In this document: positions 1 through 64,000 of the stretch, in pieces
Layout of the letters: each line of letters begins with the position of its first letter
Numbering within the stretch: position 1 is the stretch's first letter
NCBI GenBank assembly: GCA_045106415.1
Contig: JBGCEP010000010.1
Coordinates: 64,001 to 128,000, forward strand
Direction of reading: 5' to 3'
Origin: Oligoflexales bacterium
Lineage (GTDB): Bacteria > Bdellovibrionota_B > Oligoflexia > Oligoflexales > Bog-1112
DNA length: 64,000 bases
The notes under the pieces: model-generated
Database searches by the model: none
What the model saw: the letters and a program-made list of their open reading frames with translations, nothing else
What the model was told of the DNA's origin: nothing
Program-made: the position numbers and the translations under genes

Positions 1-709
1 TGTCATGCTTCAGGGTGGAACAGGGATTCTTAGAGAAAAGCCATTTGCCACTGATCTTTTAAAGATCATTAGGAAAGAAACAAATATTAAAGATGTTTTT
101 TGTGAAAATGATGCAAACTGTTTTGTGCTGGCGGAAGCGATAACAGGTGCTGGTAAAGGTTTAGGCTCAGGCCTCGGAGTCATTCTAGGAACCGGTGTTG
201 GTGGTGGGTATTACGATGGAAACCATTTACTTCGCGGTGCAAGAGGCTGTGCGGCTGAAGTCGGTCATATGATTCTTATGCCTGGCGGGAGACCTTGTTT
301 TTGCTCGAAACGAGGATGTGCTGAGCAGTATCTTTCAGGGCCGGGTGTTGAATCTTCTTATCCTATGTATTCTCAAATACATAAGCGCCCAGATGCATCG
401 GAAATTTTTTTGATGGCAGGCAGAGGGGAGCCTGGGGCGTTAGCTGTTGTTGAAGAATATCGCAAAAACTTAGCCGACTTTCTCGCAAATATGACAAATC
501 TTTATGACCCTCATTATATCGTGCTAGGGGGAGGGATGAGTCGTGAAGAAATCATTTATCAAGGTCTCGAAGATCGTGTCGCACGCCGAGGCTATTTAAA
601 AATATCACCGAAAATTATGCAGCACTCCCTTGGGGATTCAGCGGGAGTTATCGGAGCAGCGCTGCTACCTCTTCATGGTGGTGGCCCTGCCAGTCGTGTT
701 TCCAGCTGA
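1..709 (+). CDS. ROK family sugar kinase (fructokinase-like), 5'-truncated by window edge
   Basis: ENDANC, ILGTGVGGG, AEVGH and CxCxxxGCxE zinc motif; IVLGGG; N-terminal part missing. Confidence 0.9.
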   Translation, partial: VMLQGGTGILREKPFATDLLKIIRKETNIKDVFCENDANCFVLAEAITGAGKGLGSGLGVILGTGVGGGYYDGNHLLRGARGCAAEVGHMILMPGGRPCFCSKRGCAEQYLSGPGVESSYPMYSQIHKRPDASEIFLMAGRGEPGALAVVEEYRKNLADFLANMTNLYDPHYIVLGGGMSREEIIYQGLEDRVARRGYLKISPKIMQHSLGDSAGVIGAALLPLHGGGPASRVSS

Positions 710-1514
710 CCTGTCCTGACAATAAAAAATCGCAGGCACCCTGGGTGAGAGGGTTGTTTCTTATTAAAACGATTTTCAGGTTTGGCGCTGTGGGCCAAGC
801 CTGAAAATCGTGAATTTGATTGTGTCTTATGGAAAGATCGGTCAGCGCAGGGAATTCACAGCTCTTTTCAAAAGCTTTAATTTTATTATGGTTGAGCTCT
901 AAAACCTTGAGTTTAGGAAAAACCCCTTGGGGCCATTCTGAAGCCAAGTTTCCCTGCGCGTATAGATATTCGAGCTGTTGGCACTTCAGCAGAGGACTGA
1001 AATCTATAATGCTATTTCCTCGTAGGGATAGATTCTCAAGTGGTAGTCCCTCCAGTGGGCTTAAATCCTCAATAAAGTTATGGTTAAGATTTAAGTCTGT
1101 GAGCTTTTTTGCATGACGTAATGGAGCAATATCTCGGATTTGATTGCCCTGTAAAATACTACCCAGGTGAAGTGTCTGCAATTCAGGGAGGTTCTCGACA
1201 AAGCTAAGAGATTTTAAAGGGTTCCCTATGATTGTGAGATGAGTTATTTTTGGTGCGAAATTTAAGACCTCAAGGCTATAAATTTTTTTACGACGAATCA
1301 CGAGAGCGTCGAGAGTTTGGAGACCCGTATAAACCTTGTCAGTTGATGCTCGCTTATCAAGGTGAAGTGCTTTTAAGAGAACCTTTTCTCCTTCTGGGTG
1401 TTTTTGAGTCCATGTGTCATAGATTTTTTTGAATTTTAAGGGCGCCTGTTGGGCGTAAGTCGTTGTATGTGCAATGAATAAGAAAAAATATGTGAAAATA
1501 AACTGCTGAGTCAT
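648..1514 (-). CDS. Secreted leucine-rich-repeat (internalin-like) protein
   Basis: Signal-peptide-like N-terminus; repeated LxxLxLxxNxIxDxSPL units. Confidence 0.85.
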   Translation of the reverse strand: MTQQFIFTYFFLFIAHTTTYAQQAPLKFKKIYDTWTQKHPEGEKVLLKALHLDKRASTDKVYTGLQTLDALVIRRKKIYSLEVLNFAPKITHLTIIGNPLKSLSFVENLPELQTLHLGSILQGNQIRDIAPLRHAKKLTDLNLNHNFIEDLSPLEGLPLENLSLRGNSIIDFSPLLKCQQLEYLYAQGNLASEWPQGVFPKLKVLELNHNKIKAFEKSCEFPALTDLSIRHNQIHDFQAWPTAPNLKIVLIRNNPLTQGACDFLLSGQVSWKHDWQGHHHEEVAALLR

Positions 1515-1593
1515 GATTATCTGCTATGATTTTTGTGTTCAAATATTTTTTTGCATCTGCGTATGCAAATTTTATAAAAGATAGGGATTTTCC

Positions 1594-2130
1594 ATGTTCA
1601 TGTCAACACTTGGTGAGTGCTTGTTGGTCGCTATGCCGCGTTTGGAAGATAAAAATTTTCATCGCGCCGTTGTTTTGTTGCTGGAGCATGGGAGCCACGG
1701 TGCAATGGGGCTGACAATTAATCATCCTGGGTCGATGCAATTACATGAAGCTTTAGGGGATTCTGAGATTCCGAAAGGAATACCAACTTGGAAGGCAGGT
1801 CCCGTCGAGGAACATCGTGGTTTTGTTCTTCATAATCAATCAGAAAAACCATTTGAGTATGAGATATGGCCAGGTGTTTATCTGTCTTCGTCACAATCTG
1901 CGATAGGGCATATGGTGGAAGAAGAATCGCAAAGCGCCACAAAATACCCTTACAGGCTTTTGACTGGCTATGCTGGTTGGAATCCTGGGCAATTAGATAG
2001 TGAAATAGAGCATGGTTACTGGTGCTCAGTACCTTTGGATGCAAATTTACTTTTTAATACAGCGGCGCGTGAGATTTGGTCTCAATGTCTTCTGAAGGCT
2101 GGGATTTCTCCTGAAGGTTATGTGAATTGA
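1594..2130 (+). CDS. YqgE/AlgH family protein
   Basis: LLVAMP..F.RAVVLL.EH..GAMGL.IN; GPVE; GYAGW.PGQLDSEI. Confidence 0.93.
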   Translation: MFMSTLGECLLVAMPRLEDKNFHRAVVLLLEHGSHGAMGLTINHPGSMQLHEALGDSEIPKGIPTWKAGPVEEHRGFVLHNQSEKPFEYEIWPGVYLSSSQSAIGHMVEEESQSATKYPYRLLTGYAGWNPGQLDSEIEHGYWCSVPLDANLLFNTAAREIWSQCLLKAGISPEGYVN

Positions 2131-2995
2131 CTCGTTTTTTCCATCTGTTATGAAACCAGAAATATTGCTCAGGAGCTTTACGGATCATCTTTTCAACTTG
2201 ATGTTGAATATGCTGCGTTATTTGATTGTGCTCTTGTGCGGTGAGAGGTGGTTTTGGCATGAGAATAGGGTCCAAAAATTCAATTGTATGTCCCCCTGAT
2301 GGTTCGCGTTTTATCCATGCAGGAATTACAGGAGCAGGTTGTTTTTCCCAGATGTGCGTAAAACTTGTATTGGTTGGTGCTAAGGTATTAAAAAAAGGAA
2401 ACAGTGGAGAATTGGGCCGAGATTGATCTACAGCAAAGCCAACAATTTTATTACTTTTTAGAGCGGAGACTATTTTTTGGAAGCTTTCGCCCTTTTTTTT
2501 CTTATGGATCGGGAAAAAACCATTTTGAGTACGTCTTTCAAAAAGAAATCGGTCGAGTCCTTTGATGCCAATATTTTTAGCAATAATGTGAGCATCTGCG
2601 TATTCAGAAGTGATTTTAGACCCCATGACCTCCCAGTTTCCTAGGTGGCAACATAAAATATAAGCACCTTTTTTTTCTTGAAGTGCGTGCTCTAAAATAG
2701 ATCCGTTTTTTATAGCCACATGAGCGTGAAGTTCCCCTGCTCGAGTACCAAGAACTTCAAACAATGTCATCAGTGTATTGTAGGTCGATAGATAACCTGT
2801 TCGTAGGTGCCACTGATAGGTTTTTTCTGGGAATGCAATGACAAGATTTTTAAGAATGAGTTTGCGCCTAATGCGAAAAATATAGAAAGTAAGGAATGCT
2901 AAAAGATGAGCCAAACCACGGAGCCCAACTTTCGGTATGTGTGTAAGAAACCATGATAATGATTTTGAAAAAAGGTACATCAAGACACCTTTCAC
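2054..2995 (-). CDS. Lipid A lauroyl/palmitoleoyl acyltransferase (LpxL/LpxP family)
   Basis: CHLGNWE, AVDQ, PFF, PEQYFWFHNRWK motifs. Confidence 0.88.
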   Translation of the reverse strand: MKGVLMYLFSKSLSWFLTHIPKVGLRGLAHLLAFLTFYIFRIRRKLILKNLVIAFPEKTYQWHLRTGYLSTYNTLMTLFEVLGTRAGELHAHVAIKNGSILEHALQEKKGAYILCCHLGNWEVMGSKITSEYADAHIIAKNIGIKGLDRFLFERRTQNGFFPIHKKKKGESFQKIVSALKSNKIVGFAVDQSRPNSPLFPFFNTLAPTNTSFTHIWEKQPAPVIPAWIKREPSGGHTIEFLDPILMPKPPLTAQEHNQITQHIQHQVEKMIRKAPEQYFWFHNRWKKRVNSHNLQEKSQPSEDIETKSHAPLY

Positions 2996-3831
2996 ATTGC
3001 TGTTGGTTGTAGTTGTTTTGGATGCCAGTCTGTATCGGGCCAGTGTTGTTTAAAAAATTTATGAGGCAGATTGAGTTCTAAAGCGTATTCTGGACTTAAA
3101 CCAATGAGTCGTACGCTGAGAAAATGTTGAACCCATGGGCTTCCCTCAGTGAGAAGGTCTCTCCAAGGTCCATCTGCTATAATTTTTCCTTCATGTAAAA
3201 CGATGATGCGTGGAGCAAACCGAATCGCAATTTCAACATTGCTGGTCGCTACAATAAGGCTTGAATTGTCTTGAGATTGAGCGAGTTCATTAATCATATT
3301 TAAAATAATGGTCGAAGTGACAGGATCTAAGCCAGATGTTGGCTCATCAAACAGAGCGATCGTAGGTTCTGTTGCTAAAGCTCTGGCAATCCCAACTCGG
3401 CGTTTCATACCACCTGAGAGTTCATGAGGGTATAGAGAAGAAATTCGAGGTAATTTTATTGCTAAAAGAAGCTTTTGAATTTTTTCATGGATGGCTTCTG
3501 CGCTAAAATCTGTCATGTGCTTCATGGCAAAACTTAAATTTTCTTCTACGGTCATAAAGTCAAATAAACCACCCTGCTGGAAAGCCATGCCAACACTTTT
3601 TAAAATTTGCTCACGTTCATAAATTGAAGAGTGAGTCATAGATACATTCATAAGCTCGGTAGAACCCGAATCTGGTGAAACAAGGCCAAGAAGTATTTTT
3701 AAGAGCGTGCTTTTTCCACAACCGCCTGGGCCAACGAGAGCAGCTCTTTCACCAGCGTCAATTGTGAGAGAAACGTTGTCCAGAATATTTTGATTGTCAA
3801 AACTTTTGCTGACATCGCAAATACGGATCAT
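2992..3831 (-). CDS. MlaF/Mkl-type ABC transporter ATP-binding protein
   Basis: GPGGCGKS Walker A; FQQGGLFDFMTVEEN; ELSGGMKRRVGIARAL; DEPTSGLDPVTS. Confidence 0.88.
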   Translation of the reverse strand: MIRICDVSKSFDNQNILDNVSLTIDAGERAALVGPGGCGKSTLLKILLGLVSPDSGSTELMNVSMTHSSIYEREQILKSVGMAFQQGGLFDFMTVEENLSFAMKHMTDFSAEAIHEKIQKLLLAIKLPRISSLYPHELSGGMKRRVGIARALATEPTIALFDEPTSGLDPVTSTIILNMINELAQSQDNSSLIVATSNVEIAIRFAPRIIVLHEGKIIADGPWRDLLTEGSPWVQHFLSVRLIGLSPEYALELNLPHKFFKQHWPDTDWHPKQLQPTAM

Positions 3832-3988
3832 AATGTCCTTTCTAATCGTTCTCAGTATTGTAGTCGGTCTTCCCTTTTTGTGAAATAGAAACCTGAAGGT
3901 AAAAGAGGTTGTTATGATGAAGTGTAAAACATGAGAGACTTTTCAGCAGAATTAAACTAAGGTTGTTGTCGAAATTTGTGGGAATGTT

Positions 3989-5239
3989 ATGACGGAAAAA
4001 GAACATAAGCAAGGGTTGGAAATTTTATCTATTCTTGAGCAGCAAGGTTTTGAAGCGCGATTTGCGGGGGGCTGTGTCCGTGACTTTTATTTAGGTATTG
4101 CACCTTTGGATTATGATATTGCAACAACAGCAACTCCAGATCAAATTTTTGATGTTTTTCATAAAAAAGAAAATTATAGAGCTTTGCCTACAGGGATTGA
4201 GCATGGAACTGTAACTATTGTTTTTGATCGTAAAGCCTTTGAAGTGACCTCATTACGTGAAGACGTTCAAACAGATGGGCGGCATGCAAAAGTAGTTTTC
4301 GGTAAAAACTTTGAGAAAGACGCTGCTCGACGTGATTTTACAATGAATGCAATGTATCAAGATAGGCATGGAAATATATTTGATTTTCACCAAGGTAGGC
4401 GGGATTTAGATCAGCGAAAAATCCGATTTGTTGGAGATTGTGCTGTCCGTGTACAAGAAGATTATCTAAGGATTTTGAGATACTTCCGTTTTCAGGCTCG
4501 ATTAAGTTTATTAGGGGATGAAGAGACGTTAAGTACAATTCAACTGCATGCTGCTGGACTCCAATGTGTGAGCCGCGAAAGAATTTCTCAAGAAATAAAA
4601 GGATTTTTTCAAGTTGAAGATCTTAAGAATATTTTTATAGATATGAAAAACACCAAAGTTTTGAATGCTGTTTTTCCAAATGCAATGTGGGAACATGTTG
4701 ATATGGAAAAGGTAAATTGTTCATTAAGAAAATTAAATGGGTTTATAGAACGGTTGTGTTTTCTATGTATAGAGATTCCAGGTTTAAGCCCTCAAGATTT
4801 ATTTCATTCGTTAAAATTGACCAAGAAAAATTTAAAAAAATTAGAGGTTTGCTCTTACGGTTTTCAAGAAATGTTACGTGATTTAAGTGATGACCAAGCT
4901 CGGATTTTATTTTTGTGGGATACTCTAGAAAAAAAAGCAGGACCAGGTGTTGGTGTATTGGTGTTTCATATATTGAGATATACAGCGCAAACACAGAATC
5001 AACTTTCTTGGATCGACAAATCTTTACAAATTGAAAATATATGGAGTTATAAGAGGAAAAAAACATTACCATTATCTGGTGCTGATATTTCAGAAACATT
5101 AAATATTTATGGAAAAGAACTTGGTGATCTTCTTTTTTATCTGAGACAGCAGTTTTATGCTGACTCTTGGAGGAATGCGGATGAAGGCTTAGATTTTGCA
5201 AAAAAGTGGGTTGCTAGGTTAAAGAAGTCGCAGAATTGA
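3989..5239 (+). CDS. cca: CCA tRNA nucleotidyltransferase
   Basis: GGCVRD, DYDIAT, HGTV, RRDFTMNAM, EDYLRILR, SRERI. Confidence 0.88.
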   Translation: MTEKEHKQGLEILSILEQQGFEARFAGGCVRDFYLGIAPLDYDIATTATPDQIFDVFHKKENYRALPTGIEHGTVTIVFDRKAFEVTSLREDVQTDGRHAKVVFGKNFEKDAARRDFTMNAMYQDRHGNIFDFHQGRRDLDQRKIRFVGDCAVRVQEDYLRILRYFRFQARLSLLGDEETLSTIQLHAAGLQCVSRERISQEIKGFFQVEDLKNIFIDMKNTKVLNAVFPNAMWEHVDMEKVNCSLRKLNGFIERLCFLCIEIPGLSPQDLFHSLKLTKKNLKKLEVCSYGFQEMLRDLSDDQARILFLWDTLEKKAGPGVGVLVFHILRYTAQTQNQLSWIDKSLQIENIWSYKRKKTLPLSGADISETLNIYGKELGDLLFYLRQQFYADSWRNADEGLDFAKKWVARLKKSQN

Positions 5240-5525
5240 GCCATTGCTGATAAGAAGAGTTGCACTCAGCTGTTAGAGTTGCAACACAAGGAACATCATA
5301 TGGATGATGTTCCTGTAACCACGCGCAGAGTTCAGAGTGTCTTTGATCTGTTGTCTTTAACCAGAGAATGACTTCTTGAGTTTGTTCTATTTTCTGGTTC
5401 CATTGGTATAGAGATGTAACAGGGAGTGTAAGTTGGCAACATCCTGCTAAACTTTGTGAGAGAATCGTGTGAGCTGCTTTTTTAGCTGACGCTTCATCTG
5501 GGTACGGGACATAGATAATTTTCAT
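5214..5525 (-). CDS. cutA: Divalent-cation tolerance protein CutA
   Basis: LAGC, SLYQW, LKT, HPYDVPC. Confidence 0.93.
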   Translation of the reverse strand: MKIIYVPYPDEASAKKAAHTILSQSLAGCCQLTLPVTSLYQWNQKIEQTQEVILWLKTTDQRHSELCAWLQEHHPYDVPCVATLTAECNSSYQQWLNSATSLT

Positions 5526-5620
5526 TATGAGTCTTTTAATAGATGGTGAAGTGTTTTAAAAAATCTGTTTCATTTACTTAGTATGATATCACTTTATGTT
5601 TTTTATAGGGGAGAGTTGTT

Positions 5621-6073
5621 GTGTCGAAAGAAAAAAAATATAGGCCATGTGTTGTTGCTGTGATTCGTGATGCTGGTGGGTTAGTATTAGTTGGTGAACG
5701 TAAAGATGCCCCAGGTTGTTGGCAACTACCTCAAGGTGGTGTAGATCATGATGAAAATACACAGACAGCTCTTTGTCGCGAGGTTTTGGAAGAGACAGCG
5801 TGTAAGGTGAATAATATTTTGTTCCAGTCAGAAAAATTATATAAATATGATTTCCCTGAACATTTTAAAGCTCGTATTGCTCAAGATTGGGTGGGGCAAG
5901 AGCAAACTTGGTTTGTGTGTACTGTCTTAGGAGAGCCAGATGCCGAAAAAGCTCAAGATCAAGAATTTGCTGGTTTTCAATGGATGAATCCTCAAGATGT
6001 TCAAGATCAAATTGTCGAGTTTAAACGTAACGTTTACCGAGAGGCTTTTGCAGACATTTCTGATTACTTATGA
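5621..6073 (+). CDS. rppH: RNA pyrophosphohydrolase RppH-like NUDIX hydrolase
   Basis: YRPCV, WQLPQGG, REVLEET Nudix box, GQEQTWF, FKRNVY. Confidence 0.85.
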   Translation: MSKEKKYRPCVVAVIRDAGGLVLVGERKDAPGCWQLPQGGVDHDENTQTALCREVLEETACKVNNILFQSEKLYKYDFPEHFKARIAQDWVGQEQTWFVCTVLGEPDAEKAQDQEFAGFQWMNPQDVQDQIVEFKRNVYREAFADISDYL

Positions 6074-6400
6074 AAAAGATAAAAGAATTTCTTTTAAGCT
6101 TTGTGCCCCTTGTAGTGCTGGATAAATTTTATCAAGCTTGTGCTTTGGTAGCATCGACCCAAGGTCTGTACAGGTGATTTCTCCTTTTTCAGCTTTATAG
6201 AAGAGAACTCTTACGGTAGTCTCTTGAGTGTTAGCTGGTATTCGGAAAGCTGCATGGAGATTGTGGTGAGTTTTATGAAGCTCTTGCACAATATGATGAG
6301 TAGCTTCATGAATATCCTCGGAAGATCCCTCCTCTGAAGAAGTTGACCAAGCATCATTTCCAAGACGAGTTTTATAACAAAAAGATAATTTTATAGGCAT
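6068..6400 (-). CDS. Hypothetical protein
   Basis: 110-aa ORF with ATG and GGTGG RBS-like sequence; fills the gap; no recognisable motif. Confidence 0.6.
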   Translation of the reverse strand: MPIKLSFCYKTRLGNDAWSTSSEEGSSEDIHEATHHIVQELHKTHHNLHAAFRIPANTQETTVRVLFYKAEKGEITCTDLGSMLPKHKLDKIYPALQGAQSLKEILLSFS

Positions 6401-6564
6401 TGATCCACCGTATCATGACAAATTTAATTTTAGTTTATGGGCAATAGAAAGAATCTTTAAAGTGGGTTTTTTGCCTTGTCATTTGGCTGGAGAGTAAACT
6501 CAAGTTTTCTTTTTAGCCAACTGCGCGCTAAAGTATAAAAAGACCACATATAGGAGCGTGATTT

Positions 6565-7326
6565 ATGGAGCTAAAATTTTTAGAAGAACTCCTTCATGAT
6601 ACCTCTAAGCTTCTCAAAGATTCTTTTGGTGGGAGGTATAAGGTCCAAGTTAAGAAGGATCATACCCTCGTGACCGATGTTGATTTGAAGTCGGATCGCT
6701 TTGTCCGAAATGTCTTAGGAAAAAACTTCCCGGATGATGAAATTATGACCGAAGAGGCAGACTTCCTTTCAGACAGAGAGGAGGGCCGAGGTGTGTGGAT
6801 TGTCGACCCCTTGGACGGTACAAGCAACTTTGCTCATGGCTATCCTTTTTTTTGTGTCTCAATTGCTAAAGGATTCTTTGACTCTAGAGGTCATATTCAT
6901 GTTCTTTTCGGTGGGGTTGCAAATCCTTTGTCTGGGGAAATATTTATTGGAGCTAGGGGGCAAGGTGCCTTTTTGGGTGACGAACGTCTTAGTGTTCGCT
7001 CTGAGCCTCTGGAATCGAATCTTTTTTGTGCTATGAGTGATTTTGAGGGTGAAGGTTTGGATGCTATGAAAGCAGGGTGGAGTTTCCGAAAAGATGGAGC
7101 TATTGCTTTAGACCTTGCTCTTGTAAGTCGGGGTACTTTTGATGGTTTTTGGGGGCGGTCTTTGAAACCTTGGGATATTGCAGCAGGGGCTCTTCTCATA
7201 TCTGAAGCGGGAGGAGTCGTTCGCAGCATGGAAGTAGAAGAAACCTTTCATATTGAGTGTGGCAGTTTGCTGTGTGGGGCTCCTCAAGGGGTTGGAGAAA
7301 TCAGTCAATATTTTGGTCTTACGTAG
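6565..7326 (+). CDS. suhB: Inositol monophosphatase family protein (SuhB-like)
   Basis: LVTDVD, TEE, WIVDPLDGTSNFAHG, WDIAAGALLISEAGG. Confidence 0.88.
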   Translation: MELKFLEELLHDTSKLLKDSFGGRYKVQVKKDHTLVTDVDLKSDRFVRNVLGKNFPDDEIMTEEADFLSDREEGRGVWIVDPLDGTSNFAHGYPFFCVSIAKGFFDSRGHIHVLFGGVANPLSGEIFIGARGQGAFLGDERLSVRSEPLESNLFCAMSDFEGEGLDAMKAGWSFRKDGAIALDLALVSRGTFDGFWGRSLKPWDIAAGALLISEAGGVVRSMEVEETFHIECGSLLCGAPQGVGEISQYFGLT

Positions 7327-7379
7327 TCGAATTGGCCAACTGGTCAGACAAAAGAAATTTGTTGTCAAATAAATCATGT

Positions 7380-7409
7380 AAGATGGATGTATCTATTCAT
7401 CTTTTTTTT
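7380..7409 (+). terminator. Probable intrinsic terminator after suhB
   Basis: AAGATGGAT...ATTCATCTT stem followed by a T-run. Confidence 0.55.
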
Positions 7410-7528
7410 CAATAACTTAAAAGAAAATATGAAGATTTCTGTACAAAGAAGACTTCAAACCTGTAATCTCACGACAATTTGGCCGTCAGAAGCCATGAAT
7501 CCTTAAAACTTTGCAACGGAGGCAAGGC

Positions 7529-9175
7529 ATGAGTAGGGAACACGAACCCGAGTTTAGTGTGGTACGTAATCTTTTGTGGCCCGTCCATAGGAGTGAGTTT
7601 CGAAAGTTCCTTCCTTTAGCGATAACAATCCTTGTTATAACTTTTAATTTTTCTATTCTTAAAACGATCAAAGATACAATCATCATCACAGCAGCTGGTT
7701 CTGAGGCGATTCCTTTTTTAAAATTATGGGTCATGCTTCCAGCTGCTTTTTTAGTAAGTATCTTACTAGGGTGGTGCTCCACCCGTTTTAGTCGTAAGAA
7801 AACCTTTATTTCTGCCCAGCTTTTTTTCATAGGGTTCTTTTTATTTTTCTCAACTGTTTTATTCCCAATGCGTGAATGGATTCACCCGCATGCTTGGGTT
7901 GCATCGTGGCGAGAAGTTTTACCCCAGGGGTTAGGGGGAATGCTTTCTCTGGTAGAGTATTGGTCTTATACGCTATTTTATCTCTTCGCAGAACTTTTTG
8001 GTGTTGTTATCTTATCTGTGATGTTCTGGGGATTTGTGAATCAGGTGACACAACTCCAACAAGCGAAGCGTTTTTATGGATTGCTTAACTTAGTTGGGAA
8101 CCTTCCTTGCGTATTGGCTCCTCTTGCTTTGAACTTTATGATTGATTGGATTTTGAAAAATCAGCAGGCTTCTCAAGAAGATCGTTGGGAAAGTGTAGTC
8201 AGTTCATCTGGGATTTTAGTCGCAAGCTTGGGCCTTGTAGGTGTTGTAAGCTACTGGTTTGCTGAAAAGTACGCAGAGCAAGAAGCAGCTTTAGAGACAT
8301 CTTCATCTTCTTCAAAAAAATCTCTTAAGAGTAAGAAACCTAAGGCCTCGTTGGTTGAAGGATTCCGTTTACTTGCGAGCGACTCATATGTTCGTAATAT
8401 TGGTATTCTCGTTCTAGCTTATAATATTGTAATCAATCTACTGGAAGTTGTTTGGAAAGAACAAGTCTCTCAGCTCTACCCCGATAAACTTGAATTCAGT
8501 ATGTATATGAATCAAGTCATGACAGCCACTGGCTTTGTTGGTATTTTTTGCGCGATGTTTCTAGGAACAGGTTTGGTGAGGCGATTTGGTTGGGCTATGA
8601 CAGCTTTCGCAACACCTTTTGTTATTGTGCTGACAGGTGTCCCATTTCTAGGGTGTGTCGTTTTTACGGAAGAGATGTCTGGTGTTGCAGATTATTTTGG
8701 GATGACAAGTCTGAGTCTTGCTGTGATGATGGGGGCAGGGCTAAGTGTGGTAAGTAAAGCTGTGAAATACTCCCTCTTTGATACATCAAAAGAACTCGCG
8801 TTTATCCCTATGGATGAACAAACTCGAGGATATAGCAAAGCTGCTATTGATGGTGTGTGCTCTCGAATTGGAAAATCAGGTGGCTCTGCAATTCTACAAA
8901 TTTGTTTCTTTGTGTTTGGTGGCATTGGAGCATCAACTCCAGCAGTGTTAATTGCTGTTCTTGTTCTTCTTGTGGGTTGGGGGAAATCGATTCTGGACTT
9001 AGGAGCTCAGTTTGATGAACGCTGTGATCTTTCAAATCATGATCAATCCGGTCCTTCTGGCTCACAGAATCCTCCAGCACAAAAGCCAACTAGAGTGATA
9101 GAAACGACGAAAAATCATGTAAACCGAAGTGCTGGAGCTGTGTGTGCTGGCCCTCAAATTGCGGCCACTATATAA
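7529..9175 (+). CDS. NTT/TLC family nucleotide transporter (ATP/ADP translocase type)
   Basis: LWPVH..E..KFLP, ILKTIKD, AGSEAIPFLKLW, FYLFAEL, FWGF.NQ, QAKRFY, INLLEVVWK, KYSLFD..KELAFIP, KAAIDGV..RIGKSGG; ATG 7529 after GGAGG. Confidence 0.95.
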   Translation: MSREHEPEFSVVRNLLWPVHRSEFRKFLPLAITILVITFNFSILKTIKDTIIITAAGSEAIPFLKLWVMLPAAFLVSILLGWCSTRFSRKKTFISAQLFFIGFFLFFSTVLFPMREWIHPHAWVASWREVLPQGLGGMLSLVEYWSYTLFYLFAELFGVVILSVMFWGFVNQVTQLQQAKRFYGLLNLVGNLPCVLAPLALNFMIDWILKNQQASQEDRWESVVSSSGILVASLGLVGVVSYWFAEKYAEQEAALETSSSSSKKSLKSKKPKASLVEGFRLLASDSYVRNIGILVLAYNIVINLLEVVWKEQVSQLYPDKLEFSMYMNQVMTATGFVGIFCAMFLGTGLVRRFGWAMTAFATPFVIVLTGVPFLGCVVFTEEMSGVADYFGMTSLSLAVMMGAGLSVVSKAVKYSLFDTSKELAFIPMDEQTRGYSKAAIDGVCSRIGKSGGSAILQICFFVFGGIGASTPAVLIAVLVLLVGWGKSILDLGAQFDERCDLSNHDQSGPSGSQNPPAQKPTRVIETTKNHVNRSAGAVCAGPQIAATI

Positions 9176-9869
9176 GAAGTTTTAAGTGGCCTGAAACCTC
9201 TGTGAAGTCTTTAGCTATAGCATGTCCGGTTTGATTGGGGACAGTCTTATCTTGAGCTCGAACAAGCTGTGTGGTGTGATAGCCTGCAGCTTTTGCTGCA
9301 TCCAGCTCCTCAGCTATGTCAGATAAAAATAAAATAAACTGAGGTTCTACACCTAAGTCTTTTGCTATATGTGTGTAAGATTGTGTTTCTTGCTTGTGAC
9401 CTGATGTTGTATCAAAATGAAAGCTTAAGAGTGAACTGAGATTTCCATGCTCAGTGTGTGAAAACAGTAGTTTTTGAGCTGCTATGGATCCTGATGAGTA
9501 GATGCCGATCTGTAATTGAGTTGACCATTCTTTTAAGTGTGGCACAACATCGAGGTAAACATGGCTTTGAAGTTCACCATTTTTGTAGCCCTCTTGCCAG
9601 ATGAGACCTTGGATTTGTTTGAGTGGTGTTATTTTTCTATCAGCTTTCATCCATTCTAAGAATGTTTTAATGACTTCGCCTGGGCTGGAGTTTGTCGGCA
9701 TTTCAGCTTCATCTCTAGCGTCTTGAAGGATTCGAATAACCTCAGGGTTGTGGAGGTTGTTCAGAATGAATTTTTGCATGTGATCTTTAGCGAAAGGGAA
9801 CAGTTTTTGGTGAACGTAGTCGATAGAGGTTGTTGTTCCCTCGATATCCATGAGGATTTTTTTTATCAT
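9168..9869 (-). CDS. mtnC: Enolase-phosphatase E1 (acireductone synthase), methionine salvage
   Basis: DIEGTTT, LFPFA, DRKITPLKQIQG.IW, YSSGSI.AQKLLF, LFLSD. Confidence 0.95.
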   Translation of the reverse strand: MIKKILMDIEGTTTSIDYVHQKLFPFAKDHMQKFILNNLHNPEVIRILQDARDEAEMPTNSSPGEVIKTFLEWMKADRKITPLKQIQGLIWQEGYKNGELQSHVYLDVVPHLKEWSTQLQIGIYSSGSIAAQKLLFSHTEHGNLSSLLSFHFDTTSGHKQETQSYTHIAKDLGVEPQFILFLSDIAEELDAAKAAGYHTTQLVRAQDKTVPNQTGHAIAKDFTEVSGHLKLLI

Positions 9870-9923
9870 TTTTTTGCCTTATGAAGAAGTGAAGTAAATT
9901 TTTATCTAAGTTTAATGTGGTGG

Positions 9924-12900
9924 TCAAGTTTTTAGCTGAGGAAGTGTAATATGGAAGAGCGTTCCTTCATTTAATGTTGTTTCACAGGTGATGCTTCCTT
10001 GTAGTTTTTGTGTCGCTAAATTAAACGCAAGGTGTAAACCAAGGCCTGTGTGTCCTTTATGCTTTGCTGTAGAGAAAAAAGGCTCGTAGATATTCTGTAC
10101 ATCATCTTCAGGAATACCATGGCCATTGTCTTTGTAGTAAATTATGGTGTTTGAGCCCTCTGAGATGACGCTTATCGTAATGACATTATTTTCTCTGTCT
10201 TTAAAGGCATGATCGAAACTGTTGTTAGTGAGTTGGACAAGTAGGTTTGATAAATCGCTTAAGTAAGTTGTTGTGAGTAAGTCTTCTGGGCATTTGATTT
10301 GGAAAATAATATTTTGTTCTTTAATTTTACCTTGCAATCCACTTTTTAATAAATTTAAATGTTCTAGGATTTTAAAAGTAGAAATATCTTCTGATGTCTG
10401 AGAAACAGCGAGTTGTTTAAAGCGAGATACGAGTTCAGAGGCTCTGTTACAGCTGGTTAAAATCATCTCATTTGCATGAGTGGTCTGAGTAATAAAATTT
10501 TGCAAAGCTGATTTTGTAAGGCCTTTTTGTAATGTTTTTTGAATATTCTCAATTTCATGGGTTAGCGATGAAGATGAAGTAATACATATTCCTAAAGGAG
10601 TATTCAGCTCATGGGCGACTCCAGACATGACCCCTGTGAGTGATGCCATCTTTTCTGATTCAATAAGCTGGTCTTGTGTGTTTTTTAAATTATCAAGTGC
10701 AGTAGAGAGTTGAGCTGTCCTTTCAACAACTTTTTCTTCTAAGCTTTCATATAATTTTGAATTTTCGATAGAGATAGATGCTTGAGAAGCGAGAATGTCA
10801 AGAGTTTGCAGTCTTTCTTCCGTAAAAACATGAGAAACTTCTTTGTTTTCTAAATATAAAACAGCAATAACATGATTTTGGTGAATAATGGGTAAACAAC
10901 AAATAGAATGAATTTTATTATCTTTGATATACTCATCGTTTTTAAATTCTTTATTGGTATGTGCTTCTTCTATGATGATATTTTTTTGTGACCTTAGCGA
11001 AGAGTTTAAAACAGTAAGGGGAAAAGAATTGTTTGCTTGCTCATCTGTTGGGCTTTCCTCTAGGTGGTATGATGCGTAGGGTGTAATCTCTCTTTTCTCA
11101 ACGAAAAACAACAGACTCCGGCTCGCTCCTCCCACTTCACAGGAAATTTTCATAAGGTGTTGTGTGAGGTGTTGAAGGTTGATTTCTTTGGATAAGGATC
11201 TAGCTGCCGATAAAACTCTTTCAAAATCAAGATTTTGGTTGTTTGTGCTTCCTGTGCCTGCGTAGTGAGTTTTAGATAGAGTTGTTTTCCCATTCTCGAT
11301 AGTGTTTTGAGGTTCATTTTTTTGTGTAAAACTATAGTTCCATTCTTCTTCAATTTGAGAGACTTTGGATTCAGCACCCCAGTGTTTGAATATGTTTCGA
11401 GCTTCTTCGATATAGATGTTAGAAGTTTTTGCGTAATTGTTTTTCTGTAAAAAGAGAGCGCAGCGTTCATGGATGATACCTTCAAAAAGATAGTTTTGAT
11501 CTTTAGAAGCGCTTTGTATTGCTTTTTCATAGTGATGTAAAGATTTTTGCACTGAAAATTTGTTCCATGCAAACCACTCAGCTAGCAAAAAGTGATATTG
11601 ATACCCAAAGGTTTCATCGCAGTGAATTGAAAGTGATTTGATTTTTTTAATTGTATTTGTGATGTAGAGTTTTTTTGTTAAAGGGATCCTGGTCCCGTTT
11701 TCTGAATAATATGCGAGAATTGCTAAAGAATAGAAAACCTTTCTGTCACAGTCTTGAGGCGCTCCCTCAACGCCTTTTTTATATGACTCCGTAATTTCAA
11801 ATTCTTTTAAAGCGGTTGAGTAATGTGATAAAAAGTAGGCAAGGTGCCCTCTTATTCGGTGAACTTCATGGAGACCGGTTTGAAAATTTTGTGACTCAAA
11901 TCTAGAGAGGGTTTCATGATAATCGAAAGTATCAGATGAAAGCTCTGGAATTTTTGAAAAATCAGTTCGAGGTTCTGATAATTTTTCTGCGTATATTTTA
12001 GCTAAAGATGTCAGTTTTTTACAATCATCGTAATTTGAATTTTCAAGTAAGGGAAGATACCTCTCGTTGAGGTGTTCTAAGTATTCTTTGATATTGTGAT
12101 AACGAATACTCCATAAATAAATATGAAGCACAGACCAAGGAAGATAAAGAGTGTCACTGGCGATGTATCCTTTCTTTGCAGCTGTTTCCATATGAGTGCA
12201 CATATGACGCCAAGACATATTTAAAAATGATGTCAATCCAGCGAAAAGATAAATAGTGGCGCTTTCTGCTAGAAGGTTGTGTTTAAGGTCTGATCGCTTT
12301 TCGTCTGATAGTTTTAAACCTACATTTGCAACTCTTCGACCAAGGTTTAAGTCACCCATGCCATTTAAAACAGCAGCTAGAAAGGTAAAACCAGTGCTAG
12401 AATAAGCATGAAGCCCATGGATGATGGAAACTTGATTTAATTGTGCTATTAAAATAGTAAACATTGTTTGGTTGCCAAGAAAATATGCTGGGGTCATAAG
12501 AGCAAACAAACATGCTGTTAAAAGTTCTTTGTGTTCATTATCAAGTGTTTTATGATGATATAAATCATCGGCCCCGTTTTTTAGCTGCTTTGTGTTTTTC
12601 TTTAAACATCGAACGATTTTCAGTATTTCAGCAATCATATCAATGAAATTAGGGTTTTTCTTTAGTGTTAACCCTAACAAATGGCAGGCTCTAAGACCAT
12701 TGTCGAAAGACTCCTGCATGCGGTTCGTTGTTGAGTATTGAGTGCATTTACGATAACAAACTCTAGCTTTTAAAAAATTTGTGGATGCTCTTTTTTCAAG
12801 GTTTTCAGATATCGAGTTTGCTTCACTGATCTTATGCATTAAAAAAGCGCTATGCGTAGCGATTTCGTGAAGATCCCACATAGTTTCAAAATTTGATTCC

Positions 12901-15182
12901 CATTCGTTGTCATGAAAAAGGCGGAGTGAATTTTGAGAAAAATGGTATGATGCCTCATATGAGAGGTTTTCAGTAGATTTTTTGGCAGCTAGAAAATTTA
13001 AGTTTGCAACTCTGATCTTTGTATCTGAAGTGTATTTCTCTGATTGAACAGCATTATAATGTGCAACTATGTCGAAAATATTTTCTTTGCCTTGTTCGAA
13101 AAGATAATCAGCGATAGCATAATGCGTTTTTTGTTTATTTTCTTTTGAAAGTAGAGAATAAGAAGATTCTCTGAGTTTATCGTGGTTAAATTTAAATCGA
13201 CAAGAAATGTGATGTGGGATTTGCTGAGTTGAAATCATATGACTGTATTCTATAAATAAAGGGGAAATAATATTGGTATCTACAAGTTTTTTTATGATTT
13301 CAATAGAGCGGATCTGGGCTAGTTTGCTAAGTTCAGTAATACAATGGAAATCAAAAATATTTCCGTAGCAAGAAGATATTGATAAAATATCTTGTTGGTC
13401 TGTAGGCATTTGTGAGATATTTTTTTGTATGAAATTAACAACGTTGTCGCTAATTTCAAGATCTTGAAGTGACTTAAAGTCAATGAGCCATTTCCCTAGA
13501 CTCTCATCGGTTTGATATATTTTACCCTCTTGATGCAAATTAAGAAGGAGTTGTTTCACATAAAAAGGATTGCCACCTGTTTTGTGAATGATTTCTTTGC
13601 TTATTTCAGTATTTTCATGATGAAGAGTATCTTTAATCATCTCCTCAACAGCATTTATAGAAAGAGGGTGAAGTTCGTGTTGCAAGACCAGGTTTTGCAA
13701 ATTATCAAATAAATCATGAAGGTGATGTGATGGTGTTATTTCCTCTGATCTGTAAGATCCGATAAATAGGATGTTCTTAATATTCTCTTTTACAAGGTAG
13801 TCAAGGATTTCAATTGAAATAAGATCAGACCATTGAAGGTCATCAATAAAGAGAAGGATAGGGTTTTTTTGTGCAATAACAGATAAAAAATTCTTTAATG
13901 TTGAGAAAAGTCTCTGTTTTGAATATTCAGAAGAAACATCTTCAGTATGGATACCTAAAACAGAAGATGCGCTGGGAATAATATGAGTGAGGATTCCAAT
14001 GTTGTCAGATAGAGATTTTTCTATTTGGTGCTTTATATCTATAATATCTTGCTCAGGAAGTTTTGATATGTGATCAACCCAATGATTAAGAGCCTGTTTT
14101 ATTGCAGAAAAAGAATTGTTTTTTTGGAATTGATCGAATTTACCTTCGCAGAGAACCCCTTCTTTTTTATATAAATATGAGGATGTTTCTTGGATAATTG
14201 ATGATTTACCAAGCCCTGATTTCCCAGAGATAAGTATTAATGGGTTGTGTTGTTTTGTATCGATTAGATCAATGTACTGCAATATAGTGTTTAAATCATC
14301 CTCTCGGCCGTATATTTTTTCTGGAATCATAAATAATGTGCTGTAATCTTTCATGCCTGGCTGGAAATGATCGTCGCTGCTATGTTTTGAGATCTTTTCA
14401 AAATCAAATAACATACCTTTGGTGCATTGATATCGATCGTCAGGTATTTTAGAACACATTTTAGAGATGGTTTTTTGAAGAGCTACTGAATAACCTTTTT
14501 TCTGAAGCGGTTCCATCGAAAGAGGTTTGGTGAGTTGATTGTGAATAATGATCATTGGGTCGTTGTTGTCAAAAGCGCTATTATTTGTAAGCAGGTGATA
14601 AAAGCAAAGCCCTAATGAGTAATAATCTGAACGATAATCTATGGTGCGGTTAATTCTTCCTGTTTGTTCTGGAGCGATGTATGCAAGCGTTCCCTCAAGG
14701 TCTTTGATACTTGTTAGGTTTTTTTTCTCGTTGCCAAATGTTGCTATCCCGAAATCAATATATTTCATTTCAGTGAGATTTGGATTTGTGATCATATTCG
14801 ATGGATTTATATCTTTATGAATAACACCTGATTTATGGATTTCATGAAGAGACTTTATAGATGAGATAGCAAATATTAGGAATTTTTCTTCGCTTATAAA
14901 CGAGTTAAGATAATTGGATAGCGGTAACATTTCATGATCATCAAAAATAATAGTGTGATAACCATCGAGAATTAAAAAATCGACAGATTTAGCGATAAAA
15001 AATTCAGGGATATTTTTTGTTACTTTGTATTCGTGTTCAAATCGTTGAATGAGATGAGAGGACGGGTGATTGACGTTGAGTATTTTTAAGATGTAGCTTT
15101 TTCCATCTCGGGATATGGCGCGTACAATATGTGTATCATTTGATTCGTGAAGAACTATTTTTTTGTCAAAAGACCAATCCAT
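9924..15182 (-). CDS. Hybrid Ser/Thr kinase - AAA/NACHT-like ATPase - GAF - histidine kinase
   Basis: IHKDINPSN, IDFG, GTLAYIAPEQTGR; GKSGLGKS, FIDDLQW, GGNPF; GAF (SICCLPI..LYLEN); AHELNTP H-box, DNGHGI, GTGLGL-like G boxes. Confidence 0.93.
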   Translation of the reverse strand: MDWSFDKKIVLHESNDTHIVRAISRDGKSYILKILNVNHPSSHLIQRFEHEYKVTKNIPEFFIAKSVDFLILDGYHTIIFDDHEMLPLSNYLNSFISEEKFLIFAISSIKSLHEIHKSGVIHKDINPSNMITNPNLTEMKYIDFGIATFGNEKKNLTSIKDLEGTLAYIAPEQTGRINRTIDYRSDYYSLGLCFYHLLTNNSAFDNNDPMIIIHNQLTKPLSMEPLQKKGYSVALQKTISKMCSKIPDDRYQCTKGMLFDFEKISKHSSDDHFQPGMKDYSTLFMIPEKIYGREDDLNTILQYIDLIDTKQHNPLILISGKSGLGKSSIIQETSSYLYKKEGVLCEGKFDQFQKNNSFSAIKQALNHWVDHISKLPEQDIIDIKHQIEKSLSDNIGILTHIIPSASSVLGIHTEDVSSEYSKQRLFSTLKNFLSVIAQKNPILLFIDDLQWSDLISIEILDYLVKENIKNILFIGSYRSEEITPSHHLHDLFDNLQNLVLQHELHPLSINAVEEMIKDTLHHENTEISKEIIHKTGGNPFYVKQLLLNLHQEGKIYQTDESLGKWLIDFKSLQDLEISDNVVNFIQKNISQMPTDQQDILSISSCYGNIFDFHCITELSKLAQIRSIEIIKKLVDTNIISPLFIEYSHMISTQQIPHHISCRFKFNHDKLRESSYSLLSKENKQKTHYAIADYLFEQGKENIFDIVAHYNAVQSEKYTSDTKIRVANLNFLAAKKSTENLSYEASYHFSQNSLRLFHDNEWESNFETMWDLHEIATHSAFLMHKISEANSISENLEKRASTNFLKARVCYRKCTQYSTTNRMQESFDNGLRACHLLGLTLKKNPNFIDMIAEILKIVRCLKKNTKQLKNGADDLYHHKTLDNEHKELLTACLFALMTPAYFLGNQTMFTILIAQLNQVSIIHGLHAYSSTGFTFLAAVLNGMGDLNLGRRVANVGLKLSDEKRSDLKHNLLAESATIYLFAGLTSFLNMSWRHMCTHMETAAKKGYIASDTLYLPWSVLHIYLWSIRYHNIKEYLEHLNERYLPLLENSNYDDCKKLTSLAKIYAEKLSEPRTDFSKIPELSSDTFDYHETLSRFESQNFQTGLHEVHRIRGHLAYFLSHYSTALKEFEITESYKKGVEGAPQDCDRKVFYSLAILAYYSENGTRIPLTKKLYITNTIKKIKSLSIHCDETFGYQYHFLLAEWFAWNKFSVQKSLHHYEKAIQSASKDQNYLFEGIIHERCALFLQKNNYAKTSNIYIEEARNIFKHWGAESKVSQIEEEWNYSFTQKNEPQNTIENGKTTLSKTHYAGTGSTNNQNLDFERVLSAARSLSKEINLQHLTQHLMKISCEVGGASRSLLFFVEKREITPYASYHLEESPTDEQANNSFPLTVLNSSLRSQKNIIIEEAHTNKEFKNDEYIKDNKIHSICCLPIIHQNHVIAVLYLENKEVSHVFTEERLQTLDILASQASISIENSKLYESLEEKVVERTAQLSTALDNLKNTQDQLIESEKMASLTGVMSGVAHELNTPLGICITSSSSLTHEIENIQKTLQKGLTKSALQNFITQTTHANEMILTSCNRASELVSRFKQLAVSQTSEDISTFKILEHLNLLKSGLQGKIKEQNIIFQIKCPEDLLTTTYLSDLSNLLVQLTNNSFDHAFKDRENNVITISVISEGSNTIIYYKDNGHGIPEDDVQNIYEPFFSTAKHKGHTGLGLHLAFNLATQKLQGSITCETTLNEGTLFHITLPQLKT

Positions 15183-15438
15183 GTCTTAAAACCTTATCGT
15201 GTGTGATATCTATATCGGCTATATATATGAATAGTAAAATTGACCTTTTATTTTTATTCTATAGAAGTCGTGAGATTGATAAAAATAGAGATGATGCATA
15301 CCTCTGAAAATTTAGAATAAATAACTTTTGTTTGTTTTTATTTGAATTGAAATAGTCGTAATTATTTATAAGGCGGTTAAATAAAAAGCTTTTTTAAACC
15401 GAGGTGATGTTTGATAGTCAGACTATATGAGGGTCATT

Positions 15439-16413
15439 ATGTCAGTTGAAAATAATAAGGTATCTAGGCGCCATCTTGGGATCTATGGTGTTCTTCTGTC
15501 GTCACTTGTCATCCCGTTTGCAATGACGCTTTCTACGGTTCATAAAACTATGACGCCACCATCGTTTATGGATAACCCAAGTCCATATGGTTATACAATG
15601 AGTTTGTTGATTTTTGTTGTACCTATTTTGTATTTTGTTGTTTGGTTGTGTAAAAATCCCCAATATAGAATTGAAAGAAATGCGTTTATAGGAAGCGTAG
15701 CAGGTGTTTTTGTTCTAGGGAGCTTTTTAGACTTTGTTTTTGGGTATAGCTTTTTCTATTTTCCAAATCGTGGGGCAGTCTTAGGTCTTTATCTTCCTTC
15801 GTTTTCTTTTTCAGAATGGCGATGGATTCCTCACTATCTTCCTATTGAAGAATTTGGTTTTTATTTGCTAGGTTCTACATATATGCTCGCTTCATACCTT
15901 TGGGGAGTTCTTTTTTGGTTTAAACGCTATAATCATGCTGATCATCAAAAGGCATGCTTAAGTGTCGATAGAATGCTGAAAGTTAGTTATCCTCTTTTCT
16001 TTTTAGGTATATCACTTTTTATCTTAGGGCTTGTTATTAAGCATTTAGGTCCTTACCCTGATGGGTTCCCTGGTTATTTTACTTTTATGATTTTTATGAT
16101 GTTCCTCCCATGTATTTTCTTATTTGAATCACTCAGATTTTTAATTAACTGGAGGGCATTTACTTTTATGTCTTTTGTTTTACTTTTAGTGAGTATCGTT
16201 TATGAAGCAACCTTAGGTGTGCCTTATGGATGGTGGAAATATCATAATGACCAAATGTTAGGGATTTTAATTCACGCGTGGTCGGACTTACCTATTGAGG
16301 CTGTGTGCTTATGGGTTGCAGCAGGTTTTGGGACAGTGCTTTTATTTGAAGCTCTACGTTACTATTTTTATATTGGGAAACCAATTTTACGTGCTTTTTT
16401 AGGTGATAAATAA
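15439..16413 (+). CDS. Polytopic membrane protein with two lycopene-cyclase (CrtYc/Yd)-like repeats
   Basis: About 8 TM helices; two halves each ending in LPIE(E/A) (LPIEEFGFY, LPIEAVCLW), preceded by D/E..G..(F/W).(F/Y).N...LG. Confidence 0.65.
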   Translation: MSVENNKVSRRHLGIYGVLLSSLVIPFAMTLSTVHKTMTPPSFMDNPSPYGYTMSLLIFVVPILYFVVWLCKNPQYRIERNAFIGSVAGVFVLGSFLDFVFGYSFFYFPNRGAVLGLYLPSFSFSEWRWIPHYLPIEEFGFYLLGSTYMLASYLWGVLFWFKRYNHADHQKACLSVDRMLKVSYPLFFLGISLFILGLVIKHLGPYPDGFPGYFTFMIFMMFLPCIFLFESLRFLINWRAFTFMSFVLLLVSIVYEATLGVPYGWWKYHNDQMLGILIHAWSDLPIEAVCLWVAAGFGTVLLFEALRYYFYIGKPILRAFLGDK

Positions 16414-16435
16414 TTATTATATAACGGAGAAAAAA

Positions 16436-17434
16436 ATGTCAAAAAATGGAAAAAGTGATTTACCTCTTTATGTTGATAACGGAATCGGATTGCCATCTAT
16501 GCGTCCTCCTTATCCAAATATGCATATGTCGACATCAAGTTTCTTTTTGAAAGCAGATTTTAATAAAGTGAAAAATTTATGTGATCGTTATTTGAATGAT
16601 GTGATCGATGGAAATAGAAAATATTATCCTATTTCTAATCGAGTTATGTTTACATGGGCTAAAATTGTAGGGGATGCTAGAACGGATAGCTATGAAGTGA
16701 TGGGTCCTATGGAAGAACATGATGCTGTTTTCTTTATTCCTACATTAGCAGTGAATTATCACTTAGGGATTCCTGTCCCGAGTCACTTTGCTTTTTTTCC
16801 ATATCGACTTTATATAGATAACGCTGACGGTATTGTAAGTGGAAGGGAAGTCTATGGCTTTAATAAAGGAGTTGGTAATTTCCTTGGTTCTGAAGATCCG
16901 AAAAAGCCAAATTTCACTATACAAACTCTTGCGTATAAAACATTTGGCCCTGATAATTTAGCGAAAATGGAAGATATGGTTAAGATTACGCCAATGTCTA
17001 GCGATATTTCATCAGAAGATAAAACATGGTGTGATGCTCAACAAGCTAAAGAGGGCATAAAAGAAGCCTTTAAAGAAGCTATTGAAGGTGGTTTTTGGAA
17101 GAATTTAATTGAAGAAAGCTTTGACTTTTTCACTTACTTGTTTCAGCCACAAGGAACACAAGTTTTTCTTAAACAGTTTCGAGATATCCACAATGGCCTG
17201 CACGCTTGCTATCAATCTGTAACAGAAGCTCCAACAACGATTAATAAATTTTCTGGTGGTGGGCTCTATACTCAAAAATATAAGTTCCAAGCATTTTCTT
17301 TACAAAGTGAACCAATAGCAGAAGAGCTAGGTTTGATCTTAGACGAAGATGGATGCCAAGAAAATTTAGAAGGTTTTTGGGCAGAAAGCACGATCTCTCT
17401 AGGTCTGGGTGAAGAAATAAAAAAAGGGTCTTAA
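16436..17434 (+). CDS. Acetoacetate-decarboxylase-like fold protein
   Basis: LYIDN...IVSGREVYGFNK motif typical of the ADC superfamily; FLKQFRD...ACYQ; ATG 16436 after GGAG. Confidence 0.7.
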   Translation: MSKNGKSDLPLYVDNGIGLPSMRPPYPNMHMSTSSFFLKADFNKVKNLCDRYLNDVIDGNRKYYPISNRVMFTWAKIVGDARTDSYEVMGPMEEHDAVFFIPTLAVNYHLGIPVPSHFAFFPYRLYIDNADGIVSGREVYGFNKGVGNFLGSEDPKKPNFTIQTLAYKTFGPDNLAKMEDMVKITPMSSDISSEDKTWCDAQQAKEGIKEAFKEAIEGGFWKNLIEESFDFFTYLFQPQGTQVFLKQFRDIHNGLHACYQSVTEAPTTINKFSGGGLYTQKYKFQAFSLQSEPIAEELGLILDEDGCQENLEGFWAESTISLGLGEEIKKGS

Positions 17435-17440
17435 TGTAAC

Positions 17441-17473
17441 AACCGTTTTTAACATGAGGAAAACGGTTTTTTT
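17441..17473 (+). terminator. Intra-operon hairpin with T-run immediately before the oxidoreductase RBS
   Basis: AACCGTTTT...AAAACGGTT followed by TTTTT, then GGAG. Confidence 0.6.
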
Positions 17474-17485
17474 GGAGAAAATATT

Positions 17486-19543
17486 ATGGGTAAAAAAGTA
17501 GCTGTGCTTGGTGGTGGCATCGGAGCATTAACAGCAGCATTAGAGCTTGCTGAATCGGGTCAAAATTATGATATCACGGTTTATCAGCCAGGTTGGAGGT
17601 TGGGTGGTAAAGGTGCTAGTGGTCGAAATATGAGTGAAGATATGTCATGTCGTATTGAAGAGCATGGTTTGCATGTATGGTCAGGTCTTTATGATAATGC
17701 TTTTAGGGTCATTCGTAAGTGTTATGGAGCTATGGACCGGCCTAAAGATGCGCCCTTAGCAACTTGGAGAGATGCGTTTAAAGAGTCTAATCAAATGGTA
17801 ATGTGGGAAGACTATAAAGGTAAATACAGTTCATGGGTTTTGAACACACCTCAAAATGGCGCTCTCCCAGGTGAAGAAGATGCTCAACCACTTCTTTCAC
17901 TTTCTGAGTATGTAAATCAGATTATTAAATATTTATTTAGCCAAGCGTTAGATTGTCAGAAGTGGAAATATGAAATGTCTACGCGATCTTTTTTAAGTAT
18001 CGTGATGTGGTATGTGGGATCAAGAGCGTTATGGTTCCTTTCTGGAATTATTTTATTTCTTATGAATATATTAAGGCATTTCAGATTTGTGAGAGGTCTC
18101 ACAAATATGCTTTTAGCTGTGTATAAAAAAAGTTTATGGTGTGTTGTTAAAAATAAAATGGATGATGAAAAAGTAAGGAGATCTTGGATTACTGTAAACT
18201 TTGGTTGCGGTAATATTCGAGGAATGTTGAAAGATGATATTTTGGGTCGAGGGTTTGATGTTATTAATAACCAAGATTATTTAGATTGGGTAAAACAACA
18301 TCTTGTTGATGATGGTGGTTTGACTGCAAATTCACCTTTTGGGACCTTTATTTATGACGCACAGTTTTCATATGTTGGAGGTGATTTAAAGAAGCCGAAA
18401 TTTGCAGCCGGTTATGCATTAATGACAATTGTGCGGATGGCTTTAACTTTTAAAGGCTCTCTTATATGGAAAATGCAAGCAGGGATGGGTGATGTTGTTT
18501 TCACACCATTGTATGAGGCTTTGAAGAAAAAAGGTGTGAAATTTCAGTTCTTTTATCAAGCGAGATCTTTGCATTTATCAAGTGATAAAAAAAATGTTGA
18601 GAGTATAACAATTGCTAAGCAAGCGCACCTCGTTAGTGGTCTTGCTGAGTATCAACCGCTTGTTGATATCAAAGGGTTGCCGTGTTGGCCTAGCACTCCT
18701 TTGAATGATCAAATTGAAGAGCGATACCCTGAAGATTGGGATCCTGATTCTTTGAAGATCGATTATGCAGATACTTTTCAGCTGAAAAAGGGTGAAGATT
18801 TTGATGAAATTGTATTGGGAATACCAGTTGCTTGTTTGGGCGATCTGTGCCAGGAGCTTGTTCAAGAGAATCAAAAATGGAAAGATATGACAACGAAACT
18901 TGTTACTGTCGGAACACAAGCTTTGCAGCTCTGGTTCAAAAAAACCGGCGATGAGATGGATTTTGTAAGCCAAGAACAACCCATTACAGTGACGTATCAT
19001 ACAAGCCCATTAAACACTTTTGCTGATATGAGTTATTTAACAAAAGAAGAAGGGTGGCCAGCTCGTGGTGAAAAGTATCCACAGAGTTTATTTTATCTTT
19101 GTGGCCCTATGAGAGACGATGAAGATTATAAAGAAACGGCCAAACATTTATGCTCTAACCTTATGGAACCGCTGCTTCCAAGTGGTGTGAACCCACCGAA
19201 AACACCAGGGGCGCCTCTGGATTGGGAAAATTTAGTAGATAACCAAACTCCTGAAGCACAGGGTGAAAAAAGGTTAGAAAGTCAGTATCTTCGAGGCAAC
19301 ACAACTCCGTCACAAAGATTTACTCTTACTTTGCCAAATGCCTCTAAGTATAGAATTAAGCCAGGAGAGTCAGGATTTGCAAACCTGTTTCTTGCTGGTG
19401 ACTGGACGGATAATAGTTTTAATGTTGCTAATATAGAGTCAACAGTTATGTCAGGTATGCTTGCTTCTAACGCAATGTGTGGCTATCCAGAAAAAGAAAA
19501 AATAACAGGTCTAAATTTTGGTCGAGCTGATCATAAGCTATAG
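17486..19543 (+). CDS. FAD/NAD(P)-binding oxidoreductase, carotenoid-desaturase/HpnE-related uncharacterised family
   Basis: VAVLGGGIGAL Rossmann fold; VYQPGWRLGGKGASGR; EEHGLH; NLFLAGDWT..ESTVMSG. Confidence 0.85.
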   Translation: MGKKVAVLGGGIGALTAALELAESGQNYDITVYQPGWRLGGKGASGRNMSEDMSCRIEEHGLHVWSGLYDNAFRVIRKCYGAMDRPKDAPLATWRDAFKESNQMVMWEDYKGKYSSWVLNTPQNGALPGEEDAQPLLSLSEYVNQIIKYLFSQALDCQKWKYEMSTRSFLSIVMWYVGSRALWFLSGIILFLMNILRHFRFVRGLTNMLLAVYKKSLWCVVKNKMDDEKVRRSWITVNFGCGNIRGMLKDDILGRGFDVINNQDYLDWVKQHLVDDGGLTANSPFGTFIYDAQFSYVGGDLKKPKFAAGYALMTIVRMALTFKGSLIWKMQAGMGDVVFTPLYEALKKKGVKFQFFYQARSLHLSSDKKNVESITIAKQAHLVSGLAEYQPLVDIKGLPCWPSTPLNDQIEERYPEDWDPDSLKIDYADTFQLKKGEDFDEIVLGIPVACLGDLCQELVQENQKWKDMTTKLVTVGTQALQLWFKKTGDEMDFVSQEQPITVTYHTSPLNTFADMSYLTKEEGWPARGEKYPQSLFYLCGPMRDDEDYKETAKHLCSNLMEPLLPSGVNPPKTPGAPLDWENLVDNQTPEAQGEKRLESQYLRGNTTPSQRFTLTLPNASKYRIKPGESGFANLFLAGDWTDNSFNVANIESTVMSGMLASNAMCGYPEKEKITGLNFGRADHKL

Positions 19544-19552
19544 TTTTTATTG

Positions 19553-19596
19553 ATGCACGGCTCTTTTGGGGGGCCATGCATATCATGCCTTTTTTT
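19553..19596 (+). terminator. Probable terminator of the three-gene operon
   Basis: ATGCACGGCTC...GGGCCATGCAT imperfect stem; T-run shortly downstream. Confidence 0.45.
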
Positions 19597-19712
19597 AGAT
19601 CCTTAAACCCTTGTAAATATTATGAAAATAAAAAAGAGTATGTATTGGCTTATGTGAAACTCTGATGTTCCGATATGTAGCTTCGAAGAGCCACGGGTTT
19701 TAGGAGTTTTTT

Positions 19713-21650
19713 GTGAAATTTCACAATTTTCAATATTCTTTTTTCTTTTTATTTATTTTCTCTTGTGCAAAACCCCAAGAAAAAATTGAACGTAAACAAG
19801 CTGTTAATAAACTCCTTGTTGCAGGTAGGAGCACACCAGATACCTACCTTTCTCAACCACAGCTTAATCTTGACTCTAAAAAATTGTGGCAGCATTTCTC
19901 ACAAATAGACCCTATTCAGTGCGCTGAAAAAAACTTAATAGAAAAAGCTGTAAGCCATATACAAATTAAAGGTGATTTGAAACCTTCTGAGAAATTTATG
20001 ACATGGGTTGACGATCGATTTGCTGTCTTAGTGTGGCGTGTGGAAAGAGACGGCATTGAGATTCGAGATGCGTATGTAGAAGCAACTTTTTACCGTAAAG
20101 GTGATAGATGCTTTTTAAGAGAGATTGCTGATCATAGTTTATCAAGTATGAATATTGTGACGAAGACAGCGCCAGTACACGATGATTTCTCAGGTGTGAC
20201 AGCTTCTGATTTTAAACTTATGAGTTCACGTGTGATTTACTTTGCTACAAATAAAGGTCTTCAAGAAGCTCGAGAGTGGAAAGCAAGTAAGGATGATGAA
20301 ATTTTAACTGTTACAGCCGTTGGGCTTGAGTTGGAAGATGTTAAAGAAGCTTTTAATAATCATTTCCATGCTGAAAGAACCGTTTATATGGAGGCTTATA
20401 AAGACAACTATTTAGAAGCGACCCCCACAAGATTTATAGCACCTTTTTTGTCTATGGGAGACGGCCTCTTTACCGATGGTGATGGAGTCATCGAAGATGG
20501 GAACCTTGTTGAGCTCAGAGGAGAGAGGGTGACGATCGTTGACCCTAATGGAAACGTTGTTCAGGTTCAAGGAGAAGAGCAGGCTGACGGATCTTTATTA
20601 GTTGCTATGGCGCCACCTTTAGATTCTGAGCTGCATACTTATGTCGGTTTGAATAGAATGGCGCGTTTTGCCTTGAGGCACTTAAAAACGTCTGACTCAT
20701 CGTTGTTATCTCGATCTATTCAGGTCACCCCCAAAAGAGCTGATGCGAATGGCTGTAATGCTTTTTATTCAAGTGGTGGAAATCCATCGACGGGATTTTT
20801 AGTGTTTTTTGCACAAAGTGCACTGTGTGTAAATACAGCCCTCCTCATGGATGTTATAGCGCATGAGTGGTGCCATGCTTTGCATGATGCAACAGGACAG
20901 CCAGGAATTCAGGATAGCGCGGCATCTGAGGGGCTTGCAGATACATGTGCATCTTATCTATTGGGAAGACCAGAGATGGCGAGAGGTTTCTTTATTGGTA
21001 ATGATGCCCCTATCCGTGAGGTGAGTACAGATAGGATTTATCCTGGAGATGTTCCAGCCGATAGGCAGGTTCATACCGAAGGTCTTATTATTGGAAGCAC
21101 TTTTTGGAGCTTGCGTGAAGCGATGGTAGAGAAGTATGGCCCCACACAAGGAGCTTATGTGGCTGAAAAACTGTTTTTTCAACACTTACTGACTACGAAT
21201 ACTTATTTAGACGCATATAGAGGAGTGCTCCGTGTTGATGATGATGACGGAGATCCTATGACGCAGAGTCCTAATCATTGTCTGATTACTGACGTTTTCT
21301 TGAAACATGGTTTAGCTGAAGAAAACGATCTTCCTGATGGTTGTGATGACTCTGGAATAGTGACACCTATACCTGTTCATGATGACTTAAAAGTTTCAAT
21401 GGAAAGTAAAGATGACGGAATTTTATTCCATGTGGCGGGAGCTGAAGTGGCAGAGGTTGTTATCTGTGCAGGTGAAGAAGTGTGTGAGAAAAAAGATGGT
21501 GTTTTGATGATAACCTCGGGAAAAAAAGAAAATTTAGACTTTTTCTTGTATGAAGGTGACCGTTTAGCCCCAGGGTCATTCGTGACCTTTGTGACGTATG
21601 GATATTATGGTGATAAAAAAATGAAAACAATGAAGGTTGTGAGTAAATAG
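19713..21650 (+). CDS. Lipoprotein zinc metallopeptidase (M4/M36 gluzincin type)
   Basis: Lipobox IFSC; CNAFY; AHEWCH (HExxH); SEGLAD third-ligand motif; VH..G. Confidence 0.8.
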   Translation: MKFHNFQYSFFFLFIFSCAKPQEKIERKQAVNKLLVAGRSTPDTYLSQPQLNLDSKKLWQHFSQIDPIQCAEKNLIEKAVSHIQIKGDLKPSEKFMTWVDDRFAVLVWRVERDGIEIRDAYVEATFYRKGDRCFLREIADHSLSSMNIVTKTAPVHDDFSGVTASDFKLMSSRVIYFATNKGLQEAREWKASKDDEILTVTAVGLELEDVKEAFNNHFHAERTVYMEAYKDNYLEATPTRFIAPFLSMGDGLFTDGDGVIEDGNLVELRGERVTIVDPNGNVVQVQGEEQADGSLLVAMAPPLDSELHTYVGLNRMARFALRHLKTSDSSLLSRSIQVTPKRADANGCNAFYSSGGNPSTGFLVFFAQSALCVNTALLMDVIAHEWCHALHDATGQPGIQDSAASEGLADTCASYLLGRPEMARGFFIGNDAPIREVSTDRIYPGDVPADRQVHTEGLIIGSTFWSLREAMVEKYGPTQGAYVAEKLFFQHLLTTNTYLDAYRGVLRVDDDDGDPMTQSPNHCLITDVFLKHGLAEENDLPDGCDDSGIVTPIPVHDDLKVSMESKDDGILFHVAGAEVAEVVICAGEEVCEKKDGVLMITSGKKENLDFFLYEGDRLAPGSFVTFVTYGYYGDKKMKTMKVVSK

Positions 21651-21668
21651 CTCGTGGAAAGGGCAGAT

Positions 21669-22445
21669 ATGTTAAAAAAAATATTACTCTTAATGTCTTC
21701 TTTTACATTTGCTTTTTGTGAAAACACTCGTAATCAGAGTGCGGGTTTTGGAAGTCAGTCTGGTGTGGAGATATCAGGCGAGTGGGGAGAGGATCAAGGT
21801 GAAAATGAAAATGACGATAAATCTTCAAACTACGCAAAAAAGAAGAAGAGCTCTAAACAATCGAAATCCTTTACTCTGACTGAGTGTGAATTAAACTTAT
21901 CGCTAGCGAGCTCCTGGCAAGGTTTAAGTCTTTCTCTTGATGTTGATGGTGAAGAAGGTGATCTATGCGAAGCGCTACGGAAGACAGAGAAAAGATCTGC
22001 AGTGGTTTATTTTCTGGATGAGGATTGTGAGGGGTGCGAGCAGGAAATACGTAATATTTATCTTGCTATTCAGAGAAACGATTTTCGTGAAGATATCGGC
22101 TTTATTGTGATTGGTCATGATGAAAAAGAATCAAAATTTATTGAGGATCAAGCGCCAGGTAGTGTGTTTGCTATTGACTTAAAGCAAAGTTTTTTGAAAT
22201 CGATACCAGACGATATTCAAGACGATAGAGACGATGAACGTTTCCCTTTACTGTTAGGCTTAAACGGTGATCTAGAGTATAAATTTGTACATATGGATAC
22301 ATATCTTGAGGTTGTTGATGAAACTGTTGAGTTGCTTCAAGATTTTGATAGTGATGTTGAGAGTGATCCTATTGAAACAAAAACATCCTGGGACGGCGAC
22401 AAACACCAAGGGACAGGTCTTCTTGATGTGATACCTGTTCATTAA
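21669..22445 (+). CDS. Exported acidic protein with thioredoxin-like CxxC
   Basis: Signal-like N-terminus; VVYFLDEDCEGCEQE; downstream FP (cis-Pro-like). Confidence 0.55.
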   Translation: MLKKILLLMSSFTFAFCENTRNQSAGFGSQSGVEISGEWGEDQGENENDDKSSNYAKKKKSSKQSKSFTLTECELNLSLASSWQGLSLSLDVDGEEGDLCEALRKTEKRSAVVYFLDEDCEGCEQEIRNIYLAIQRNDFREDIGFIVIGHDEKESKFIEDQAPGSVFAIDLKQSFLKSIPDDIQDDRDDERFPLLLGLNGDLEYKFVHMDTYLEVVDETVELLQDFDSDVESDPIETKTSWDGDKHQGTGLLDVIPVH

Positions 22446-22524
22446 TGAACAGATGGCTGTTTTGCTCTTGTGAGAGGTTCCTGTAGAATGGAAGCACACA
22501 TCATTAAATTTATGATCGGAGTGC

Positions 22525-22935
22525 TTGTTGGAAGAGTCGCAGAGCTTTCTATGTATTGTTGATGACGACCCTGATACGTGTCAGCTGTTGGCTGAGCAAA
22601 TCGAGTCAGATTTATATGAAACTAAAATATTTACATGCCCTCGAGAAGGACTTGCGTTTCTTGCGCAGCATAAGCCTTTTGGAATCATTCTTGATTATTA
22701 TATGCCTGTGATGAACGGTAGTGAGTTTTGTGCTGAGGCGCAGAAACTTGGAGTCGAGCAGGGGTGCGTTGTGATGATGTCAAGTTGGCCTCCTGAGAGT
22801 GGTCGTATCCCTGAAGGTATAGAGAAGACGGTGCGTTACTTTTTGGAGAAGCCTGATGCTTTAGAGAGGCTTCCCCTCATAGTCTCACAGTTGTATGATG
22901 AGAGGTATGGCGGTTCTAAGGAACCTCCTTCTTAG
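22525..22935 (+). CDS. Single-domain response regulator
   Basis: IVDDD, ILDYYMP..NG, MMSS, FLEKP. Confidence 0.85.
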   Translation: MLEESQSFLCIVDDDPDTCQLLAEQIESDLYETKIFTCPREGLAFLAQHKPFGIILDYYMPVMNGSEFCAEAQKLGVEQGCVVMMSSWPPESGRIPEGIEKTVRYFLEKPDALERLPLIVSQLYDERYGGSKEPPS

Positions 22936-23024
22936 ATCCTTGAAATTTGATTGCAGTTTTCAAAAATCTTGATTAGAATACGATCGAATCCAAAAGTAAT
23001 GAACTGAATGTGTTGGGAAACATT

Positions 23025-24752
23025 ATGTCGGGACAGGATCATCATGAATTGTCGTTTTGGGAAAAGTATGTCTTTTCAACTGACCACAAAACGATAGGTA
23101 TTCAGTACGGAATTACAGCTCTTCTCTTTATGTTGGCTGGTTTTGGTTTAATGTTGCTCATGAGGTGGCAACTTGCTTATCCTTTTGAAGCAATTCCTGC
23201 TTTCAAATCGATGTTCAGCTTTGATCGGATGCCTGATGGTGTGATGACAGGGGAGTTTTATAATGGGTTGGGTGCTATGCACGGAACCATTATGATTTTT
23301 CTTGGTGTTGTGCCGATGGGAGTTGGAGCTTTAGGGAATTATGTTCTTCCGTTGCAAATTGGTGCGGTCGATATGGCTTTTCCTAAAATTAACATGATGA
23401 GCTACCACAGTTATTTCTGGGGTGGCGTTCTTATGTTGTTAAGTTTCCTTGCTCCTGGAGGACCAGCAAATACTGGTTGGACAGCGTATCCGCCTCTTTC
23501 TGTTCTTTCTGAGACTTCCGGTCAGACAATGTGGCTATTCTCGATGGTGTTTTTAATTACGTCTTCACTTCTTGGTTCGTTAAACTTTATTGTTACAACG
23601 GTTCAGCTTCGAGCTAAAGGTATGTCTTATTTTAGAATGCCAATCTTTGTTTGGGCACAGCTCGTGACTTCTTTCTTGCTTTTATTGGCGTTTCCTCCTC
23701 TTGAAGCAGCTGCTGTACTTCAGCTGATGGACCGTCTTGCGGGAACAAGTTTCTTTATGGCAAGTGGGCTGTATGTTGGTGGTGAGGCTATTGGTTATGC
23801 TGGTGGCGGGAGCGCTCTTCTTTATCAGCACCTTTTCTGGTTTCTTGGGCACCCTGAAGTTTATGTTTTAATTTTACCGGCCCTAGGAACAGTGGCTGAA
23901 ATTATTGCTGTGAATACAAGAAAACCTTTATATGGCTATACTTCTCTTGTTTATTCAATGATTTTTCTTGGGTTCATGTCGATGATTGTATGGGCGCATC
24001 ATATGTATATGACGGGTATGGGCTCTATTATGAGCGCTTTCTTTCAAACAACAACTATGATTATTTCTGTGCCTTCAGTCGTTATTCTGGCTTGTATGAT
24101 GCTCTCCCTTTGGGGAGGAAGTATTCGTTTTAACACCCCAATGCTTTTTGCCTTAGGCTTCTTACCAATGTTTGGTATTGGTGGTTTAACGGGCTTGCCT
24201 CTGGGTTTAGCTGCAACAGATATTACTTTGCACGATACTTATTATGTGATTGGCCACTTTCATTATGTTGTAGCTCCAGGGACAATCTTCGCACTCTTTG
24301 CCGCCGTGTACTTTTGGTACCCTAAAGCTACAGGTCGTATGATGAATGAATTTTGGGGAAAGATTCATTTTTTTGGGTCTTTTGTTTGCATGAATTTGAT
24401 TTTCTTTCCGATGCTGATTCAAGGTTTAGCAGGGATGAATCGCCGTGTTTATGATGGTGGAGCGATGTACCAATTTAATGCAGAAGTTCTTCATCTTAAC
24501 TATTGGATTTTAGTCGGTGGTCTTGGTTTAGCTGTTTTTCAGATTCCGTTTATTTTGAATTTTTTCCTTTCAATAAAACGTGGACAAAAAGTTGGCGCTA
24601 ACCCTTGGGATGCAACAACTATTGAGTGGGCAGATGCTCCTTCCCCACCACCACACGGAAACTTTTTGAAAGAAATTGTTGTTCACCGAGGCCCTTATGA
24701 GTACAGCGTGCCAGGTGATGATCGTGATTATATTCCACAAACACAGGCTTGA
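23025..24752 (+). CDS. ctaD: Cytochrome c oxidase subunit I (A1 type)
   Basis: DHKTIG, HGTIMIF, GWTAYPPL, WFLGHPEVY, WAHHM, HDTYYVIGHFHY, GMNRR. Confidence 0.97.
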   Translation: MSGQDHHELSFWEKYVFSTDHKTIGIQYGITALLFMLAGFGLMLLMRWQLAYPFEAIPAFKSMFSFDRMPDGVMTGEFYNGLGAMHGTIMIFLGVVPMGVGALGNYVLPLQIGAVDMAFPKINMMSYHSYFWGGVLMLLSFLAPGGPANTGWTAYPPLSVLSETSGQTMWLFSMVFLITSSLLGSLNFIVTTVQLRAKGMSYFRMPIFVWAQLVTSFLLLLAFPPLEAAAVLQLMDRLAGTSFFMASGLYVGGEAIGYAGGGSALLYQHLFWFLGHPEVYVLILPALGTVAEIIAVNTRKPLYGYTSLVYSMIFLGFMSMIVWAHHMYMTGMGSIMSAFFQTTTMIISVPSVVILACMMLSLWGGSIRFNTPMLFALGFLPMFGIGGLTGLPLGLAATDITLHDTYYVIGHFHYVVAPGTIFALFAAVYFWYPKATGRMMNEFWGKIHFFGSFVCMNLIFFPMLIQGLAGMNRRVYDGGAMYQFNAEVLHLNYWILVGGLGLAVFQIPFILNFFLSIKRGQKVGANPWDATTIEWADAPSPPPHGNFLKEIVVHRGPYEYSVPGDDRDYIPQTQA

Positions 24753-24763
24753 GGGGGTGTTCG

Positions 24764-25360
24764 GTGAGTGTTGTTATTCCTTATGTAAGTACTCCGCGGC
24801 CTGATACTGGGGTTACAAATGCAAAATTGGGTATTTGGCTGTTTCTTTTATCAGAAGTGATGCTTTTTGGTGGTTTGTTTTCCGCTTATATTTTATTGAG
24901 AGTCGGAGCTGATGTTTGGCCAGAAGGGGTTGAGGTGCTTAACGTACCTATTGCAACTGTAAACACGCTTGTCCTTATTATTTCAAGTGTTACGGTTGTG
25001 TTAGGGTGGGCAGCTCTGGTTGAAAAAAACTTTAAGCTCTACCGTATCTATATGATTGTCACTTTATTATGTGGCGTTGCTTTTATGATTAATAAAAGTA
25101 TTGAATATGCGAGTAAGTTTTCTCACGGAATATCTCCTGCGACGGATAATTTTTACGGAATCTACTTTACTATTACCGGACTTCATGGTTTGCACGTTTT
25201 AGGTGGAATGTTAGCTCTTGCCTGGTTAGCGTGGCCTGGTAGTAAAATGTGGGAGACTGATCCAGAGCGTTTTACGGGGCGTGTAGAATGTGCAGGGTTG
25301 TTTTGGCACTTAGTGGATTTAGTCTGGATTGTTGTGTTTCCTGTTCTGTATTTGATTTAA
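24764..25360 (+). CDS. ctaE: Cytochrome c oxidase subunit III (short form)
   Basis: WLFLLSEVMLFGGLF, TGLHGLHV, WHLVDLVW. Confidence 0.93.
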   Translation: MSVVIPYVSTPRPDTGVTNAKLGIWLFLLSEVMLFGGLFSAYILLRVGADVWPEGVEVLNVPIATVNTLVLIISSVTVVLGWAALVEKNFKLYRIYMIVTLLCGVAFMINKSIEYASKFSHGISPATDNFYGIYFTITGLHGLHVLGGMLALAWLAWPGSKMWETDPERFTGRVECAGLFWHLVDLVWIVVFPVLYLI

Positions 25361-25378
25361 GTCAAAGTGGGGTTCAAA

Positions 25379-25675
25379 ATGGCTGGTGCCGATGGTTTGC
25401 AAGAATATAAAAAAGCTTGTTTTGTTGTTTTTGGTTGCCTTATGGTGCTTACGGTTTTGACGGTTGCTGTTGCGTATATCAAAATGCAAACACAGCTCGC
25501 AATTGCTGTTGCTTTGTGTATCGCTGGAGCTAAAATGACTTTAGTTCTTGGTTGGTTTATGCACTTAGTGTCTGAGAAAGCGATTATCCGCTATTCATTA
25601 GCTATGACTTTTTTCTTCTTTATTTTTTTACTTCTACTGCCAGTGATAAACGATACGCATTTAATTGGATCGTAG
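25379..25675 (+). CDS. Cytochrome c oxidase subunit IV (CtaF/CyoD family)
   Basis: LTVLTV, IAGAK..LV..WFMHL. Confidence 0.88.
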   Translation: MAGADGLQEYKKACFVVFGCLMVLTVLTVAVAYIKMQTQLAIAVALCIAGAKMTLVLGWFMHLVSEKAIIRYSLAMTFFFFIFLLLLPVINDTHLIGS

Positions 25676-25690
25676 GATGAAGAGGTTGTT

Positions 25691-25918
25691 ATGTCTTTAA
25701 GAATATTTCATATTGTTTTTATTTTAAGCTCCATCATACTCCTTGGTGGATATACTTATTGGTCAGCTGTCGCTTACACTGAAGTCGATAATGTGTTCTA
25801 CCTTGTTTCAGCAGCAGGCTCTGTTTTTGGCTGTGTTTTGCTAGCTTTTTATTTAAAGACAGCGATAGAAAAAGCAGGGCAGGAGGTCAAAAAATGGCGG
25901 CAAGTCTTAGCAGGCTGA
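25691..25918 (+). CDS. Small two-TM membrane protein in the cox operon
   Basis: GAGG RBS; MSLRIFHIVFI start; two hydrophobic helices. Confidence 0.7.
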   Translation: MSLRIFHIVFILSSIILLGGYTYWSAVAYTEVDNVFYLVSAAGSVFGCVLLAFYLKTAIEKAGQEVKKWRQVLAG

Positions 25919-26148
25919 TTTTGTCTTTTTTACTTCTAAGTAGTACACCTCTTTTCAGTTGCCCAACTTGTATGTCAGCTGGTGGAGAAGCAGTTAAGGG
26001 TTTGTTTTGGTCAATGCTGGCTTTATTTTTAACTGTTTTATTTGTTCTGTGTGGATTGGCGGGTTATTTTTTGTTTTTAAAAAATCAAGCGACAGCTCAT
26101 GCAGCCAAAGAGAGCAGTCTTTATTTAAACAAACGTGAAGGAGAGTGA
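25894..26148 (+). CDS. Small membrane protein with periplasmic CPxC motif
   Basis: GGAGG RBS; signal/TM segment, SCPTCM, then TM helix. Confidence 0.7.
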   Translation: MAASLSRLILSFLLLSSTPLFSCPTCMSAGGEAVKGLFWSMLALFLTVLFVLCGLAGYFLFLKNQATAHAAKESSLYLNKREGE

Positions 26149-26151
26149 ATC

Positions 26152-26952
26152 GTGACGGCTAACATGAAGGAGTTTTTAGGCTTTCGTTTATTGCCTGAGG
26201 TGGCATCAGCTCACGGTGATCATCTCGACGATATCATGCTTTATCTTCATATTTTAATGATAGTTTTGGCTGTGGGTTGGGGGCTTTATCTTATTGTTGC
26301 TCTCTTTAAATTCCGAGCTGGACGTGGTCATAAAGCAGATTATCACGGAGTGCAGTCTTCGGTTGCAAAATATATCGAAATCGGTGTTGTTGTTATTGAG
26401 GTTGTTTTGCTTCTTTGTTTTTCTATCCCTTTTTGGGGAAAGTGGGTAGATGCAGAACAACAGATGACAAACACCGAAGAAGAGAATGCCACTGTCGTTC
26501 GTGTTGTTGCGCAACAGTTTCAGTGGAATTTTCATTATGCTGGTCCTGACGGTAAATTTGGTATGGTCAGCCCTGATTTTTACGATAAAAACCCTGTAGG
26601 ATTAGATCCTGAAGATCCGTGGGGTGCTGATAATTTTATCACGCAGCATGAGATGCACGTGCCTGTTGGCCGGCGTGTTGTTGCTTATATTACATCACGA
26701 GATGTGATTCATGGGTTCGGAGTTCCTGCTATGAGAGTGAAGCAAGATGCAACACCAGGTGTGAATGTCCCTATTTCCTGGATCCCAACTAAAGAAGGTG
26801 TTTATGAGATTGCTTGTTCTCAATTATGCGGAGCCGGGCACGGTTTGATGAGAGGTGTGCTTGTCGTTCATAGCGAGGATGACTATAAAGCCTGGTTGGC
26901 ACAGCAGTACGATAAAGATGATGTTGAGCGTATGTTTGCAGGAAATAAATAA
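26152..26952 (+). CDS. ctaC: Cytochrome c oxidase subunit II
   Basis: Two TM helices, QFQWNF, DVIHGF, CSQLCGAGHGLM CuA site. Confidence 0.95.
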   Translation: MTANMKEFLGFRLLPEVASAHGDHLDDIMLYLHILMIVLAVGWGLYLIVALFKFRAGRGHKADYHGVQSSVAKYIEIGVVVIEVVLLLCFSIPFWGKWVDAEQQMTNTEEENATVVRVVAQQFQWNFHYAGPDGKFGMVSPDFYDKNPVGLDPEDPWGADNFITQHEMHVPVGRRVVAYITSRDVIHGFGVPAMRVKQDATPGVNVPISWIPTKEGVYEIACSQLCGAGHGLMRGVLVVHSEDDYKAWLAQQYDKDDVERMFAGNK

Positions 26953-26994
26953 CGACTGATTGACAAATAGGTCTTGTAAGAAGGAGCCAAAGAA

Positions 26995-27591
26995 ATGCTG
27001 TTCTGTAGAAGTTTGTTGATGTTTCTCTCTGTTTTTACCACAACTTTTGCGTTGGGTTCCGAGGCTCTTTACAATTATGATAGCCTGATCTACCGATATA
27101 ATTGTGTGAGTTGTCACGGTAAGGACGGTCATTTCCCAACTGTTCCGGGTTACCCTAGGATAGGTGGGCTTTCCCAAGGGTATCTTAAACAGCAGTTACA
27201 AGACTTTCGTTCAGGAAAGCGAGTGAACTCTCGTGGTAAAACGATGCATGATCTTGCCAGGGCATTCTCAGATGATGTGATTGAAGCTTTGTCAACTGAA
27301 ATTTCAGCTTATACGCTCCCGGCTGTTAAGAGTGTCCCTGAGCATCCAGGCAAGAAATTGTATGCAGAAAAAGGCTGTATCGCATGCCATGGTATGGATG
27401 GTTCTCAGCCCATTGCTTCTTTCTACCCTGCAATTGCTGGGCAGCATCGAGATTATTTATACACTCAATCTACAGATATCAAATACAAAAGACGAACAGG
27501 GGGTCAAGCGGTGGCAATGGCAGCTATTATTGCAGCTGTGCCAGATGAAGACCTTAAAGTGATTTCAGAATGGTTGGAATCTGTTCGTTAA
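26995..27591 (+). CDS. Dihaem cytochrome c4-like protein
   Basis: Signal peptide; CVSCHG and CIACHG; two P..xGx..xYL..Q repeats with distal Met. Confidence 0.9.
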   Translation: MLFCRSLLMFLSVFTTTFALGSEALYNYDSLIYRYNCVSCHGKDGHFPTVPGYPRIGGLSQGYLKQQLQDFRSGKRVNSRGKTMHDLARAFSDDVIEALSTEISAYTLPAVKSVPEHPGKKLYAEKGCIACHGMDGSQPIASFYPAIAGQHRDYLYTQSTDIKYKRRTGGQAVAMAAIIAAVPDEDLKVISEWLESVR

Positions 27592-27610
27592 AAAAATAAG
27601 TATTTCTTTG

Positions 27611-27643
27611 AAAAAACCGCGATGTTATTCGCGGTTTTTTTTT
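27611..27643 (+). terminator. Intrinsic terminator of the cox operon
   Basis: AAAAAACCGCGA-loop-TCGCGGTTTTTT plus T-run. Confidence 0.9.
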
Positions 27644-27756
27644 ATACTTGAAAAGATAGAAAAGCCTCGTTAGAGTTTCACTTCTTTTGTGGTAAGCACT
27701 GCTTATAAAAGTTTTTTAGTCGTATCACTTGATGGTATGTCTGAAGAGGCGTTTTT

Positions 27757-29310
27757 ATGACAAACTTTAAAATTTTTACTTTTTGTTTTTTGGCAATGTC
27801 TGCACAGATTGTTGTGAGCCAAGATTACTGCATTGCTGTGCGTGGAAATGCAGATCGTGCTTTGGCTCATTACGGAGCACTTGGGCGAGCGATAGAGAAT
27901 TTTGGAGTTCCTAGTCAAATGGCAGGGTCAAGTTCTGCATCTTTGGCTATGCTTGTGGTTGAGAGTGCTATGATTAACCCAGCGACTCATCACTGTTACG
28001 GACGGCGTTGTACTGAAGAAGAACGTCGGATGAGAGTTGCTTTTCTTGTGAAGTCCGTGCCGTGGTTGATGGAGGATTTTTGGGACTCTCAAGCAGGTTT
28101 TCATGCAAAACAAGCTCAGGCTTACGCTGTAAAACATAAGCATTCTTCGAACGTTTGGGGACAGTTTCAGATGTTTAGGCATGTGCGAGAAATTTTTAGA
28201 TCTCCTCTTTTTAAAGGTGTTTTAAATGCAGAATGGTTTAAAGTTAAACATTTTTGGCATCACCCCCAAAGACATATTCGAGAATTGTTTCGCGGTTTAG
28301 AAAAGCTTGATGATTTTGAAATTTGGGATCAAAGTGTTTTTGTTCGCCCTGGGCTCATCCATTGGGGTAAGGTTCTTCAAAATCTGAGTTCATATATGGA
28401 TTTTATTGCTGGTTACGATATGGATGAGAGCCAAAAACTTAAAGCGCAAGAAGCAATTTCTTTTTGTGCTGAGAATTCTTTTGGGCGTCATTGGTATGAA
28501 TTGAGCCAAAAAAGATTAGACGAGGAGCATACCTGTAGAGACCTTTGGGCTAATCTCTGGGAAGATTGGAATCAGAAATCATGTCCAAATCACCATAGCC
28601 GTCTTGACGATAAGGTTGGAGATTTTTTACCTTCTTATGTTGGTGTCGGTTTTCTTCCTGGTTATAAACAAGTCCGAAATTTTAAAAAGTCATTTCATCG
28701 TTTTAAACGTGGTAAGCCATATCTTTTTGATGCTCGTTTTGAAAATTTACAGGTTGGCTATTGGGGAGAAGAGTCACGGTTGCAAAAAATTATGCGGAAC
28801 CCGATGGGATTTGATGACCCTAAAACAAAACGATTTTACTCCTTAGGGCAGTCCTCGTGGAGAGAAGCAGCTGTGCGTAGTATGAGTGAACCAGGCCTCG
28901 CTCAAGCGATGCCTCTTGGGCGAAGAGGCTTAACGATTGGCGGTTGGGCAGAAATGGAACCTGTACAAGTTTTGCGAAATGCAGGATGTGAAAAAGTTTT
29001 GTTTCTGACTCGCGAGGGCGCAGAATCTCCAGGGGCAATAGCGATCGCGGGTGTTTTAGGTATGACAGATACTGAAAAAAAAGATTGGTTTTCTCTTAAT
29101 CAGAATAGTGTGATGACAAAAGCCCTAGAGTTATCTGACGCTGTATGGTGTGCCAATTGGGAAAAAGAGTATGAGTATCCAAAGGAGCTCTATGAAGACG
29201 CTTGGTCTTCCCCGATTTTTTTCAATGGCTTGTTGCAGCCAAAGGACTCGAGATTAATCTCAAGTGAGAAACCTATTTGTGGGTGTGTTCCTTTTTATAA
29301 GCCATCTTAA
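27757..29310 (+). CDS. Secreted hypothetical protein, possibly patatin-like hydrolase fold
   Basis: Signal peptide; RGN...AHYGAL, then AGSSSAS resembling the patatin oxyanion and nucleophile elbows. Confidence 0.5.
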   Translation: MTNFKIFTFCFLAMSAQIVVSQDYCIAVRGNADRALAHYGALGRAIENFGVPSQMAGSSSASLAMLVVESAMINPATHHCYGRRCTEEERRMRVAFLVKSVPWLMEDFWDSQAGFHAKQAQAYAVKHKHSSNVWGQFQMFRHVREIFRSPLFKGVLNAEWFKVKHFWHHPQRHIRELFRGLEKLDDFEIWDQSVFVRPGLIHWGKVLQNLSSYMDFIAGYDMDESQKLKAQEAISFCAENSFGRHWYELSQKRLDEEHTCRDLWANLWEDWNQKSCPNHHSRLDDKVGDFLPSYVGVGFLPGYKQVRNFKKSFHRFKRGKPYLFDARFENLQVGYWGEESRLQKIMRNPMGFDDPKTKRFYSLGQSSWREAAVRSMSEPGLAQAMPLGRRGLTIGGWAEMEPVQVLRNAGCEKVLFLTREGAESPGAIAIAGVLGMTDTEKKDWFSLNQNSVMTKALELSDAVWCANWEKEYEYPKELYEDAWSSPIFFNGLLQPKDSRLISSEKPICGCVPFYKPS

Positions 29311-30494
29311 CTGATGACCCATGCCCAGAACTGTTGCCATTCATACCAGAGTGTTGTCCCGAAAATAAGGGTGAGGATACTTAGTCCTATTTTGATCGGT
29401 AGAGGCATGTTTTTAGCTTTACGGTATAAAACAACAGTCATAAGAATTGGGATGAAGCCGTTGAGTATAGAGTCTCCAATTCCACCTGTTGTATCTAAGG
29501 CGATGACAAAGGCTCTTTTGTGGACTGTAGCGAAATAAAAGCATGGAAGAGAGATTCCAAGTCCAATAGAAATTCTTTGTCGAATTGTTGGTGTTTTGAT
29601 TTCAAAGTGATCTACGAGAAAATCAAATAAACCAAGACCAATACCGAGAAAGCTTGTAATGAGACCGAGGAAACCAAAAGTACTCGCAGTCCAATGAATC
29701 CATTGTAAGTTTTCGTTTTGTCCTAAAAATTCAGTAGCGACGGACCCGTTTTCCCAAGCTTGTCTAAGGATTTCAGGAGGCATTAGGCCAAGAACAAAGA
29801 TTTGCCAAATTACATAAATAACAAGTGCTATGGTTGTGCCTAAAACAACAGCTGTATTTAGAGATTTTCTATCGTAATTTAATAAAGGAGGTAAACTAGG
29901 AACCATGGTTTGAAAGCTAAAAGCTGTGAGTAAAAGAGGCATGGCCTCAGTGAGTCCACTCCATTGTGAGTACTCAAAGTGTTCGACTTGAATAGCACCT
30001 ATGCCTGAAAAAATAAGAGCAATCCAAGCCATAATCATAAGAATAAATAAAATATCGTTTAAACGTGTGAGTCGGTGTGCTCCACTTGAAATAAGAGGCC
30101 CGAAAAAAAGTAAGAATAGACCAGCTCCGATAAGGGAGTTTTCTTGGAGGGTGCTTGGAAGCAAGTTCTGTAATTGTGAACCCCCAGCAGCTGTGTAAGC
30201 GACAAGAGAGGCGTAGCCAATAAATAGATATAAGGCTCGAGCAATCCAAGCCCCCTTTGATCCTAGCCAATACTCGACAAGAGAAATCATATGGCCTTCT
30301 CGAACAGGCATTGCGAGGGTGGCTTGAATAAACAGAAGTGCTGTGGCTGTCATGGCGAGCCATGCTGTAACCATAACAAAAAGAGAGGGATAGAGCCCGA
30401 TATTCCAAGCAGCAAGAGGCATGGCTAACATACCTCCTCCCATGCATGTGCCGGCGATAAGAAAGGCAGCTGATATCGTAGAACCAATGTTCAT
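29307..30494 (-). CDS. Aromatic amino acid permease (TyrP/Mtr, HAAAP family)
   Basis: LIAGTCMGGGMLAMP, PLLLTAFSFQ..VPSL, TSFLGIGLGLFDFL. Confidence 0.9.
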   Translation of the reverse strand: MNIGSTISAAFLIAGTCMGGGMLAMPLAAWNIGLYPSLFVMVTAWLAMTATALLFIQATLAMPVREGHMISLVEYWLGSKGAWIARALYLFIGYASLVAYTAAGGSQLQNLLPSTLQENSLIGAGLFLLFFGPLISSGAHRLTRLNDILFILMIMAWIALIFSGIGAIQVEHFEYSQWSGLTEAMPLLLTAFSFQTMVPSLPPLLNYDRKSLNTAVVLGTTIALVIYVIWQIFVLGLMPPEILRQAWENGSVATEFLGQNENLQWIHWTASTFGFLGLITSFLGIGLGLFDFLVDHFEIKTPTIRQRISIGLGISLPCFYFATVHKRAFVIALDTTGGIGDSILNGFIPILMTVVLYRKAKNMPLPIKIGLSILTLIFGTTLWYEWQQFWAWVIS

Positions 30495-30647
30495 AAAGAC
30501 TCCGAGTTGGTGGGCTCAAAAAAGGTGACTGAGCATGTCAGAGGTTTTTAAAGAACCGCTGATGTTTGTTCTAGTTACCGCAACTCTCTAGCACAATCAA
30601 CCAAAGTCTGCTACAAACTGTTATCGGTGTGAAATGAGGTTGTCCGA

Positions 30648-31442
30648 TTGGTTGACTTTTTAGAACAAAAAATCTGGTTTTTTCTCCTGATTATGTCTTG
30701 TGTGGTTGTGGTTACAGCCGCTTGTCATAGGCAGAGTGCTCTTGATGATTTGAATGATGTTCAAATTTTTAAAAACTCTGTAGAACTGACGACAGATATG
30801 GGTCAATCGAGCCTTAGTGACGATGTTTGTTTTGAAGAGACAAGCTGGAGCTTCTGGGAAGAAACTCACCTCCAAGGACTTAGTCCGTTATTACAAGCTT
30901 TAGAAACGCAGACAAGAGATGATCTGATTCGTGAAGCCAGGCGCTATGGACGTAAAAATCGCGGTAAAGGCCGTTGCCTTCGAGGGTTTCGTCATGCTTT
31001 AAGTCGAGTGATGAAAGTGAGGCCTTTTTACTCTTTTCATCAGCTTCCTCAGGACTTAGGGAATCCACCTCTACGTTGGAAAGAAAGTCCAGGTAAATCA
31101 GCTGACTTGTTTTTAAAATGGGCAAAGAAAAATCCTGTAAGTTTGTGTCGAAACTTAGGATTGGCAGACGTAACAACTTTAGTTGATGGTCACTTGAGCC
31201 CAGGCCAAGTGGCATTGTATCAGCGGGGACGTTGTGGGTATCATCGTCTTCATGGTCATATTGAAGTGATGGTTTCAGAAAACGAAATGTGTTCTGATCA
31301 CTGCAGGACTGTGAAAAAAGGTCGAGTCTGTCACCCGGACATGGTTCTTGCGCCTGTTAAGGATTGTTCATGGCTTTTGTTAAAAGATTCCCTTGTTTCA
31401 AGTTATAATTCAGCGGGCTCTGCATCTCCACAGTTGATGTGA
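30648..31442 (+). CDS. Exported CHAP/NlpC-P60-like Cys-His amidase (putative)
   Basis: N-terminal hydrophobic/lipobox-like TAAC; GRCLRGFR.AL catalytic-Cys context; PGQVALY; HGHIEV catalytic-His context. Confidence 0.55.
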   Translation: MVDFLEQKIWFFLLIMSCVVVVTAACHRQSALDDLNDVQIFKNSVELTTDMGQSSLSDDVCFEETSWSFWEETHLQGLSPLLQALETQTRDDLIREARRYGRKNRGKGRCLRGFRHALSRVMKVRPFYSFHQLPQDLGNPPLRWKESPGKSADLFLKWAKKNPVSLCRNLGLADVTTLVDGHLSPGQVALYQRGRCGYHRLHGHIEVMVSENEMCSDHCRTVKKGRVCHPDMVLAPVKDCSWLLLKDSLVSSYNSAGSASPQLM

Positions 31443-31825
31443 GATGAAGGTAGCAAGCTAAAATTTGATTCTTTAAAGCCTCTTCTTATAAATAGATAAA
31501 GACAAAATGCCTTCCTTCAAGAATAGACTTCCTATGGACTGATCTATAAAAATATGGTGATGTTTATTGATGTGGGAGCAGTCTACATATAAAATTCAGA
31601 TGATGTAAGATGATACAGTATTTTCCATCTTTAGATTGAATTGAAGGTGGTTATGGATCTTGCGTAGTCTCGTTTTTATCATATTACTGTGCTTGATGTG
31701 TCATTTAAAAACGTGCTGAAATGGTTTCTGAAAGAAAGTGTTTGTTGTCTTGTTTTTGTATCTAAGATGAAAAGTGATTCACAGCTTGTATGAAACAGAC
31801 TGTTAACTGTGTTGAATAAAGGAAA

Positions 31826-32263
31826 ATGAGAATGAATTCATATGTGTCAGCCTTAACTGGAGGCTTTATAATTGGATTTTCTGCATCGCTGTTCCTTCTT
31901 TTTAAAGGTAGGGTTTTTGGTGTTTCAGGAATTATAGGAGGAATCGTAAGGCCTGTGTCAGAAGATGTGCTTTGGCGTGTCGTGATTTTATTAGGGCTGA
32001 TTTCAGGTGGTTTTCTAACTCTTGTTTTTTTCCCAGAGGCGTTTCCGAAAAAATATTCTGGGGGAATTTTAGAACTGATTGTTGCTGGTTTTCTTGTTGG
32101 ATTTGGCACTCAACTGGGAGAAGGCTGTACGAGCGGACACGGTGTTTGTGGGGTGAGCCGTTTGTCTGTGCGCTCTATGATAGCAACAACTACTTTTATC
32201 GTATTTGGTGTTCTGACTGTTTTTTTCTTTCATGGTGGAGGAGGGCGTGCGATATCTGACTGA
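31826..32263 (+). CDS. YeeE/YedE sulfur-compound transporter subunit
   Basis: [32 protein letters not shown]. Confidence 0.93.
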
Positions 32264-32678
32264 GTATTTAAGTGGGGTGTTGTTTGGTTTAGGATTAGGA
32301 GTGTCAGGCATGACGAACCCTGATTATGTTATTGGTTTTCTTGATTTTTTTGGTCTCTGGAAACCAGAGCTTATTTTTGTCATGGTTGGAGCTATCGCTT
32401 GTCATGGTTTTGCGTATTTTTTTATCACTAAACGTCAATCCCCACTTCTTTTTAATCATTTTATTTTATCAACAAAAAGAGCTGTTGATCTACGGCTCAT
32501 TGTCGGGTCAGCTCTTTTTGGTATTGGTTGGGGACTTGCGGGTTATTGCCCAGGTCCAGCAATTGTTTCTTTAGTGAGTTGTAGCTATCCAGCTTTTATT
32601 TTTATAAGCTCAATGATTGGTGGCATGATAGTGTTTCACTATGTATTTAAGCCTTTAGCACTAGGGGGTAAGCGATGA
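32247..32678 (+). CDS. YeeE/YedE family membrane protein (second subunit)
   Basis: GLGVSGMTNP..VIGFLD..G.W.P.L.FVM; FGIGWGLAGYCPGP. Confidence 0.92.
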   Translation: MRYLTEYLSGVLFGLGLGVSGMTNPDYVIGFLDFFGLWKPELIFVMVGAIACHGFAYFFITKRQSPLLFNHFILSTKRAVDLRLIVGSALFGIGWGLAGYCPGPAIVSLVSCSYPAFIFISSMIGGMIVFHYVFKPLALGGKR

Positions 32679-33532
32679 AGGTGAAACACCTGTTTGATAA
32701 AACGACATGCACCCTGACCTATATCGTTTTTGATGAAATCTCAAAAGATGCAGTGATTATTGACCCTGTACTTGACTATGACCCAGCAGATGGAGCTGTG
32801 ACAAAGGAGTCAATCACCAAACTTCTCAACGAAGTCAACGATCTAGGGCTCAGAGTTTGGATGATTTTGGAAACACATGTTCATGCTGATCATCTTTCCT
32901 CTTCTCAGCTTTTGAAAAAGAAATTTCCGGACGCTGTTCTTGCTATAGGAAAAAATATCTGCACTGTTCAAAATATGTTTAAATCTGTTTTTAATCTGGG
33001 AAATGATTTTAAAACCGATGGATCTCAATTTGATCGTCTCTTTAGTGACGGGGAAACCGTCACAGCAGGGTCACTCCAATTTCAAGTTCTATTTACTCCT
33101 GGGCATACCCCAGCGTGTGTAAGCTATTTATTTGATGGTGCTGTTTTCACAGGAGATGTTCTTTTCATGCCAGATTACGGCACTGGGCGATGTGATTTTC
33201 CTGCAGGGTGTGCGCAAAGCCTTTATAAGTCTATCTATGACATCCTGTATCAATTACCAGATGCTACAGATGTGTATGTTGGGCATGATTATATGCCAGG
33301 TGGGCGAGATCTTGCTTATAAGACTACGATAAGCGAAGAAAAAGAAAAAAATATTCACTTAAAAAAAACAACTTCAGAGAGTAGCTTTGTTGAAATGCGA
33401 CGAAATCGTGATAAAACGCTGCATGCACCAAAGCTTTTGTTTCCAAGTGTTCAAGTGAATATGAGCGCTGGATCTTTTCCTGATCCTGAAAAAAACGGCT
33501 CAGTGTACCTTGTGACGCCTGTTAAGTTTTGA
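32675..33532 (+). CDS. MBL-fold persulfide dioxygenase (ETHE1/Blh-like)
   Basis: IIDPVLD, ETHVHADH, TPGHTP, GD.LFMPDYGTGRCDFP, HDY. Confidence 0.92.
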   Translation: MKVKHLFDKTTCTLTYIVFDEISKDAVIIDPVLDYDPADGAVTKESITKLLNEVNDLGLRVWMILETHVHADHLSSSQLLKKKFPDAVLAIGKNICTVQNMFKSVFNLGNDFKTDGSQFDRLFSDGETVTAGSLQFQVLFTPGHTPACVSYLFDGAVFTGDVLFMPDYGTGRCDFPAGCAQSLYKSIYDILYQLPDATDVYVGHDYMPGGRDLAYKTTISEEKEKNIHLKKTTSESSFVEMRRNRDKTLHAPKLLFPSVQVNMSAGSFPDPEKNGSVYLVTPVKF

Positions 33533-33578
33533 CCCATAAAGAATAAGTAGTAAAAAGCTCATTCTTTATGGGTTTTTT
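33532..33578. terminator. Hairpin between convergent genes
   Basis: ACCCATAAAGAAT...ATTCTTTATGGGT perfect 13-bp inverted repeat with T-run. Confidence 0.75.
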
Positions 33579-35689
33579 TAATCAGCTTCAATATGAAATG
33601 AGTTGTTCTTAAAGTCGATGGAGTAATTTTCCCCGTGATCTTTAAGAATGATCTCAGCTAGTGGTGATTCTATTTGTTTTTGTAGATGTCTTTTTAAAGG
33701 CCTTGCTCCATAAATAGGGTCGTAGCTCTGTGCTGCAATTTCTTTTAGTGCTTTTGATGAAATATTAAGATTTATTTTTTGATTTTTAAGTCTTTTGGAT
33801 AATTTGTTGGTGAAAATTTCGGTAATTGCAAGCATGTCCTCTGGCTGCAGAGGTCGAAAAAAGATGACGTCATCTAAGCGGTTTAAAAACTCTGGTTTGA
33901 AGTAAGAGTTTAACTCTTGATAGACTTGTTTTTGAACCTCATGTGTGATGTTTTGACCGGAAGATTGTAGTAAAAAATCTGATCCAATATTGCTTGTCAT
34001 AATAATGATAGTGTTCTTAAAGTTAACAGTTCGTCCTTGGCTATCTGTAAGGTGTCCATCGTCAAGTACTTGCAGTAAGATGTTTAGAACGTCATGATGT
34101 GCTTTCTCAATCTCATCTAAAAGAATGACTGACCAGGGGTTGCGGCGAACAGTCTCAGTGAGTTGTCCGCCTTCTTCGTGGCCAATGTATCCTGGAGGGG
34201 ATCCAATAAGTCGAGAAACGCTATGTTTTTCCATGTATTCAGACATATCGATGCGGACGAGCTTTTTCTCGGAATCGCACAAATGGTAGGTTAGATTCTT
34301 GGCTAACTCTGTTTTTCCGACACCTGTTGGCCCTAAGAAAAGAAATGAGCCGATTGGCTTGTCAGGGTCTGTGATGCCAGCGCGTGATCTTAGAATTGCA
34401 TCGCTGACTTGTTGTATGGCGTGTTCTTGTCCTATGACACGATTTTGAAGTTGTTTTCGGAGTTGTAGAATTTTTTCTTTTTCGTTTTTATGTAGTTTTT
34501 GGACGGGAATTTGAGTCCAGCGGCTGACGATGTCTGCGATGACCTCAGCATTAACTTCTTCTTTTAAAAATCGTTTTTCATTTTTATCTTGACTTGCTTT
34601 GAGGAGCTCTTGTTCTAGGTTTGGGATCTCTCCGTGTCTTAAAATTGCAATTTTTTCTAAGTCATAGTTTCTTTCAGCAAGAGAAAGCTCTTTTTTCTTT
34701 TGGTCAATTTTTTTTCTGAGATCGTGGACTTTATGAACGACTTCTTTTTCTTTTTTCCATATTTTTTGCATACTCTCGATGTTCCGATGCAAGATTTGTA
34801 GATCAGAACGAATTGTGTGGAGTCTCTCATTTTTTGGTATATTGTTTTTACTTAAAGCTTTTTCTTCTGCTTGTAGGCGGAGCCGTTCTCTGATTGATTC
34901 ATCAAGTTCAGTAGGCATCGAATCGATCTGTAGACGAATTTGAGCACAAGCTTCATCTATGAGATCAATGGCCTTATCTGGTAAGAATCGATCTGTAATA
35001 TAACGCTCCGATAACTGTACGGCTGCGATAAGAGCTTCGTCAAAAATCTCCACGCCATGATATGCTTCAAAACGTTCTTTTAGGCCTCGAAGAATTGCAA
35101 TAGCGTCTAAAGTATTTGGCTCGTGGATCATGACCTTTTGAAACCGTCGTTCGAGAGCAGTGTCTTTTTCGATGAATTCACGGTACTCATTGAGTGTTGT
35201 TGCACCAATACAACGAATCTCTCCTCGTGCAAGTTTTGGTTTGAGCATATTGCCTGCATCGATGGAGCCTTCTGTTTTTCCTGCGCCGACAAGAGTATGG
35301 ATTTCATCGATGAAAACGATCACTTGTCCATTTGAGGATTCGATGTCTTTGAGGATACCTTGAAGGCGTTCTTCAAACTCACCTCGGTATTTTGCACCAG
35401 CTAAAAGTGATGAAAGCTCAATGCTGAAAATAGATTTGTTCTTAAGCCCTTCTGGGACATCGTTACGTATGATTCTTTCTGCTAGCCCTTCAATGATAGC
35501 AGTTTTCCCCACCCCTGGTTCACCAATGAGGACAGGGTTGTTTTTGGTTTTTCTAGATAGGATTTGCATCACGCGGCGGACTTCTTGGTGCCGGCCAATG
35601 ACTGGATCAAGTCTTCCTTCTGCGGCCTGAGCTGTTAAATTGGTGCCAAAGGCTTCCAAATGTTCAAAGTTTTGGTTTTGATGATTCAT
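33578..35689 (-). CDS. clpB: ClpB-type disaggregase lacking the N-terminal domain
   Basis: [33 protein letters not shown], coiled-coil middle domain, [21 protein letters not shown]; no IGF loop; GGAGG RBS before ATG 35689. Confidence 0.9.
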
Positions 35690-35728
35690 AAATGCCTCCA
35701 GGTAAGAAAGAAGATCTTTTCTACTGGG

Positions 35729-35778
35729 AACATAAGTTCAAAACGCACTTTGTCAAGGTTTTAAGTCTTTTATGACTT
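35729..35778 (-). promoter_or_regulatory. Putative sigma-70 promoter of clpB with upstream palindrome
   Basis: TTGACA-N16-TATGTT on the minus strand; AAGTC-N6-GACTT inverted repeat at 35763-35778. Confidence 0.5.
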
Positions 35779-36076
35779 TTTGTTTTGTCGAGCATGAGAG
35801 TTTTTAGGTTTTTATGATGTGTTTATAAAAATGAATAATAAAGTTTTTACTGTAAATATATTGAGTCATGATGTTTTTTCTTACAAAGAAGGATGTGAAC
35901 CAAGTTGATGATGTGAATGTATTGTTCATTTTAAAAAGTATGAAATAAGGTTGCACAAAAACAGAGTGTGAGTTGTTGTGCTGAGGTCTTGTTGAGAAGA
36001 ATTTTTCTCTTAGATTTTAAGCCTATGGCTAGAATATGATATAAGGGGTTACTGTGAAAAGAGAAAAGGTTGGGCG

Positions 36077-37237
36077 ATGGCTTTTGTTGAGGATTGTGCC
36101 AGAATTTATAAAGATGTTTATCAAACAGATCAGTGGATTGCTCTTCATGAACCATGGTTCGGAGGGCGGGAGAAAGAGTATGTCTTAGACTGTGTGCAAA
36201 CACGCTGGGTGTCTTCAGTAGGGGCCTATGTTGACCGTTTTCAGAAAGAGCTTGCGGAGTATACTGGGGCTCCATTTTGTATTCCTACAAGTTCAGGAAC
36301 AACAGCTCTGCACCTTTCTCTGTTGGGTCTTGAGGTTGGACACAATGACCTGGTGATCTGCCAAGATCTTACTTTTGTTGCAACTGCTGCTGCGATTTGT
36401 CACAGTGGAGCAGAGCCTCTTTTTTTAGACGTTGAGTCACAATCGATGTCTCTTTGTCCCAAAACCCTTGAGCGCTACTTAGAGACGCAAACGACTTTAG
36501 ATACCAAGGGTATCCGTAGAGACCTGGCAACTCAGAAAAGAGTTGCAGCATGCATGGTGATGCATACAGTGGGATTTGCAGCGCAGATCCAAGATATCAA
36601 AAATATTTGTGAAAACTACCAGGTTCTTCTTCTCGAAGATGCTGCAGAAGCTCTAGGATCAAGTGTTGATAATCGAATGTGTGGAACCTGGGGACAAGCT
36701 GGGATTTATAGTTTTAATGGAAATAAAGTCATGACGGCTGGTGGGGGAGGGGCTTTAGTTACACACGATGAAACGCTCGCTAAGAAATGTCACCATTTAG
36801 CTACAACTGCGAAAATTCCTCACCCGTGGAAATATGAGCATGATGACATCGGGTTTAATTATCGTATGCCAAATTTGAATGCAGCTTTAGCTGTGGCGCA
36901 ATTAGAAAATTTAGACGTTATTTTGCAGAAGAAAAAAGAACAAGGTCAAAAAATTTTATGTGAACTAGAAACTTGTGGGTATCCAGTCGTGTACCCTCCC
37001 AGTGGTGATTGGAACTTCTGGTTTCTTATGGTGCGCTGTCCTCAAGAAAAGCAAGAAGAATGGATTCAAAACCTTGCTCATATGAACGTTATGGCAAGGC
37101 CTCTGTGGCAGCCTGTTAGTTCTATGAAACCGTATGAAAAATATCCTAAGCCTTGGCAAACAACGCAAAGCCTTAGGTTGTCAAAAGAAATACTATGTTT
37201 GCCAAACGGTATCCCTACTCATGATTCATTGAAATAA
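36077..37237 (+). CDS. legC: LegC-family PLP aminotransferase (DegT/DnrJ)
   Basis: ALHEP.F.G.EK.YV.DC, WVSSVGAYVD, EDAAE.LGS, SFNGNK, TTAK.PH.W.Y.HD..GFNYRMPN. Confidence 0.88.
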   Translation: MAFVEDCARIYKDVYQTDQWIALHEPWFGGREKEYVLDCVQTRWVSSVGAYVDRFQKELAEYTGAPFCIPTSSGTTALHLSLLGLEVGHNDLVICQDLTFVATAAAICHSGAEPLFLDVESQSMSLCPKTLERYLETQTTLDTKGIRRDLATQKRVAACMVMHTVGFAAQIQDIKNICENYQVLLLEDAAEALGSSVDNRMCGTWGQAGIYSFNGNKVMTAGGGGALVTHDETLAKKCHHLATTAKIPHPWKYEHDDIGFNYRMPNLNAALAVAQLENLDVILQKKKEQGQKILCELETCGYPVVYPPSGDWNFWFLMVRCPQEKQEEWIQNLAHMNVMARPLWQPVSSMKPYEKYPKPWQTTQSLRLSKEILCLPNGIPTHDSLK

Positions 37238-37247
37238 GGAATAGGTC

Positions 37248-38249
37248 ATGGAACAGCAAAAAGTTGCAGTTACAGGAGCGTGTGGGTTTATAGGCTCGCA
37301 TTTAGTGGAACAGCTTGTTCAAGAAGGCTTCGCAGTGAAAGCACTTGTCTATTACAACTCACTAGGAACGAGAGGGTGGCTTGATACGTTAGACAAGTCT
37401 GTACTTGATTCCGTTGAAGTGGTAGCAGGTGATGTTCGCGATGCAGGCTGTATGGAAGCTTTTATCGATAAAGATATTGAAACTGTGTACCATCTTGCTT
37501 CGCTTATTGCGATTCCTTATTCTTACCAAGCACCACAGAGCTATATTGATACTAACGTTACAGGTACTTTGAATGTCATGAAAGCCGCACAAAGAGCTGG
37601 AGTGAAAAAAGTTCTACATACTTCAACGAGTGAAGTTTATGGAACAGCGCAGTTTGTTCCTATTACTGAAGAACACCCTTTACAGGGACAATCCCCATAT
37701 TCAGCTTCAAAAATTGGGGCTGATCAAATGGCTTGGTCGTACTTTTGTTCTTTTGAAACACCTGTGGCTATTGCGCGTCCTTTTAACACATATGGGCCGA
37801 GACAATCGATGCGAGCTGTTATTCCAACAATGATTATGCAAGCTTTTGATGAAAAAGAAGTTATGAGTTTAGGGGCCATGAACCCGACGCGAGACTTTAA
37901 TTTTGTAACTGACACCGCTCGTGGAATGATAGCTATTGCTCAAAGTGAGCAATGCACAGGAAAAGTTGTCAATATTGGCAGTAATTTTGAAGTCTCTATA
38001 CAAGAAACTTTGGAGCTTATTTTTGGTATCGCAGGTCGAGAAAAAGAAACAAAACAGGACTCCAATAGAATGAGACCCGATCGTTCTGAAGTTCAAAGGC
38101 TTTGGGCTGATAATTCTCGTATTAAAGAGCTCACAAACTGGACTCCTGAATATGGAGGCCAAGAAGGTTTTCGTAGAGGCTTAGAGAGAACAATGGAATG
38201 GTTTCATGCGCATCAACATCTCTATAGAGCTCATGAATATCACGTGTAA
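37248..38249 (+). CDS. legB: LegB-type NAD-dependent 4,6-dehydratase
   Basis: VTGACGFIGSHL, YNS...GWLD, LIAIPYSY.AP.SY, TSTSEVYG, QSPYSASK. Confidence 0.9.
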   Translation: MEQQKVAVTGACGFIGSHLVEQLVQEGFAVKALVYYNSLGTRGWLDTLDKSVLDSVEVVAGDVRDAGCMEAFIDKDIETVYHLASLIAIPYSYQAPQSYIDTNVTGTLNVMKAAQRAGVKKVLHTSTSEVYGTAQFVPITEEHPLQGQSPYSASKIGADQMAWSYFCSFETPVAIARPFNTYGPRQSMRAVIPTMIMQAFDEKEVMSLGAMNPTRDFNFVTDTARGMIAIAQSEQCTGKVVNIGSNFEVSIQETLELIFGIAGREKETKQDSNRMRPDRSEVQRLWADNSRIKELTNWTPEYGGQEGFRRGLERTMEWFHAHQHLYRAHEYHV

Positions 38250-38268
38250 GATTCAAGAGGAGAGACCT

Positions 38269-38970
38269 ATGAAGCGTTTATGTTCGATATGTGCTAGAGG
38301 GGGGTCACAAGGAGTTCAAGGTAAAAATCTCAGGCCTTTACTGGGAAAACCTTTGCTACTTCACTCTTTAGAGCAAGCTCATAAAAGTGGCCTGTTTTCT
38401 GCAATAGCTGTCAGTAGTGATGATGAAGGTATTTTGGAAGAAGCCCGTAAGTTTGGTGTTGATGTTATTGTGTCCCGCCCTGAGAGTATGGCTACTTCTA
38501 CGGCAGCGAAAGTTCCTGCCATTCAACATTGCGCAAAAACATCTGAACTGATTCTAGGTGTAGAGTTTGATACTTTTGTGGATCTGGATGCGACCTCGCC
38601 CTTGAGGCAAGTTGAAGATATTCAAGGTGCTGTACATTTATTAGAAGAACAAGGAGCTGATAACGTTTTAACTGGCAGTCCTGCGAGACGTTCTCCTTAT
38701 TTTAATCTTGTCGAACGGCAAAAAAATGGCTTAACACAACTGGTAAAGCCTGGGCATCAAGTGGTGCGGAGGCAAGATGCACCGGATTGCTTTGATTTAA
38801 ATGCATCGATTTACGTGTGGAAAAGATCGGCTTTGCTTTCGTCTGATATCTCAATTTTTCACGATAAGACGCTGCTATATGAAATGCCAGAAGAAAGGTC
38901 GTGGGACATTGATTCTGAGTTTGATTGGCGTATCGTATCGATGCTGGCTGCAGAAAGAGGGAGGCTTTGA
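38269..38970 (+). CDS. Acylneuraminate cytidylyltransferase (LegF/PtmB-like)
   Basis: ICARGGSQGV.GKN, DLDATSPLR, RRQDAP, DIDS..D; ATG 38269 after GAGGAG. Confidence 0.9.
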   Translation: MKRLCSICARGGSQGVQGKNLRPLLGKPLLLHSLEQAHKSGLFSAIAVSSDDEGILEEARKFGVDVIVSRPESMATSTAAKVPAIQHCAKTSELILGVEFDTFVDLDATSPLRQVEDIQGAVHLLEEQGADNVLTGSPARRSPYFNLVERQKNGLTQLVKPGHQVVRRQDAPDCFDLNASIYVWKRSALLSSDISIFHDKTLLYEMPEERSWDIDSEFDWRIVSMLAAERGRL

Positions 38971-39782
38971 TGAATGGTCTATTTCGGTTAGATGGAAAGC
39001 ATGTTGTGTTGACAGGAGGCTCTGGGATTCTTGGCCAACATTTTGCTAGAGGAGCCTTGCAGCAAGGAGCGATTCTGAGTCTTATTGACCAGAATGAAGA
39101 AGCGCTTCATCAGTTTGTCGAGCAGTTAAATCCACAAAGTCAGCAAAAGATTTATATGAAGCTGTGTGATGTAAGTCATTCTGATTCAGTAGAAGAAGCA
39201 GTCTTTGATATTGAAGAAAAAATGGGCCCTATTCATGTTCTTCATAATAACGCTGCCAGTAAGTCTAAGAATCCTAAAGATTTTTTTGAAAAAGATGAAG
39301 ATTTTTCTGTAGAACTTTGGGACCAAATTATGAGTGTCAATCTCACAGGTATGTTTCTTATGGCTCGTGCGGTGATGAGTCGTATGAGAGAAAACCGCGT
39401 CCGTGGAAGCGTGATTCAGACAGCTTCCATCTACGGACATGTTGCTCCTGATCAAAGGATCTATGAAGGTTCAGAATATATGGGGCTGCAAATTTCAAGC
39501 CCTGCTGTTTATTCTGCCTCAAAGGCTGGTGTCATAGGTCTCACAAAATATCTAGCAGCGCGTTGGGGTGAGCATGGTATTCGAGTGAATACATTGACAC
39601 CAGGTGGAGTCGAAAGTGGGCAGAACCAGAGATTTAAAGATCAATACTCTGCAAGAGTCCCTTTAGGGCGTATGGCGAAAGCTGAAGAAATGGTTGGCGC
39701 GATGGTGTTTTTAGCTTCAGATGCGTCAAGTTATGTGACTGGGCATAATCTTATGGTCGACGGTGGTTTGAGCTGTTGGTAG
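38970..39782 (+). CDS. SDR oxidoreductase (PtmA-like)
   Basis: TGGSGILG, NNA, SIYG..APDQRIY, YSASK, GGV...Q..F...Y. Confidence 0.85.
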   Translation: MNGLFRLDGKHVVLTGGSGILGQHFARGALQQGAILSLIDQNEEALHQFVEQLNPQSQQKIYMKLCDVSHSDSVEEAVFDIEEKMGPIHVLHNNAASKSKNPKDFFEKDEDFSVELWDQIMSVNLTGMFLMARAVMSRMRENRVRGSVIQTASIYGHVAPDQRIYEGSEYMGLQISSPAVYSASKAGVIGLTKYLAARWGEHGIRVNTLTPGGVESGQNQRFKDQYSARVPLGRMAKAEEMVGAMVFLASDASSYVTGHNLMVDGGLSCW

Positions 39783-39785
39783 CGA

Positions 39786-40229
39786 CTACTGGCAAATCTC
39801 ATACCATGGTTCAAAGTCCCAAACAGATGGGTAGTAATCAAAAACAAAAGGCTCACAATCACCTTCGGTCAATTGCTCAAGAATGACGGGAGTCTTTTGG
39901 CCGGTTTTGATAAAATTTTTATCTGCCCATTCTTGACATGGAAGCTCACCGTCCCCGTAACGCAATGTCCACAGTTTTTTACCGTCCAGCAGTGGGTTTG
40001 CTTGGGTTGGTGTGAAGCGGAAATGAATTTCCACTTGGTCGATGTCGTCTTGACGGAGTGGGGAGGTCGAGATGACTTCAGCTTGTCCTGGAATAGCGCG
40101 ATAAATACAAGTCGTTGCAATATCATCATTGTTGCCAGTCGTTGCAGAATTTTCTGTGCGTTTGCTCCAGGAGCGACAAGATGTACTCATCATGATGAGT
40201 AAGCTTAAACTTAAAAGAAGTCGTAACAT
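39786..40229 (-). CDS. Hypothetical lipoprotein
   Basis: Hydrophobic signal ending STSC; several Cys. Confidence 0.6.
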   Translation of the reverse strand: MLRLLLSLSLLIMMSTSCRSWSKRTENSATTGNNDDIATTCIYRAIPGQAEVISTSPLRQDDIDQVEIHFRFTPTQANPLLDGKKLWTLRYGDGELPCQEWADKNFIKTGQKTPVILEQLTEGDCEPFVFDYYPSVWDFEPWYEICQ

Positions 40230-40403
40230 AGTGGCCTCATGTTGCAAAAACTAATGTTATCGTCTCATAAGTTTCAGAAACAACAAAGGTGTGACTCTAA
40301 GAGTTTTTCAAACAATAGTGGTGTTGAACCCTTTGGGTGTTGGGGATTAAGCACTATAAGTATCTTTTTTCACAACTAAAAATGGCAGTGCAAGCTGTCT
40401 TTT

Positions 40404-41723
40404 TTAGATTTCCCCACTTTTCACGTAAGAGTCAAAGAGTTCTTTTTTTTCTTTTGTTTTCTTGTAAATATAGTGCTGATAGAAATCTTCAATTGATTGT
40501 TTTTTTATAGATTTTTTCTTGTTTTTTTCAGCGAGAATTTGTTTTCTGATTTTAAGTAATTGGTGAATATGAATATCTAAAATCTTGCAAATGCTTTGTA
40601 CAGACAGTTGGTTTGTATCAATGACAGCTGTCAGGTTTACGATGTCTTGACGTGATAGTTTGCTGATCATGGCACCTATGTCTTGGTGTGAAGCAATGTC
40701 TTGGAGTTTTTTCTCACAGTAGATATCTTGATGTTCGCGAATTGCTTCTAGTAATATCTTGACTTTGATGTCTTGTGTTGGCTCAGGTATTTCGACCTTG
40801 CGCTGAAAGAGGTCGAGAGTTTCTTCATCAATCTTTGTGGGGCAGTGAGTTGTGATAACAAAAGAAGCGTAAGGAGTTTGATTTTGCATAGCGAGGCGGA
40901 AGGTTTGAAGAGGTTGTGCCTGTTCCCCTTTTAAGTGTGAACCAAAGATCTTCTCAGCCTCTTCTATGATGATGATATGACGTTTTTTTACTGCGAGAGG
41001 CTTGAGAGTGGCGATCGATTTTACGTCGTTGAAAATTTCTGAAACCGTTTTTTGACGTGGTTTTTTGATAAATCTCAGGAAATGTTTTAGCTCTTTATCC
41101 GAACTTCGCGCCAAGTTTTCTGCAGTGTATGTTTTTACAATGACTCCAGAAAGTGTATTGAGCTGTTGAGCTAAGGCAGATTTGCCAACACCTCGGGCCC
41201 CAGTAATCATTAAATTAGGCAGAGGGATATTTTTGTATGAATGATTTTTGAATTGACGTTTGTAAGCATCTAAAAGTTCTTGGGTTTCGTCGTCAAAGTG
41301 GATTTTTGCCCCTCTTGGAGTAGGGTGTGTTTTTGCTATTTTGTAAAGTGTTGGTGTGAAAAAACCAAATTGTAGGTACGTAATCGTCGGTTCAATCCAT
41401 TTGCCTATAAGGGCATTGACGACAAGGGAACCAGTTTTTTCTGCTGCACTTGTAAAAGCTTTATCGAGAAAGTGATGAGATTTGGAGTGAAGATAGCCAC
41501 CTAGAGAACCTTTTTGAATGAGGTCGTCTAGTGTTGGAAGTTCTTTGTAGCCCAAAACCTTTGTGAAGTTTGTGCTTAAACGTGTCGAGAACTCTGCGTA
41601 GTAATTTGAGCCTGCGGTTGTGTTGTCTTCATGAAGGGCACAAAAAGCAGACTGAAACGAGCAAAGAGATAATTGGATAAGAAGGCTGTAGCGGACAAAG
41701 TTTTGAAAAAGTGCTTGAACCAT
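40404..41723 (-). CDS. Degenerate AAA+ ATPase with signal peptide
   Basis: GARGVGKS Walker A; IIIIEEAE Walker B variant; TTH in place of the sensor-1 Asn; no arginine finger; ATG 41723 after GAGG. Confidence 0.75.
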   Translation of the reverse strand: MVQALFQNFVRYSLLIQLSLCSFQSAFCALHEDNTTAGSNYYAEFSTRLSTNFTKVLGYKELPTLDDLIQKGSLGGYLHSKSHHFLDKAFTSAAEKTGSLVVNALIGKWIEPTITYLQFGFFTPTLYKIAKTHPTPRGAKIHFDDETQELLDAYKRQFKNHSYKNIPLPNLMITGARGVGKSALAQQLNTLSGVIVKTYTAENLARSSDKELKHFLRFIKKPRQKTVSEIFNDVKSIATLKPLAVKKRHIIIIEEAEKIFGSHLKGEQAQPLQTFRLAMQNQTPYASFVITTHCPTKIDEETLDLFQRKVEIPEPTQDIKVKILLEAIREHQDIYCEKKLQDIASHQDIGAMISKLSRQDIVNLTAVIDTNQLSVQSICKILDIHIHQLLKIRKQILAEKNKKKSIKKQSIEDFYQHYIYKKTKEKKELFDSYVKSGEI

Positions 41724-41830
41724 GGATATCCTCAACGTCGTGAACATAACGATCAAAGTCATAGTGTCTAGCATGAGAAAAATATAAGTTCAATGTATTT
41801 CAATGAGTGACATTCAAATGGCTCAGAGAG

Positions 41831-41867
41831 CTAAAAGGCCTTCTTCATCATGAAAAAGGCCTTTTAG
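41831..41867. terminator. Hairpin between the two AAA+ genes
   Basis: CTAAAAGGCCTT...AAGGCCTTTTAG perfect 12-bp inverted repeat. Confidence 0.7.
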
Positions 41868-41890
41868 GATTATTTTTTTGATGTTGTGAT

Positions 41891-43399
41891 CTATTTGTCT
41901 TTATGGTCATGATTGTCATCATCTGTGTGGCCGAATATTTTTTTGAGGTTCAAATTTCGTTTGTTTTCACGCTCTTCGAGCTCCATTTCAGCTTGGCGGA
42001 GAGTGATTTCTTCTTGGCGTTTTTGTCGAGCTTCAGCTTCCCGCTTGATTTTTTCAAGCTTTGCTTTTTGTCGGTTCTTTTTATCAAAGGTGATGGCGCG
42101 TATCACTTCGTCGCGTGTAATGAAACCACGATTTCTTTTGAGAGCAGCAGTCACTATAACCGGGCTGATGCGTCTTAAATCACTTCCGGAAAGGCCGTCG
42201 CTGGCTTCTTCAAATTCTTCGTCGTGTGCTAAGCTTTGAAGAAGACCTTTCGTGATTTCTGCTTGTCTATCATCGCCCCTGATGTCTTGAGAAATATATT
42301 TATTGAGGATTTGAATACGGTTTTCAAGATTTGGAAGACCGATTTCAACCGAGTAATCAAAACGTCTATAAGCGGCTTGATCAATCGTATCAGGAAAGTT
42401 TGTTGTGACGATAAAAGAAATATTGGGTGAGCCTGATCCTGCGATAGTCAAAAACTCTCTTAAATACTCATTTCTTTGACCCATCATGTTTGACCCTCCG
42501 AATAGCGCTTCGCCTTCGTCTATGAAGATGACGTGCTTGACAGGAATCGCCTGTGGTTCTTGTTTTTTAGATTTTTCTGACTTGAACAGTCTTGAGAAGC
42601 GGTTTTTCATTTTACTAAAAGTTGAATTTGATGGTTGAGAGCGTTTGACTGCAGATTCTCCTAGGCCTTCAACGTAGTGAAGAAGGTGTGCGAACTGCTG
42701 GTGATGTTGTGACATAATCTTGCTGGCAGAGTAGACCTTAATAACATAATTACCCTCTGCAGCTATTCTTTTCGCTATTTCTGTTTTACCTGTTCCTGGA
42801 GGTCCATATAATAAGAGGGAAGGCAAAGGCTTGTTCATTTTGGCAGATCGGTTGAGGTGGCTCACAAATGTCTCGACTTGCAGTGAAGCTTCTTCGTCAA
42901 GAATAATGCCTTCAACTTTTTCAGGATATGATGTGAGAGTCATAGTCGAGTTTTCATAAAGGTCTGGTGCTAGAGCTTTTCTTTGCTTGCGAACGACTGA
43001 CGGCATGACAATACCGTGAATAAGAGTGTCGGCAAGACCGTTGCCAATTTTGTCAGCTGCTTTATTTAAGATTCTTGAAAAAATCCCTTGGCCCTCACCA
43101 AGAAAAAGTCTTGTGACCCCTAGGATGGCTGATCCCATAACGCTTGTTGCTATGCGGCCTGTTTGGTTATATGAGTTGGTCTCGTCGAGATCTTCAGGGA
43201 AGAAGTTTTGACCAAGCTTATCCCCTAGGGCTGATGATTTAAGTTGCGAATAATGCGATGCTTTTTCACAAAAACCATTGTAGTTATTGGGTTTTAAGTC
43301 CATGCGATGCTGTTTTGAAGCACTGATGGCTGAGGAAGAGGAAAGAACCGTTATAAGAAAGAGATGCGATATTTTTTTTTGCTTAAGAGAGAAGAACAT
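41891..43399 (-). CDS. Classic-clade AAA+ ATPase (ATAD3-like motifs) with signal peptide and C-terminal coiled coil
   Basis: LLYGPPGTGKT, IFIDEGEALF, TTNFPDTIDQAAYRRFD (SRH), GLSGSDL; ATG 43399 after GGAG. Confidence 0.85.
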   Translation of the reverse strand: MFFSLKQKKISHLFLITVLSSSSAISASKQHRMDLKPNNYNGFCEKASHYSQLKSSALGDKLGQNFFPEDLDETNSYNQTGRIATSVMGSAILGVTRLFLGEGQGIFSRILNKAADKIGNGLADTLIHGIVMPSVVRKQRKALAPDLYENSTMTLTSYPEKVEGIILDEEASLQVETFVSHLNRSAKMNKPLPSLLLYGPPGTGKTEIAKRIAAEGNYVIKVYSASKIMSQHHQQFAHLLHYVEGLGESAVKRSQPSNSTFSKMKNRFSRLFKSEKSKKQEPQAIPVKHVIFIDEGEALFGGSNMMGQRNEYLREFLTIAGSGSPNISFIVTTNFPDTIDQAAYRRFDYSVEIGLPNLENRIQILNKYISQDIRGDDRQAEITKGLLQSLAHDEEFEEASDGLSGSDLRRISPVIVTAALKRNRGFITRDEVIRAITFDKKNRQKAKLEKIKREAEARQKRQEEITLRQAEMELEERENKRNLNLKKIFGHTDDDNHDHKDK

Positions 43400-43626
43400 A
43401 GAGAAAACTCCGAACACCTGAGGAAAAGAAAGCAAAAGTATTTTCTTAATACTTATCCACATGTTATACGCATTATAAAATTTGTCAAATTATTTTAAAC
43501 AACCTTCCAATAACAGTATGTTAACAGTAGGTTGTAAGTAAAAATAAGAAGAAGCTATGATGCAGTTTTGTCATAACACCTCTGTTTATTGTTGGCATTA
43601 GAATTTACCACTTATATTTCAGTGCC

Positions 43627-44037
43627 TTATAATTTGTTCTGGGATTTAAGAAGGGACATTTTTGCGACTCGTGCGACTTTATCGGGATCAAAAGGTTTTT
43701 CTATAAAGTAAACACCTTCAAGGATGTGTGTAGGAGTATTGGCTTGTATCTCAGGTAAAAAAGCGGAGATGCAAATGACTGGGGAGTTTTTGTTTTGAGT
43801 ATGGCCTTCGCGTACGGTTTTGATGAATTCGAGGCCGTTCATACCTGGCATCATAAAATCAGTAATGATGAGGTCAAATTTTGTTTTCGATAACTGGGGA
43901 ACAGCCGTTTTACCATCATCAGCGGTTTCGATTGCTGGTGTTGTGAGAAGGAAGTCATATTCGACAAACTGCTCTTGAAGAATCTCTAAAATATCAGGGT
44001 TGTCGTCAACCAATAATATATTCATGGGATTCTGCAT
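43627..44037 (-). CDS. CheY-like response regulator
   Basis: LLVDD, IITDFMMPGMNG, ISA, EKPF; last gene of the che operon. Confidence 0.9.
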   Translation of the reverse strand: MQNPMNILLVDDNPDILEILQEQFVEYDFLLTTPAIETADDGKTAVPQLSKTKFDLIITDFMMPGMNGLEFIKTVREGHTQNKNSPVICISAFLPEIQANTPTHILEGVYFIEKPFDPDKVARVAKMSLLKSQNKL

Positions 44038-44046
44038 TTTGACTCC

Positions 44047-45975
44047 TTAAGATGCTAATGGTTCTCTTTGACTTGATACAGAGAGAAGTTCACAGAGGCG
44101 TTCTGGAAAATCATCAAGTGATACAATTTCTTTGTGAGCGTTGAGGCGAATTGCTTCACGCGGCATCCCGAAAACAACACAACTCTCCTCGTCTTGAGCA
44201 AGGGTGTAAGCACCACTTTCTTTCATTTTTAAAAGACCCTGAGCTCCATCTCGACCCATACCGGTGAGTATGGCGCCGATAGTATTTTTTCCAACTTCTT
44301 GCGCAACGGAGTTCATGAGAACGTCAACGGCTGGAACATGTGTTTCCCCTTCAGATCCCTCTTGTAAATGAATTTTCAATTGATCTTGTGTTTTTTTAAC
44401 AATCATATGTTTGTCGCCAGGGGCTATATAAACCGTCCCTGGGCTGACAACGTCCATGTGCTCAGCTTCTTTAACGTGAAAAGGGCATAGACTATCAAGT
44501 CTTTTGGCAAAAAGAAGAGAGAAATGTTTAGGGATGTGCTGAACAATTAAGATTGGAGGGATATTTTCTGGCAAACTTTGTAAAATATTTGCAAGAGCAA
44601 CAGTACCCCCTGTTGAAGATCCAATTGTAATAATTTTATCTTTCCGCAGTGATGAATGATTTGTGGGTTTCACTTTAACAACGGAGGTCTTTTTAATATG
44701 AGATTTTCTAGCAGATGCTGCAATTTTAATTTTGTCAGTAAGCTGAGGAATGAAAGTTTCCATCTCGCTTAAGTCTGGTTTTTCTACAAAATCAATGGCA
44801 CCAAGTTCCATTGATTTAAGTGAAAGTTTTCTATCTTCGTTATTTACACCTGAAATCATAATGACGGGTAGCTTTCTTTTTGGAATCATTTGCTCTAAAT
44901 ACTCAATGCCGTTCATATGAGGCATATTAATGTCAAGAGTGATAAGATCAGGTTCACTGTCTTTCATAAGCTTTTCAGCTTCTAAAGGATCAGAGGCAAT
45001 ACCAAAAAGTTCAAAATCATGATTTTTTTCTACAATAGATGCGATGAGATTTTGGATAACTTTTGAATCATCAACGATAAGAACTTTCGTTTTACCTGAT
45101 GGTTGAGGAGAAGTTGTGATTGTTGTTGAGATTTTTTTGCTCGATTTAGAGGCATTTTCTTTTCTCCCATATACGGAGAGTCCAATACTTTCTAAGGGTT
45201 CAGGTATTGTTTTCAATGTTTCACACATACCTGTAATAAGGTGTCCGTCAGGCTGCAGATGATTTGATAGTTTTTGAATGACTTTTAAAATAGTTGGTTC
45301 GTCAAAATAGATAAGAACATTTCGGACCATAATGAAGTCGAATTTCATCGGTATTTTCTGATCAAAAGCACATAGGTTATGCTGGCGAAATTTTATTTGT
45401 TTTTTGAGTTTGTCCGAAACTTTACATAAATCAGCATTTTGTCCTTTGCCAATGAGAAAAAAATCTTTAATCTGTGACATAGAGACATCTCGTTGAACGA
45501 GTTGTTTATTATAAACGCCCTGTGAGGCAAACTGTAAAACATCTGTGTCAATGTCTGTGGCTAAGATGCGATAATCAAAAGGACCAACAACTTTTTGCAT
45601 TTTTTCAAATGTCATCGCAAGGCTATAGGCTTCTTGCCCATAGGAAGAGGCTGCAATCCAAGCTGATATTGATTTTTTTGGATTTGCTTTGATTCTAGAT
45701 TCAATATGCTGAAAGTGCTCTTTTTCACGAAAAAATTCTGTTTTGTTTGTTGTCAATGCATTTGTAAAATAGGTCATTTCTTCTATATTATTGTCTTTTA
45801 ACAGACAAATATAGTCATGCCACACTTGAAACCCATGATGGCGAAGGCGTTTCCCAAGGCGACTTGTAAGAAGAGTTTTCTTCGACTCTTGCATCTTAAT
45901 ACCTGTTTTTTGCTTTAACAGGTCTTGCATGAACTTAAACTCGCTATTGGAGAGTTCTGGTATCACTTGTGCCAT
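44047..45975 (-). CDS. CheR-CheB fusion (methyltransferase + receiver + methylesterase)
   Basis: TTNKTEFFRE, SYGQEAYS, ATDID, RNVLIYF; then IVDDS..LDINMP..EKP; IGSSTGG, VQHIP, LTGMGRDG. Confidence 0.93.
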   Translation of the reverse strand: MAQVIPELSNSEFKFMQDLLKQKTGIKMQESKKTLLTSRLGKRLRHHGFQVWHDYICLLKDNNIEEMTYFTNALTTNKTEFFREKEHFQHIESRIKANPKKSISAWIAASSYGQEAYSLAMTFEKMQKVVGPFDYRILATDIDTDVLQFASQGVYNKQLVQRDVSMSQIKDFFLIGKGQNADLCKVSDKLKKQIKFRQHNLCAFDQKIPMKFDFIMVRNVLIYFDEPTILKVIQKLSNHLQPDGHLITGMCETLKTIPEPLESIGLSVYGRKENASKSSKKISTTITTSPQPSGKTKVLIVDDSKVIQNLIASIVEKNHDFELFGIASDPLEAEKLMKDSEPDLITLDINMPHMNGIEYLEQMIPKRKLPVIMISGVNNEDRKLSLKSMELGAIDFVEKPDLSEMETFIPQLTDKIKIAASARKSHIKKTSVVKVKPTNHSSLRKDKIITIGSSTGGTVALANILQSLPENIPPILIVQHIPKHFSLLFAKRLDSLCPFHVKEAEHMDVVSPGTVYIAPGDKHMIVKKTQDQLKIHLQEGSEGETHVPAVDVLMNSVAQEVGKNTIGAILTGMGRDGAQGLLKMKESGAYTLAQDEESCVVFGMPREAIRLNAHKEIVSLDDFPERLCELLSVSSQREPLAS

Positions 45976-45984
45976 AAGAGATCC

Positions 45985-48255
45985 TTAGATGTTGTCCCAA
46001 TCATCATCATTATGAGATGTTGCGCCATAGGTTTGACCGATAGATTGTATTGAATTATTCTTTTCAGTGGATTTTTTAGATTTTTTTGGATCTTTTGGTT
46101 TTCTTTCTTCTGCCTGAAGAGCAATCTCATCATGAGAAACTGGTTTGTTGTAGATAATCTCCATGAGTTGCTCAACGTTGGAAAGAAGTGTTGTGGATTG
46201 ATCTTCGAGCCCATCAGCCACTGTTGCTGAGTTTTCTGCTGTTGCTGAGTTTTGTTGGGTTGCTTGGTCGAGTTGGTTCATGGCTTCGTTGACCTGTGAA
46301 ACGCCGTCAGATTGCTCTCGTGATGCTGTCACAATACGAGCTGCCTGCTCTGATAGTAGTTCTGCGTCAGAAGCAATGCTCTCAAGGTATTTTGCTGTGT
46401 CTTTTACAAGAATGTTTCCTTGTTCAACTTTCTTCTTACTTTCTGAAGTAATGGATTCTGTGTCACGGATGGATTGCTTAACCATAGAAGATATTTCAAG
46501 AGCAGCTTTTCCACTCATTTGAGCCAAGTTTCCAACTTCTTGTGCTACAACAGCGAATCCTCTTCCGTGTTCCCCTGCTCTTTCTGCTTCAACAGAAGCA
46601 TTAAAAGAAAGTAGTTTTGTTTGAAAGACGATTTCGTCTATGACTTCTGTTTTTTCTCCAATTTCTCCAATAATTGAAACAAGGTCTTGTATTTTGTTGT
46701 TACTTTCAGTGATTTCATCCATGGATTTGACCAGATCTGTCATAGAAATATTGCCTTTATTAGCCATATTTTTAACATGTGCAGAAAGGTCGGAGGAATC
46801 TTGTGCTTGCTGAAGATTGTTTTTGACCATTGCACTAATTTCTTCGACGGAGGCGGCTGTTTCCTCAATTGCGGCACCTTGCTCTGTTGCAAGGTCGGAC
46901 AGCTGTTGGCTGGATTGGGACATCGATCGAGCAGCTTCAGAAACTTTTTCTGAGCCATCGCCTAGCTCTTTGGCGATATGTAGAATGGGATTTGCAATAC
47001 CTTTTCCAACGAAAAGTCCGAAAGAAATAGTGATAATGACAGAGAAGAGTGCAATGAGAAGCATGTATTGGCCGAGAAGTTCAGCGGAATAAAAAGCTTC
47101 TTTGGTACTTTGTTGAGCAATAAACGCCCACCTTAGTCCAAGAAGGTCAAGTGGGGCGAAGCGTGTGAGAACACGAGATCCAAGATAGTTCTGTGTAACT
47201 CTTTCCCCTGATTCTCCTGAAATAGCATCATTGACATCAAGAGTTTCTATTTTTCCAGTTTCAGAATTTCGGAATGAGCTTACAACACTTCTGTGGTCAG
47301 GATCTAAAAAGCTGTCCGATCGCATGAGGTTGTCTGGACCAACAATGAAACTTTCGCCTGTTTCACCTAGCCCTCCTCTTTCGCCCATAATGCTGTTAAT
47401 ACCATCGATAGGCATTTGAAAGACAACAACAGCAATGTTTTCTCCTTTATGGAAAATAGGTGCAGCAATAAAGCTCGCAGGAGCTTCATAAGAAGGAGTG
47501 TATTGTTTGAAGTCAATAAGGGAAACAAAATTTTGATCTTTGGTTTGTGCGGCTTCTTTAAAAACTTCAGCGAAATTAGTATTGGAATAAGGTCCAGTTA
47601 TAAGTGATGTTGCGTAGTCCAACTCTTTAAAGACAGAATAAATAATATGACCTGTTTTAGAATCAAGAATGAAAATATCGTAATATCCAAAGTTTTCTAG
47701 GTATTCTTTGATATATGGGTGGTTTTTGTCATGGTGCTCGGAATATAACGAATTATCACTTGCTTTATAGAGTTCATGCTTTGATCCAAGTGGATGTTCA
47801 TTATCTTGAATGTACCGATATTGCCATAAAATAGACAGGTCATCCATTTGACTGACAAGAGAATTTACATCGGGTTTTTCTCCATTTTGAGATTGATATT
47901 CTTCACCAAAAGGACCGTTGTAATATTGTAATAAAGAGGTTTTCATTGATTCAATACTTGCGTCATCAATTTGTTGCTCTTCAATAATGCTAAAAAAAGA
48001 TTCTCGAAAGTCAGCTGCTGCTTCTTGAATCATAATATCATGTGAGAAAGAGGTGATTTGATGTTTAATATCAGTAAAATATCGTTTTACACTACTGAGC
48101 TTTAATTCTTGTATAGATCTTAATCGATCAAAGGCAGCTTCTTCTAGAAAATCGTTTGAGAGCTTATATGCTAAAGAACCCATAATAATTAAAGGGACAA
48201 TGCCACTGCAAACGAATTGGAGGAGTAACTTTTTCTTTAAATCAAGTTTCATCAT
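45985..48255 (-). CDS. Methyl-accepting chemotaxis protein with large periplasmic Cache-like domain
   Basis: Two TMs; [46 protein letters not shown]-terminal DWDNI. Confidence 0.95.
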
Positions 48256-48770
48256 GCTGCACCACCTTGTCCTTGGTCTTTTAAGACCTTGAAATCTGTT
48301 CTGTTCATAGATCTATGTAAATCGATAAGGAGTGTGAGCTCTCCATCATGATGTTTCGCAATCCCGTAAACACCATCACCTTTGCGGTTTGAAGTATCTT
48401 CTAAATTAATTTCTAATTCAGAATCGTCATAACCAACAACTTCGAGGACTTCATCAACAATAGACCCCACAACAATATCTCCTACGTGAGAAATAATAAT
48501 ACTGGTTTTTTGAGAATTCACGTCTAGGCTTTGAAAGCCTAGTTTAATTCTTAAATCGATGACTGAAATGATTTGACCTCTAAGGTTTATGAGTCCTTTA
48601 TAAAAAGGAGGGACCTTAGGAAGAGGTGTTATATTTGTGAGTCCAATGACTTCTTTGACCCTTGATAAGGGGAATGCATATCTTTTATCACTGAGGCTAA
48701 AGATAAGGTGCTTTTTCTTCGATCGAGCAGATTCGTTTTCCGTAATATTTGTTCCGTCTAACAAGCTCAT
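48252..48770 (-). CDS. cheW: Chemotaxis adaptor CheW
   Basis: [33 protein letters not shown]. Confidence 0.95.
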
Positions 48771-48783
48771 AAAATAGAACCTC

Positions 48784-50583
48784 TCATTTATAATTGTTTT
48801 TAACAACAGAGTTTAAATCAAGAACTAAAGCCACTTTTCCATCTCCAAGAATGGTTCCTCCGCTGGATGATTTTACTTGACGAAATTCAGGACCTAATTG
48901 TTTCAGAACAATTTGCTCTTGGGATAGAATTTCATTCACAAAAAGTGCATATTCATTTTGTTCATAACGTGTAATAAGAGCGAGTTTTTTTGTGGATTTT
49001 TTCTTTTTTGTTTTGATTTCTTCGACATCAATAACCTCAGCTTTGTTTCTCTTTTTTTCTTTTTTGGGTGTTACATCCATTCTTTTTGTGACGAGAATGT
49101 CTTTGAGGTCAATGACTTTTAGAATACGATCTTGAAGACGAATAATATTTTCATCTTTTTGATAACAGTCTTCATTTATTGAAATCGCTTCGTTGAAATC
49201 TGAATTTGGTACAACATATTTTTCTCCAGAAATAGAAATAATTGTTCCGTTAAACATAGCAAGACTCAAAGGAAGGCGGATGATAAAACATGTTCCTTTG
49301 TCTTTTTTGGAGAAAATTTTGCAATGGCCTTTTAAAGCTATGATTTTTTGATTAACAACATCCATTCCGACACCTCGACCAGATATTTCAGTTGCTTCTT
49401 CTCGAGTTGAAAATCCACTGGCAAAAATGAAAGAAAAAACTTTTTCATCACTAAGCTCCTCACCAGATCCTTTAATAATTCCTAATTTTTGAGCTTTTCG
49501 TAGGATACCTTCACGATTTAACCCCCCTCCGTCATCTTCAACAATAATCTCGAAAGATCCTCCGTTGCGCTGAGCTGTAAGGCTGACTTTTCCTATGGGG
49601 TCTTTTCCTTTTTCGACTCTATCTTCGGCGGATTCAATGCCGTGATCGACTGCGTTTCGAATCATATGAGTTAAAGGATCTATGAGAGCGTCGGCAATGG
49701 TTTTGTCTAGCTCAGCAGTCTCTCCTTTTTTAATAAAATCGATCTCTTTTCCAGTCATTTTAGAAATATCACGAACTGTTCTTTCCATACGATTGAATAA
49801 TGGCTTGATGGTGACCATTCTTAAACTCACCATTGTGTACTGTAAGTCTTGTGTGATCTTTTTAAGAGAAAGAGCAGTTTTTCTGACAAATTCTTCTTGA
49901 TCTGAAATATCACCCTCTAGAATATGATCGAGTGAAGACTGTAAAATAACCTGCTCTCCAAATAAATTGAGGAGTTCGTCTATTTTTCTTAGGGGAATCT
50001 TAATAAGCTCGTCGGCCGTGACAGTGGTAGGCTGAATCATTGCGGAGGGTTGCTCAAGGTAAGGAGGTGGAGGCTCAGAGTCAGAGCTTTCTTCTTGTCT
50101 GTAATCATCGCCGCTGCTTTGCTTGACATCATGGCTTCTTTCTGAGGAGGTTGTCGAATGTTCTGTGTCCTCAGAGCCTTCTACTTGAGGGTTATGAAGC
50201 AAGTATTCTAGTTTTTGTGTATGGGTCGTGAGGTGATGTGTGTCGGCTTCGACATTATTTCTTGCTTGTTGTTGATAGTTTCTTAAGTGATCAACAGTGT
50301 GAATAAGTCCATCAATAATGTCTGGTGTGATTTTCATCTCGTCAGCACGTATTTGACTTAAGATGTTTTCAGCAGCATGAGCGCACTGAGAAAGATCTGT
50401 GAGTCCTACTGTCTTTCCTGAGCCTTTTGCATTGTGAAAAAGCCTAAATAGCTCGTTGACGCAATCTTTGTCATCTTGGTTTTTTTCGAGCCTCATGAAA
50501 GCTTCTTCCATGCTTTCTAAAAGATCACTAAGCTCGTCTAAAAAAGTTTGTTTTAATTCGCGAAGAAGATCGTCGTGCGACAT
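48784..50583 (-). CDS. cheA: Chemotaxis histidine kinase CheA (no evident P2 domain)
   Basis: LFRLFHNAKG Hpt; DPLTHMIRNAVDHGIE; DDGGGL; SGRGVGMDVV; TILGDG.VALVLD. Confidence 0.95.
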   Translation of the reverse strand: MSHDDLLRELKQTFLDELSDLLESMEEAFMRLEKNQDDKDCVNELFRLFHNAKGSGKTVGLTDLSQCAHAAENILSQIRADEMKITPDIIDGLIHTVDHLRNYQQQARNNVEADTHHLTTHTQKLEYLLHNPQVEGSEDTEHSTTSSERSHDVKQSSGDDYRQEESSDSEPPPPYLEQPSAMIQPTTVTADELIKIPLRKIDELLNLFGEQVILQSSLDHILEGDISDQEEFVRKTALSLKKITQDLQYTMVSLRMVTIKPLFNRMERTVRDISKMTGKEIDFIKKGETAELDKTIADALIDPLTHMIRNAVDHGIESAEDRVEKGKDPIGKVSLTAQRNGGSFEIIVEDDGGGLNREGILRKAQKLGIIKGSGEELSDEKVFSFIFASGFSTREEATEISGRGVGMDVVNQKIIALKGHCKIFSKKDKGTCFIIRLPLSLAMFNGTIISISGEKYVVPNSDFNEAISINEDCYQKDENIIRLQDRILKVIDLKDILVTKRMDVTPKKEKKRNKAEVIDVEEIKTKKKKSTKKLALITRYEQNEYALFVNEILSQEQIVLKQLGPEFRQVKSSSGGTILGDGKVALVLDLNSVVKNNYK

Positions 50584-50806
50584 ACAACCACCAGTTAGAG
50601 TGTTCTCAACATTCCATCGGTCAGTTTTTTAAAATGATAAAGTTTATGTGTTAAATTTTTCTCTTATCGGGCGCTGAAACCTGCTATAGTGACGAGCACT
50701 CACTCTTTTGTGGGCACAAGATTGTTAATCTAGAGTTCATATAATGAAAACTCTAGAATTTATCGTTGTGATGAAAGTTTTTTTATTAAAGCTGAGGGAG
50801 CAGAAT

Positions 50807-51760
50807 ATGCTCAATGGTATTGAAGACTTACAGGCAAATTGGAATGGGCAAATGATGCCTTTATCCCAAGTTAGAATTAGCCCATTAGACCGTGGTTGGT
50901 TATTCGGTGACGCAATGTATGAAGTCATTCGAGTGATTCATGGTAAACCATGGCTGGCTGAAGAACATATTGACCGCTTGTGCGTAGGTCTTCAAGATCT
51001 TCGTATTGTTGGAATAAGTAAAGAAGACCTTCAAACCCGCCTTGTCGACTTGATTGAAGGCGCCAAATGCCTGCATGGGTTTGTGTATATGCATGTGACT
51101 CGTGGAGTTGCTCCTCGTCGTCATTTACCATTTGAAGATATGGTTCCTAATTGTCTTTTGTATATCCAGAGTTTTGCTGATATCGATCCACTGGCTATGA
51201 AGCGCTCTCAAGGTCTCAGTATGATGACCACTGAGGACCCTCGTTGGAAACGGACAGATTTAAAAACAACGAATCTTCTTGGGAGTGTGATGGCTGGAAT
51301 GGACGCTGCACGCAGCGGTGTTGATGACGCTATTTTTATTAATGCAGATGGGTATGTCACTGAAACAACTCATTCAAATATCTTTTTTGTTCGGCATGGT
51401 CGAGTGATTACACCACCTTGTGATGGAATTCTTAATGGAGTGACACGGAGTTATGTGATTGAGCTCTTAGAGTCGAAAGGAATTCCTGTTCATGAAGAAA
51501 AAGTTTCAGAAACAGACCTTGAGCAGATGGATGAGATTTTTTTAACAGCAACCATGGCTGGTATTATGCCTGTTGTTGCTGTCAACGGACGCTCAATCCG
51601 CTCGGGACGACCAGGCTTGATGACGACCAGCTTGACAAACTGGCTGCTTAAGGAAAGAGCAGCTTTAAAAGATCCTTCTGGTGAAAAAAATACAGTTAAA
51701 GAGTCACAAAAAATGCCAAAGAAATCATGGCTCGTATCATCAAATCAAGATCACGTATAA
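50807..51760 (+). CDS. Class IV PLP aminotransferase (D-amino-acid transaminase-like)
   Basis: DRGWLFGDAMYEV, TRGVAPRRH, LKTTNLL, TE...SN.F, ILNGVTR. Confidence 0.9.
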   Translation: MLNGIEDLQANWNGQMMPLSQVRISPLDRGWLFGDAMYEVIRVIHGKPWLAEEHIDRLCVGLQDLRIVGISKEDLQTRLVDLIEGAKCLHGFVYMHVTRGVAPRRHLPFEDMVPNCLLYIQSFADIDPLAMKRSQGLSMMTTEDPRWKRTDLKTTNLLGSVMAGMDAARSGVDDAIFINADGYVTETTHSNIFFVRHGRVITPPCDGILNGVTRSYVIELLESKGIPVHEEKVSETDLEQMDEIFLTATMAGIMPVVAVNGRSIRSGRPGLMTTSLTNWLLKERAALKDPSGEKNTVKESQKMPKKSWLVSSNQDHV

Positions 51761-51778
51761 AAAGGTTAGAGAAAGCTT

Positions 51779-52465
51779 ATGTCTCAGGCTCTTGTGGTAT
51801 CGTTTGTTTGGTATTTTTGTTTTCTTATTTCTACAGTCGTGCACGAAGCTTCGCACAGTTTTGTTGCCCTCCTTGGAGGGGACCGGACTGCGTATGAAGG
51901 AGGCCAAGTGTCTCTGGATCCTTGGCCGCACATCCGAAGAGAACCTTTTGGCATGGTGATTCTTCCTATTCTCGCTGTTTTTTACATGGGGTGGCCTATT
52001 GGTTATGCTTCCGCTCCGTATCGTTTAGATTGGGCACACCGTTATCCAAAACGGGCAGCGCTGATGGCTCTTGCAGGGCCAATGGCAAACTTTTTATTAG
52101 CTCTATTCGCTTTTGCGCTTTTAAAGTGGGGGCTGTCTGCGGGCTGGTGGCAGTACCCGAGTCGTTCATTAAGATTAGATCGTTTAGTTGCTGGCCATGG
52201 TTTGTTAGGTAATTTTGGGATTTTTTGCAGTGTTTTTTTATCTTTAAATTTGCTGCTTGGAGTGTTTAATTTATTACCAGTTCCTCCTTTGGATGGCAGC
52301 ACAGCTTTAGGATTGTTTTTACCGACTCGAATGGCGCGAAAATATCATGATTTTTTGCAAATTCCCGGTCTAGCGATGATAGGGCTGTTTGTTGCTTGGA
52401 ACTTTTTCCATAATATATGGAATGCTGTGGTTTGGCCGGTGATTTTGTTGCTGTATACCTTATAA
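51779..52465 (+). CDS. Site-2 protease (M50) family
   Basis: HEASH, ALAGP.AN, FNLLPVPPLDG. Confidence 0.93.
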   Translation: MSQALVVSFVWYFCFLISTVVHEASHSFVALLGGDRTAYEGGQVSLDPWPHIRREPFGMVILPILAVFYMGWPIGYASAPYRLDWAHRYPKRAALMALAGPMANFLLALFAFALLKWGLSAGWWQYPSRSLRLDRLVAGHGLLGNFGIFCSVFLSLNLLLGVFNLLPVPPLDGSTALGLFLPTRMARKYHDFLQIPGLAMIGLFVAWNFFHNIWNAVVWPVILLLYTL

Positions 52466-52678
52466 TATGATGTTTTTGATTTGTTTAGTATAAAGCCTTA
52501 GTTCTTATCTCCTGTGTCATAATCAAAAATGATTTCGATGCATAAAAACCGAAGATTTTTAAGTTAAAAAGATATATTTATTTATATAAATTGAATGCGG
52601 TGCTGGTCTCACACAGAAAGATCATTTTTTTGTATGGAGGCAGGTCCGTCTTTTGGTTTTATACAGAAGGGTTCTTTT

Positions 52679-53659
52679 ATGAAAATATGTGCTTGTAGTG
52701 TATTGACGATTGTTTTGACAGGCTGTTTACCAAAAGATTCAAAAGTGACTGCGTTTGAACAGCCGGAGTCTATAAAAGGAACTTACTCTGATCATGCATG
52801 GGAGTTTTCACTTCCTGCTTTAGATGCTGATATTGGAGCTTATGAACCCAATGATAGTTTTCAAATAAGCCCTTTTGTGAGTTCTAGTCAAGACCATGTA
52901 AAAATTCAATGCCTTCTTAAATCGGAATCACAGCAAAAAAACAAATGGTTTTTTAATTTTTTTGCTTATGAAAAAGATCAGATCATTTTTTATAAAAGCT
53001 ATGCTTTACAAAATTGTCGATCTTTAAAAGTTAAACTATCTGATGATTTTTCTTTTGACCATATTGGATTTAAAGTGTCGTGGAATGAGGGTCGGCAAAA
53101 TTATGTTGTCTACCAAGGTCAATCTCATAGCCTTACTGATACTGTCTTATCACGTGTTCTTTTGGATAAAAAGATGGAGAGGCATATGTCACAAGTTATA
53201 TGCCATGATGAAGGCTTTTATTATGGGAAGCAGTGTCAGAGTCAATGGTTCTCATTAAAAGTGAGGCGGACGCAGCTGTGCTTATGGAAAAATTTGAATA
53301 AAATGAAAACATCACTTATACAAGATTCTTGTGGCGATGAGTCTGCACAATTTCAGTTGAGAAGACGGCAGCAAGAAGGGTATACGCTGCAGGAACGTTC
53401 GAGTTATCAGTGTTTAACTCGTTCTGATCAAGGCTGGGAGTTTAAGCCTTGTTATGTTTTCACAAAAGAAATCAATTCAGATCTAGCAAGAAAACAGCTC
53501 TTTTTAGTGAATGAAGTTCCAGGAAATGGGTTGCAACTGGAGCTCTTAGGAGAAAGAAAACAGTGTGTAGGATTGTCTTCTGGTGTGACAGAAAATGGAG
53601 CTGAAATACAGAAGGTCACGTGTATCAAGGACCTTGGTCAGTGGTTTGATATTTTATAG
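52679..53659 (+). CDS. Lipoprotein with C-terminal ricin-B-lectin-like domain
   Basis: Lipobox LTGC; C-terminal Cys-spaced QxF/QW repeats (SYQCL, KQCVG..NGAEIQ..C...GQWF). Confidence 0.6.
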   Translation: MKICACSVLTIVLTGCLPKDSKVTAFEQPESIKGTYSDHAWEFSLPALDADIGAYEPNDSFQISPFVSSSQDHVKIQCLLKSESQQKNKWFFNFFAYEKDQIIFYKSYALQNCRSLKVKLSDDFSFDHIGFKVSWNEGRQNYVVYQGQSHSLTDTVLSRVLLDKKMERHMSQVICHDEGFYYGKQCQSQWFSLKVRRTQLCLWKNLNKMKTSLIQDSCGDESAQFQLRRRQQEGYTLQERSSYQCLTRSDQGWEFKPCYVFTKEINSDLARKQLFLVNEVPGNGLQLELLGERKQCVGLSSGVTENGAEIQKVTCIKDLGQWFDIL

Positions 53660-53663
53660 AGAA

Positions 53664-54422
53664 TTATTCAGGTTCTTCTTTTTCTCCGAGATAAGAACTT
53701 AGTTTTGCACGAATGACTTTTGGATTTTCCCCTGCGATAATTCCTCTTGAGCCAATTTTAATCATTTCAAGCCCAGTTCTCTCCATTGTAGAGTTAAATT
53801 TGAGTTTTGAAGAAAGAGGAATGAAAATTAAGGTTGAAAAAAGTGAACCATAAAGTGTGGTTACAAGTGCTACCGCGAGTCCAGGGCCAATTTTAGAAGG
53901 GTCTGAAAGGTTAGCCATAATAACAATCAGCCCCACAACAGTACCAATCATACCAAAGGCGGGACAGGACTCACCAAGGAAGTCTAATACGTCATGAGCA
54001 TGTTTATGCCGCCTTTTTAAATTAAGCATTTCTGTACTTAAAATTCCTTCAATAGTATCAGCATCGTATCCGTCAACCATGCTTCGAACGGCTTTATTCA
54101 GATAAGGATGATTGACGGTGTGTTTTTCAAGGCTAAGAATGGAACCTTTTCTAGCAACTGTAGCGCACTCAATGATTTCGTCGACCATTTCAGCATATGA
54201 TGCAACGCTGGACTTAAAACAGATAGGGATTGCTTTGAGACCTGCCATAAAACAAGGGATATTCAAACGCATCATGGTTGCAAAAAGACTTCCTCCCATT
54301 ACAATGACAAGACTGAGAAGATCCCAATACATTCCAAGGCCTAACTCAGCAGAAGAAACAACCATACATCCGACAACAACAGCACTCCCACAAATTAATC
54401 CCAGAATTGTTGCTAAATCCAT
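53664..54422 (-). CDS. motA: Flagellar stator subunit MotA/PomA
   Basis: MDLATILG, IVMGGS, GILSLE-like, PAFGMIGTVVGLI, AVALVTTLYG, GENP; ATG overlaps the upstream TAA. Confidence 0.93.
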   Translation of the reverse strand: MDLATILGLICGSAVVVGCMVVSSAELGLGMYWDLLSLVIVMGGSLFATMMRLNIPCFMAGLKAIPICFKSSVASYAEMVDEIIECATVARKGSILSLEKHTVNHPYLNKAVRSMVDGYDADTIEGILSTEMLNLKRRHKHAHDVLDFLGESCPAFGMIGTVVGLIVIMANLSDPSKIGPGLAVALVTTLYGSLFSTLIFIPLSSKLKFNSTMERTGLEMIKIGSRGIIAGENPKVIRAKLSSYLGEKEEPE

Positions 54423-54733
54423 TAGGTTTCTCCTTCGCATATTTTATAACTGAGAACTTTTCGTGGAAACACCGAATGATCAATTTCAAGTGTGGAATAT
54501 CGGATTTTTTTCTGGAAAACATCGACTGATTTTTGGTATTCCATTTCTAGGTAACATTTTTGTTTGCCGATTTTATAATTACGGACACAAAGACTGACAA
54601 ACCCTTCATGAGCGATCTCGACATGATTGACATCAGGTTCTAAATACCATTCGCACTCTTTGAGACGTTGAGGGTCACACCCTAAAGTGAACAGTGTAAA
54701 GCAAAAGGTAATGATGTTACGGTTTGTAATCAA
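54422..54733 (-). CDS. Cys-rich lipoprotein embedded in the stator operon
   Basis: Lipobox TLGC; four more Cys; overlaps both neighbours. Confidence 0.7.
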   Translation of the reverse strand: MITNRNIITFCFTLFTLGCDPQRLKECEWYLEPDVNHVEIAHEGFVSLCVRNYKIGKQKCYLEMEYQKSVDVFQKKIRYSTLEIDHSVFPRKVLSYKICEGET

Positions 54734-55490
54734 TTTTGATATCCACTCGGCGATTTTTTTTGCGCCCTTCTATTGTCTCATTAGAGAACGCTGGATCTGA
54801 AGCGCCAAATCCGGCAATTTTGACCTTATCTGGTGCAAAGTTCTGATAATCTAAGAAATATCGAGCGATATAGCTTGCTCTCAAGGAAGAAAGTTCTAGA
54901 TTTGAAAATCCGCTTCTAGGAATAATATGATCTGTATGACCTGTGATGATGATGTGCCGATTGAGTGATGATAAGACTTCAATAAGAGGTTTTAATTTTT
55001 TATATGAACTTAATGTTAAACGATATTTTCCCGGCTTATAAAAACCTGAAGATGTCAGTCGAACTGTGATGCTGGTCTTGTTTTTTAATAATGAAATAGA
55101 TTTTCCAATGTTTTTTTGATGCTGATCAATTTTCCCGCTTTCAAGAGTTGCAATTGATTGTTTTATCAAATCAAAGTCTCGATTTAATATATTGATGTTA
55201 AAAATATTTTTATTACTTGTTTCGATTTTCTTTTTTGGAATTTTTTTACCTTTCCAAAACTTGAAAACAGCTTTTCCATTAGGTAAAGGGCCCTTTTGAG
55301 GCTCATTGATAGAGTCTGGTACTTCCATAAAAGCTTCGCGTATTGAAGAGGCAACTCCTAACATAGTAAGAGTTTCTCCTTCGGGTTTGATACCGTAAAG
55401 AACCACAAATGTCGCAAAAAGAAGAGTCATTAAGTCAGCATAACTCACCAGCCAACCAGCTCCTCCACCGCCTTCATCATCGTCTTCGAT
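54717..55490 (-). CDS. motB: Flagellar stator subunit MotB paralogue 2 (proposed ATC start at 55490)
   Basis: WLVSYADLMTLLFATFVVLY TM; GHTD, NLELSSLRA, NRRVDI OmpA-like domain; GAGGT RBS 5 nt before ATC; in-frame stop just upstream. Confidence 0.88.
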   Translation of the reverse strand: MEDDDEGGGGAGWLVSYADLMTLLFATFVVLYGIKPEGETLTMLGVASSIREAFMEVPDSINEPQKGPLPNGKAVFKFWKGKKIPKKKIETSNKNIFNINILNRDFDLIKQSIATLESGKIDQHQKNIGKSISLLKNKTSITVRLTSSGFYKPGKYRLTLSSYKKLKPLIEVLSSLNRHIIITGHTDHIIPRSGFSNLELSSLRASYIARYFLDYQNFAPDKVKIAGFGASDPAFSNETIEGRKKNRRVDIKIDYKP

Positions 55491-55501
55491 AGTAAACCTC
55501 G

Positions 55502-56287
55502 TTAGTTATCCGCGTAGTTGATAAATATTTCAACTCTACGATTGAGTTGACGACCGTATGGTTGATCTTGTCGTGCAATGGGTTTTCTGTCTGCGTAGCC
55601 AGAGATGCTAAGAAGCTTAGCGTCTGCTTGTAGGTTTTTTATAAGATATGCTGAAACAGAGTTTGCACGTTGTGTTGAAACAACCCATTTTGAAATACCT
55701 TTCTTTTCTGGAACGTCATCAGTATGCCCTTCAATATGAAGAGGCTGTTGAAGATCGACAAGGTTTTGTAACAAAGGTTTTAATGACTTTAGATCTGATT
55801 GATTGGCTTTGGATTGCCCTTTTTGGAAGTATAAAGAAGAAAGAAAATTGAGCCGGATTGATGATTCATTTTTTTCAATCGCAACGACATCATGGTTTTT
55901 AACATTTCCTTTTCTAGGCTTTTTGACACTGAGCATTTCTACAAGGTTCCTTAAGTGTGCATAATCTTTTTCTATTTTGCTTTTTGAGAAATGAGTTTCC
56001 AGTGCTTGTCTTTTACTGACAGGCTCATGAGCAATGTTGCCTTTCCAAAACCTAAAAATATCAATTCCTTTTGTGAGTTCGCCTTTTTTTTCAACCAAAG
56101 GAATATCTTCAGGAACTTCAACAAAACTTTCTTGAATTCTAGATTTGACTCCTTGGAAAGCTGATGTTTTCCCTTCAGGTTTTAAGCCATAGAGGACTAC
56201 AAATGTTGCAAACAAAAGGGTCATTAAGTCAGCGTAACTTACGAGCCAACCACCACCTTCGCCGCCTTCATCATCATCATCTTCGAT
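55502..56287 (-). CDS. motB: Flagellar stator subunit MotB paralogue 1 (proposed ATC start at 56287)
   Basis: WLVSYADLMTLLFATFVVLY TM lies partly upstream of the ATG at 56224; GHTDD, STQRA, NRRVEI; AAGGAG RBS 8 nt before ATC. Confidence 0.88.
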   Translation of the reverse strand: MEDDDDEGGEGGGWLVSYADLMTLLFATFVVLYGLKPEGKTSAFQGVKSRIQESFVEVPEDIPLVEKKGELTKGIDIFRFWKGNIAHEPVSKRQALETHFSKSKIEKDYAHLRNLVEMLSVKKPRKGNVKNHDVVAIEKNESSIRLNFLSSLYFQKGQSKANQSDLKSLKPLLQNLVDLQQPLHIEGHTDDVPEKKGISKWVVSTQRANSVSAYLIKNLQADAKLLSISGYADRKPIARQDQPYGRQLNRRVEIFINYADN

Positions 56288-56457
56288 AAGGGTCTCTCCT
56301 TTTTTGGATATGCGAGATCATATTATCACGCACATTTTAAAAAAAAGTCTGGTGAAGCAGGCTGTTTTTTTCCTCTCTCACCTTATTCAGAATTTTTGAT
56401 GAGATTCGACGATGTTATAGAATTTTTGTACCATAGGGAGGACTGTAGGAGGTGATC

Positions 56458-57702
56458 ATGACAGATGAAGCAATGAAAAAATTAACAGGGCATATTTTAC
56501 TTGCACTTTTGTTAGGTGTTGGGTGTGGGGGCCTGCTTCAACTGCTTCCTCAAGGCTTTGTTGGTCTGGCATTTATCGAAGCCTGTCTTATTATTGTTGC
56601 GAATTCTTTTATTTCAGCTTTAAAAATGATTGTTGTTCCTATGGTCTTTTTTTCTATTGTTTCAGGGGTTGCAAGTTTAGAGGGGACACAAACTTTAGGG
56701 CGTATGGGATGGAAAACTTTTATTTTATATACTCTTACAACTGTGATTGCGATCAGTATGGCTTTAGGCATAGCAAAAGTTAGTGGGATTGGAATCGGTC
56801 TCAAGATGGTTCATCTTGCTGAGCCATCTTTGGCAACTCCTCCAGGGGTTGTGGAAGTTTTAAGTCAGATGATTCCATCGAATCCTATTCAAGCGGCTGC
56901 AAATGGAAGGATGCTCCAGCTCATTGTGTTTTCTCTTTTTCTTGGGACAGCGATTTCAGCGTCAGGGGCTCCAGGACGAAGAATTGCAAAAAATATGGAT
57001 GATTTTTTATCCGTGATGATGAAGTTGATTAATTTAATTTTTTATTTTGCACCTTACGGTGTTTTTGCTTTAGTTACACGGGCATTTTATCAAGTTGGTT
57101 TCGGTGTTTTGAGCTCGCTTATGAGTTATTGTCTTGTTGTTTTTGTTGTTCTAGTGTTGCAAGCTCTTTTCACATATACGTCTTTATTATGGTGTGTCGG
57201 ATTAAATCCTTTGCTATTTTTTAAAAAGATGAAGCCTGTTGGGCTTTTTGCTATGAGCACAGCAAGCTCAAACGCCACACTCCCTATGACTATGGAGGCA
57301 GTGACTCATGACCTAGGAGTGGAACCCTCTGTTGCTTCTTTTACGTTGCCTTTGGGTGCAACGATGAATATGGATGGTACAGCAATTATGCAAGGTGTGG
57401 CCACGGTGTTTCTCGCACATGCCTACGGCATTGATTTAAGTTTGATGGATTATGTCAATGTGATTATGATGGCGACACTGGCTTCTATCGGAACAGCAGC
57501 TGTGCCAGGGGTTGGTCTCGTGACGCTGGCTATGGTTTTAAAACAAGTTGGTATCCCAGCAGAGGGGATTGGGATGATCTTAGGGGTTGATCGCCTTTTA
57601 GATATGTTGCGGACAGCTCTCAATGTCTGTGGTGACGCTGTTGTAAGCTGTGTGATTGCAAAAAGTGAATTCAAAATGAACACAGATTGCTATCACTCAT
57701 AA
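56458..57702 (+). CDS. Dicarboxylate/amino acid:cation symporter (DAACS, GltP/DctA family)
   Basis: LKMIVVP.VF.S, IPSNP, STASSNATLP, PLGATMNMDG, VDR.LDM.RT..NV.GD. Confidence 0.95.
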   Translation: MTDEAMKKLTGHILLALLLGVGCGGLLQLLPQGFVGLAFIEACLIIVANSFISALKMIVVPMVFFSIVSGVASLEGTQTLGRMGWKTFILYTLTTVIAISMALGIAKVSGIGIGLKMVHLAEPSLATPPGVVEVLSQMIPSNPIQAAANGRMLQLIVFSLFLGTAISASGAPGRRIAKNMDDFLSVMMKLINLIFYFAPYGVFALVTRAFYQVGFGVLSSLMSYCLVVFVVLVLQALFTYTSLLWCVGLNPLLFFKKMKPVGLFAMSTASSNATLPMTMEAVTHDLGVEPSVASFTLPLGATMNMDGTAIMQGVATVFLAHAYGIDLSLMDYVNVIMMATLASIGTAAVPGVGLVTLAMVLKQVGIPAEGIGMILGVDRLLDMLRTALNVCGDAVVSCVIAKSEFKMNTDCYHS

Positions 57703-57731
57703 AGAAAAACTGTAAGGTGTGGGGATAAAAT

Positions 57732-58547
57732 ATGCCGTTTTTATTAAGAGCTTTGTTTTTTACTCGAAGAGCTCTTGCTGTTCTCATGTGGGCATACGGT
57801 ATGATGCGAGTAAAGGGTTGGTTTCCTTGGCTTTTGTTGACTGTCTTGGCACTGTATTTTGTATCTAAAGTTCATGAGAGTCGAGCAAAAAACATCTTTG
57901 CAAGTGCTGTGTTTAGTGTTTCTTTTGTGTTTATTATTATTGCATCACGATCTGTGCAAGAACCTTTACCGCTTGACGTTGTTGCCAAAAACTGGATTCA
58001 AGCTTGTGAAGTGCAACGGCAAAATCCTATCATTCAAAGCTTGCAAAAATTTTCAGGTAAAGAAACATGCGAAGATATTTGGTTTGCTGTGAAAAAAAGC
58101 AGCCGTCTGTATTTGCAAAGCTCTTCTTTAGAGTCCATTGAGCTGTTGTCTGCTTTTAATCACATAAGAGTTTTAGATCTTTCTGATAATAACATTAAGA
58201 ACCTCGAAGTTCTTCAGAGTTTTCAATCTTTGCAAGAGCTAAATGTAAGTAGGAACCCTGTCCAAAAGGTAAAAAGCTTGCCTGTTAGTTTGATTGATTT
58301 AAATATTGCTTCTACTCATTTTGAAGACGCCGATAGTTTAGTTCATATTGTGAAAATACGATCTCTAGATATCTCTTATACAAAGGTGAGTGACCTTTCT
58401 CCTCTCAAAAATCTTCAGCATTTAAACAGGCTCCGTATGGAAGGTTTACAACTCTTTGAGGGTGAAAAGTTTAATGAAGCGCTATGCCCTTTAAATCAAG
58501 GCATTCTTGGGTTTCAATGTAAACTTATCATGGAATCGATTAGGTAA
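57732..58547 (+). CDS. Membrane-anchored leucine-rich-repeat protein
   Basis: N-terminal TM segments; LDLSDNNIKNLE, LNVSRNPV, LDISYTKVSDLSPL repeats. Confidence 0.8.
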   Translation: MPFLLRALFFTRRALAVLMWAYGMMRVKGWFPWLLLTVLALYFVSKVHESRAKNIFASAVFSVSFVFIIIASRSVQEPLPLDVVAKNWIQACEVQRQNPIIQSLQKFSGKETCEDIWFAVKKSSRLYLQSSSLESIELLSAFNHIRVLDLSDNNIKNLEVLQSFQSLQELNVSRNPVQKVKSLPVSLIDLNIASTHFEDADSLVHIVKIRSLDISYTKVSDLSPLKNLQHLNRLRMEGLQLFEGEKFNEALCPLNQGILGFQCKLIMESIR

Positions 58548-58719
58548 AATTTGCATTTGATTTCTTTTTTGAAAAAAACATAAAAAATCAACAAAAAAAT
58601 CATGGAACATAGATGTTATCTTTTTTTAAGATGAGCCTCTGTTTCGTTTTTCTATGAAATCAGGTGATAATATCATGTGTGTCAATCATCTATGGCCTTA
58701 ATGGCAGGAGGAGTTGTCC

Positions 58720-59640
58720 GTGGGCTTAAGGATAAAAACCAATATTGCTTCTTTGAATGCTCGTCGTAATTTGAATTCATCTACGAATACTCAAAGACGT
58801 GCGATGGAAAAACTATCTTCAGGTCAGCGTATTAATCGCGCAGCTGATGATGCAGCAGGACTTGCTGTCTCTGAAAATATGCGTGCAGATATTCGCTCTC
58901 TTGAGATGGCTCGCAGAAATACATCAGACGGTGTTTCTCTTGTTCAAACAGCAGAAGGAAGCTTGGTTGAAACGACCAATATTCTTGTGCGTTTGAGAGA
59001 ACTGGCTGTTCAATCAGCGTCCGATACAATTGGTGATAAAGAAAGAGAATTTCTTGATAAAGAATTTCTACAGCTCAAAGACGAAGTTGACCGAATTGCA
59101 CGTTCGACGGATTTTAATGGAACGCGGCTTCTTCTCGGGGGTTCAGATCGTCCTGATGATTATGGTTCAGGTGGGAATAGCAATCCATTAGAAATACAAG
59201 TGAGTAAAGATTTTTATGAAGATTCAGATGCTATTGATGTTCGCAACCCAGTCAATATCATTAAGGTTTCCTTTGCGAACTTAAATAGTACAACAACAGG
59301 TGAAGGTTCTTTAGATATCGGCGAGCATGAAGATGGGGCTCGTGTTCATAGAAAAGAAGATGCACAACACAGTATTATGAAGCTTGATAAAGCACTTTAT
59401 AAAGTAAATGACTACCGATCTTATTTAGGATCTGTTCAAAACCGCCTGACATCCACGATTAGAAATTTAGGTGTCCAGGTGGAAAATCTTGAGGAATCGA
59501 GGAGCCGTATTCGCGATGCAGATTTTGCAGCTATTACGGCTGAGATGACGCAAGCAAATATTCTTCAACAAGCAGGTGTTTCTGTTCTATCGAATGCAAA
59601 TAACCAACCACAAATCGCACTTTCATTATTAGGTGGTTAA
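58720..59640 (+). CDS. fliC: Flagellin
   Basis: (M)GLRIKTN, KLSSG.RINRAADDAAGLA, QTAEG.L.E, QNRL, SRIRDADFA, QAG.SVL..AN..PQ.ALSLLG; GTG 58720. Confidence 0.97.
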   Translation: MGLRIKTNIASLNARRNLNSSTNTQRRAMEKLSSGQRINRAADDAAGLAVSENMRADIRSLEMARRNTSDGVSLVQTAEGSLVETTNILVRLRELAVQSASDTIGDKEREFLDKEFLQLKDEVDRIARSTDFNGTRLLLGGSDRPDDYGSGGNSNPLEIQVSKDFYEDSDAIDVRNPVNIIKVSFANLNSTTTGEGSLDIGEHEDGARVHRKEDAQHSIMKLDKALYKVNDYRSYLGSVQNRLTSTIRNLGVQVENLEESRSRIRDADFAAITAEMTQANILQQAGVSVLSNANNQPQIALSLLGG

Positions 59641-59667
59641 AAAAATCTTTTTTAACTATCTGACATT

Positions 59668-59706
59668 ACGGCCGTAGGTGTTTATAATCCGCAGCGGCTG
59701 TTTTTT
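59668..59706 (+). terminator. Possible flagellin terminator
   Basis: ACGGCCGT...GCGGCTGT stem with G-U pairs, long loop, T-run. Confidence 0.4.
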
Positions 59707-59849
59707 CATATGTAGATAGGTGGCTGTACTTTTTCTTATGGAAATGAAACGGTTTCATTTTGAGTAACGTTCATGTTGTCGATTTCTACAAGTGTTTTTT
59801 AATATAGATACTCTAATATTCTGTTTTTGAAGAAAAAACTATCAACGGC

Positions 59850-59876
59850 TTAAGTTTTTGACTGAATCGCCGATAA
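59850..59876 (+). promoter_or_regulatory. Sigma-28 (FliA) promoter
   Basis: TTAAGTTT-N11-GCCGATAA versus consensus TAAAGTTT-N11-GCCGATAA. Confidence 0.8.
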
Positions 59877-59918
59877 GTATAATATCGGAAGTTTGAATTC
59901 ATAATGATAGAGGTATTT

Positions 59919-60032
59919 ATGAAAGTATCACGTACAAGTCGAGAAATTACAGAAGATTCAGGTTTTATTCTCATGAATGTTTTATTAGCCGTTTTTGCGC
60001 TTGGAATGACACTTACAGCTTTATCAATCTAG
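59919..60032 (+). CDS. 37-aa prepilin-like microprotein (or truncated pilin/pseudopilin remnant)
   Basis: GAGGT RBS; MKVSRTSREITEDSG|FILMNVLLAVFALGMTLTALSI*; class III signal-like G|F-x-L followed by a hydrophobic helix. Confidence 0.6.
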   Translation: MKVSRTSREITEDSGFILMNVLLAVFALGMTLTALSI

Positions 60033-60299
60033 TTTTTCATCGTTAGAGGTGTAGGATGAATTTTGTTCAGTGTCTTCAACAGCTGTGAGATGTTTTTTTT
60101 CAGAACTTTCAGCTTTAGGGTTACTTTTATGTAGTAACTCTAAAGCTTTTTTGTCTTTCTCTATGACGGGGCGAGGTGGAAACCAGCTTGAAGAACTGTC
60201 ATAACTCTTTAAAGACTCACCTCTTTGAAATCTTTGTAAAAGGTCTTCATTGTGCTTTTTACGGATTTCATCTGTGCTTTTTTTATCAAAATCTCTCAA
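60024..60299 (-). CDS. Hypothetical hydrophilic protein
   Basis: Strong AAGGAGGT RBS before TTG. Confidence 0.65.
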   Translation of the reverse strand: MRDFDKKSTDEIRKKHNEDLLQRFQRGESLKSYDSSSSWFPPRPVIEKDKKALELLHKSNPKAESSEKKHLTAVEDTEQNSSYTSNDEKLD

Positions 60300-60315
60300 C
60301 TAAGACCTCCTTTTT

Positions 60316-60924
60316 TTAGAGTCCAATCTCAATACCAGCTCTTAAATTTTGTGAGTTTAAAGCAATTTTTTCATTCTGGTTTGATTGAAGAAATGAATGA
60401 AAACTTTTTTGCCATTCGAGAAGAGCTCCAACCGAGGGGGCAAGTGTAAATGCGCATCCAAGCCCTAAACTATGACCTTTTTCAGACCACGTGTTTGAGT
60501 AAGGTCCATATGAAGTTCGGTTAGGCTGGTACGTGTGAGTTTTTAGTCTTTCGTACTGACTTGATATTAAACTTGAAAAACGCGCATATGGAGCAAAGCT
60601 TTGAAGAGGAAACCATGTGTAGACTTCTGCTTTGAAACTATAACCATAAAGAACGTCAGAACTCTTTGAATTCACATGAGAAAAGTAAATACTTTCTCTC
60701 GCAGTAGATGCACCGATAGCAACAGGAATGTTTGGGTCGATGTTCCAGTGTGTGGCCAAGCTCATCGACGAACCTTGTCCTTTGCCGCGCATATCTTGTG
60801 ATTGCGCTCTACCTTCAAGGTTAACAACCCTTCGTCCGCTAAGCACTTGGAAATCAAAGATTGCCACAGCTTGCACAACTGGTGTGTTTGTTAACAACAT
60901 CCAGAGTGTGAATAGTGCTCTCAT
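60316..60924 (-). CDS. Putative outer-membrane beta-barrel protein
   Basis: Signal peptide (VQA); alternating amphipathic strands; C-terminal AGIEIGL. Confidence 0.65.
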   Translation of the reverse strand: MRALFTLWMLLTNTPVVQAVAIFDFQVLSGRRVVNLEGRAQSQDMRGKGQGSSMSLATHWNIDPNIPVAIGASTARESIYFSHVNSKSSDVLYGYSFKAEVYTWFPLQSFAPYARFSSLISSQYERLKTHTYQPNRTSYGPYSNTWSEKGHSLGLGCAFTLAPSVGALLEWQKSFHSFLQSNQNEKIALNSQNLRAGIEIGL

Positions 60925-61033
60925 AAATAATCCTTAATAACAGACACTACGATCATAACATAGTTCTTTGCTCTGTAATTTTTAAAGACATGCTAATCTT
61001 ATTACAAATGTTTTGTGATAGAGGGCTCTATTT

Positions 61034-61885
61034 GTGAAGGTCTGGTTACTGCTTTGTTCTTTGTGTGTATTGAGTTGTGGTACAGAGGAACTGTCTCTTG
61101 TAAAAAAACAGGGGCCTTGGCCACTGTCTGGGGAAAAGACGCCTGATCCAGTTTTTTCTCCTTTTGGCCCTCGAATTTTTAAAGAATCTTACGGGTTATC
61201 CAGTGGTGTATATTTTAAAGCAAGTCCCGATCAAGAGGTTTACTCTGTTGAGGAAGGTCTCATTGTGAAGTCTGTCACAAAGGACAACGCTAAAGAAGAC
61301 TTGGGTAGGCTCTTAGTGGTTGCTCATAAGCCTTTACAAGATATTATTCCTCATCAGACAGTTTATGGCGGATTGTCTTCTTTTTCTGTTAAAAAAGGAG
61401 ACTATGTGCAAAAAGGAGATCTTTTAGGCTTTGTCTCTGATACAGGTGTGGGAGAATCCCAACTTTATTTTGAATATCGACAAAATATCACAGGCCATAG
61501 TTTAGAAGAATGGAAGTCTGTTCATCCGCTTAAAATTTTGCCCTGTGATCCTCAACCCCCATCTGTGTCCCTAGTGAGGCGTGCTCAGGATCTAGAGCTT
61601 GTTTTGTCACAAGAGGGGCCGTGTTTGGATGTTTTCGGGTTTGAGGTTTATGCGTGGAAAAAGCAAAGAATCGTTATTGATTTTGAATCAAGAATGGGAT
61701 TGGACTCCTCTTTGACAACTCCCTCAAAAGTGTATGAAGGAGTTGATATGAACCCAGTTTTTGACTCAACCACTCAAACCTGGAAGCTAACAGTTTATAT
61801 ATCAGGAGAATGGTCTAGCGTTTCTGAGGTTGGTCTTAATGTAAAAAGAATTGGTAAGGTCGAAGAGTTTAGTTTTTCTTTATAG
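61034..61885 (+). CDS. Lipoprotein with degenerate M23/LytM domain
   Basis: Lipobox VLSC; SPFGPR, VKKGDYVQKGDLLG..SDTG; Zn ligands replaced (SGVYF, YGGL, QLYFE). Confidence 0.8.
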   Translation: MKVWLLLCSLCVLSCGTEELSLVKKQGPWPLSGEKTPDPVFSPFGPRIFKESYGLSSGVYFKASPDQEVYSVEEGLIVKSVTKDNAKEDLGRLLVVAHKPLQDIIPHQTVYGGLSSFSVKKGDYVQKGDLLGFVSDTGVGESQLYFEYRQNITGHSLEEWKSVHPLKILPCDPQPPSVSLVRRAQDLELVLSQEGPCLDVFGFEVYAWKKQRIVIDFESRMGLDSSLTTPSKVYEGVDMNPVFDSTTQTWKLTVYISGEWSSVSEVGLNVKRIGKVEEFSFSL

Positions 61886-61887
61886 TA

Positions 61888-63036
61888 TTACGGAGCTGGA
61901 GCTTCTTCCGGTGCGCCAGCATCAACCCAAGCTTTGAACATTGCGATTTCAGCTGGAGTTAGAGCTGTTGCGTTATTCGGGGGCATAGGGCTGTTTGCAT
62001 TTTCAATCCGAGCAAGGGATTGAGTGGCTGTGCCACTCAATCCATCGAAAGTTCCTCGGTTTGCGTGACAGCTGACGCATTTAGCGTCAACAATCGTTTT
62101 GATGTTGTCAACATAGTTGATGACAGCTGCTTCTTCAGCAGCCTCATCTTCTTCACCTTCATCAGACTCTTCATCTTCGTCAGACCCTTCGTCCTCATCT
62201 TCAGACTCTTCATCTTCGTCAGATCCTTCGTCTTCATCTTTATCAGATCCTTTGTCTTCAGAATCTTCGTCTTCATCAGATCCTTCGTCTTCATCAGATC
62301 CTTCGTCTTCATCAGATCCTTCGTCTTCATCTTCTGATGTCGAAAGGACTGAGAAAATTTCTTTTTCCAGACCTGCTGCTGTACCTGCTGGCTGTAGTGT
62401 CATGCGAAAGCTTAGTCTCATAGATGAGCGACCTTTTAAATCTTCTGCTCGGATGAGAAGAGCATCTGACTGATACATCACTTGCGATAAATCACTTGAT
62501 GGACGAACAACCTTCTTGTTATCAGAACTTTTTGTATCTTCACCTTCAGACTCTTCATCTTCGTCAGAGTCCTCATCTTCGTCTTCGTCAGAATCCTCAT
62601 CTTCGTCTTCGTCAGAATCTTCATCTTCATCCTTAGAATCATCTTCATCTTCATCTGCTAGACGAAGGCTTGCACCCTCATTTCCGTAGCGTAGAGTTGC
62701 AAGATAAGAGCAACCAGAAACAAACTTTGTAGATGTGATTTTAGATCCATCTTTATATTTGCCTTGAATGAAAATGTGATCTTTCTTCAGTGCGTCTTGG
62801 CACTTTTGCTCAACAACTTCTACTAGAAGCTCGTAACGCTCGACTAGGTCCTCAGCGTCATCTTCATCGACCTTTGACGTGACAAGGTCGGCGCGATCAG
62901 GAAGTGTGAAAAAAACCTCCAGCCCATCTCCAGGTAGAGCATCGGCAGATTGAGCAGGCGAACTTTTCTTCTCGCCGCAGCTGATCATGAAACCCACCAA
63001 AAATAAGCTCCACAGAGCTCGACTTAAGACCATCAT
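61888..63036 (-). CDS. Lipoprotein with two Asp/Glu-rich repeat tracts and C-terminal monohaem cytochrome c domain
   Basis: Lipobox MISC; DEDEGS and DEDEDEDS repeats; KCVSCH...PMPP...LT..E...F.AWV..GAP. Confidence 0.85.
   Translation of the reverse strand: MMVLSRALWSLFLVGFMISCGEKKSSPAQSADALPGDGLEVFFTLPDRADLVTSKVDEDDAEDLVERYELLVEVVEQKCQDALKKDHIFIQGKYKDGSKITSTKFVSGCSYLATLRYGNEGASLRLADEDEDDSKDEDEDSDEDEDEDSDEDEDEDSDEDEESEGEDTKSSDNKKVVRPSSDLSQVMYQSDALLIRAEDLKGRSSMRLSFRMTLQPAGTAAGLEKEIFSVLSTSEDEDEGSDEDEGSDEDEGSDEDEDSEDKGSDKDEDEGSDEDEESEDEDEGSDEDEESDEGEEDEAAEEAAVINYVDNIKTIVDAKCVSCHANRGTFDGLSGTATQSLARIENANSPMPPNNATALTPAEIAMFKAWVDAGAPEEAPAP
62140..62335. repeat. Coding tandem repeats (18-nt TCTTCATCAGATCCTTCG units, DEDEGS)
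   Basis: Three near-perfect 18-nt copies at about 62270-62324 plus degenerate copies. Confidence 0.85.
62548..62656. repeat. Coding tandem repeats (24-nt units, DEDEDEDS)
   Basis: TCCTCATCTTCGTCTTCGTCAGAA-like units repeated. Confidence 0.8.
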
Positions 63037-63088
63037 ACTTAATCCTCCTTGCCATAGTATATAGACGCTTCAGCGCCAGTTAATGACC

Positions 63089-63115
63089 TATTCGGATCCA
63101 AAGTGCGATTCTTAG
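63089..63115 (-). promoter_or_regulatory. Sigma-28-like promoter for the acidic cytochrome lipoprotein
   Basis: CTAAGAAT-N11-TCCGAATA on the minus strand, about 50 nt upstream of the ATG. Confidence 0.55.
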
Positions 63116-63214
63116 AGTTTTAATCTGTAGGATGTGAAAAACATTTTAATATTCATATGTTATCAATGCATAAAAATGTGATGTAAAAAAACGCAAGATT
63201 TAGAGTGTGCAAGA

Positions 63215-64000
63215 TTACTTGGTTTTTAATGAAAGTCTGGAAATCGGAAGAAATACTACAAGTTTTAGGAAAAACGGCAATTTTTTAATCACCTCCCTTA
63301 AAAAACAGGTTGTTAATGCAAAAATAAAGAGAGCTGTTGTGTAGAAACAAAAAGCATCGAAGGCATAAGGGGTTTTAATAATTGTGAATGACTGTTCCTG
63401 GGGTATTGTATGTTTCTTAAGCCATAGCGCTATACTTGCCCAAGCTTTTGCTTCAGAGGAATGTGAAGAGTTGAGAGTGTGGAGTTTGAAGTTTTTACTT
63501 TTTTTTCCTTGAGAGGTTCTCGGAGTAATATTTAACAAACCATAACTGAGATCTTGAATCTGCCAAAGGTAAGACCCACCAAAAGAAGTTGTTGCAACAC
63601 TGTAGAGTTTGTAAGGGTCTAAGGGTGTTTGATCTATAGTGAGGTTAAAGTCATATATTTTAAAAAAAGGTGGGCGATATGTGTTGATTGCAATATGAGC
63701 TCCTGAGAAAATTGGTTCAAAATCAGAATCTGTAAATTTAGATAAAAAGAGCATGCTTTCAAGAAGATTTATGATCTCATATCCGTAAAACCATGCTTTG
63801 AGTATCGCTGCTCCTGGGGTGTCATCTCTAACCCCTTGGCCAAGAGGAAGAATCTTAAAAACTGTATCGACAGTCCATGGGGTTGTTGTGCTTTGTGGGT
63901 AGATCTCTCCTGCGCCAACCATTGAGAAATCAGATTGTGCGTATTCTCGGATGGCTTCTGCGACAAGGAGCTGTGTTTCTTGAGAAGAGATGCTTTGTTT
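63215..64000 (-). CDS. 5'-nucleotidase/UDP-sugar hydrolase C-terminal domain with C-terminal TM anchor (gene runs off window)
   Basis: Frame open to the window end (LLVAEAIREYAQSDFSMVGAGEI..TVDTVFKILPLG; LYSVATT). Confidence 0.7.
   Translation of the reverse strand, partial: KQSISSQETQLLVAEAIREYAQSDFSMVGAGEIYPQSTTTPWTVDTVFKILPLGQGVRDDTPGAAILKAWFYGYEIINLLESMLFLSKFTDSDFEPIFSGAHIAINTYRPPFFKIYDFNLTIDQTPLDPYKLYSVATTSFGGSYLWQIQDLSYGLLNITPRTSQGKKSKNFKLHTLNSSHSSEAKAWASIALWLKKHTIPQEQSFTIIKTPYAFDAFCFYTTALFIFALTTCFLREVIKKLPFFLKLVVFLPISRLSLKTK

Follow-up and report, generated by a model that had tools for sequence, protein, structure and literature searches.

The window analysed here is a stretch of 64,000 nucleotides from an Oligoflexales MAG (G000), and its NTT gene lies on contig C10 (136 kb). 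The following features were located in it.

7518..7522, + strand: Shine-Dalgarno-like GGAGG, from direct reading of the sequence
7529..9175, + strand: NTT/TLC-family nucleotide transporter gene; single-domain product of 548 aa (P0001), from the ORF, Pfam, TIGR00769 and an AlphaFold model
8870..8884, + strand: GKSGG codons, residues 448-452, a family-wide NTT motif with no substrate-class signal in 75-row and 30-row alignments
9017..9172, + strand: C-terminal low-complexity tail of about 50 residues past the TLC domain, not a HEAT extension; the Pfam match stops after residue 495 and pLDDT is below 50 from residue 516
23010..27591, + strand: cytochrome c oxidase subunits I, III and II, and cytochrome c (Pfam COX1 at 438 bits, COX3, COX2, Cytochrom_C)
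44047..50583, - strand: chemotaxis cluster with a CheR-REC-CheB fusion, MCP, CheW and CheA (Pfam)
53664..56224, - strand: MotA and two MotB/OmpA-type stator genes (Pfam MotA_ExbB, OmpA, MotB_plug)
58714..59640, + strand: flagellin (Pfam Flagellin_N, Flagellin_C)

The transporter ORF ends at 9175 and can start on the + strand at either 7511 (TTG) or 7529 (ATG). GGAGG is found six bases before the ATG, so that 7529..9175, the frame chosen in an earlier sequence-only reading, is the likely gene. Its product matched Pfam TLC (PF03219) over residues 4-495, corresponding to profile positions 3-491 of 491 (E 1.8e-147, 492.5 bits, cut-off 21), as well as TIGR00769, 'NTP/NDP exchange transporter' (443.9 bits, cut-off 387.2), and the NTT signature set recognized in that reading was thereby confirmed. 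A Pfam search of the product detected no HEAT or cNMP-binding domain, the sole further match being a sub-threshold MFS_1, and none was detected in the adjoining genes. The neighbours are an inositol-monophosphatase (IMPase)-family gene and a convergent HAD hydrolase. Membership of the NTT-HEAT fusion clade was ruled out, given that the protein carries neither HEAT nor cNBD. A scan for promoters and terminators around the gene yielded nothing exceeding shuffled expectation.

The AlphaFold model of the window protein (pLDDT 84.7, pTM 0.83) was compared with solved structures using Foldseek. The top five PDB matches were five NTT1/AtNTT1 entries, with target-normalised TM values of 0.70-0.92; next came MFS transporters of generic type (E about 1e-5). 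The structure match agreed with the Pfam search that there is no HEAT extension, again as had been read from the sequence. The profile, the all-helical MFS-like fold and the invariant residues all place the protein in the NTT/TLC (AAA) family. Thus, the ORF is a real, intact, full-length inner-membrane transporter of the chlamydia/plastid NTT type.

At each of the 26 near-invariant positions of the 75-row alignment (26/26), the window protein agrees with the majority, and the family-invariant charged and aromatic residues that it keeps include K48, K65, E155, K413, D418, R446 and K449, among others. The lysine of GKSGG had been taken as a sign of phosphate-coupled ATP/ADP exchange. That interpretation did not hold. 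K449 is K in 74/75 aligned NTTs, including both the Npt1 and the Npt2 orthologues of Chlamydia crocodili, and GKSGG is invariant in all 30 rows of a smaller NTT alignment (A1). Being common to all NTT classes, the lysine carries no information on substrate.

To place the window copy among NTTs, trees were built with FastTree, under LG+G4 on 75 rows and under LG+C20 PMSF on 39 rows. Characterised NTTs entered these trees solely via Chlamydia orthology, with Protochlamydia NTT1-5, Rickettsia Tlc1-5, plastid sequences and Halobacteriovorax left out. G000 was found to encode three NTT paralogues (the window copy, one at C10:35617-37059 and one on contig C83) in three separate clades, each common to other genera of its family. 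The window clade, composed of the window copy and copies from G009, G008/G012 and G004 (support 97-99), fell outside the Npt1/NTT1 (ATP/ADP exchanger) clade (support 98-100) in all three trees, and the paralogue on contig C83 fell within it. In the LG+G4 and LG+C20 trees, the window clade shared a half of the tree with the C. crocodili Npt2 orthologue and NTT paralogues of Parachlamydiaceae, Waddlia, Coxiellaceae and Francisellaceae. Its sister group varied by analysis (support 84-92), and the branch leading to the window copy was long, at 1.2-2.0 changes per site. A search of 5.8 billion proteins returned no relative of more than 41% identity; the nearest named relatives were overwhelmingly obligate intracellular Chlamydiota, together with Coxiellaceae, Francisellaceae and Berkiella. 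On these trees, the window copy sits on the 'other NTT' side, in a clade that is confined to the family and evolves fast.

The sequence-only reading had labelled the window copy an ATP/ADP translocase, i.e., a counter-exchanger for energy parasitism. Several observations speak for this: the NTT signature and all family-invariant charged residues are complete, the best solved match is the ATP/ADP translocator NTT1 of Chlamydia pneumoniae, and residue 411 retains the Npt1-type K. ATP/ADP exchangers have, moreover, arisen in more than one NTT clade, e.g., Rickettsia Tlc1. A tree that unites the Npt1 and window clades was also not rejected by an AU test (lnL difference 4.9, p = 0.435). However, apart from its position outside the well-supported Npt1 clade, the window copy agrees with Npt1 in just 1/6 columns that separate Npt1 from the rest, compared with 4/6 for the C83 paralogue and 0/6 for the C. 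crocodili Npt2 orthologue; these six columns were taken from the same NTT tree and are not independent of tree placement. Alignment to PDB 9j3n gave 967 bits for the C. crocodili Npt1 orthologue, 568 for the C83 copy, 393 for the Npt2 orthologue and 362 for the window copy. The cell also possesses an oxidase and an ATP synthase of its own, and the GKSGG lysine is unspecific. We therefore consider it unlikely, although deserving of serious attention, that the window copy exchanges ATP for ADP. By sequence, the C83 paralogue is the better candidate and likely the ATP/ADP exchanger (Npt1/NTT1 type) of the three-transporter set, and the window copy itself is probably not one.

G000 is a MAG of 2.95 Mb in 89 contigs, 93.8% complete with 0.33% contamination. 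Among sequencing runs listed as containing it, the DNA runs belong to a single study labelled plant metagenome, one of them perhaps the source, and there is no RNA run. No 16S rRNA match was found in the MAG, so its taxonomy rests on the names of RpoB matches. These were mostly 'Oligoflexales bacterium' (71-77% identity), in keeping with the earlier guess of an Oligoflexia-like organism, and the remainder were Oligoflexus sp., Bdellovibrionota, Deltaproteobacteria, Proteobacteria and one stray 'Chitinophagaceae'. The IMPase-family neighbour (36-50% identity) and a Clp ATPase (55-61%) showed no family-specific gradient across the order; as they are no closer to the family than to other families, they support membership of the order only.

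Since the genome is a MAG and the protein has its nearest named relatives among Chlamydiota, the gene might in principle have come from a chlamydia-like organism through a mis-binned or chimeric contig, as the sequence-only reading had allowed. This explanation is scarcely credible, and a chimeric contig was rejected. The tetranucleotide composition of C10 correlates with that of the rest of the genome at 0.998, and the 10-kb windows around the gene scored 0.98 against a background median of 0.969. Low contamination likewise argues against it, as do the identity of at most 41% to any chlamydial protein, the Oligoflexales-like flagellin and Clp genes on the same contig (57-61% identity to those of the order) and the occurrence of NTTs in 16/16 independently assembled genomes of the family.

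The cell that houses this transporter is equipped for motility and respiration. Pfam bore out the presence in the window of the cytochrome oxidase, chemotaxis, stator and flagellin genes, and the genome contains eight flagellin matches and an atpD (816 bits; ATP synthase present). Profile searches of the genome yielded no purH, pyrB, purM or purA. For purF, only a 109-bit glutamine-amidotransferase-domain match in a 624-aa ORF was obtained (cut-off 350), and for pyrE 34 bits at most (cut-off 107). A tblastn search of the genome with nine within-family purH, pyrB, purA and pyrE proteins also gave no match at E <= 1e-3. Among the genes kept are pyrG (804 bits) and guaA (419 bits). PurA is present in 15/15 family relatives and missing in this genome alone, and its absence could be an assembly gap in a MAG of this completeness and contig number. 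Judged by its gene content, the organism appears unable to make purines and pyrimidines de novo. Ready-made nucleotides would then be needed from another cell, be it host or prey, and the missing purF, purM, purH, purA, pyrB and pyrE lend support to the earlier proposal of nucleotide import from another cell.

NTTs are the classic tool with which chlamydiae, rickettsiae, microsporidia and plastids tap the nucleotide pool of another cell. Taken together, the data favour the window gene being a net nucleotide importer, not an ATP/ADP exchanger, of a nucleotide-auxotrophic bacterium that depends on a host or prey, a reading to which we assign a probability of about 0.58. What the protein carries, in which direction and with what coupling, and that the cell depends on another, are inferred here; family membership, fold, intact conserved residues, tree position, NTT distribution and the missing biosynthetic markers were shown. 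A cell with flagella, chemotaxis, an aa3-type oxidase and an F-type ATP synthase would draw nucleotides from its host or prey, with ATP/ADP exchange probably performed by the C83 paralogue. Given that the window clade lies on the side of the tree of Chlamydia Npt2, which we take to be a net NTP importer, import of NTPs other than, or besides, ATP is the most likely activity. UTP and/or GTP may be the substrates required of the window copy, these being the obvious needs because pyrG and guaA are kept, and coupling could be by proton symport or by exchange.

NTTs have other substrates, and the window copy might instead import a cofactor such as NAD+ (cf. Protochlamydia NTT4) or another nucleotide-like compound. 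In PMC1951785, net nucleotide uptake, NAD+ import and ATP/ADP counter-exchange are given as NTT roles, with NAD+/ADP exchange an established activity, and a substrate shift is plausible in a paralogue this divergent, which has a long branch and at most 41% identity to any relative. We nevertheless regard this as quite improbable: nadE (164 bits) exceeds its cut-off and is accompanied by a nadD-like gene of full length (97 bits, cut-off 112), suggesting that NAD is probably completed in the cell, and the trees, which hold no characterised NAD+ carrier, provide no positive link.

Evidence of the partner cell itself was sought in G000 and four relatives. No T3SS secretin reached the cut-off of 238 bits (best match 126), and the T6SS sheath VipB was not found. 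Ankyrin-repeat matches numbered one in G000 and 1-120 in each of the 15 other family genomes, and LRR paralogues occur in about six places in G000. Signs of a eukaryotic host in this genome are therefore weak. The scarcity of eukaryote-like repeat proteins, along with the motility, chemotaxis and respiration retained, would suit a free-living cell in which the transporter scavenges in biofilms or on plant surfaces, or exports nucleotides, with no dependence on host or prey. The retention of purH and pyrB in family members of 4.6-6.3 Mb despite six NTTs points the same way. Free nucleoside triphosphates are, however, scarce outside cells, the six de novo synthesis markers are missing, and the named relatives nearest to the protein are, as noted above, overwhelmingly Chlamydiota with an obligate intracellular life. 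Major et al. (2017, PMC5381601) describe NTT genes as widespread in free-living prokaryotes, but by their account those forms are mostly NTT-HEAT fusions, unlike the window protein. On balance, we consider a free-living role improbable and retain net nucleotide import from a host or prey as the preferred reading.

To determine how far NTTs extend beyond this genome, full-length NTTs were counted at E <= 1e-30. They were present in 16/16 genomes of the family (1-6 per genome), but in 0/79 from the order's 15 remaining families; in two further families of the phylum sample, they occur in 1/30 genomes. The family sample spans 11 genera and genome sizes of 1.8-6.3 Mb, and contains at least four NTT clades. 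Nucleotide synthesis is unevenly preserved: purH is kept in 10/15 other family genomes, and a pyrB-family match was found in 7/15, two of the seven being weak (127-133 bits). Copies of the window clade are found in G008, G012 and G004, which are among the genomes that keep purH or pyrB. Across the family, then, the presence of NTTs is not tied to the loss of synthesis, and its members range from nucleotide makers to genomes apparently unable to make them.

Taken alone, the window gene is the more ordinary result, a divergent but typical NTT. The fixation of NTTs family-wide, without counterparts in relatives, would mark a separate step, apparently not described before, towards reliance on another cell, in a lineage otherwise regarded as free-living or predatory. 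We tentatively propose, at somewhat less than even odds, that the family as a whole represents a hitherto unrecognised radiation of parasites that take nucleotides, and perhaps energy, with ancient NTT clades and staged loss of purine and pyrimidine synthesis. If so, the family would form a living series from free or predatory life to endosymbiosis, with flagella, chemotaxis and respiration in many members, and could show the order of events: was the transporter gained first and were pathways lost later, with motility and respiration retained? The substrate of the lineage-specific, fast-evolving window clade might then differ from that of any characterised NTT, and the several uncharacterised NTT clades are material for substrate discovery. 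The literature searched contained no paper that connects NTTs or ATP/ADP translocases with Oligoflexia, Oligoflexales or Bdellovibrionota; in PMC11549363, the only paper to contain both 'Bdellovibrionota' and 'ADP translocase', the two stand in unrelated passages.

Among characterised systems, the window protein shares family and fold with C. pneumoniae NTT1/Npt1 (PDB 9j3n, 9j3o; 362 bits, Foldseek E 2e-25, TM 0.86) and with Arabidopsis plastid AtNTT1 (9j3j, 9j3l, 9j3m; 310 bits, Foldseek E 5e-24, TM 0.92), at 34-35% identity by Foldseek and with all family-invariant residues in common. It differs from Npt1/NTT1 in lying outside that clade, in its single discriminating residue of six, in its long branch and in its additional C-terminal tail of some 50 residues. 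Chlamydia reportedly has one transporter for net NTP uptake and one for energy, a division that Tjaden and colleagues are said to have described in 1999. The window copy resembles Chlamydia Npt2 in occupying the same half of the tree and in its comparable distance to 9j3n (362 versus 393 bits), but is not an orthologue of Npt2 or of other 'nucleotide-pool' NTTs, with identity of at most 41% and a shifting sister group. With the NTT-HEAT fusions of free-living bacteria it has the TLC domain in common, but not a HEAT or cNMP-binding domain. Major, Embley & Williams (2017, PMC5381601) already argue that NTTs reach past Chlamydiae, Rickettsiales and plastids, and one non-classical holder is the predatory Halobacteriovorax marinus, which has a canonical unfused NTT and belongs to a lineage traditionally placed with the predatory 'deltaproteobacteria'. 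The genome collection used assigns the Oligoflexales family to another phylum-level group than that organism; its NTTs are family-wide (16/16; 1-6 paralogues, from at least four clades), and in G000 they are coupled to missing de novo nucleotide synthesis.

The window NTT gene (TLC-family nucleotide transporter) is a plus-strand ORF that extends from an ATG at 7529, or a TTG at 7511, to 9175 and encodes a 548-aa product, P0001; reading of the sequence places GGAGG six bases 5' of the ATG. P0001 matched the Pfam TLC profile from end to end (492.5 bits, E 1.8e-147), as well as NCBIfam TIGR00769, "NTP/NDP exchange transporter" (443.9 bits, above the cut-off of 387.2), while neither the protein nor its adjacent genes had a Pfam match to a HEAT or cNMP-binding domain. 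These matches bear out the sequence-only reading of the gene as an NTT lacking a HEAT extension. An AlphaFold model of P0001, produced from a 30-row alignment (pLDDT 84.7, pTM 0.83), had as its five top PDB matches all five solved NTT entries i.e., C. pneumoniae NTT1 (9j3n, 9j3o) and Arabidopsis AtNTT1 (9j3j, 9j3l, 9j3m). Target-normalised TM values were 0.70-0.92 (9j3n, 0.86; 9j3l, 0.92) at 34-35% identity, with generic MFS transporters ranking far below.

The lysine of the GKSGG motif (residues 448-452) had been read as a sign of ATP/ADP exchange. We found it unchanged throughout the 30-row alignment and present in 74 of 75 aligned NTTs, including the orthologues of Npt1 (the ATP/ADP exchanger type) and Npt2 (the second Chlamydia NTT) and all three paralogues of the source genome, G000. 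It is thus a feature of the NTT family and no marker of ATP/ADP exchangers. We take it to be the phosphate-linked lysine that was mutated in AtNTT1. There, mutation of a conserved-region lysine is reported to lower the import of ATP and not that of ADP (PMC1951785).

G000 contains three full-length NTT genes; a 437-aa ORF scoring only 28 bits was not counted as a fourth.

Full-length NTT genes of G000
C83:9695-11140, paralogue L001 (C83 copy), 638 bits
C10, window 7529-9175, window gene, 493 bits
C10:35617-37059, paralogue L003 (third copy), 480 bits

By identity, the window protein lacks any close relative. Its best match among 5.8 billion clustered proteins was 41% identical, the name-bearing matches all being from Chlamydiales, and the best match in species-representative genomes also reached 41%. 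Named holders among the latter were overwhelmingly Chlamydiota, with a few further matches in Coxiellaceae, Francisellaceae, Berkiella, Endozoicomonas and Bacteroidetes. Identity was at most 39.7% within its own family, and 35% and 30% to the two G000 paralogues.

Among 95 genomes of the order, full-length NTTs (E <= 1e-30) were detected in all 16 members of the organism's own family (11 genera, 1-6 matches per genome) and in 0 of 79 genomes from the other 15 families, which gave only partial matches of 20-36 bits at a looser threshold. It follows that NTT carriage is fixed in a single family and did not arise by accident of assembly. In a phylum sample of 116 genomes, each at least 80% complete, the sole holder outside the family was a single 1.8-Mb genome from a family in a second order (1/28). 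Its NTT (L025, G122:C3:14394-15857) and that of family genome G006 formed a tight group at 99-100 support, a pattern suggestive of within-class transfer.

Three trees were built i.e., a FastTree of 128 rows (48 Oligoflexia NTTs and 80 named loci), an IQ-TREE LG+G4 tree of 75 rows, and an IQ-TREE LG+C20+F+G4 (PMSF) tree of 39 of those 75. For the 75-row tree, 14 Oligoflexia rows that were fragments or near-duplicates were removed along with 54 of those 80 loci, and 15 paralogues drawn from five named genomes were included. Chlamydia crocodili carries two unfused NTTs, which served as anchors, such Chlamydia orthologues being the only link to characterised NTTs. One matched PDB 9j3n at 967 bits and is thus the Npt1 orthologue; the second (393 bits) is by elimination the Npt2 orthologue. 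In all three trees, a well-supported Npt1 clade (98-100) comprised the Npt1 anchor, Waddlia, Rhabdochlamydiaceae and Endozoicomonas copies, three family subclades and the C83 copy of G000. The window gene consistently fell into a family-only clade with copies of G009, G008/G012 and G004 (support 97-99); its branch was long, and it stood apart from the Npt1 clade, among other chlamydial and gammaproteobacterial NTT paralogues. The third copy lay, again in all three trees, in another family-only clade of 15-20 rows. Given that the three copies occupy separate clades, the paralogues are older than the split of the family's genera.

Six columns discriminated the Npt1 clade, being at least 90% conserved in its 22 rows and at most 20% in the tree's 29 other rows from outside the family. 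At these columns, which are tree-derived and hence not independent, the Npt1 state was found at four positions in the C83 copy, one in the window protein and none in the Npt2 orthologue. The C83 copy is thus predicted to be Npt1-type. For the window copy, the earlier label of "ATP/ADP translocase" was not supported, in view of this single residue and its place outside the Npt1 clade. That it nevertheless performs ATP/ADP exchange seems unlikely, as it also scored 362 bits to 9j3n against 568 for the C83 copy, although a tree uniting its clade with that of Npt1 was not rejected by an AU test (p = 0.435).

Gene annotation confirmed the oxidase, chemotaxis genes, stators and flagellin that had been noticed in the same window.

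Other genes of the window
648-1514 (-), leucine-rich-repeat (LRR) protein (LRR_4/LRR_8)
23010-27591, cytochrome c oxidase subunits and cytochrome c
44047-50583, chemotaxis cluster
53664-56224, MotA and two MotB-like genes
57732-58547 (+), LRR protein (LRR_4/LRR_8)
58714-59640, flagellin
15427-17434, 19713-22445, 27757-29310, 52595-53659 and 61888-63036, ORFs without a Pfam match

The last group includes several ORFs of 263-645 aa (no match at E <= 1e-5). The CheA-CheW-MCP cluster has at its end a 642-aa ORF (44047-45975, -) that encodes a CheR-receiver-CheB fusion, with the N-terminal and SAM-binding domains of CheR and the methylesterase of CheB; a single protein thus carries both enzymes of chemotaxis adaptation, methyltransferase and methylesterase. 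The stretch immediately downstream of the NTT region encodes a 1752-aa protein (9924-15182, -) in which Ser/Thr protein kinase, AAA_16 (STAND-type) ATPase, GAF and histidine-kinase ATPase domains occur together. Two AAA+ ATPase genes (456 and 523 aa), with no further recognisable domain, lie side by side at 40404-43462 (-). A Clp/Hsp100-type ATPase (33578-35689, -; 703 aa) did not match the N-terminal Clp domain; its best homologues in the order are mostly within open frames of ~860-900 aa, some down to ~725, and it may be N-terminally shortened or have a mis-set start.

G000 is a MAG of 2.95 Mb in 89 contigs (93.8% complete, 0.33% contamination) in which no 16S gene was found; the window corresponds to C10:64001-128000. 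The best matches of its RpoB (contig C44) were 71-77% identical and, where named, mostly "Oligoflexales bacterium", in agreement with the Oligoflexia-like source proposed from sequence; the other names were "Oligoflexus sp.", "Bdellovibrionota bacterium", "Deltaproteobacteria bacterium", "Proteobacteria bacterium" and one stray "Chitinophagaceae". Tetranucleotide make-up of contig C10 correlated with the rest of G000 at r = 0.998 (43-contig median 0.992), and 10-kb windows round the NTT gene scored 0.98 (background median 0.969). The IMPase-family gene upstream of the NTT was 36-50% identical across the order without preference for the family, and the Clp ATPase 55-61%, alike in the family and in others; these neighbours are evidence at the level of the order only. 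Sequencing runs with the window gene came from one study, labelled plant metagenome and possibly the source itself, and therefore nothing on host or prey is drawn from that label.

Profile searches of this 93.8%-complete MAG found no purH, pyrB, purM or purA; purF reached only 109 bits (cut-off 350), in a 624-aa ORF that matched just the N-terminal amidotransferase half, and pyrE at most 34 bits (cut-off 107). By tblastn, nine family purH/pyrB/purA/pyrE proteins gave no match to the whole assembly at E <= 1e-3, and every profile matched in most named control genomes. The gaps fit the nucleotide import proposed in the sequence-only reading; G000 being a MAG, they may also reflect pur/pyr genes clustered on an unassembled piece. 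Retained were F1 beta (816 bits), CTP synthase (804 bits), GMP synthase (419 bits), NAD synthetase (nadE, 164 bits), together with a nadD-like gene of full length that fell slightly short of its cut-off at 97 bits. In family genomes G009, G007, G005 and G013, purF, purM and purH were likewise not detected, nor was pyrE in three of the four, and the absence of purA was limited to G000. Elsewhere in the family, purH was found in 10/15 genomes and a pyrB-family match in 7/15 (two weak), the holders including the large G008 and G012, with six NTTs each; in the order's other families, purH and pyrB were each found in 21/25. The simplest reading puts gain of the NTTs first, with some genera, that of G000 included, losing the pathways afterwards.

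A eukaryotic partner cell is one candidate, to which the window NTT's nearest relatives, obligate intracellular bacteria of eukaryotes, would point, as would the two LRR proteins of the window and ankyrin-repeat matches in 16/16 family genomes (the most, 120, being in G002) versus 11/25 from other families. G000 itself, however, has one ankyrin match and only ~six LRR-related places genome-wide, with no T3SS secretin above cut-off and no T6SS sheath found. The lineage has a predatory reputation, which favours the other candidate, predation on bacteria. Consistent with the latter, one report describes NTTs outside the classic parasites, including one in Halobacteriovorax marinus (PMC5381601). 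Flagellin, detected in 19/25 genomes of the order's other families (usually 7-9 matches each) and retained in G000 (8 matches) and 10/15 family relatives, is ancestral in the order. Separately, two single-contig genomes of family f5 in the same order, G019 (2.2 Mb) and G034 (3.0 Mb), had 31 and 110 ankyrin-repeat matches, respectively, and no detectable NTT, pyrB or flagellin, nor purH in G019; they may represent a second host-associated lineage using other means.

The window gene itself is a further NTT of an already known transporter kind. In literature coverage with most subscription journals outside it, we found nothing linking Oligoflexia, Oligoflexales or Bdellovibrionota with NTTs. What merits follow-up is the family-wide pattern, with NTTs in every genome, several ancient paralogue clades, and nucleotide synthesis lost in stages while motility and respiration were kept.

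We favour, with a probability of about 0.58, a net nucleotide importer in the window copy and an ATP/ADP exchanger in the C83 copy. G000 would require an outside source of purine and pyrimidine, and would be able to turn UTP into CTP and XMP into GMP, and to respire. The Npt1-type C83 copy would be the natural exchanger, a supplier of adenine nucleotides and also, when the bacterium is within a partner cell, of energy. The window and third copies would be natural net importers of the remainder, most obviously UTP and/or GTP. Known NTT activities are net nucleotide uptake, NAD+ import and ATP/ADP exchange (PMC1951785). The probability left after this reading and that of ATP/ADP exchange by the window copy goes to other substrates or to a role in a free-living cell; the presence of nadE and a nadD-like gene reduces the need for NAD+ import. 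The favoured division of labour among the G000 NTTs would parallel that of Chlamydia (Npt1 and Npt2) and Protochlamydia.

Follow-up and report, generated by a model that had tools for sequence, protein, structure and literature searches.

Where does translation begin when the conserved N-terminus of a protein extends upstream of every canonical start codon in its reading frame? Two tandem motB genes of an Oligoflexales bacterium, designated motB1 and motB2, raise this question. They lie within the window, a 64,000-nucleotide stretch of contig JBGCEP010000010.1 (assembly GCA_045106415.1), in a cassette that also contains a small open reading frame, orfX, and motA (Table 1). A sequence-only reading had proposed that both genes are initiated at an ATC codon. 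The proposal is examined here against related cassettes, public sequencing runs, the remainder of the genome, and non-canonical starts described in other bacteria.

Table 1. Coordinates of the cassette genes and their proposed initiation elements
Feature	Position in window	Strand	Description
TGA in motB1 frame	56318..56320	minus	closes frame 10 codons 5' of ATC
motB1 Shine-Dalgarno AAGGAG	56296..56301	minus	8 nt 5' of ATC
proposed motB1 start codon ATC	56285..56287	minus	aligned with canonical starts of orthologues
motB1	55502..56287	minus	261 codons + stop TAA (55504-55502); first codon ATC
TAA in motB2 frame	55506..55508	minus	closes frame 5 codons 5' of ATC
motB2 Shine-Dalgarno GAGGT	55496..55500	minus	5 nt 5' of ATC
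proposed motB2 start codon ATC	55488..55490	minus	11 nt 3' of motB1 stop TAA
motB2	54717..55490	minus	257 codons + stop; first codon ATC
orfX	54422..54733	minus	103 codons, TTG start; signal-peptide/lipobox-like ...FTLGC; between motB2 and motA
motA	53664..54422	minus	252 codons from ATG 54422; Shine-Dalgarno AAGGAG 7 nt upstream

The 5' ends of motB1 and motB2

By sequence, motB1 and motB2 encode flagellar stator B subunits with a MotA partner, and their role in rotation is predicted. Pfam places a MotB_plug and an OmpA domain in both MotB1 (E 3.2e-11 and 8.1e-13) and MotB2 (E 7e-11 and 2.2e-18), and the YAD motif is present in both translations. The best orthologue of MotB1, from genome G004, shares 43% identity with it. 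The two paralogues are 36% identical overall with a near-identical transmembrane region. Across the 30 codons from the Trp of the WLVSYAD motif, 26 residues are identical, with 14 synonymous and 4 non-synonymous differences, while third positions agree in 14/30 codons. This combination indicates strong purifying selection and no recent gene conversion. Copying of the ATC from one paralogue to the other by gene conversion was likewise ruled out, as the low third-position identity lies directly beside the start.

The leader of motB1 reads TCT CGC ATA TCC AAA AAA GGA GAG ACC CTT between the in-frame TGA and the ATC, which is followed by GAA GAT GAT GAT GAT GAA and, further on, TGG CTC GTA AGT TAC GCT GAC. 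Reading of the DNA and its translation found no ATG, GTG, or TTG between this TGA and the Trp codon. The earliest canonical start is ATG 56224, which lies 3' of the Asp codon at 56230-56228. In motB2 the leader between TAA and ATC is CTA ACG AGG TTT ACT, and the gene continues GAA GAC GAT GAT GAA up to TGG CTG GTG, again with no ATG, GTG, or TTG between the in-frame TAA and the Trp codon. Its earliest canonical start is GTG 55448, which encodes the Val of WLVSYAD. A start at this codon would retain the Asp and has GGAGGAG 11 nt upstream, which counts against initiation at AUC. The sequence-only reading thus described both 5' ends correctly: translation places a conserved N-terminus 5' of the first ATG or GTG in each gene, ATG 56224 would lose the Asp and GTG 55448 the Trp and acidic tail, and in both genes an upstream in-frame stop is followed by a ribosome binding site and then ATC-GAA-GAY, with no ATG, GTG, or TTG.

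When the stretches 5' of the first canonical start were ranked by coding potential among 408 ORFs, that of motB1 came first and that of motB2 sixth. The motif AAGGAG occurs in 163/59,008 random 15-nt windows of the genome (0.28%) and before 63/1,623 first canonical starts of long ORFs (3.9%). As 16S rRNA was not found in the assembly, the Shine-Dalgarno (SD) motifs of the motB genes were judged without the anti-SD of the host.

Start codons in related cassettes

Genomes of the same family (16), order (95), and class (131) were searched, with the relatives compared belonging to genera other than that of the window (g1). The acidic N-terminus was reached by the match in only 5/16 family genomes (G000, G002, G004, G008, G012), and a metagenome scan for closer relatives returned one locus at 23% identity. 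At the DNA level, 20 cassette-type motB genes were compared, 18 from related genomes and the two from the window. At the aligned start codon, seven of these have ATG, five GTG, one TTG, four ATA, and two, those of the window, ATC; a single gene, the upstream copy of G002, is ambiguous. As 13 of the 20 genes have a canonical codon at the homologous position, the ATC is fixed as the position of the start. The motB1 ATC aligns with ATG in G002, G022, G032, and four first copies from the sister genus g9, and with GTG in G004 and G017. First-copy orthologues begin ATG GAA GAT GAT where motB1 has ATC GAA GAT GAT, and the G032 context, AAGGAG-cgaccctctc-ATG, is similar to that of motB1.

Genus g9 carries the same motB1-motB2-orfX-motA cassette. 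Its second motB gene has an invariant ATA in 4/4 loci, located 4–15 nt 3' of the stop of the first gene, and these four genes are the ATA genes of the comparison. All four keep ATA GAA/GAT ACT CC, with synonymous changes downstream. No canonical start lies 5' of the ATA in any of the four, and two have none before the Trp. The four genes form a clade with 100/100 support and substantial divergence inside it. The retention of ATA across this diverged clade indicates that a near-cognate start can persist in a conserved cassette gene. The motB2 of the window groups with these second copies with weak support (86/58). Two of the four g9 motB pairs are in frame with each other and two are out of frame.

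Conservation of the ATC itself, to which the sequence-only reading had looked, was not found in the motB1 orthologues of other genera, which use ATG or GTG; a non-canonical codon, ATA, is kept in every g9 second copy. The canonical codons of the motB1 orthologues locate the start codon of motB1 and do not refute it. Among database proteins, P0017 is the closest to MotB1; its residue aligned with the ATC is Ile, but an ATG lies 9 codons upstream. P0044 is a weak example, with its 90% cluster mate P0176 having a normal N-terminus.

Non-canonical starts elsewhere in the genome

A general habit of AUC initiation in this organism was ruled out. SD motifs are followed by ATC in 11/244 leader regions (4.5%) against 419/12,752 for all codons (3.3%), which is no enrichment, and the initiator tRNA is standard, with two identical copies that have a CGCGGGG acceptor end, three G-C anticodon-stem pairs, and a CAU anticodon. 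The draft contains 34 detected tRNAs, with tRNA-Ile missing. For infC, a TTG preceded by GAGGG is the most likely start, and the other, canonical motB of the genome has an ordinary ATG (C30:44127).

Two further starts in the genome look non-canonical, namely an ATC in ppk1 and a CTG in an amidohydrolase gene. In ppk1 (C42, minus strand, 27850) the only candidate is an ATC behind AAGGA, 5' of the conserved NRELSWL. Among 14 loci of relatives, the seven that matched the search pattern all have a canonical start before NRELSWL, and the other seven gave no pattern match.

Alternative explanations

The genome is a metagenome-assembled draft in 89 contigs, which leaves room for a sequencing or assembly error at both ATCs, and contigs from public runs were used as a check. 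A 7,279 nt Logan contig from run X1, which may be the source sample, spans 54600-56500 and differs from the window only at 55583 and 55856. By eye, these are synonymous third-position changes in motB1, and both lie outside the ATCs. A 151 nt contig from run X2, another sample of the same study, matches 55444-55594 without difference and has no cover at 56200-56327. The motB2 ATC is thus supported by both runs and the motB1 ATC by X1. Run X5 contributed no aligned contig, and no RNA run was listed as carrying the stretch. Identical letters in independent contigs indicate that the codons are not an assembly error, as the sequence-only reading had maintained, and the same mistake would have been needed at two start codons. 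Such an error is scarcely credible. Hardly more plausible is recoding, in which ribosomes would start at an out-of-frame AUG and then shift into the motB frame. Candidate codons are the ATGs within GAT GAT GAT, which are found out of frame in both genes, and a 14-codon upstream ORF (ATG ATC TCG ... TGA) that by eye overlaps the motB1 start, ending over codons 3-4; ppk1 is likewise overlapped by an upstream ORF with an out-of-frame ATG. However, ATGs arise automatically in GAT GAT runs and also occur in orthologues that start at an ordinary ATG, neither a slippery site nor a conserved signal for frameshifting was seen, and the ATC lies exactly at the start codon of the orthologues. The ATG of the upstream ORF may itself sit in a -10 element (TGATAATAT, by eye) and hence may escape transcription. 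Recoding is therefore judged highly improbable.

Two other explanations accept the ATCs as real but not as working starts. If the downstream codons are used, GTG 55448 would give MSYADLMT... and ATG 56224 MTLLFATF..., with the upstream similarity a relic. Gene callers pick these codons, the database version of MotB2 (P0001) has 243 aa, and GGAGGAG lies 11 nt before GTG 55448. Yet MotB1 would then be left without the Trp and the channel Asp, ATG 56224 has no SD-like motif, and the acidic tail and Trp are conserved in the protein while their codons diverge synonymously, in a stretch that tops the genome-wide coding-potential ranking. These starts are very unlikely to be the real ones. Early decay would explain the ATCs as start knock-outs, changed from ATG, in an accessory cassette that is being lost and whose frames are not yet damaged further. 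The ATG-initiated canonical motB elsewhere could make the cassette dispensable, motB1 orthologues outside the genus begin with ATG or GTG, and the cassette is patchy in the family, as reflected in the few genomes where the acidic N-terminus is matched. Against this, motB1, motB2, orfX, and motA are all intact with strong SDs retained, and both population differences in motB1 are synonymous. Two separate knock-outs that both resulted in ATC, with ppk1 as a third, would be an odd coincidence, and the g9 second copies show an ATH start to be compatible with long-term conservation. Decay is considered unlikely on this balance.

Proposed mode of initiation

Support for AUC as the start of both genes comes from the aligned ATG and GTG codons of orthologues, the SD spacing, the coding signature of the upstream stretch, and the independent contigs. 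The explanation that we regard as probable is SD-led near-cognate AUC initiation with low MotB output, in which motB2 is possibly coupled to termination of motB1. In this scheme, both intact genes would be expressed. The 30S subunit would be placed by the SD, AAGGAG in motB1 and GAGGT in motB2, and the ordinary initiator tRNA (CAU) would pair with AUC despite a third-base mismatch. Both proteins would then begin fMet-Glu-Asp-Asp..., like their orthologues, with predicted N-termini of (M)EDDDDEGGEGGGW... and (M)EDDDEGGGGAGW.... As AUC is a near-cognate start, initiation would be weak and the levels of both MotB proteins low. By analogy with E. coli, both starts are probably sensitive to IF3. 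We infer the use of AUC, the low output, and the status of low output as a selected trait.

With the motB2 AUC 11 nt beyond the motB1 stop, ribosomes terminating on motB1 may account for part or even the majority of initiation at motB2. Termination-reinitiation coupling of this kind is suggested by distance alone, and it is uncertain whether 11–15 nt is close enough. A MotB1-MotB2 fusion produced by stop-codon readthrough was ruled out in the window, as the 11 nt spacer places the genes in different frames. The sequence-only reading had also related AUC initiation to the MotA5:MotB2 stoichiometry. This is quantitatively doubtful because AUC supports ~1–2% of AUG initiation in E. coli reporters, a drop far beyond what a 5:2 ratio would need.

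A more far-reaching possibility, which we hold to be rather unlikely, is that AUH starts are a maintained design of the Oligoflexales-type cassette, with most MotB2 made by ribosomes that terminate on motB1 and then re-initiate. The ATA or ATC of the second motB would then predate the split of the two genera, and de novo initiation would be nearly off. If true, the two paralogues would be locked in a constant low ratio, for instance for a mixed MotB1/MotB2 dimer within a MotA5 ring, and the cassette would show subunit dosing achieved in nature through re-initiation at a non-canonical codon.

Relation to known systems

Natural non-canonical AUH starts have precedents, such as the AUU of E. coli pcnB. 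According to the available text of PMC2830850, Deinococcus dnaA starts at ATC, as determined by N-terminal proteomics, and E. coli infC at ATT. Natural ATC starts are therefore already proven and are a known trick for low protein output. Reporter proteins initiated at AUC in E. coli carry an N-terminal Met and are made at the low efficiency given above (preprint 10.1101/063800, in the part available). Like dnaA, infC, and pcnB, the motB genes are intact and conserved, have an SD-led AUH where relatives have ATG or GTG, are truncated by gene callers, and are presumed to have low or regulated output. They differ from these three in being neighbouring paralogues for a single structural protein that both have the ATC and are known from sequence, and from infC in that no autoregulatory logic is apparent in the pair. 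In Enterococcus faecalis, the ATT start of ebpA attenuates pilus expression (PMC4447247, available text). Here too, a rare start is found on a structural gene of a surface organelle and presumably holds its level low; however, the organelle and the codon are different, and the effect in ebpA was tested by mutation.

The closest parallel in gene content is the motA/motB1/motB2 operon of Aquifex aeolicus, in which the N-terminal and transmembrane parts of the MotB proteins are 97% identical and the periplasmic parts 23% (PMC4525482, available text). Both species combine one motA with two tandem motB genes that are near-identical in the N-terminal and transmembrane part and diverged in the periplasmic part (here 26/30 residues against 36% overall). 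The order in the window is instead motB1-motB2-orfX-motA, with an extra small ORF, and the available text of PMC4525482 reports no unusual start codons for the Aquifex motB genes. A literature search on non-canonical motB start codons gave no match by title or abstract among the papers listed.

Translational coupling by termination-reinitiation is described in the available parts of PMC6728339 and PMC10666635, the latter specifying overlaps or very short distances. The motB2 AUC, the g9 ATA codons, and the orfX/motA junction all resemble such pairs in their distance from the preceding stop. The available text of the review PMC12548453 makes no mention of re-initiation at a near-cognate codon. 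If coupling is true, the cassette would offer a practical example from nature of two subunits dosed via re-initiation at a weak codon.

These starts would extend the few natural AUC/AUA starts on record to a structural motor protein and to two paralogous genes, and suggest that accessory stator levels are set at translation initiation. There are also consequences for annotation, as automatic callers shorten both proteins, MotB2 to the 243 aa on record and MotB1 to a form from 56224 without the channel Asp. Among 55 database homologues of motB2, eight begin no earlier than the Trp motif, and for the canonical paralogue none of the best 120 of 711 homologues is shorter than 259 aa. Apparently 'dead' MotB proteins in stator inventories of these bacteria are thus probably annotation artefacts, produced where callers cut the N-termini.

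Leader and neighbouring genes

An Rfam search of 53500-56600 for a leader RNA, with E values up to 1, gave two chance snoRNA-like matches only, both inside motB2, and a promoter scan of the minus strand at 56300-56450 found no sigma-70-like site. In a predicted fold of 56380-56255, which hinges on an assumed transcription start, a U8 run is base-paired to the A-rich stretch around the SD (z -2.09; equalled by 5 of 200 shuffles).

Downstream in the cassette, orfX has no Pfam family, and its Atlas matches score ≤0.82 and are leads only. By tblastn, it is conserved next to motB and motA in 10 genomes, at 12 distinct related loci, and its stop shares one base with the motA ATG (TAATG). The motA product matches Pfam MotA_ExbB (E 2.8e-24), and orthologue alignments of MotA begin at residue 1 of the form starting at ATG 54422. 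The synteny of motB and motA is conserved in related loci.

Elsewhere in the window, GGAGAGACCT-ATG at 38259-38271 precedes an ORF beginning MKRLCSICARGG, which is a putative cytidylyltransferase gene by its motif and was so labelled in the sequence-only reading; its start context resembles that of motB1, as had been pointed out there. Nearer to the cassette, the ORF at 58714-59640 resembles flagellin when inspected by eye.

The stator cassette and its two motB start regions

The window corresponds to contig C10 of a 2.95-Mb draft genome (89 contigs, 93.8% complete) and carries, on the minus strand and in an operon-like order, two tandem motB genes, a small ORF (orfX) and motA.

Features of the stator cassette (window positions)
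Feature	Position	Strand	Pfam match or remark
motB1	56287-55502	-	MotB_plug + OmpA
motB2	55490-54717	-	MotB_plug + OmpA
orfX (~100 codons)	54733-54422	-	no match
motA	54422-53664	-	MotA_ExbB
Transporter gene		opposite to cassette	divergent, upstream of cassette

AUC initiation at both motB genes is likely. In the motB1 frame, a TGA at 56320-56318 is followed by ten codons without ATG, GTG or TTG, then by ATC GAA GAT GAT GAT GAT GAA, a Gly-rich run and TGG CTC GTA AGT TAC GCT GAC, which encodes the conserved WLVSYAD segment. The motB2 frame has a TAA at 55508-55506 and, five codons on, ATC GAA GAC GAT GAT GAA. The earliest canonical codon of motB1, ATG 56224, lies downstream of the channel Asp, while that of motB2, GTG 55448, falls on the Val codon of this segment. 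Shine-Dalgarno (SD) sequences precede both ATCs, AAGGAG at 8 nt in motB1 and GAGGT at 5 nt in motB2. Of random 15-nt windows, 0.28% contain AAGGAG; among 1,623 long ORFs, 63 (3.9%) have it ahead of their first canonical start. When 408 ORFs were ranked by the codon log-odds of the stretch from upstream stop to first canonical start, motB1 came first and motB2 sixth. An earlier sequence-only reading had described both starts in these terms and was right in every checked detail (stops, codons, SDs, spacings); the GGAGAGACCT-ATG context with which it compared motB1 is present at 38259.

MotB1 and MotB2 are 36% identical overall. Over the 30 codons from the Trp, 26 residues are identical and 14 codons differ synonymously. 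As third-position identity is nonetheless only 14/30, this comparison points to strong protein-level constraint on the N-terminal part and no recent homogenisation. The same third-position value rules out that both ATC codons were copied from one recent event.

Start codons in related genomes

Searches covered genomes of relatives (41), the family (16), the order (95) and the class (131), and the source names of homologous proteins point to Oligoflexales/Bdellovibrionota MAGs. The motB subtype with an acidic N-terminus adjoins orfX and motA in several genera. Across several families the conserved orfX lies between or beside motB and motA (the window and loci L006, L007/L043, L008, L016, L048, L049 and L052-L055). 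Its N-terminus reads as signal-peptide or lipobox-like; a Pfam scan assigns it to no family, and its Atlas neighbours are unconvincing. The ORF is a candidate for an unknown stator accessory protein.

Twenty cassette-type motB genes, including both in the window, were read as DNA. A canonical start occupies the aligned codon in 13: ATG in seven (the G002 downstream copy, G022, G032 and the four first copies of the sister genus g9), GTG in five (G004, G017, G056, G074, G057) and TTG in one (G059), the GTG and TTG starts being assigned as the nearest canonical codon. ATC is found in the two window genes and ATA in the four g9 second copies. The sequence-only reading had proposed looking for a conserved ATC in orthologues; among these 20 genes ATC itself is confined to the window, and a near-cognate codon recurs in g9. 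The remaining gene, the upstream copy of G002:C21 (L043), is ambiguous: the aligned codon is no start, and either a more distant upstream TTG or a CTG that GGAGGG precedes by 6 nt could serve. The subfamily may thus include a further near-cognate start here, although the database call (P0007, 300 aa) begins at a far-upstream ATG.

First-copy orthologues begin ATG GAA GAT GAT and motB1 begins ATC GAA GAT GAT, and thus they differ by one base, in the start codon. G032 also shares the SD context of motB1 (AAGGAG-cgaccctctc-ATG). The nearest MotB1 relative, P0017 (42% identity), shares its contig with the protein closest to MotB2; P0017 has Ile at the residue aligned with the ATC and an ATG nine codons upstream.

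Both g9 genomes (G008, G012) have the same motB1-motB2-orfX-motA order and a second tandem pair each; the pairs lie at L009 (G012:C178), L010 (G008:C51), L036 (G008:C425) and L037 (G012:C311). In all four pairs the second copy has ATA GAA/GAT ACT CC(N) AAR, with no canonical start from the upstream stop to the ATA. The codons preceding the Trp are TTA, ATG, TTG and TTA, hence two of the four lack any canonical start before the Trp. The ATA follows the first-copy stop by 15, 15, 4 and 4 nt. In the tree, the second copies group together at 100/100 and are clearly diverged from one another; window motB2 joins them with weak support (86/58). The ATA is invariant in all four while downstream codons vary synonymously (CCA/CCC/CCT, AAA/AAG, GAA/GAG, GGC/GGT); by this sequence comparison, a conserved gene of the cassette has retained a near-cognate start while diverging considerably. 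Public gene calls of these copies are correspondingly shortened (e.g. P0052, P0043).

Alternative explanations

A sequence error at the ATCs is scarcely credible. An independently assembled contig of public run X1, 7,279 nt long and possibly from the source sample, spans 54600-56500 with only two differences, at 55583 and 55856; read by eye, both fall on third codon positions of motB1 and are synonymous (AAA to AAG, ATC to ATT). X2, another sample from the study of X1 with no cover at 56200-56327, gives a 151-nt contig that matches 55444-55594 exactly. The check for error that had been suggested therefore finds agreement with the window at both ATCs in X1 and, for X2, at 55490, in contigs rather than raw reads. 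Frameshifting into the motB frames from out-of-frame AUGs is very unlikely.

That the downstream canonical codons are the real starts is improbable. In motB2, GGAGGAG lies 11 nt upstream of GTG 55448; because of this, a minor shorter motB2 form may be made. Decay of a dispensable stator cassette is a somewhat less remote prospect, still unlikely; the g9 ATA, kept through divergence, argues against such starts as mere damage.

Possible non-canonical starts elsewhere

SD-preceded ATC is not enriched in leader regions (11/244, 4.5%, against 419/12,752, 3.3%, for all codons), ruling out AUC initiation as a genome-wide habit. Two identical initiator-type tRNAs with the usual features are among the 34 tRNAs of the whole draft, and infC probably starts with TTG.

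A survey for non-canonical starts took in extensions from 10-12 codons upward and would have missed shorter cases. Two further genes have starts that look non-canonical. A gene that we take to be ppk1 (polyphosphate kinase) from its NRELSWL...FFMVRVAG motifs (G000 C42, minus strand, 27850; L056/L058) reads TAA GGA CTT CTC ATC GAA AAG upstream of the conserved NRELSWL. The ATC is its only near-cognate codon, with AAGGA 6 nt upstream, the TAA three codons before and no canonical start upstream of the conserved N-terminus. Its relatives have ATG, GTG or TTG ahead of NRELSWL in 7/7 loci matched by the motif pattern, the other 7 of 14 being unmatched. In a presumably amidohydrolase-like gene, named from its motifs (G000 C26, minus strand, 100160; L057), the sole plausible start of a 39-codon, conserved-looking N-terminal extension is a CTG, which follows AAGGAG by 6 nt and a TAA by one codon. 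In an ORF assumed to be release factor 2-like (G000 C30, minus strand, near 42971; ...LQDITDTMNADPDLWND...), the frame stays open ahead of the first canonical start, as expected from the +1 frameshift site usual in prfB.

Among 55 MotB2 homologues (E up to 1e-30), eight are called with an N-terminus at or past the Trp motif: P0001 (the window's own), P0021, P0027, P0044, P0043, P0047, P0052 and P0054. Four are of the g9 second-copy type, and P0044 is a weak example since a 263-aa protein of its cluster is normal at the N-terminus. For this genome's canonical motB paralogue (C30, ATG start) none falls below 259 aa among the best 120 of 711 homologues, a limit that makes this a rough control.

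Mechanism, dosage and known systems

The motB ATC starts belong to a known class of natural AUH (AUA/AUC/AUU) starts, and NCBI table 11 includes ATC among its starts. The best-supported reading is that initiation would be ordinary and SD-led, with initiator tRNA on a near-cognate AUC. MotB output would then be expected to be low, with the strong SD perhaps compensating in part. E. coli reporters with AUA, AUC, AUU or CUG are reported to give ~1-2% of AUG, with N-terminal Met found by mass spectrometry for an AUC construct (preprint 10.1101/063800), and weak third-base pairs are described as disfavoured by IF3 (PMC10158994). The earlier proposal that weak initiation serves the MotA5:MotB2 ratio is quantitatively unsupported, as it sets a 50- to 100-fold fall against a 2.5-fold adjustment. 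An accessory stator kept scarce, or a level dependent on IF3 or coupling, are equally open readings. With the motB1 stop only 11 nt from the motB2 ATC, termination-reinitiation is plausible for motB2 on distance.

An ATC start is reported for Deinococcus dnaA by N-terminal proteomics (PMC2830850), and an ATT start attenuates pilus production in E. faecalis ebpA (PMC4447247). The A. aeolicus motA/motB1/motB2 operon encodes MotBs 97% identical in their N-terminal/TM parts and 23% in their periplasmic parts (PMC4525482). The window cassette resembles that stator arrangement but differs in gene order and in its extra orfX. Added interest comes from ATC on two paralogues of one motor protein, and from the conserved ATA of the same cassette in a sister genus.

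In the motB1 leader (56255-56380, minus strand) a short hairpin precedes a U8 run; in the predicted fold (MFE -28.9 kcal/mol, z -2.09) this run pairs with the A-rich SD region. The leader also contains a 14-codon out-of-frame uORF, with its ATG within TGATAATATG and its TGA over motB1 codons 3-4. Within the motB1 3' end (55530-55550, minus strand), ~40 nt before the motB2 ATC, there is a terminator-like stem-loop (7 pairs, weak T-run) that could influence coupling or the downstream transcript level.
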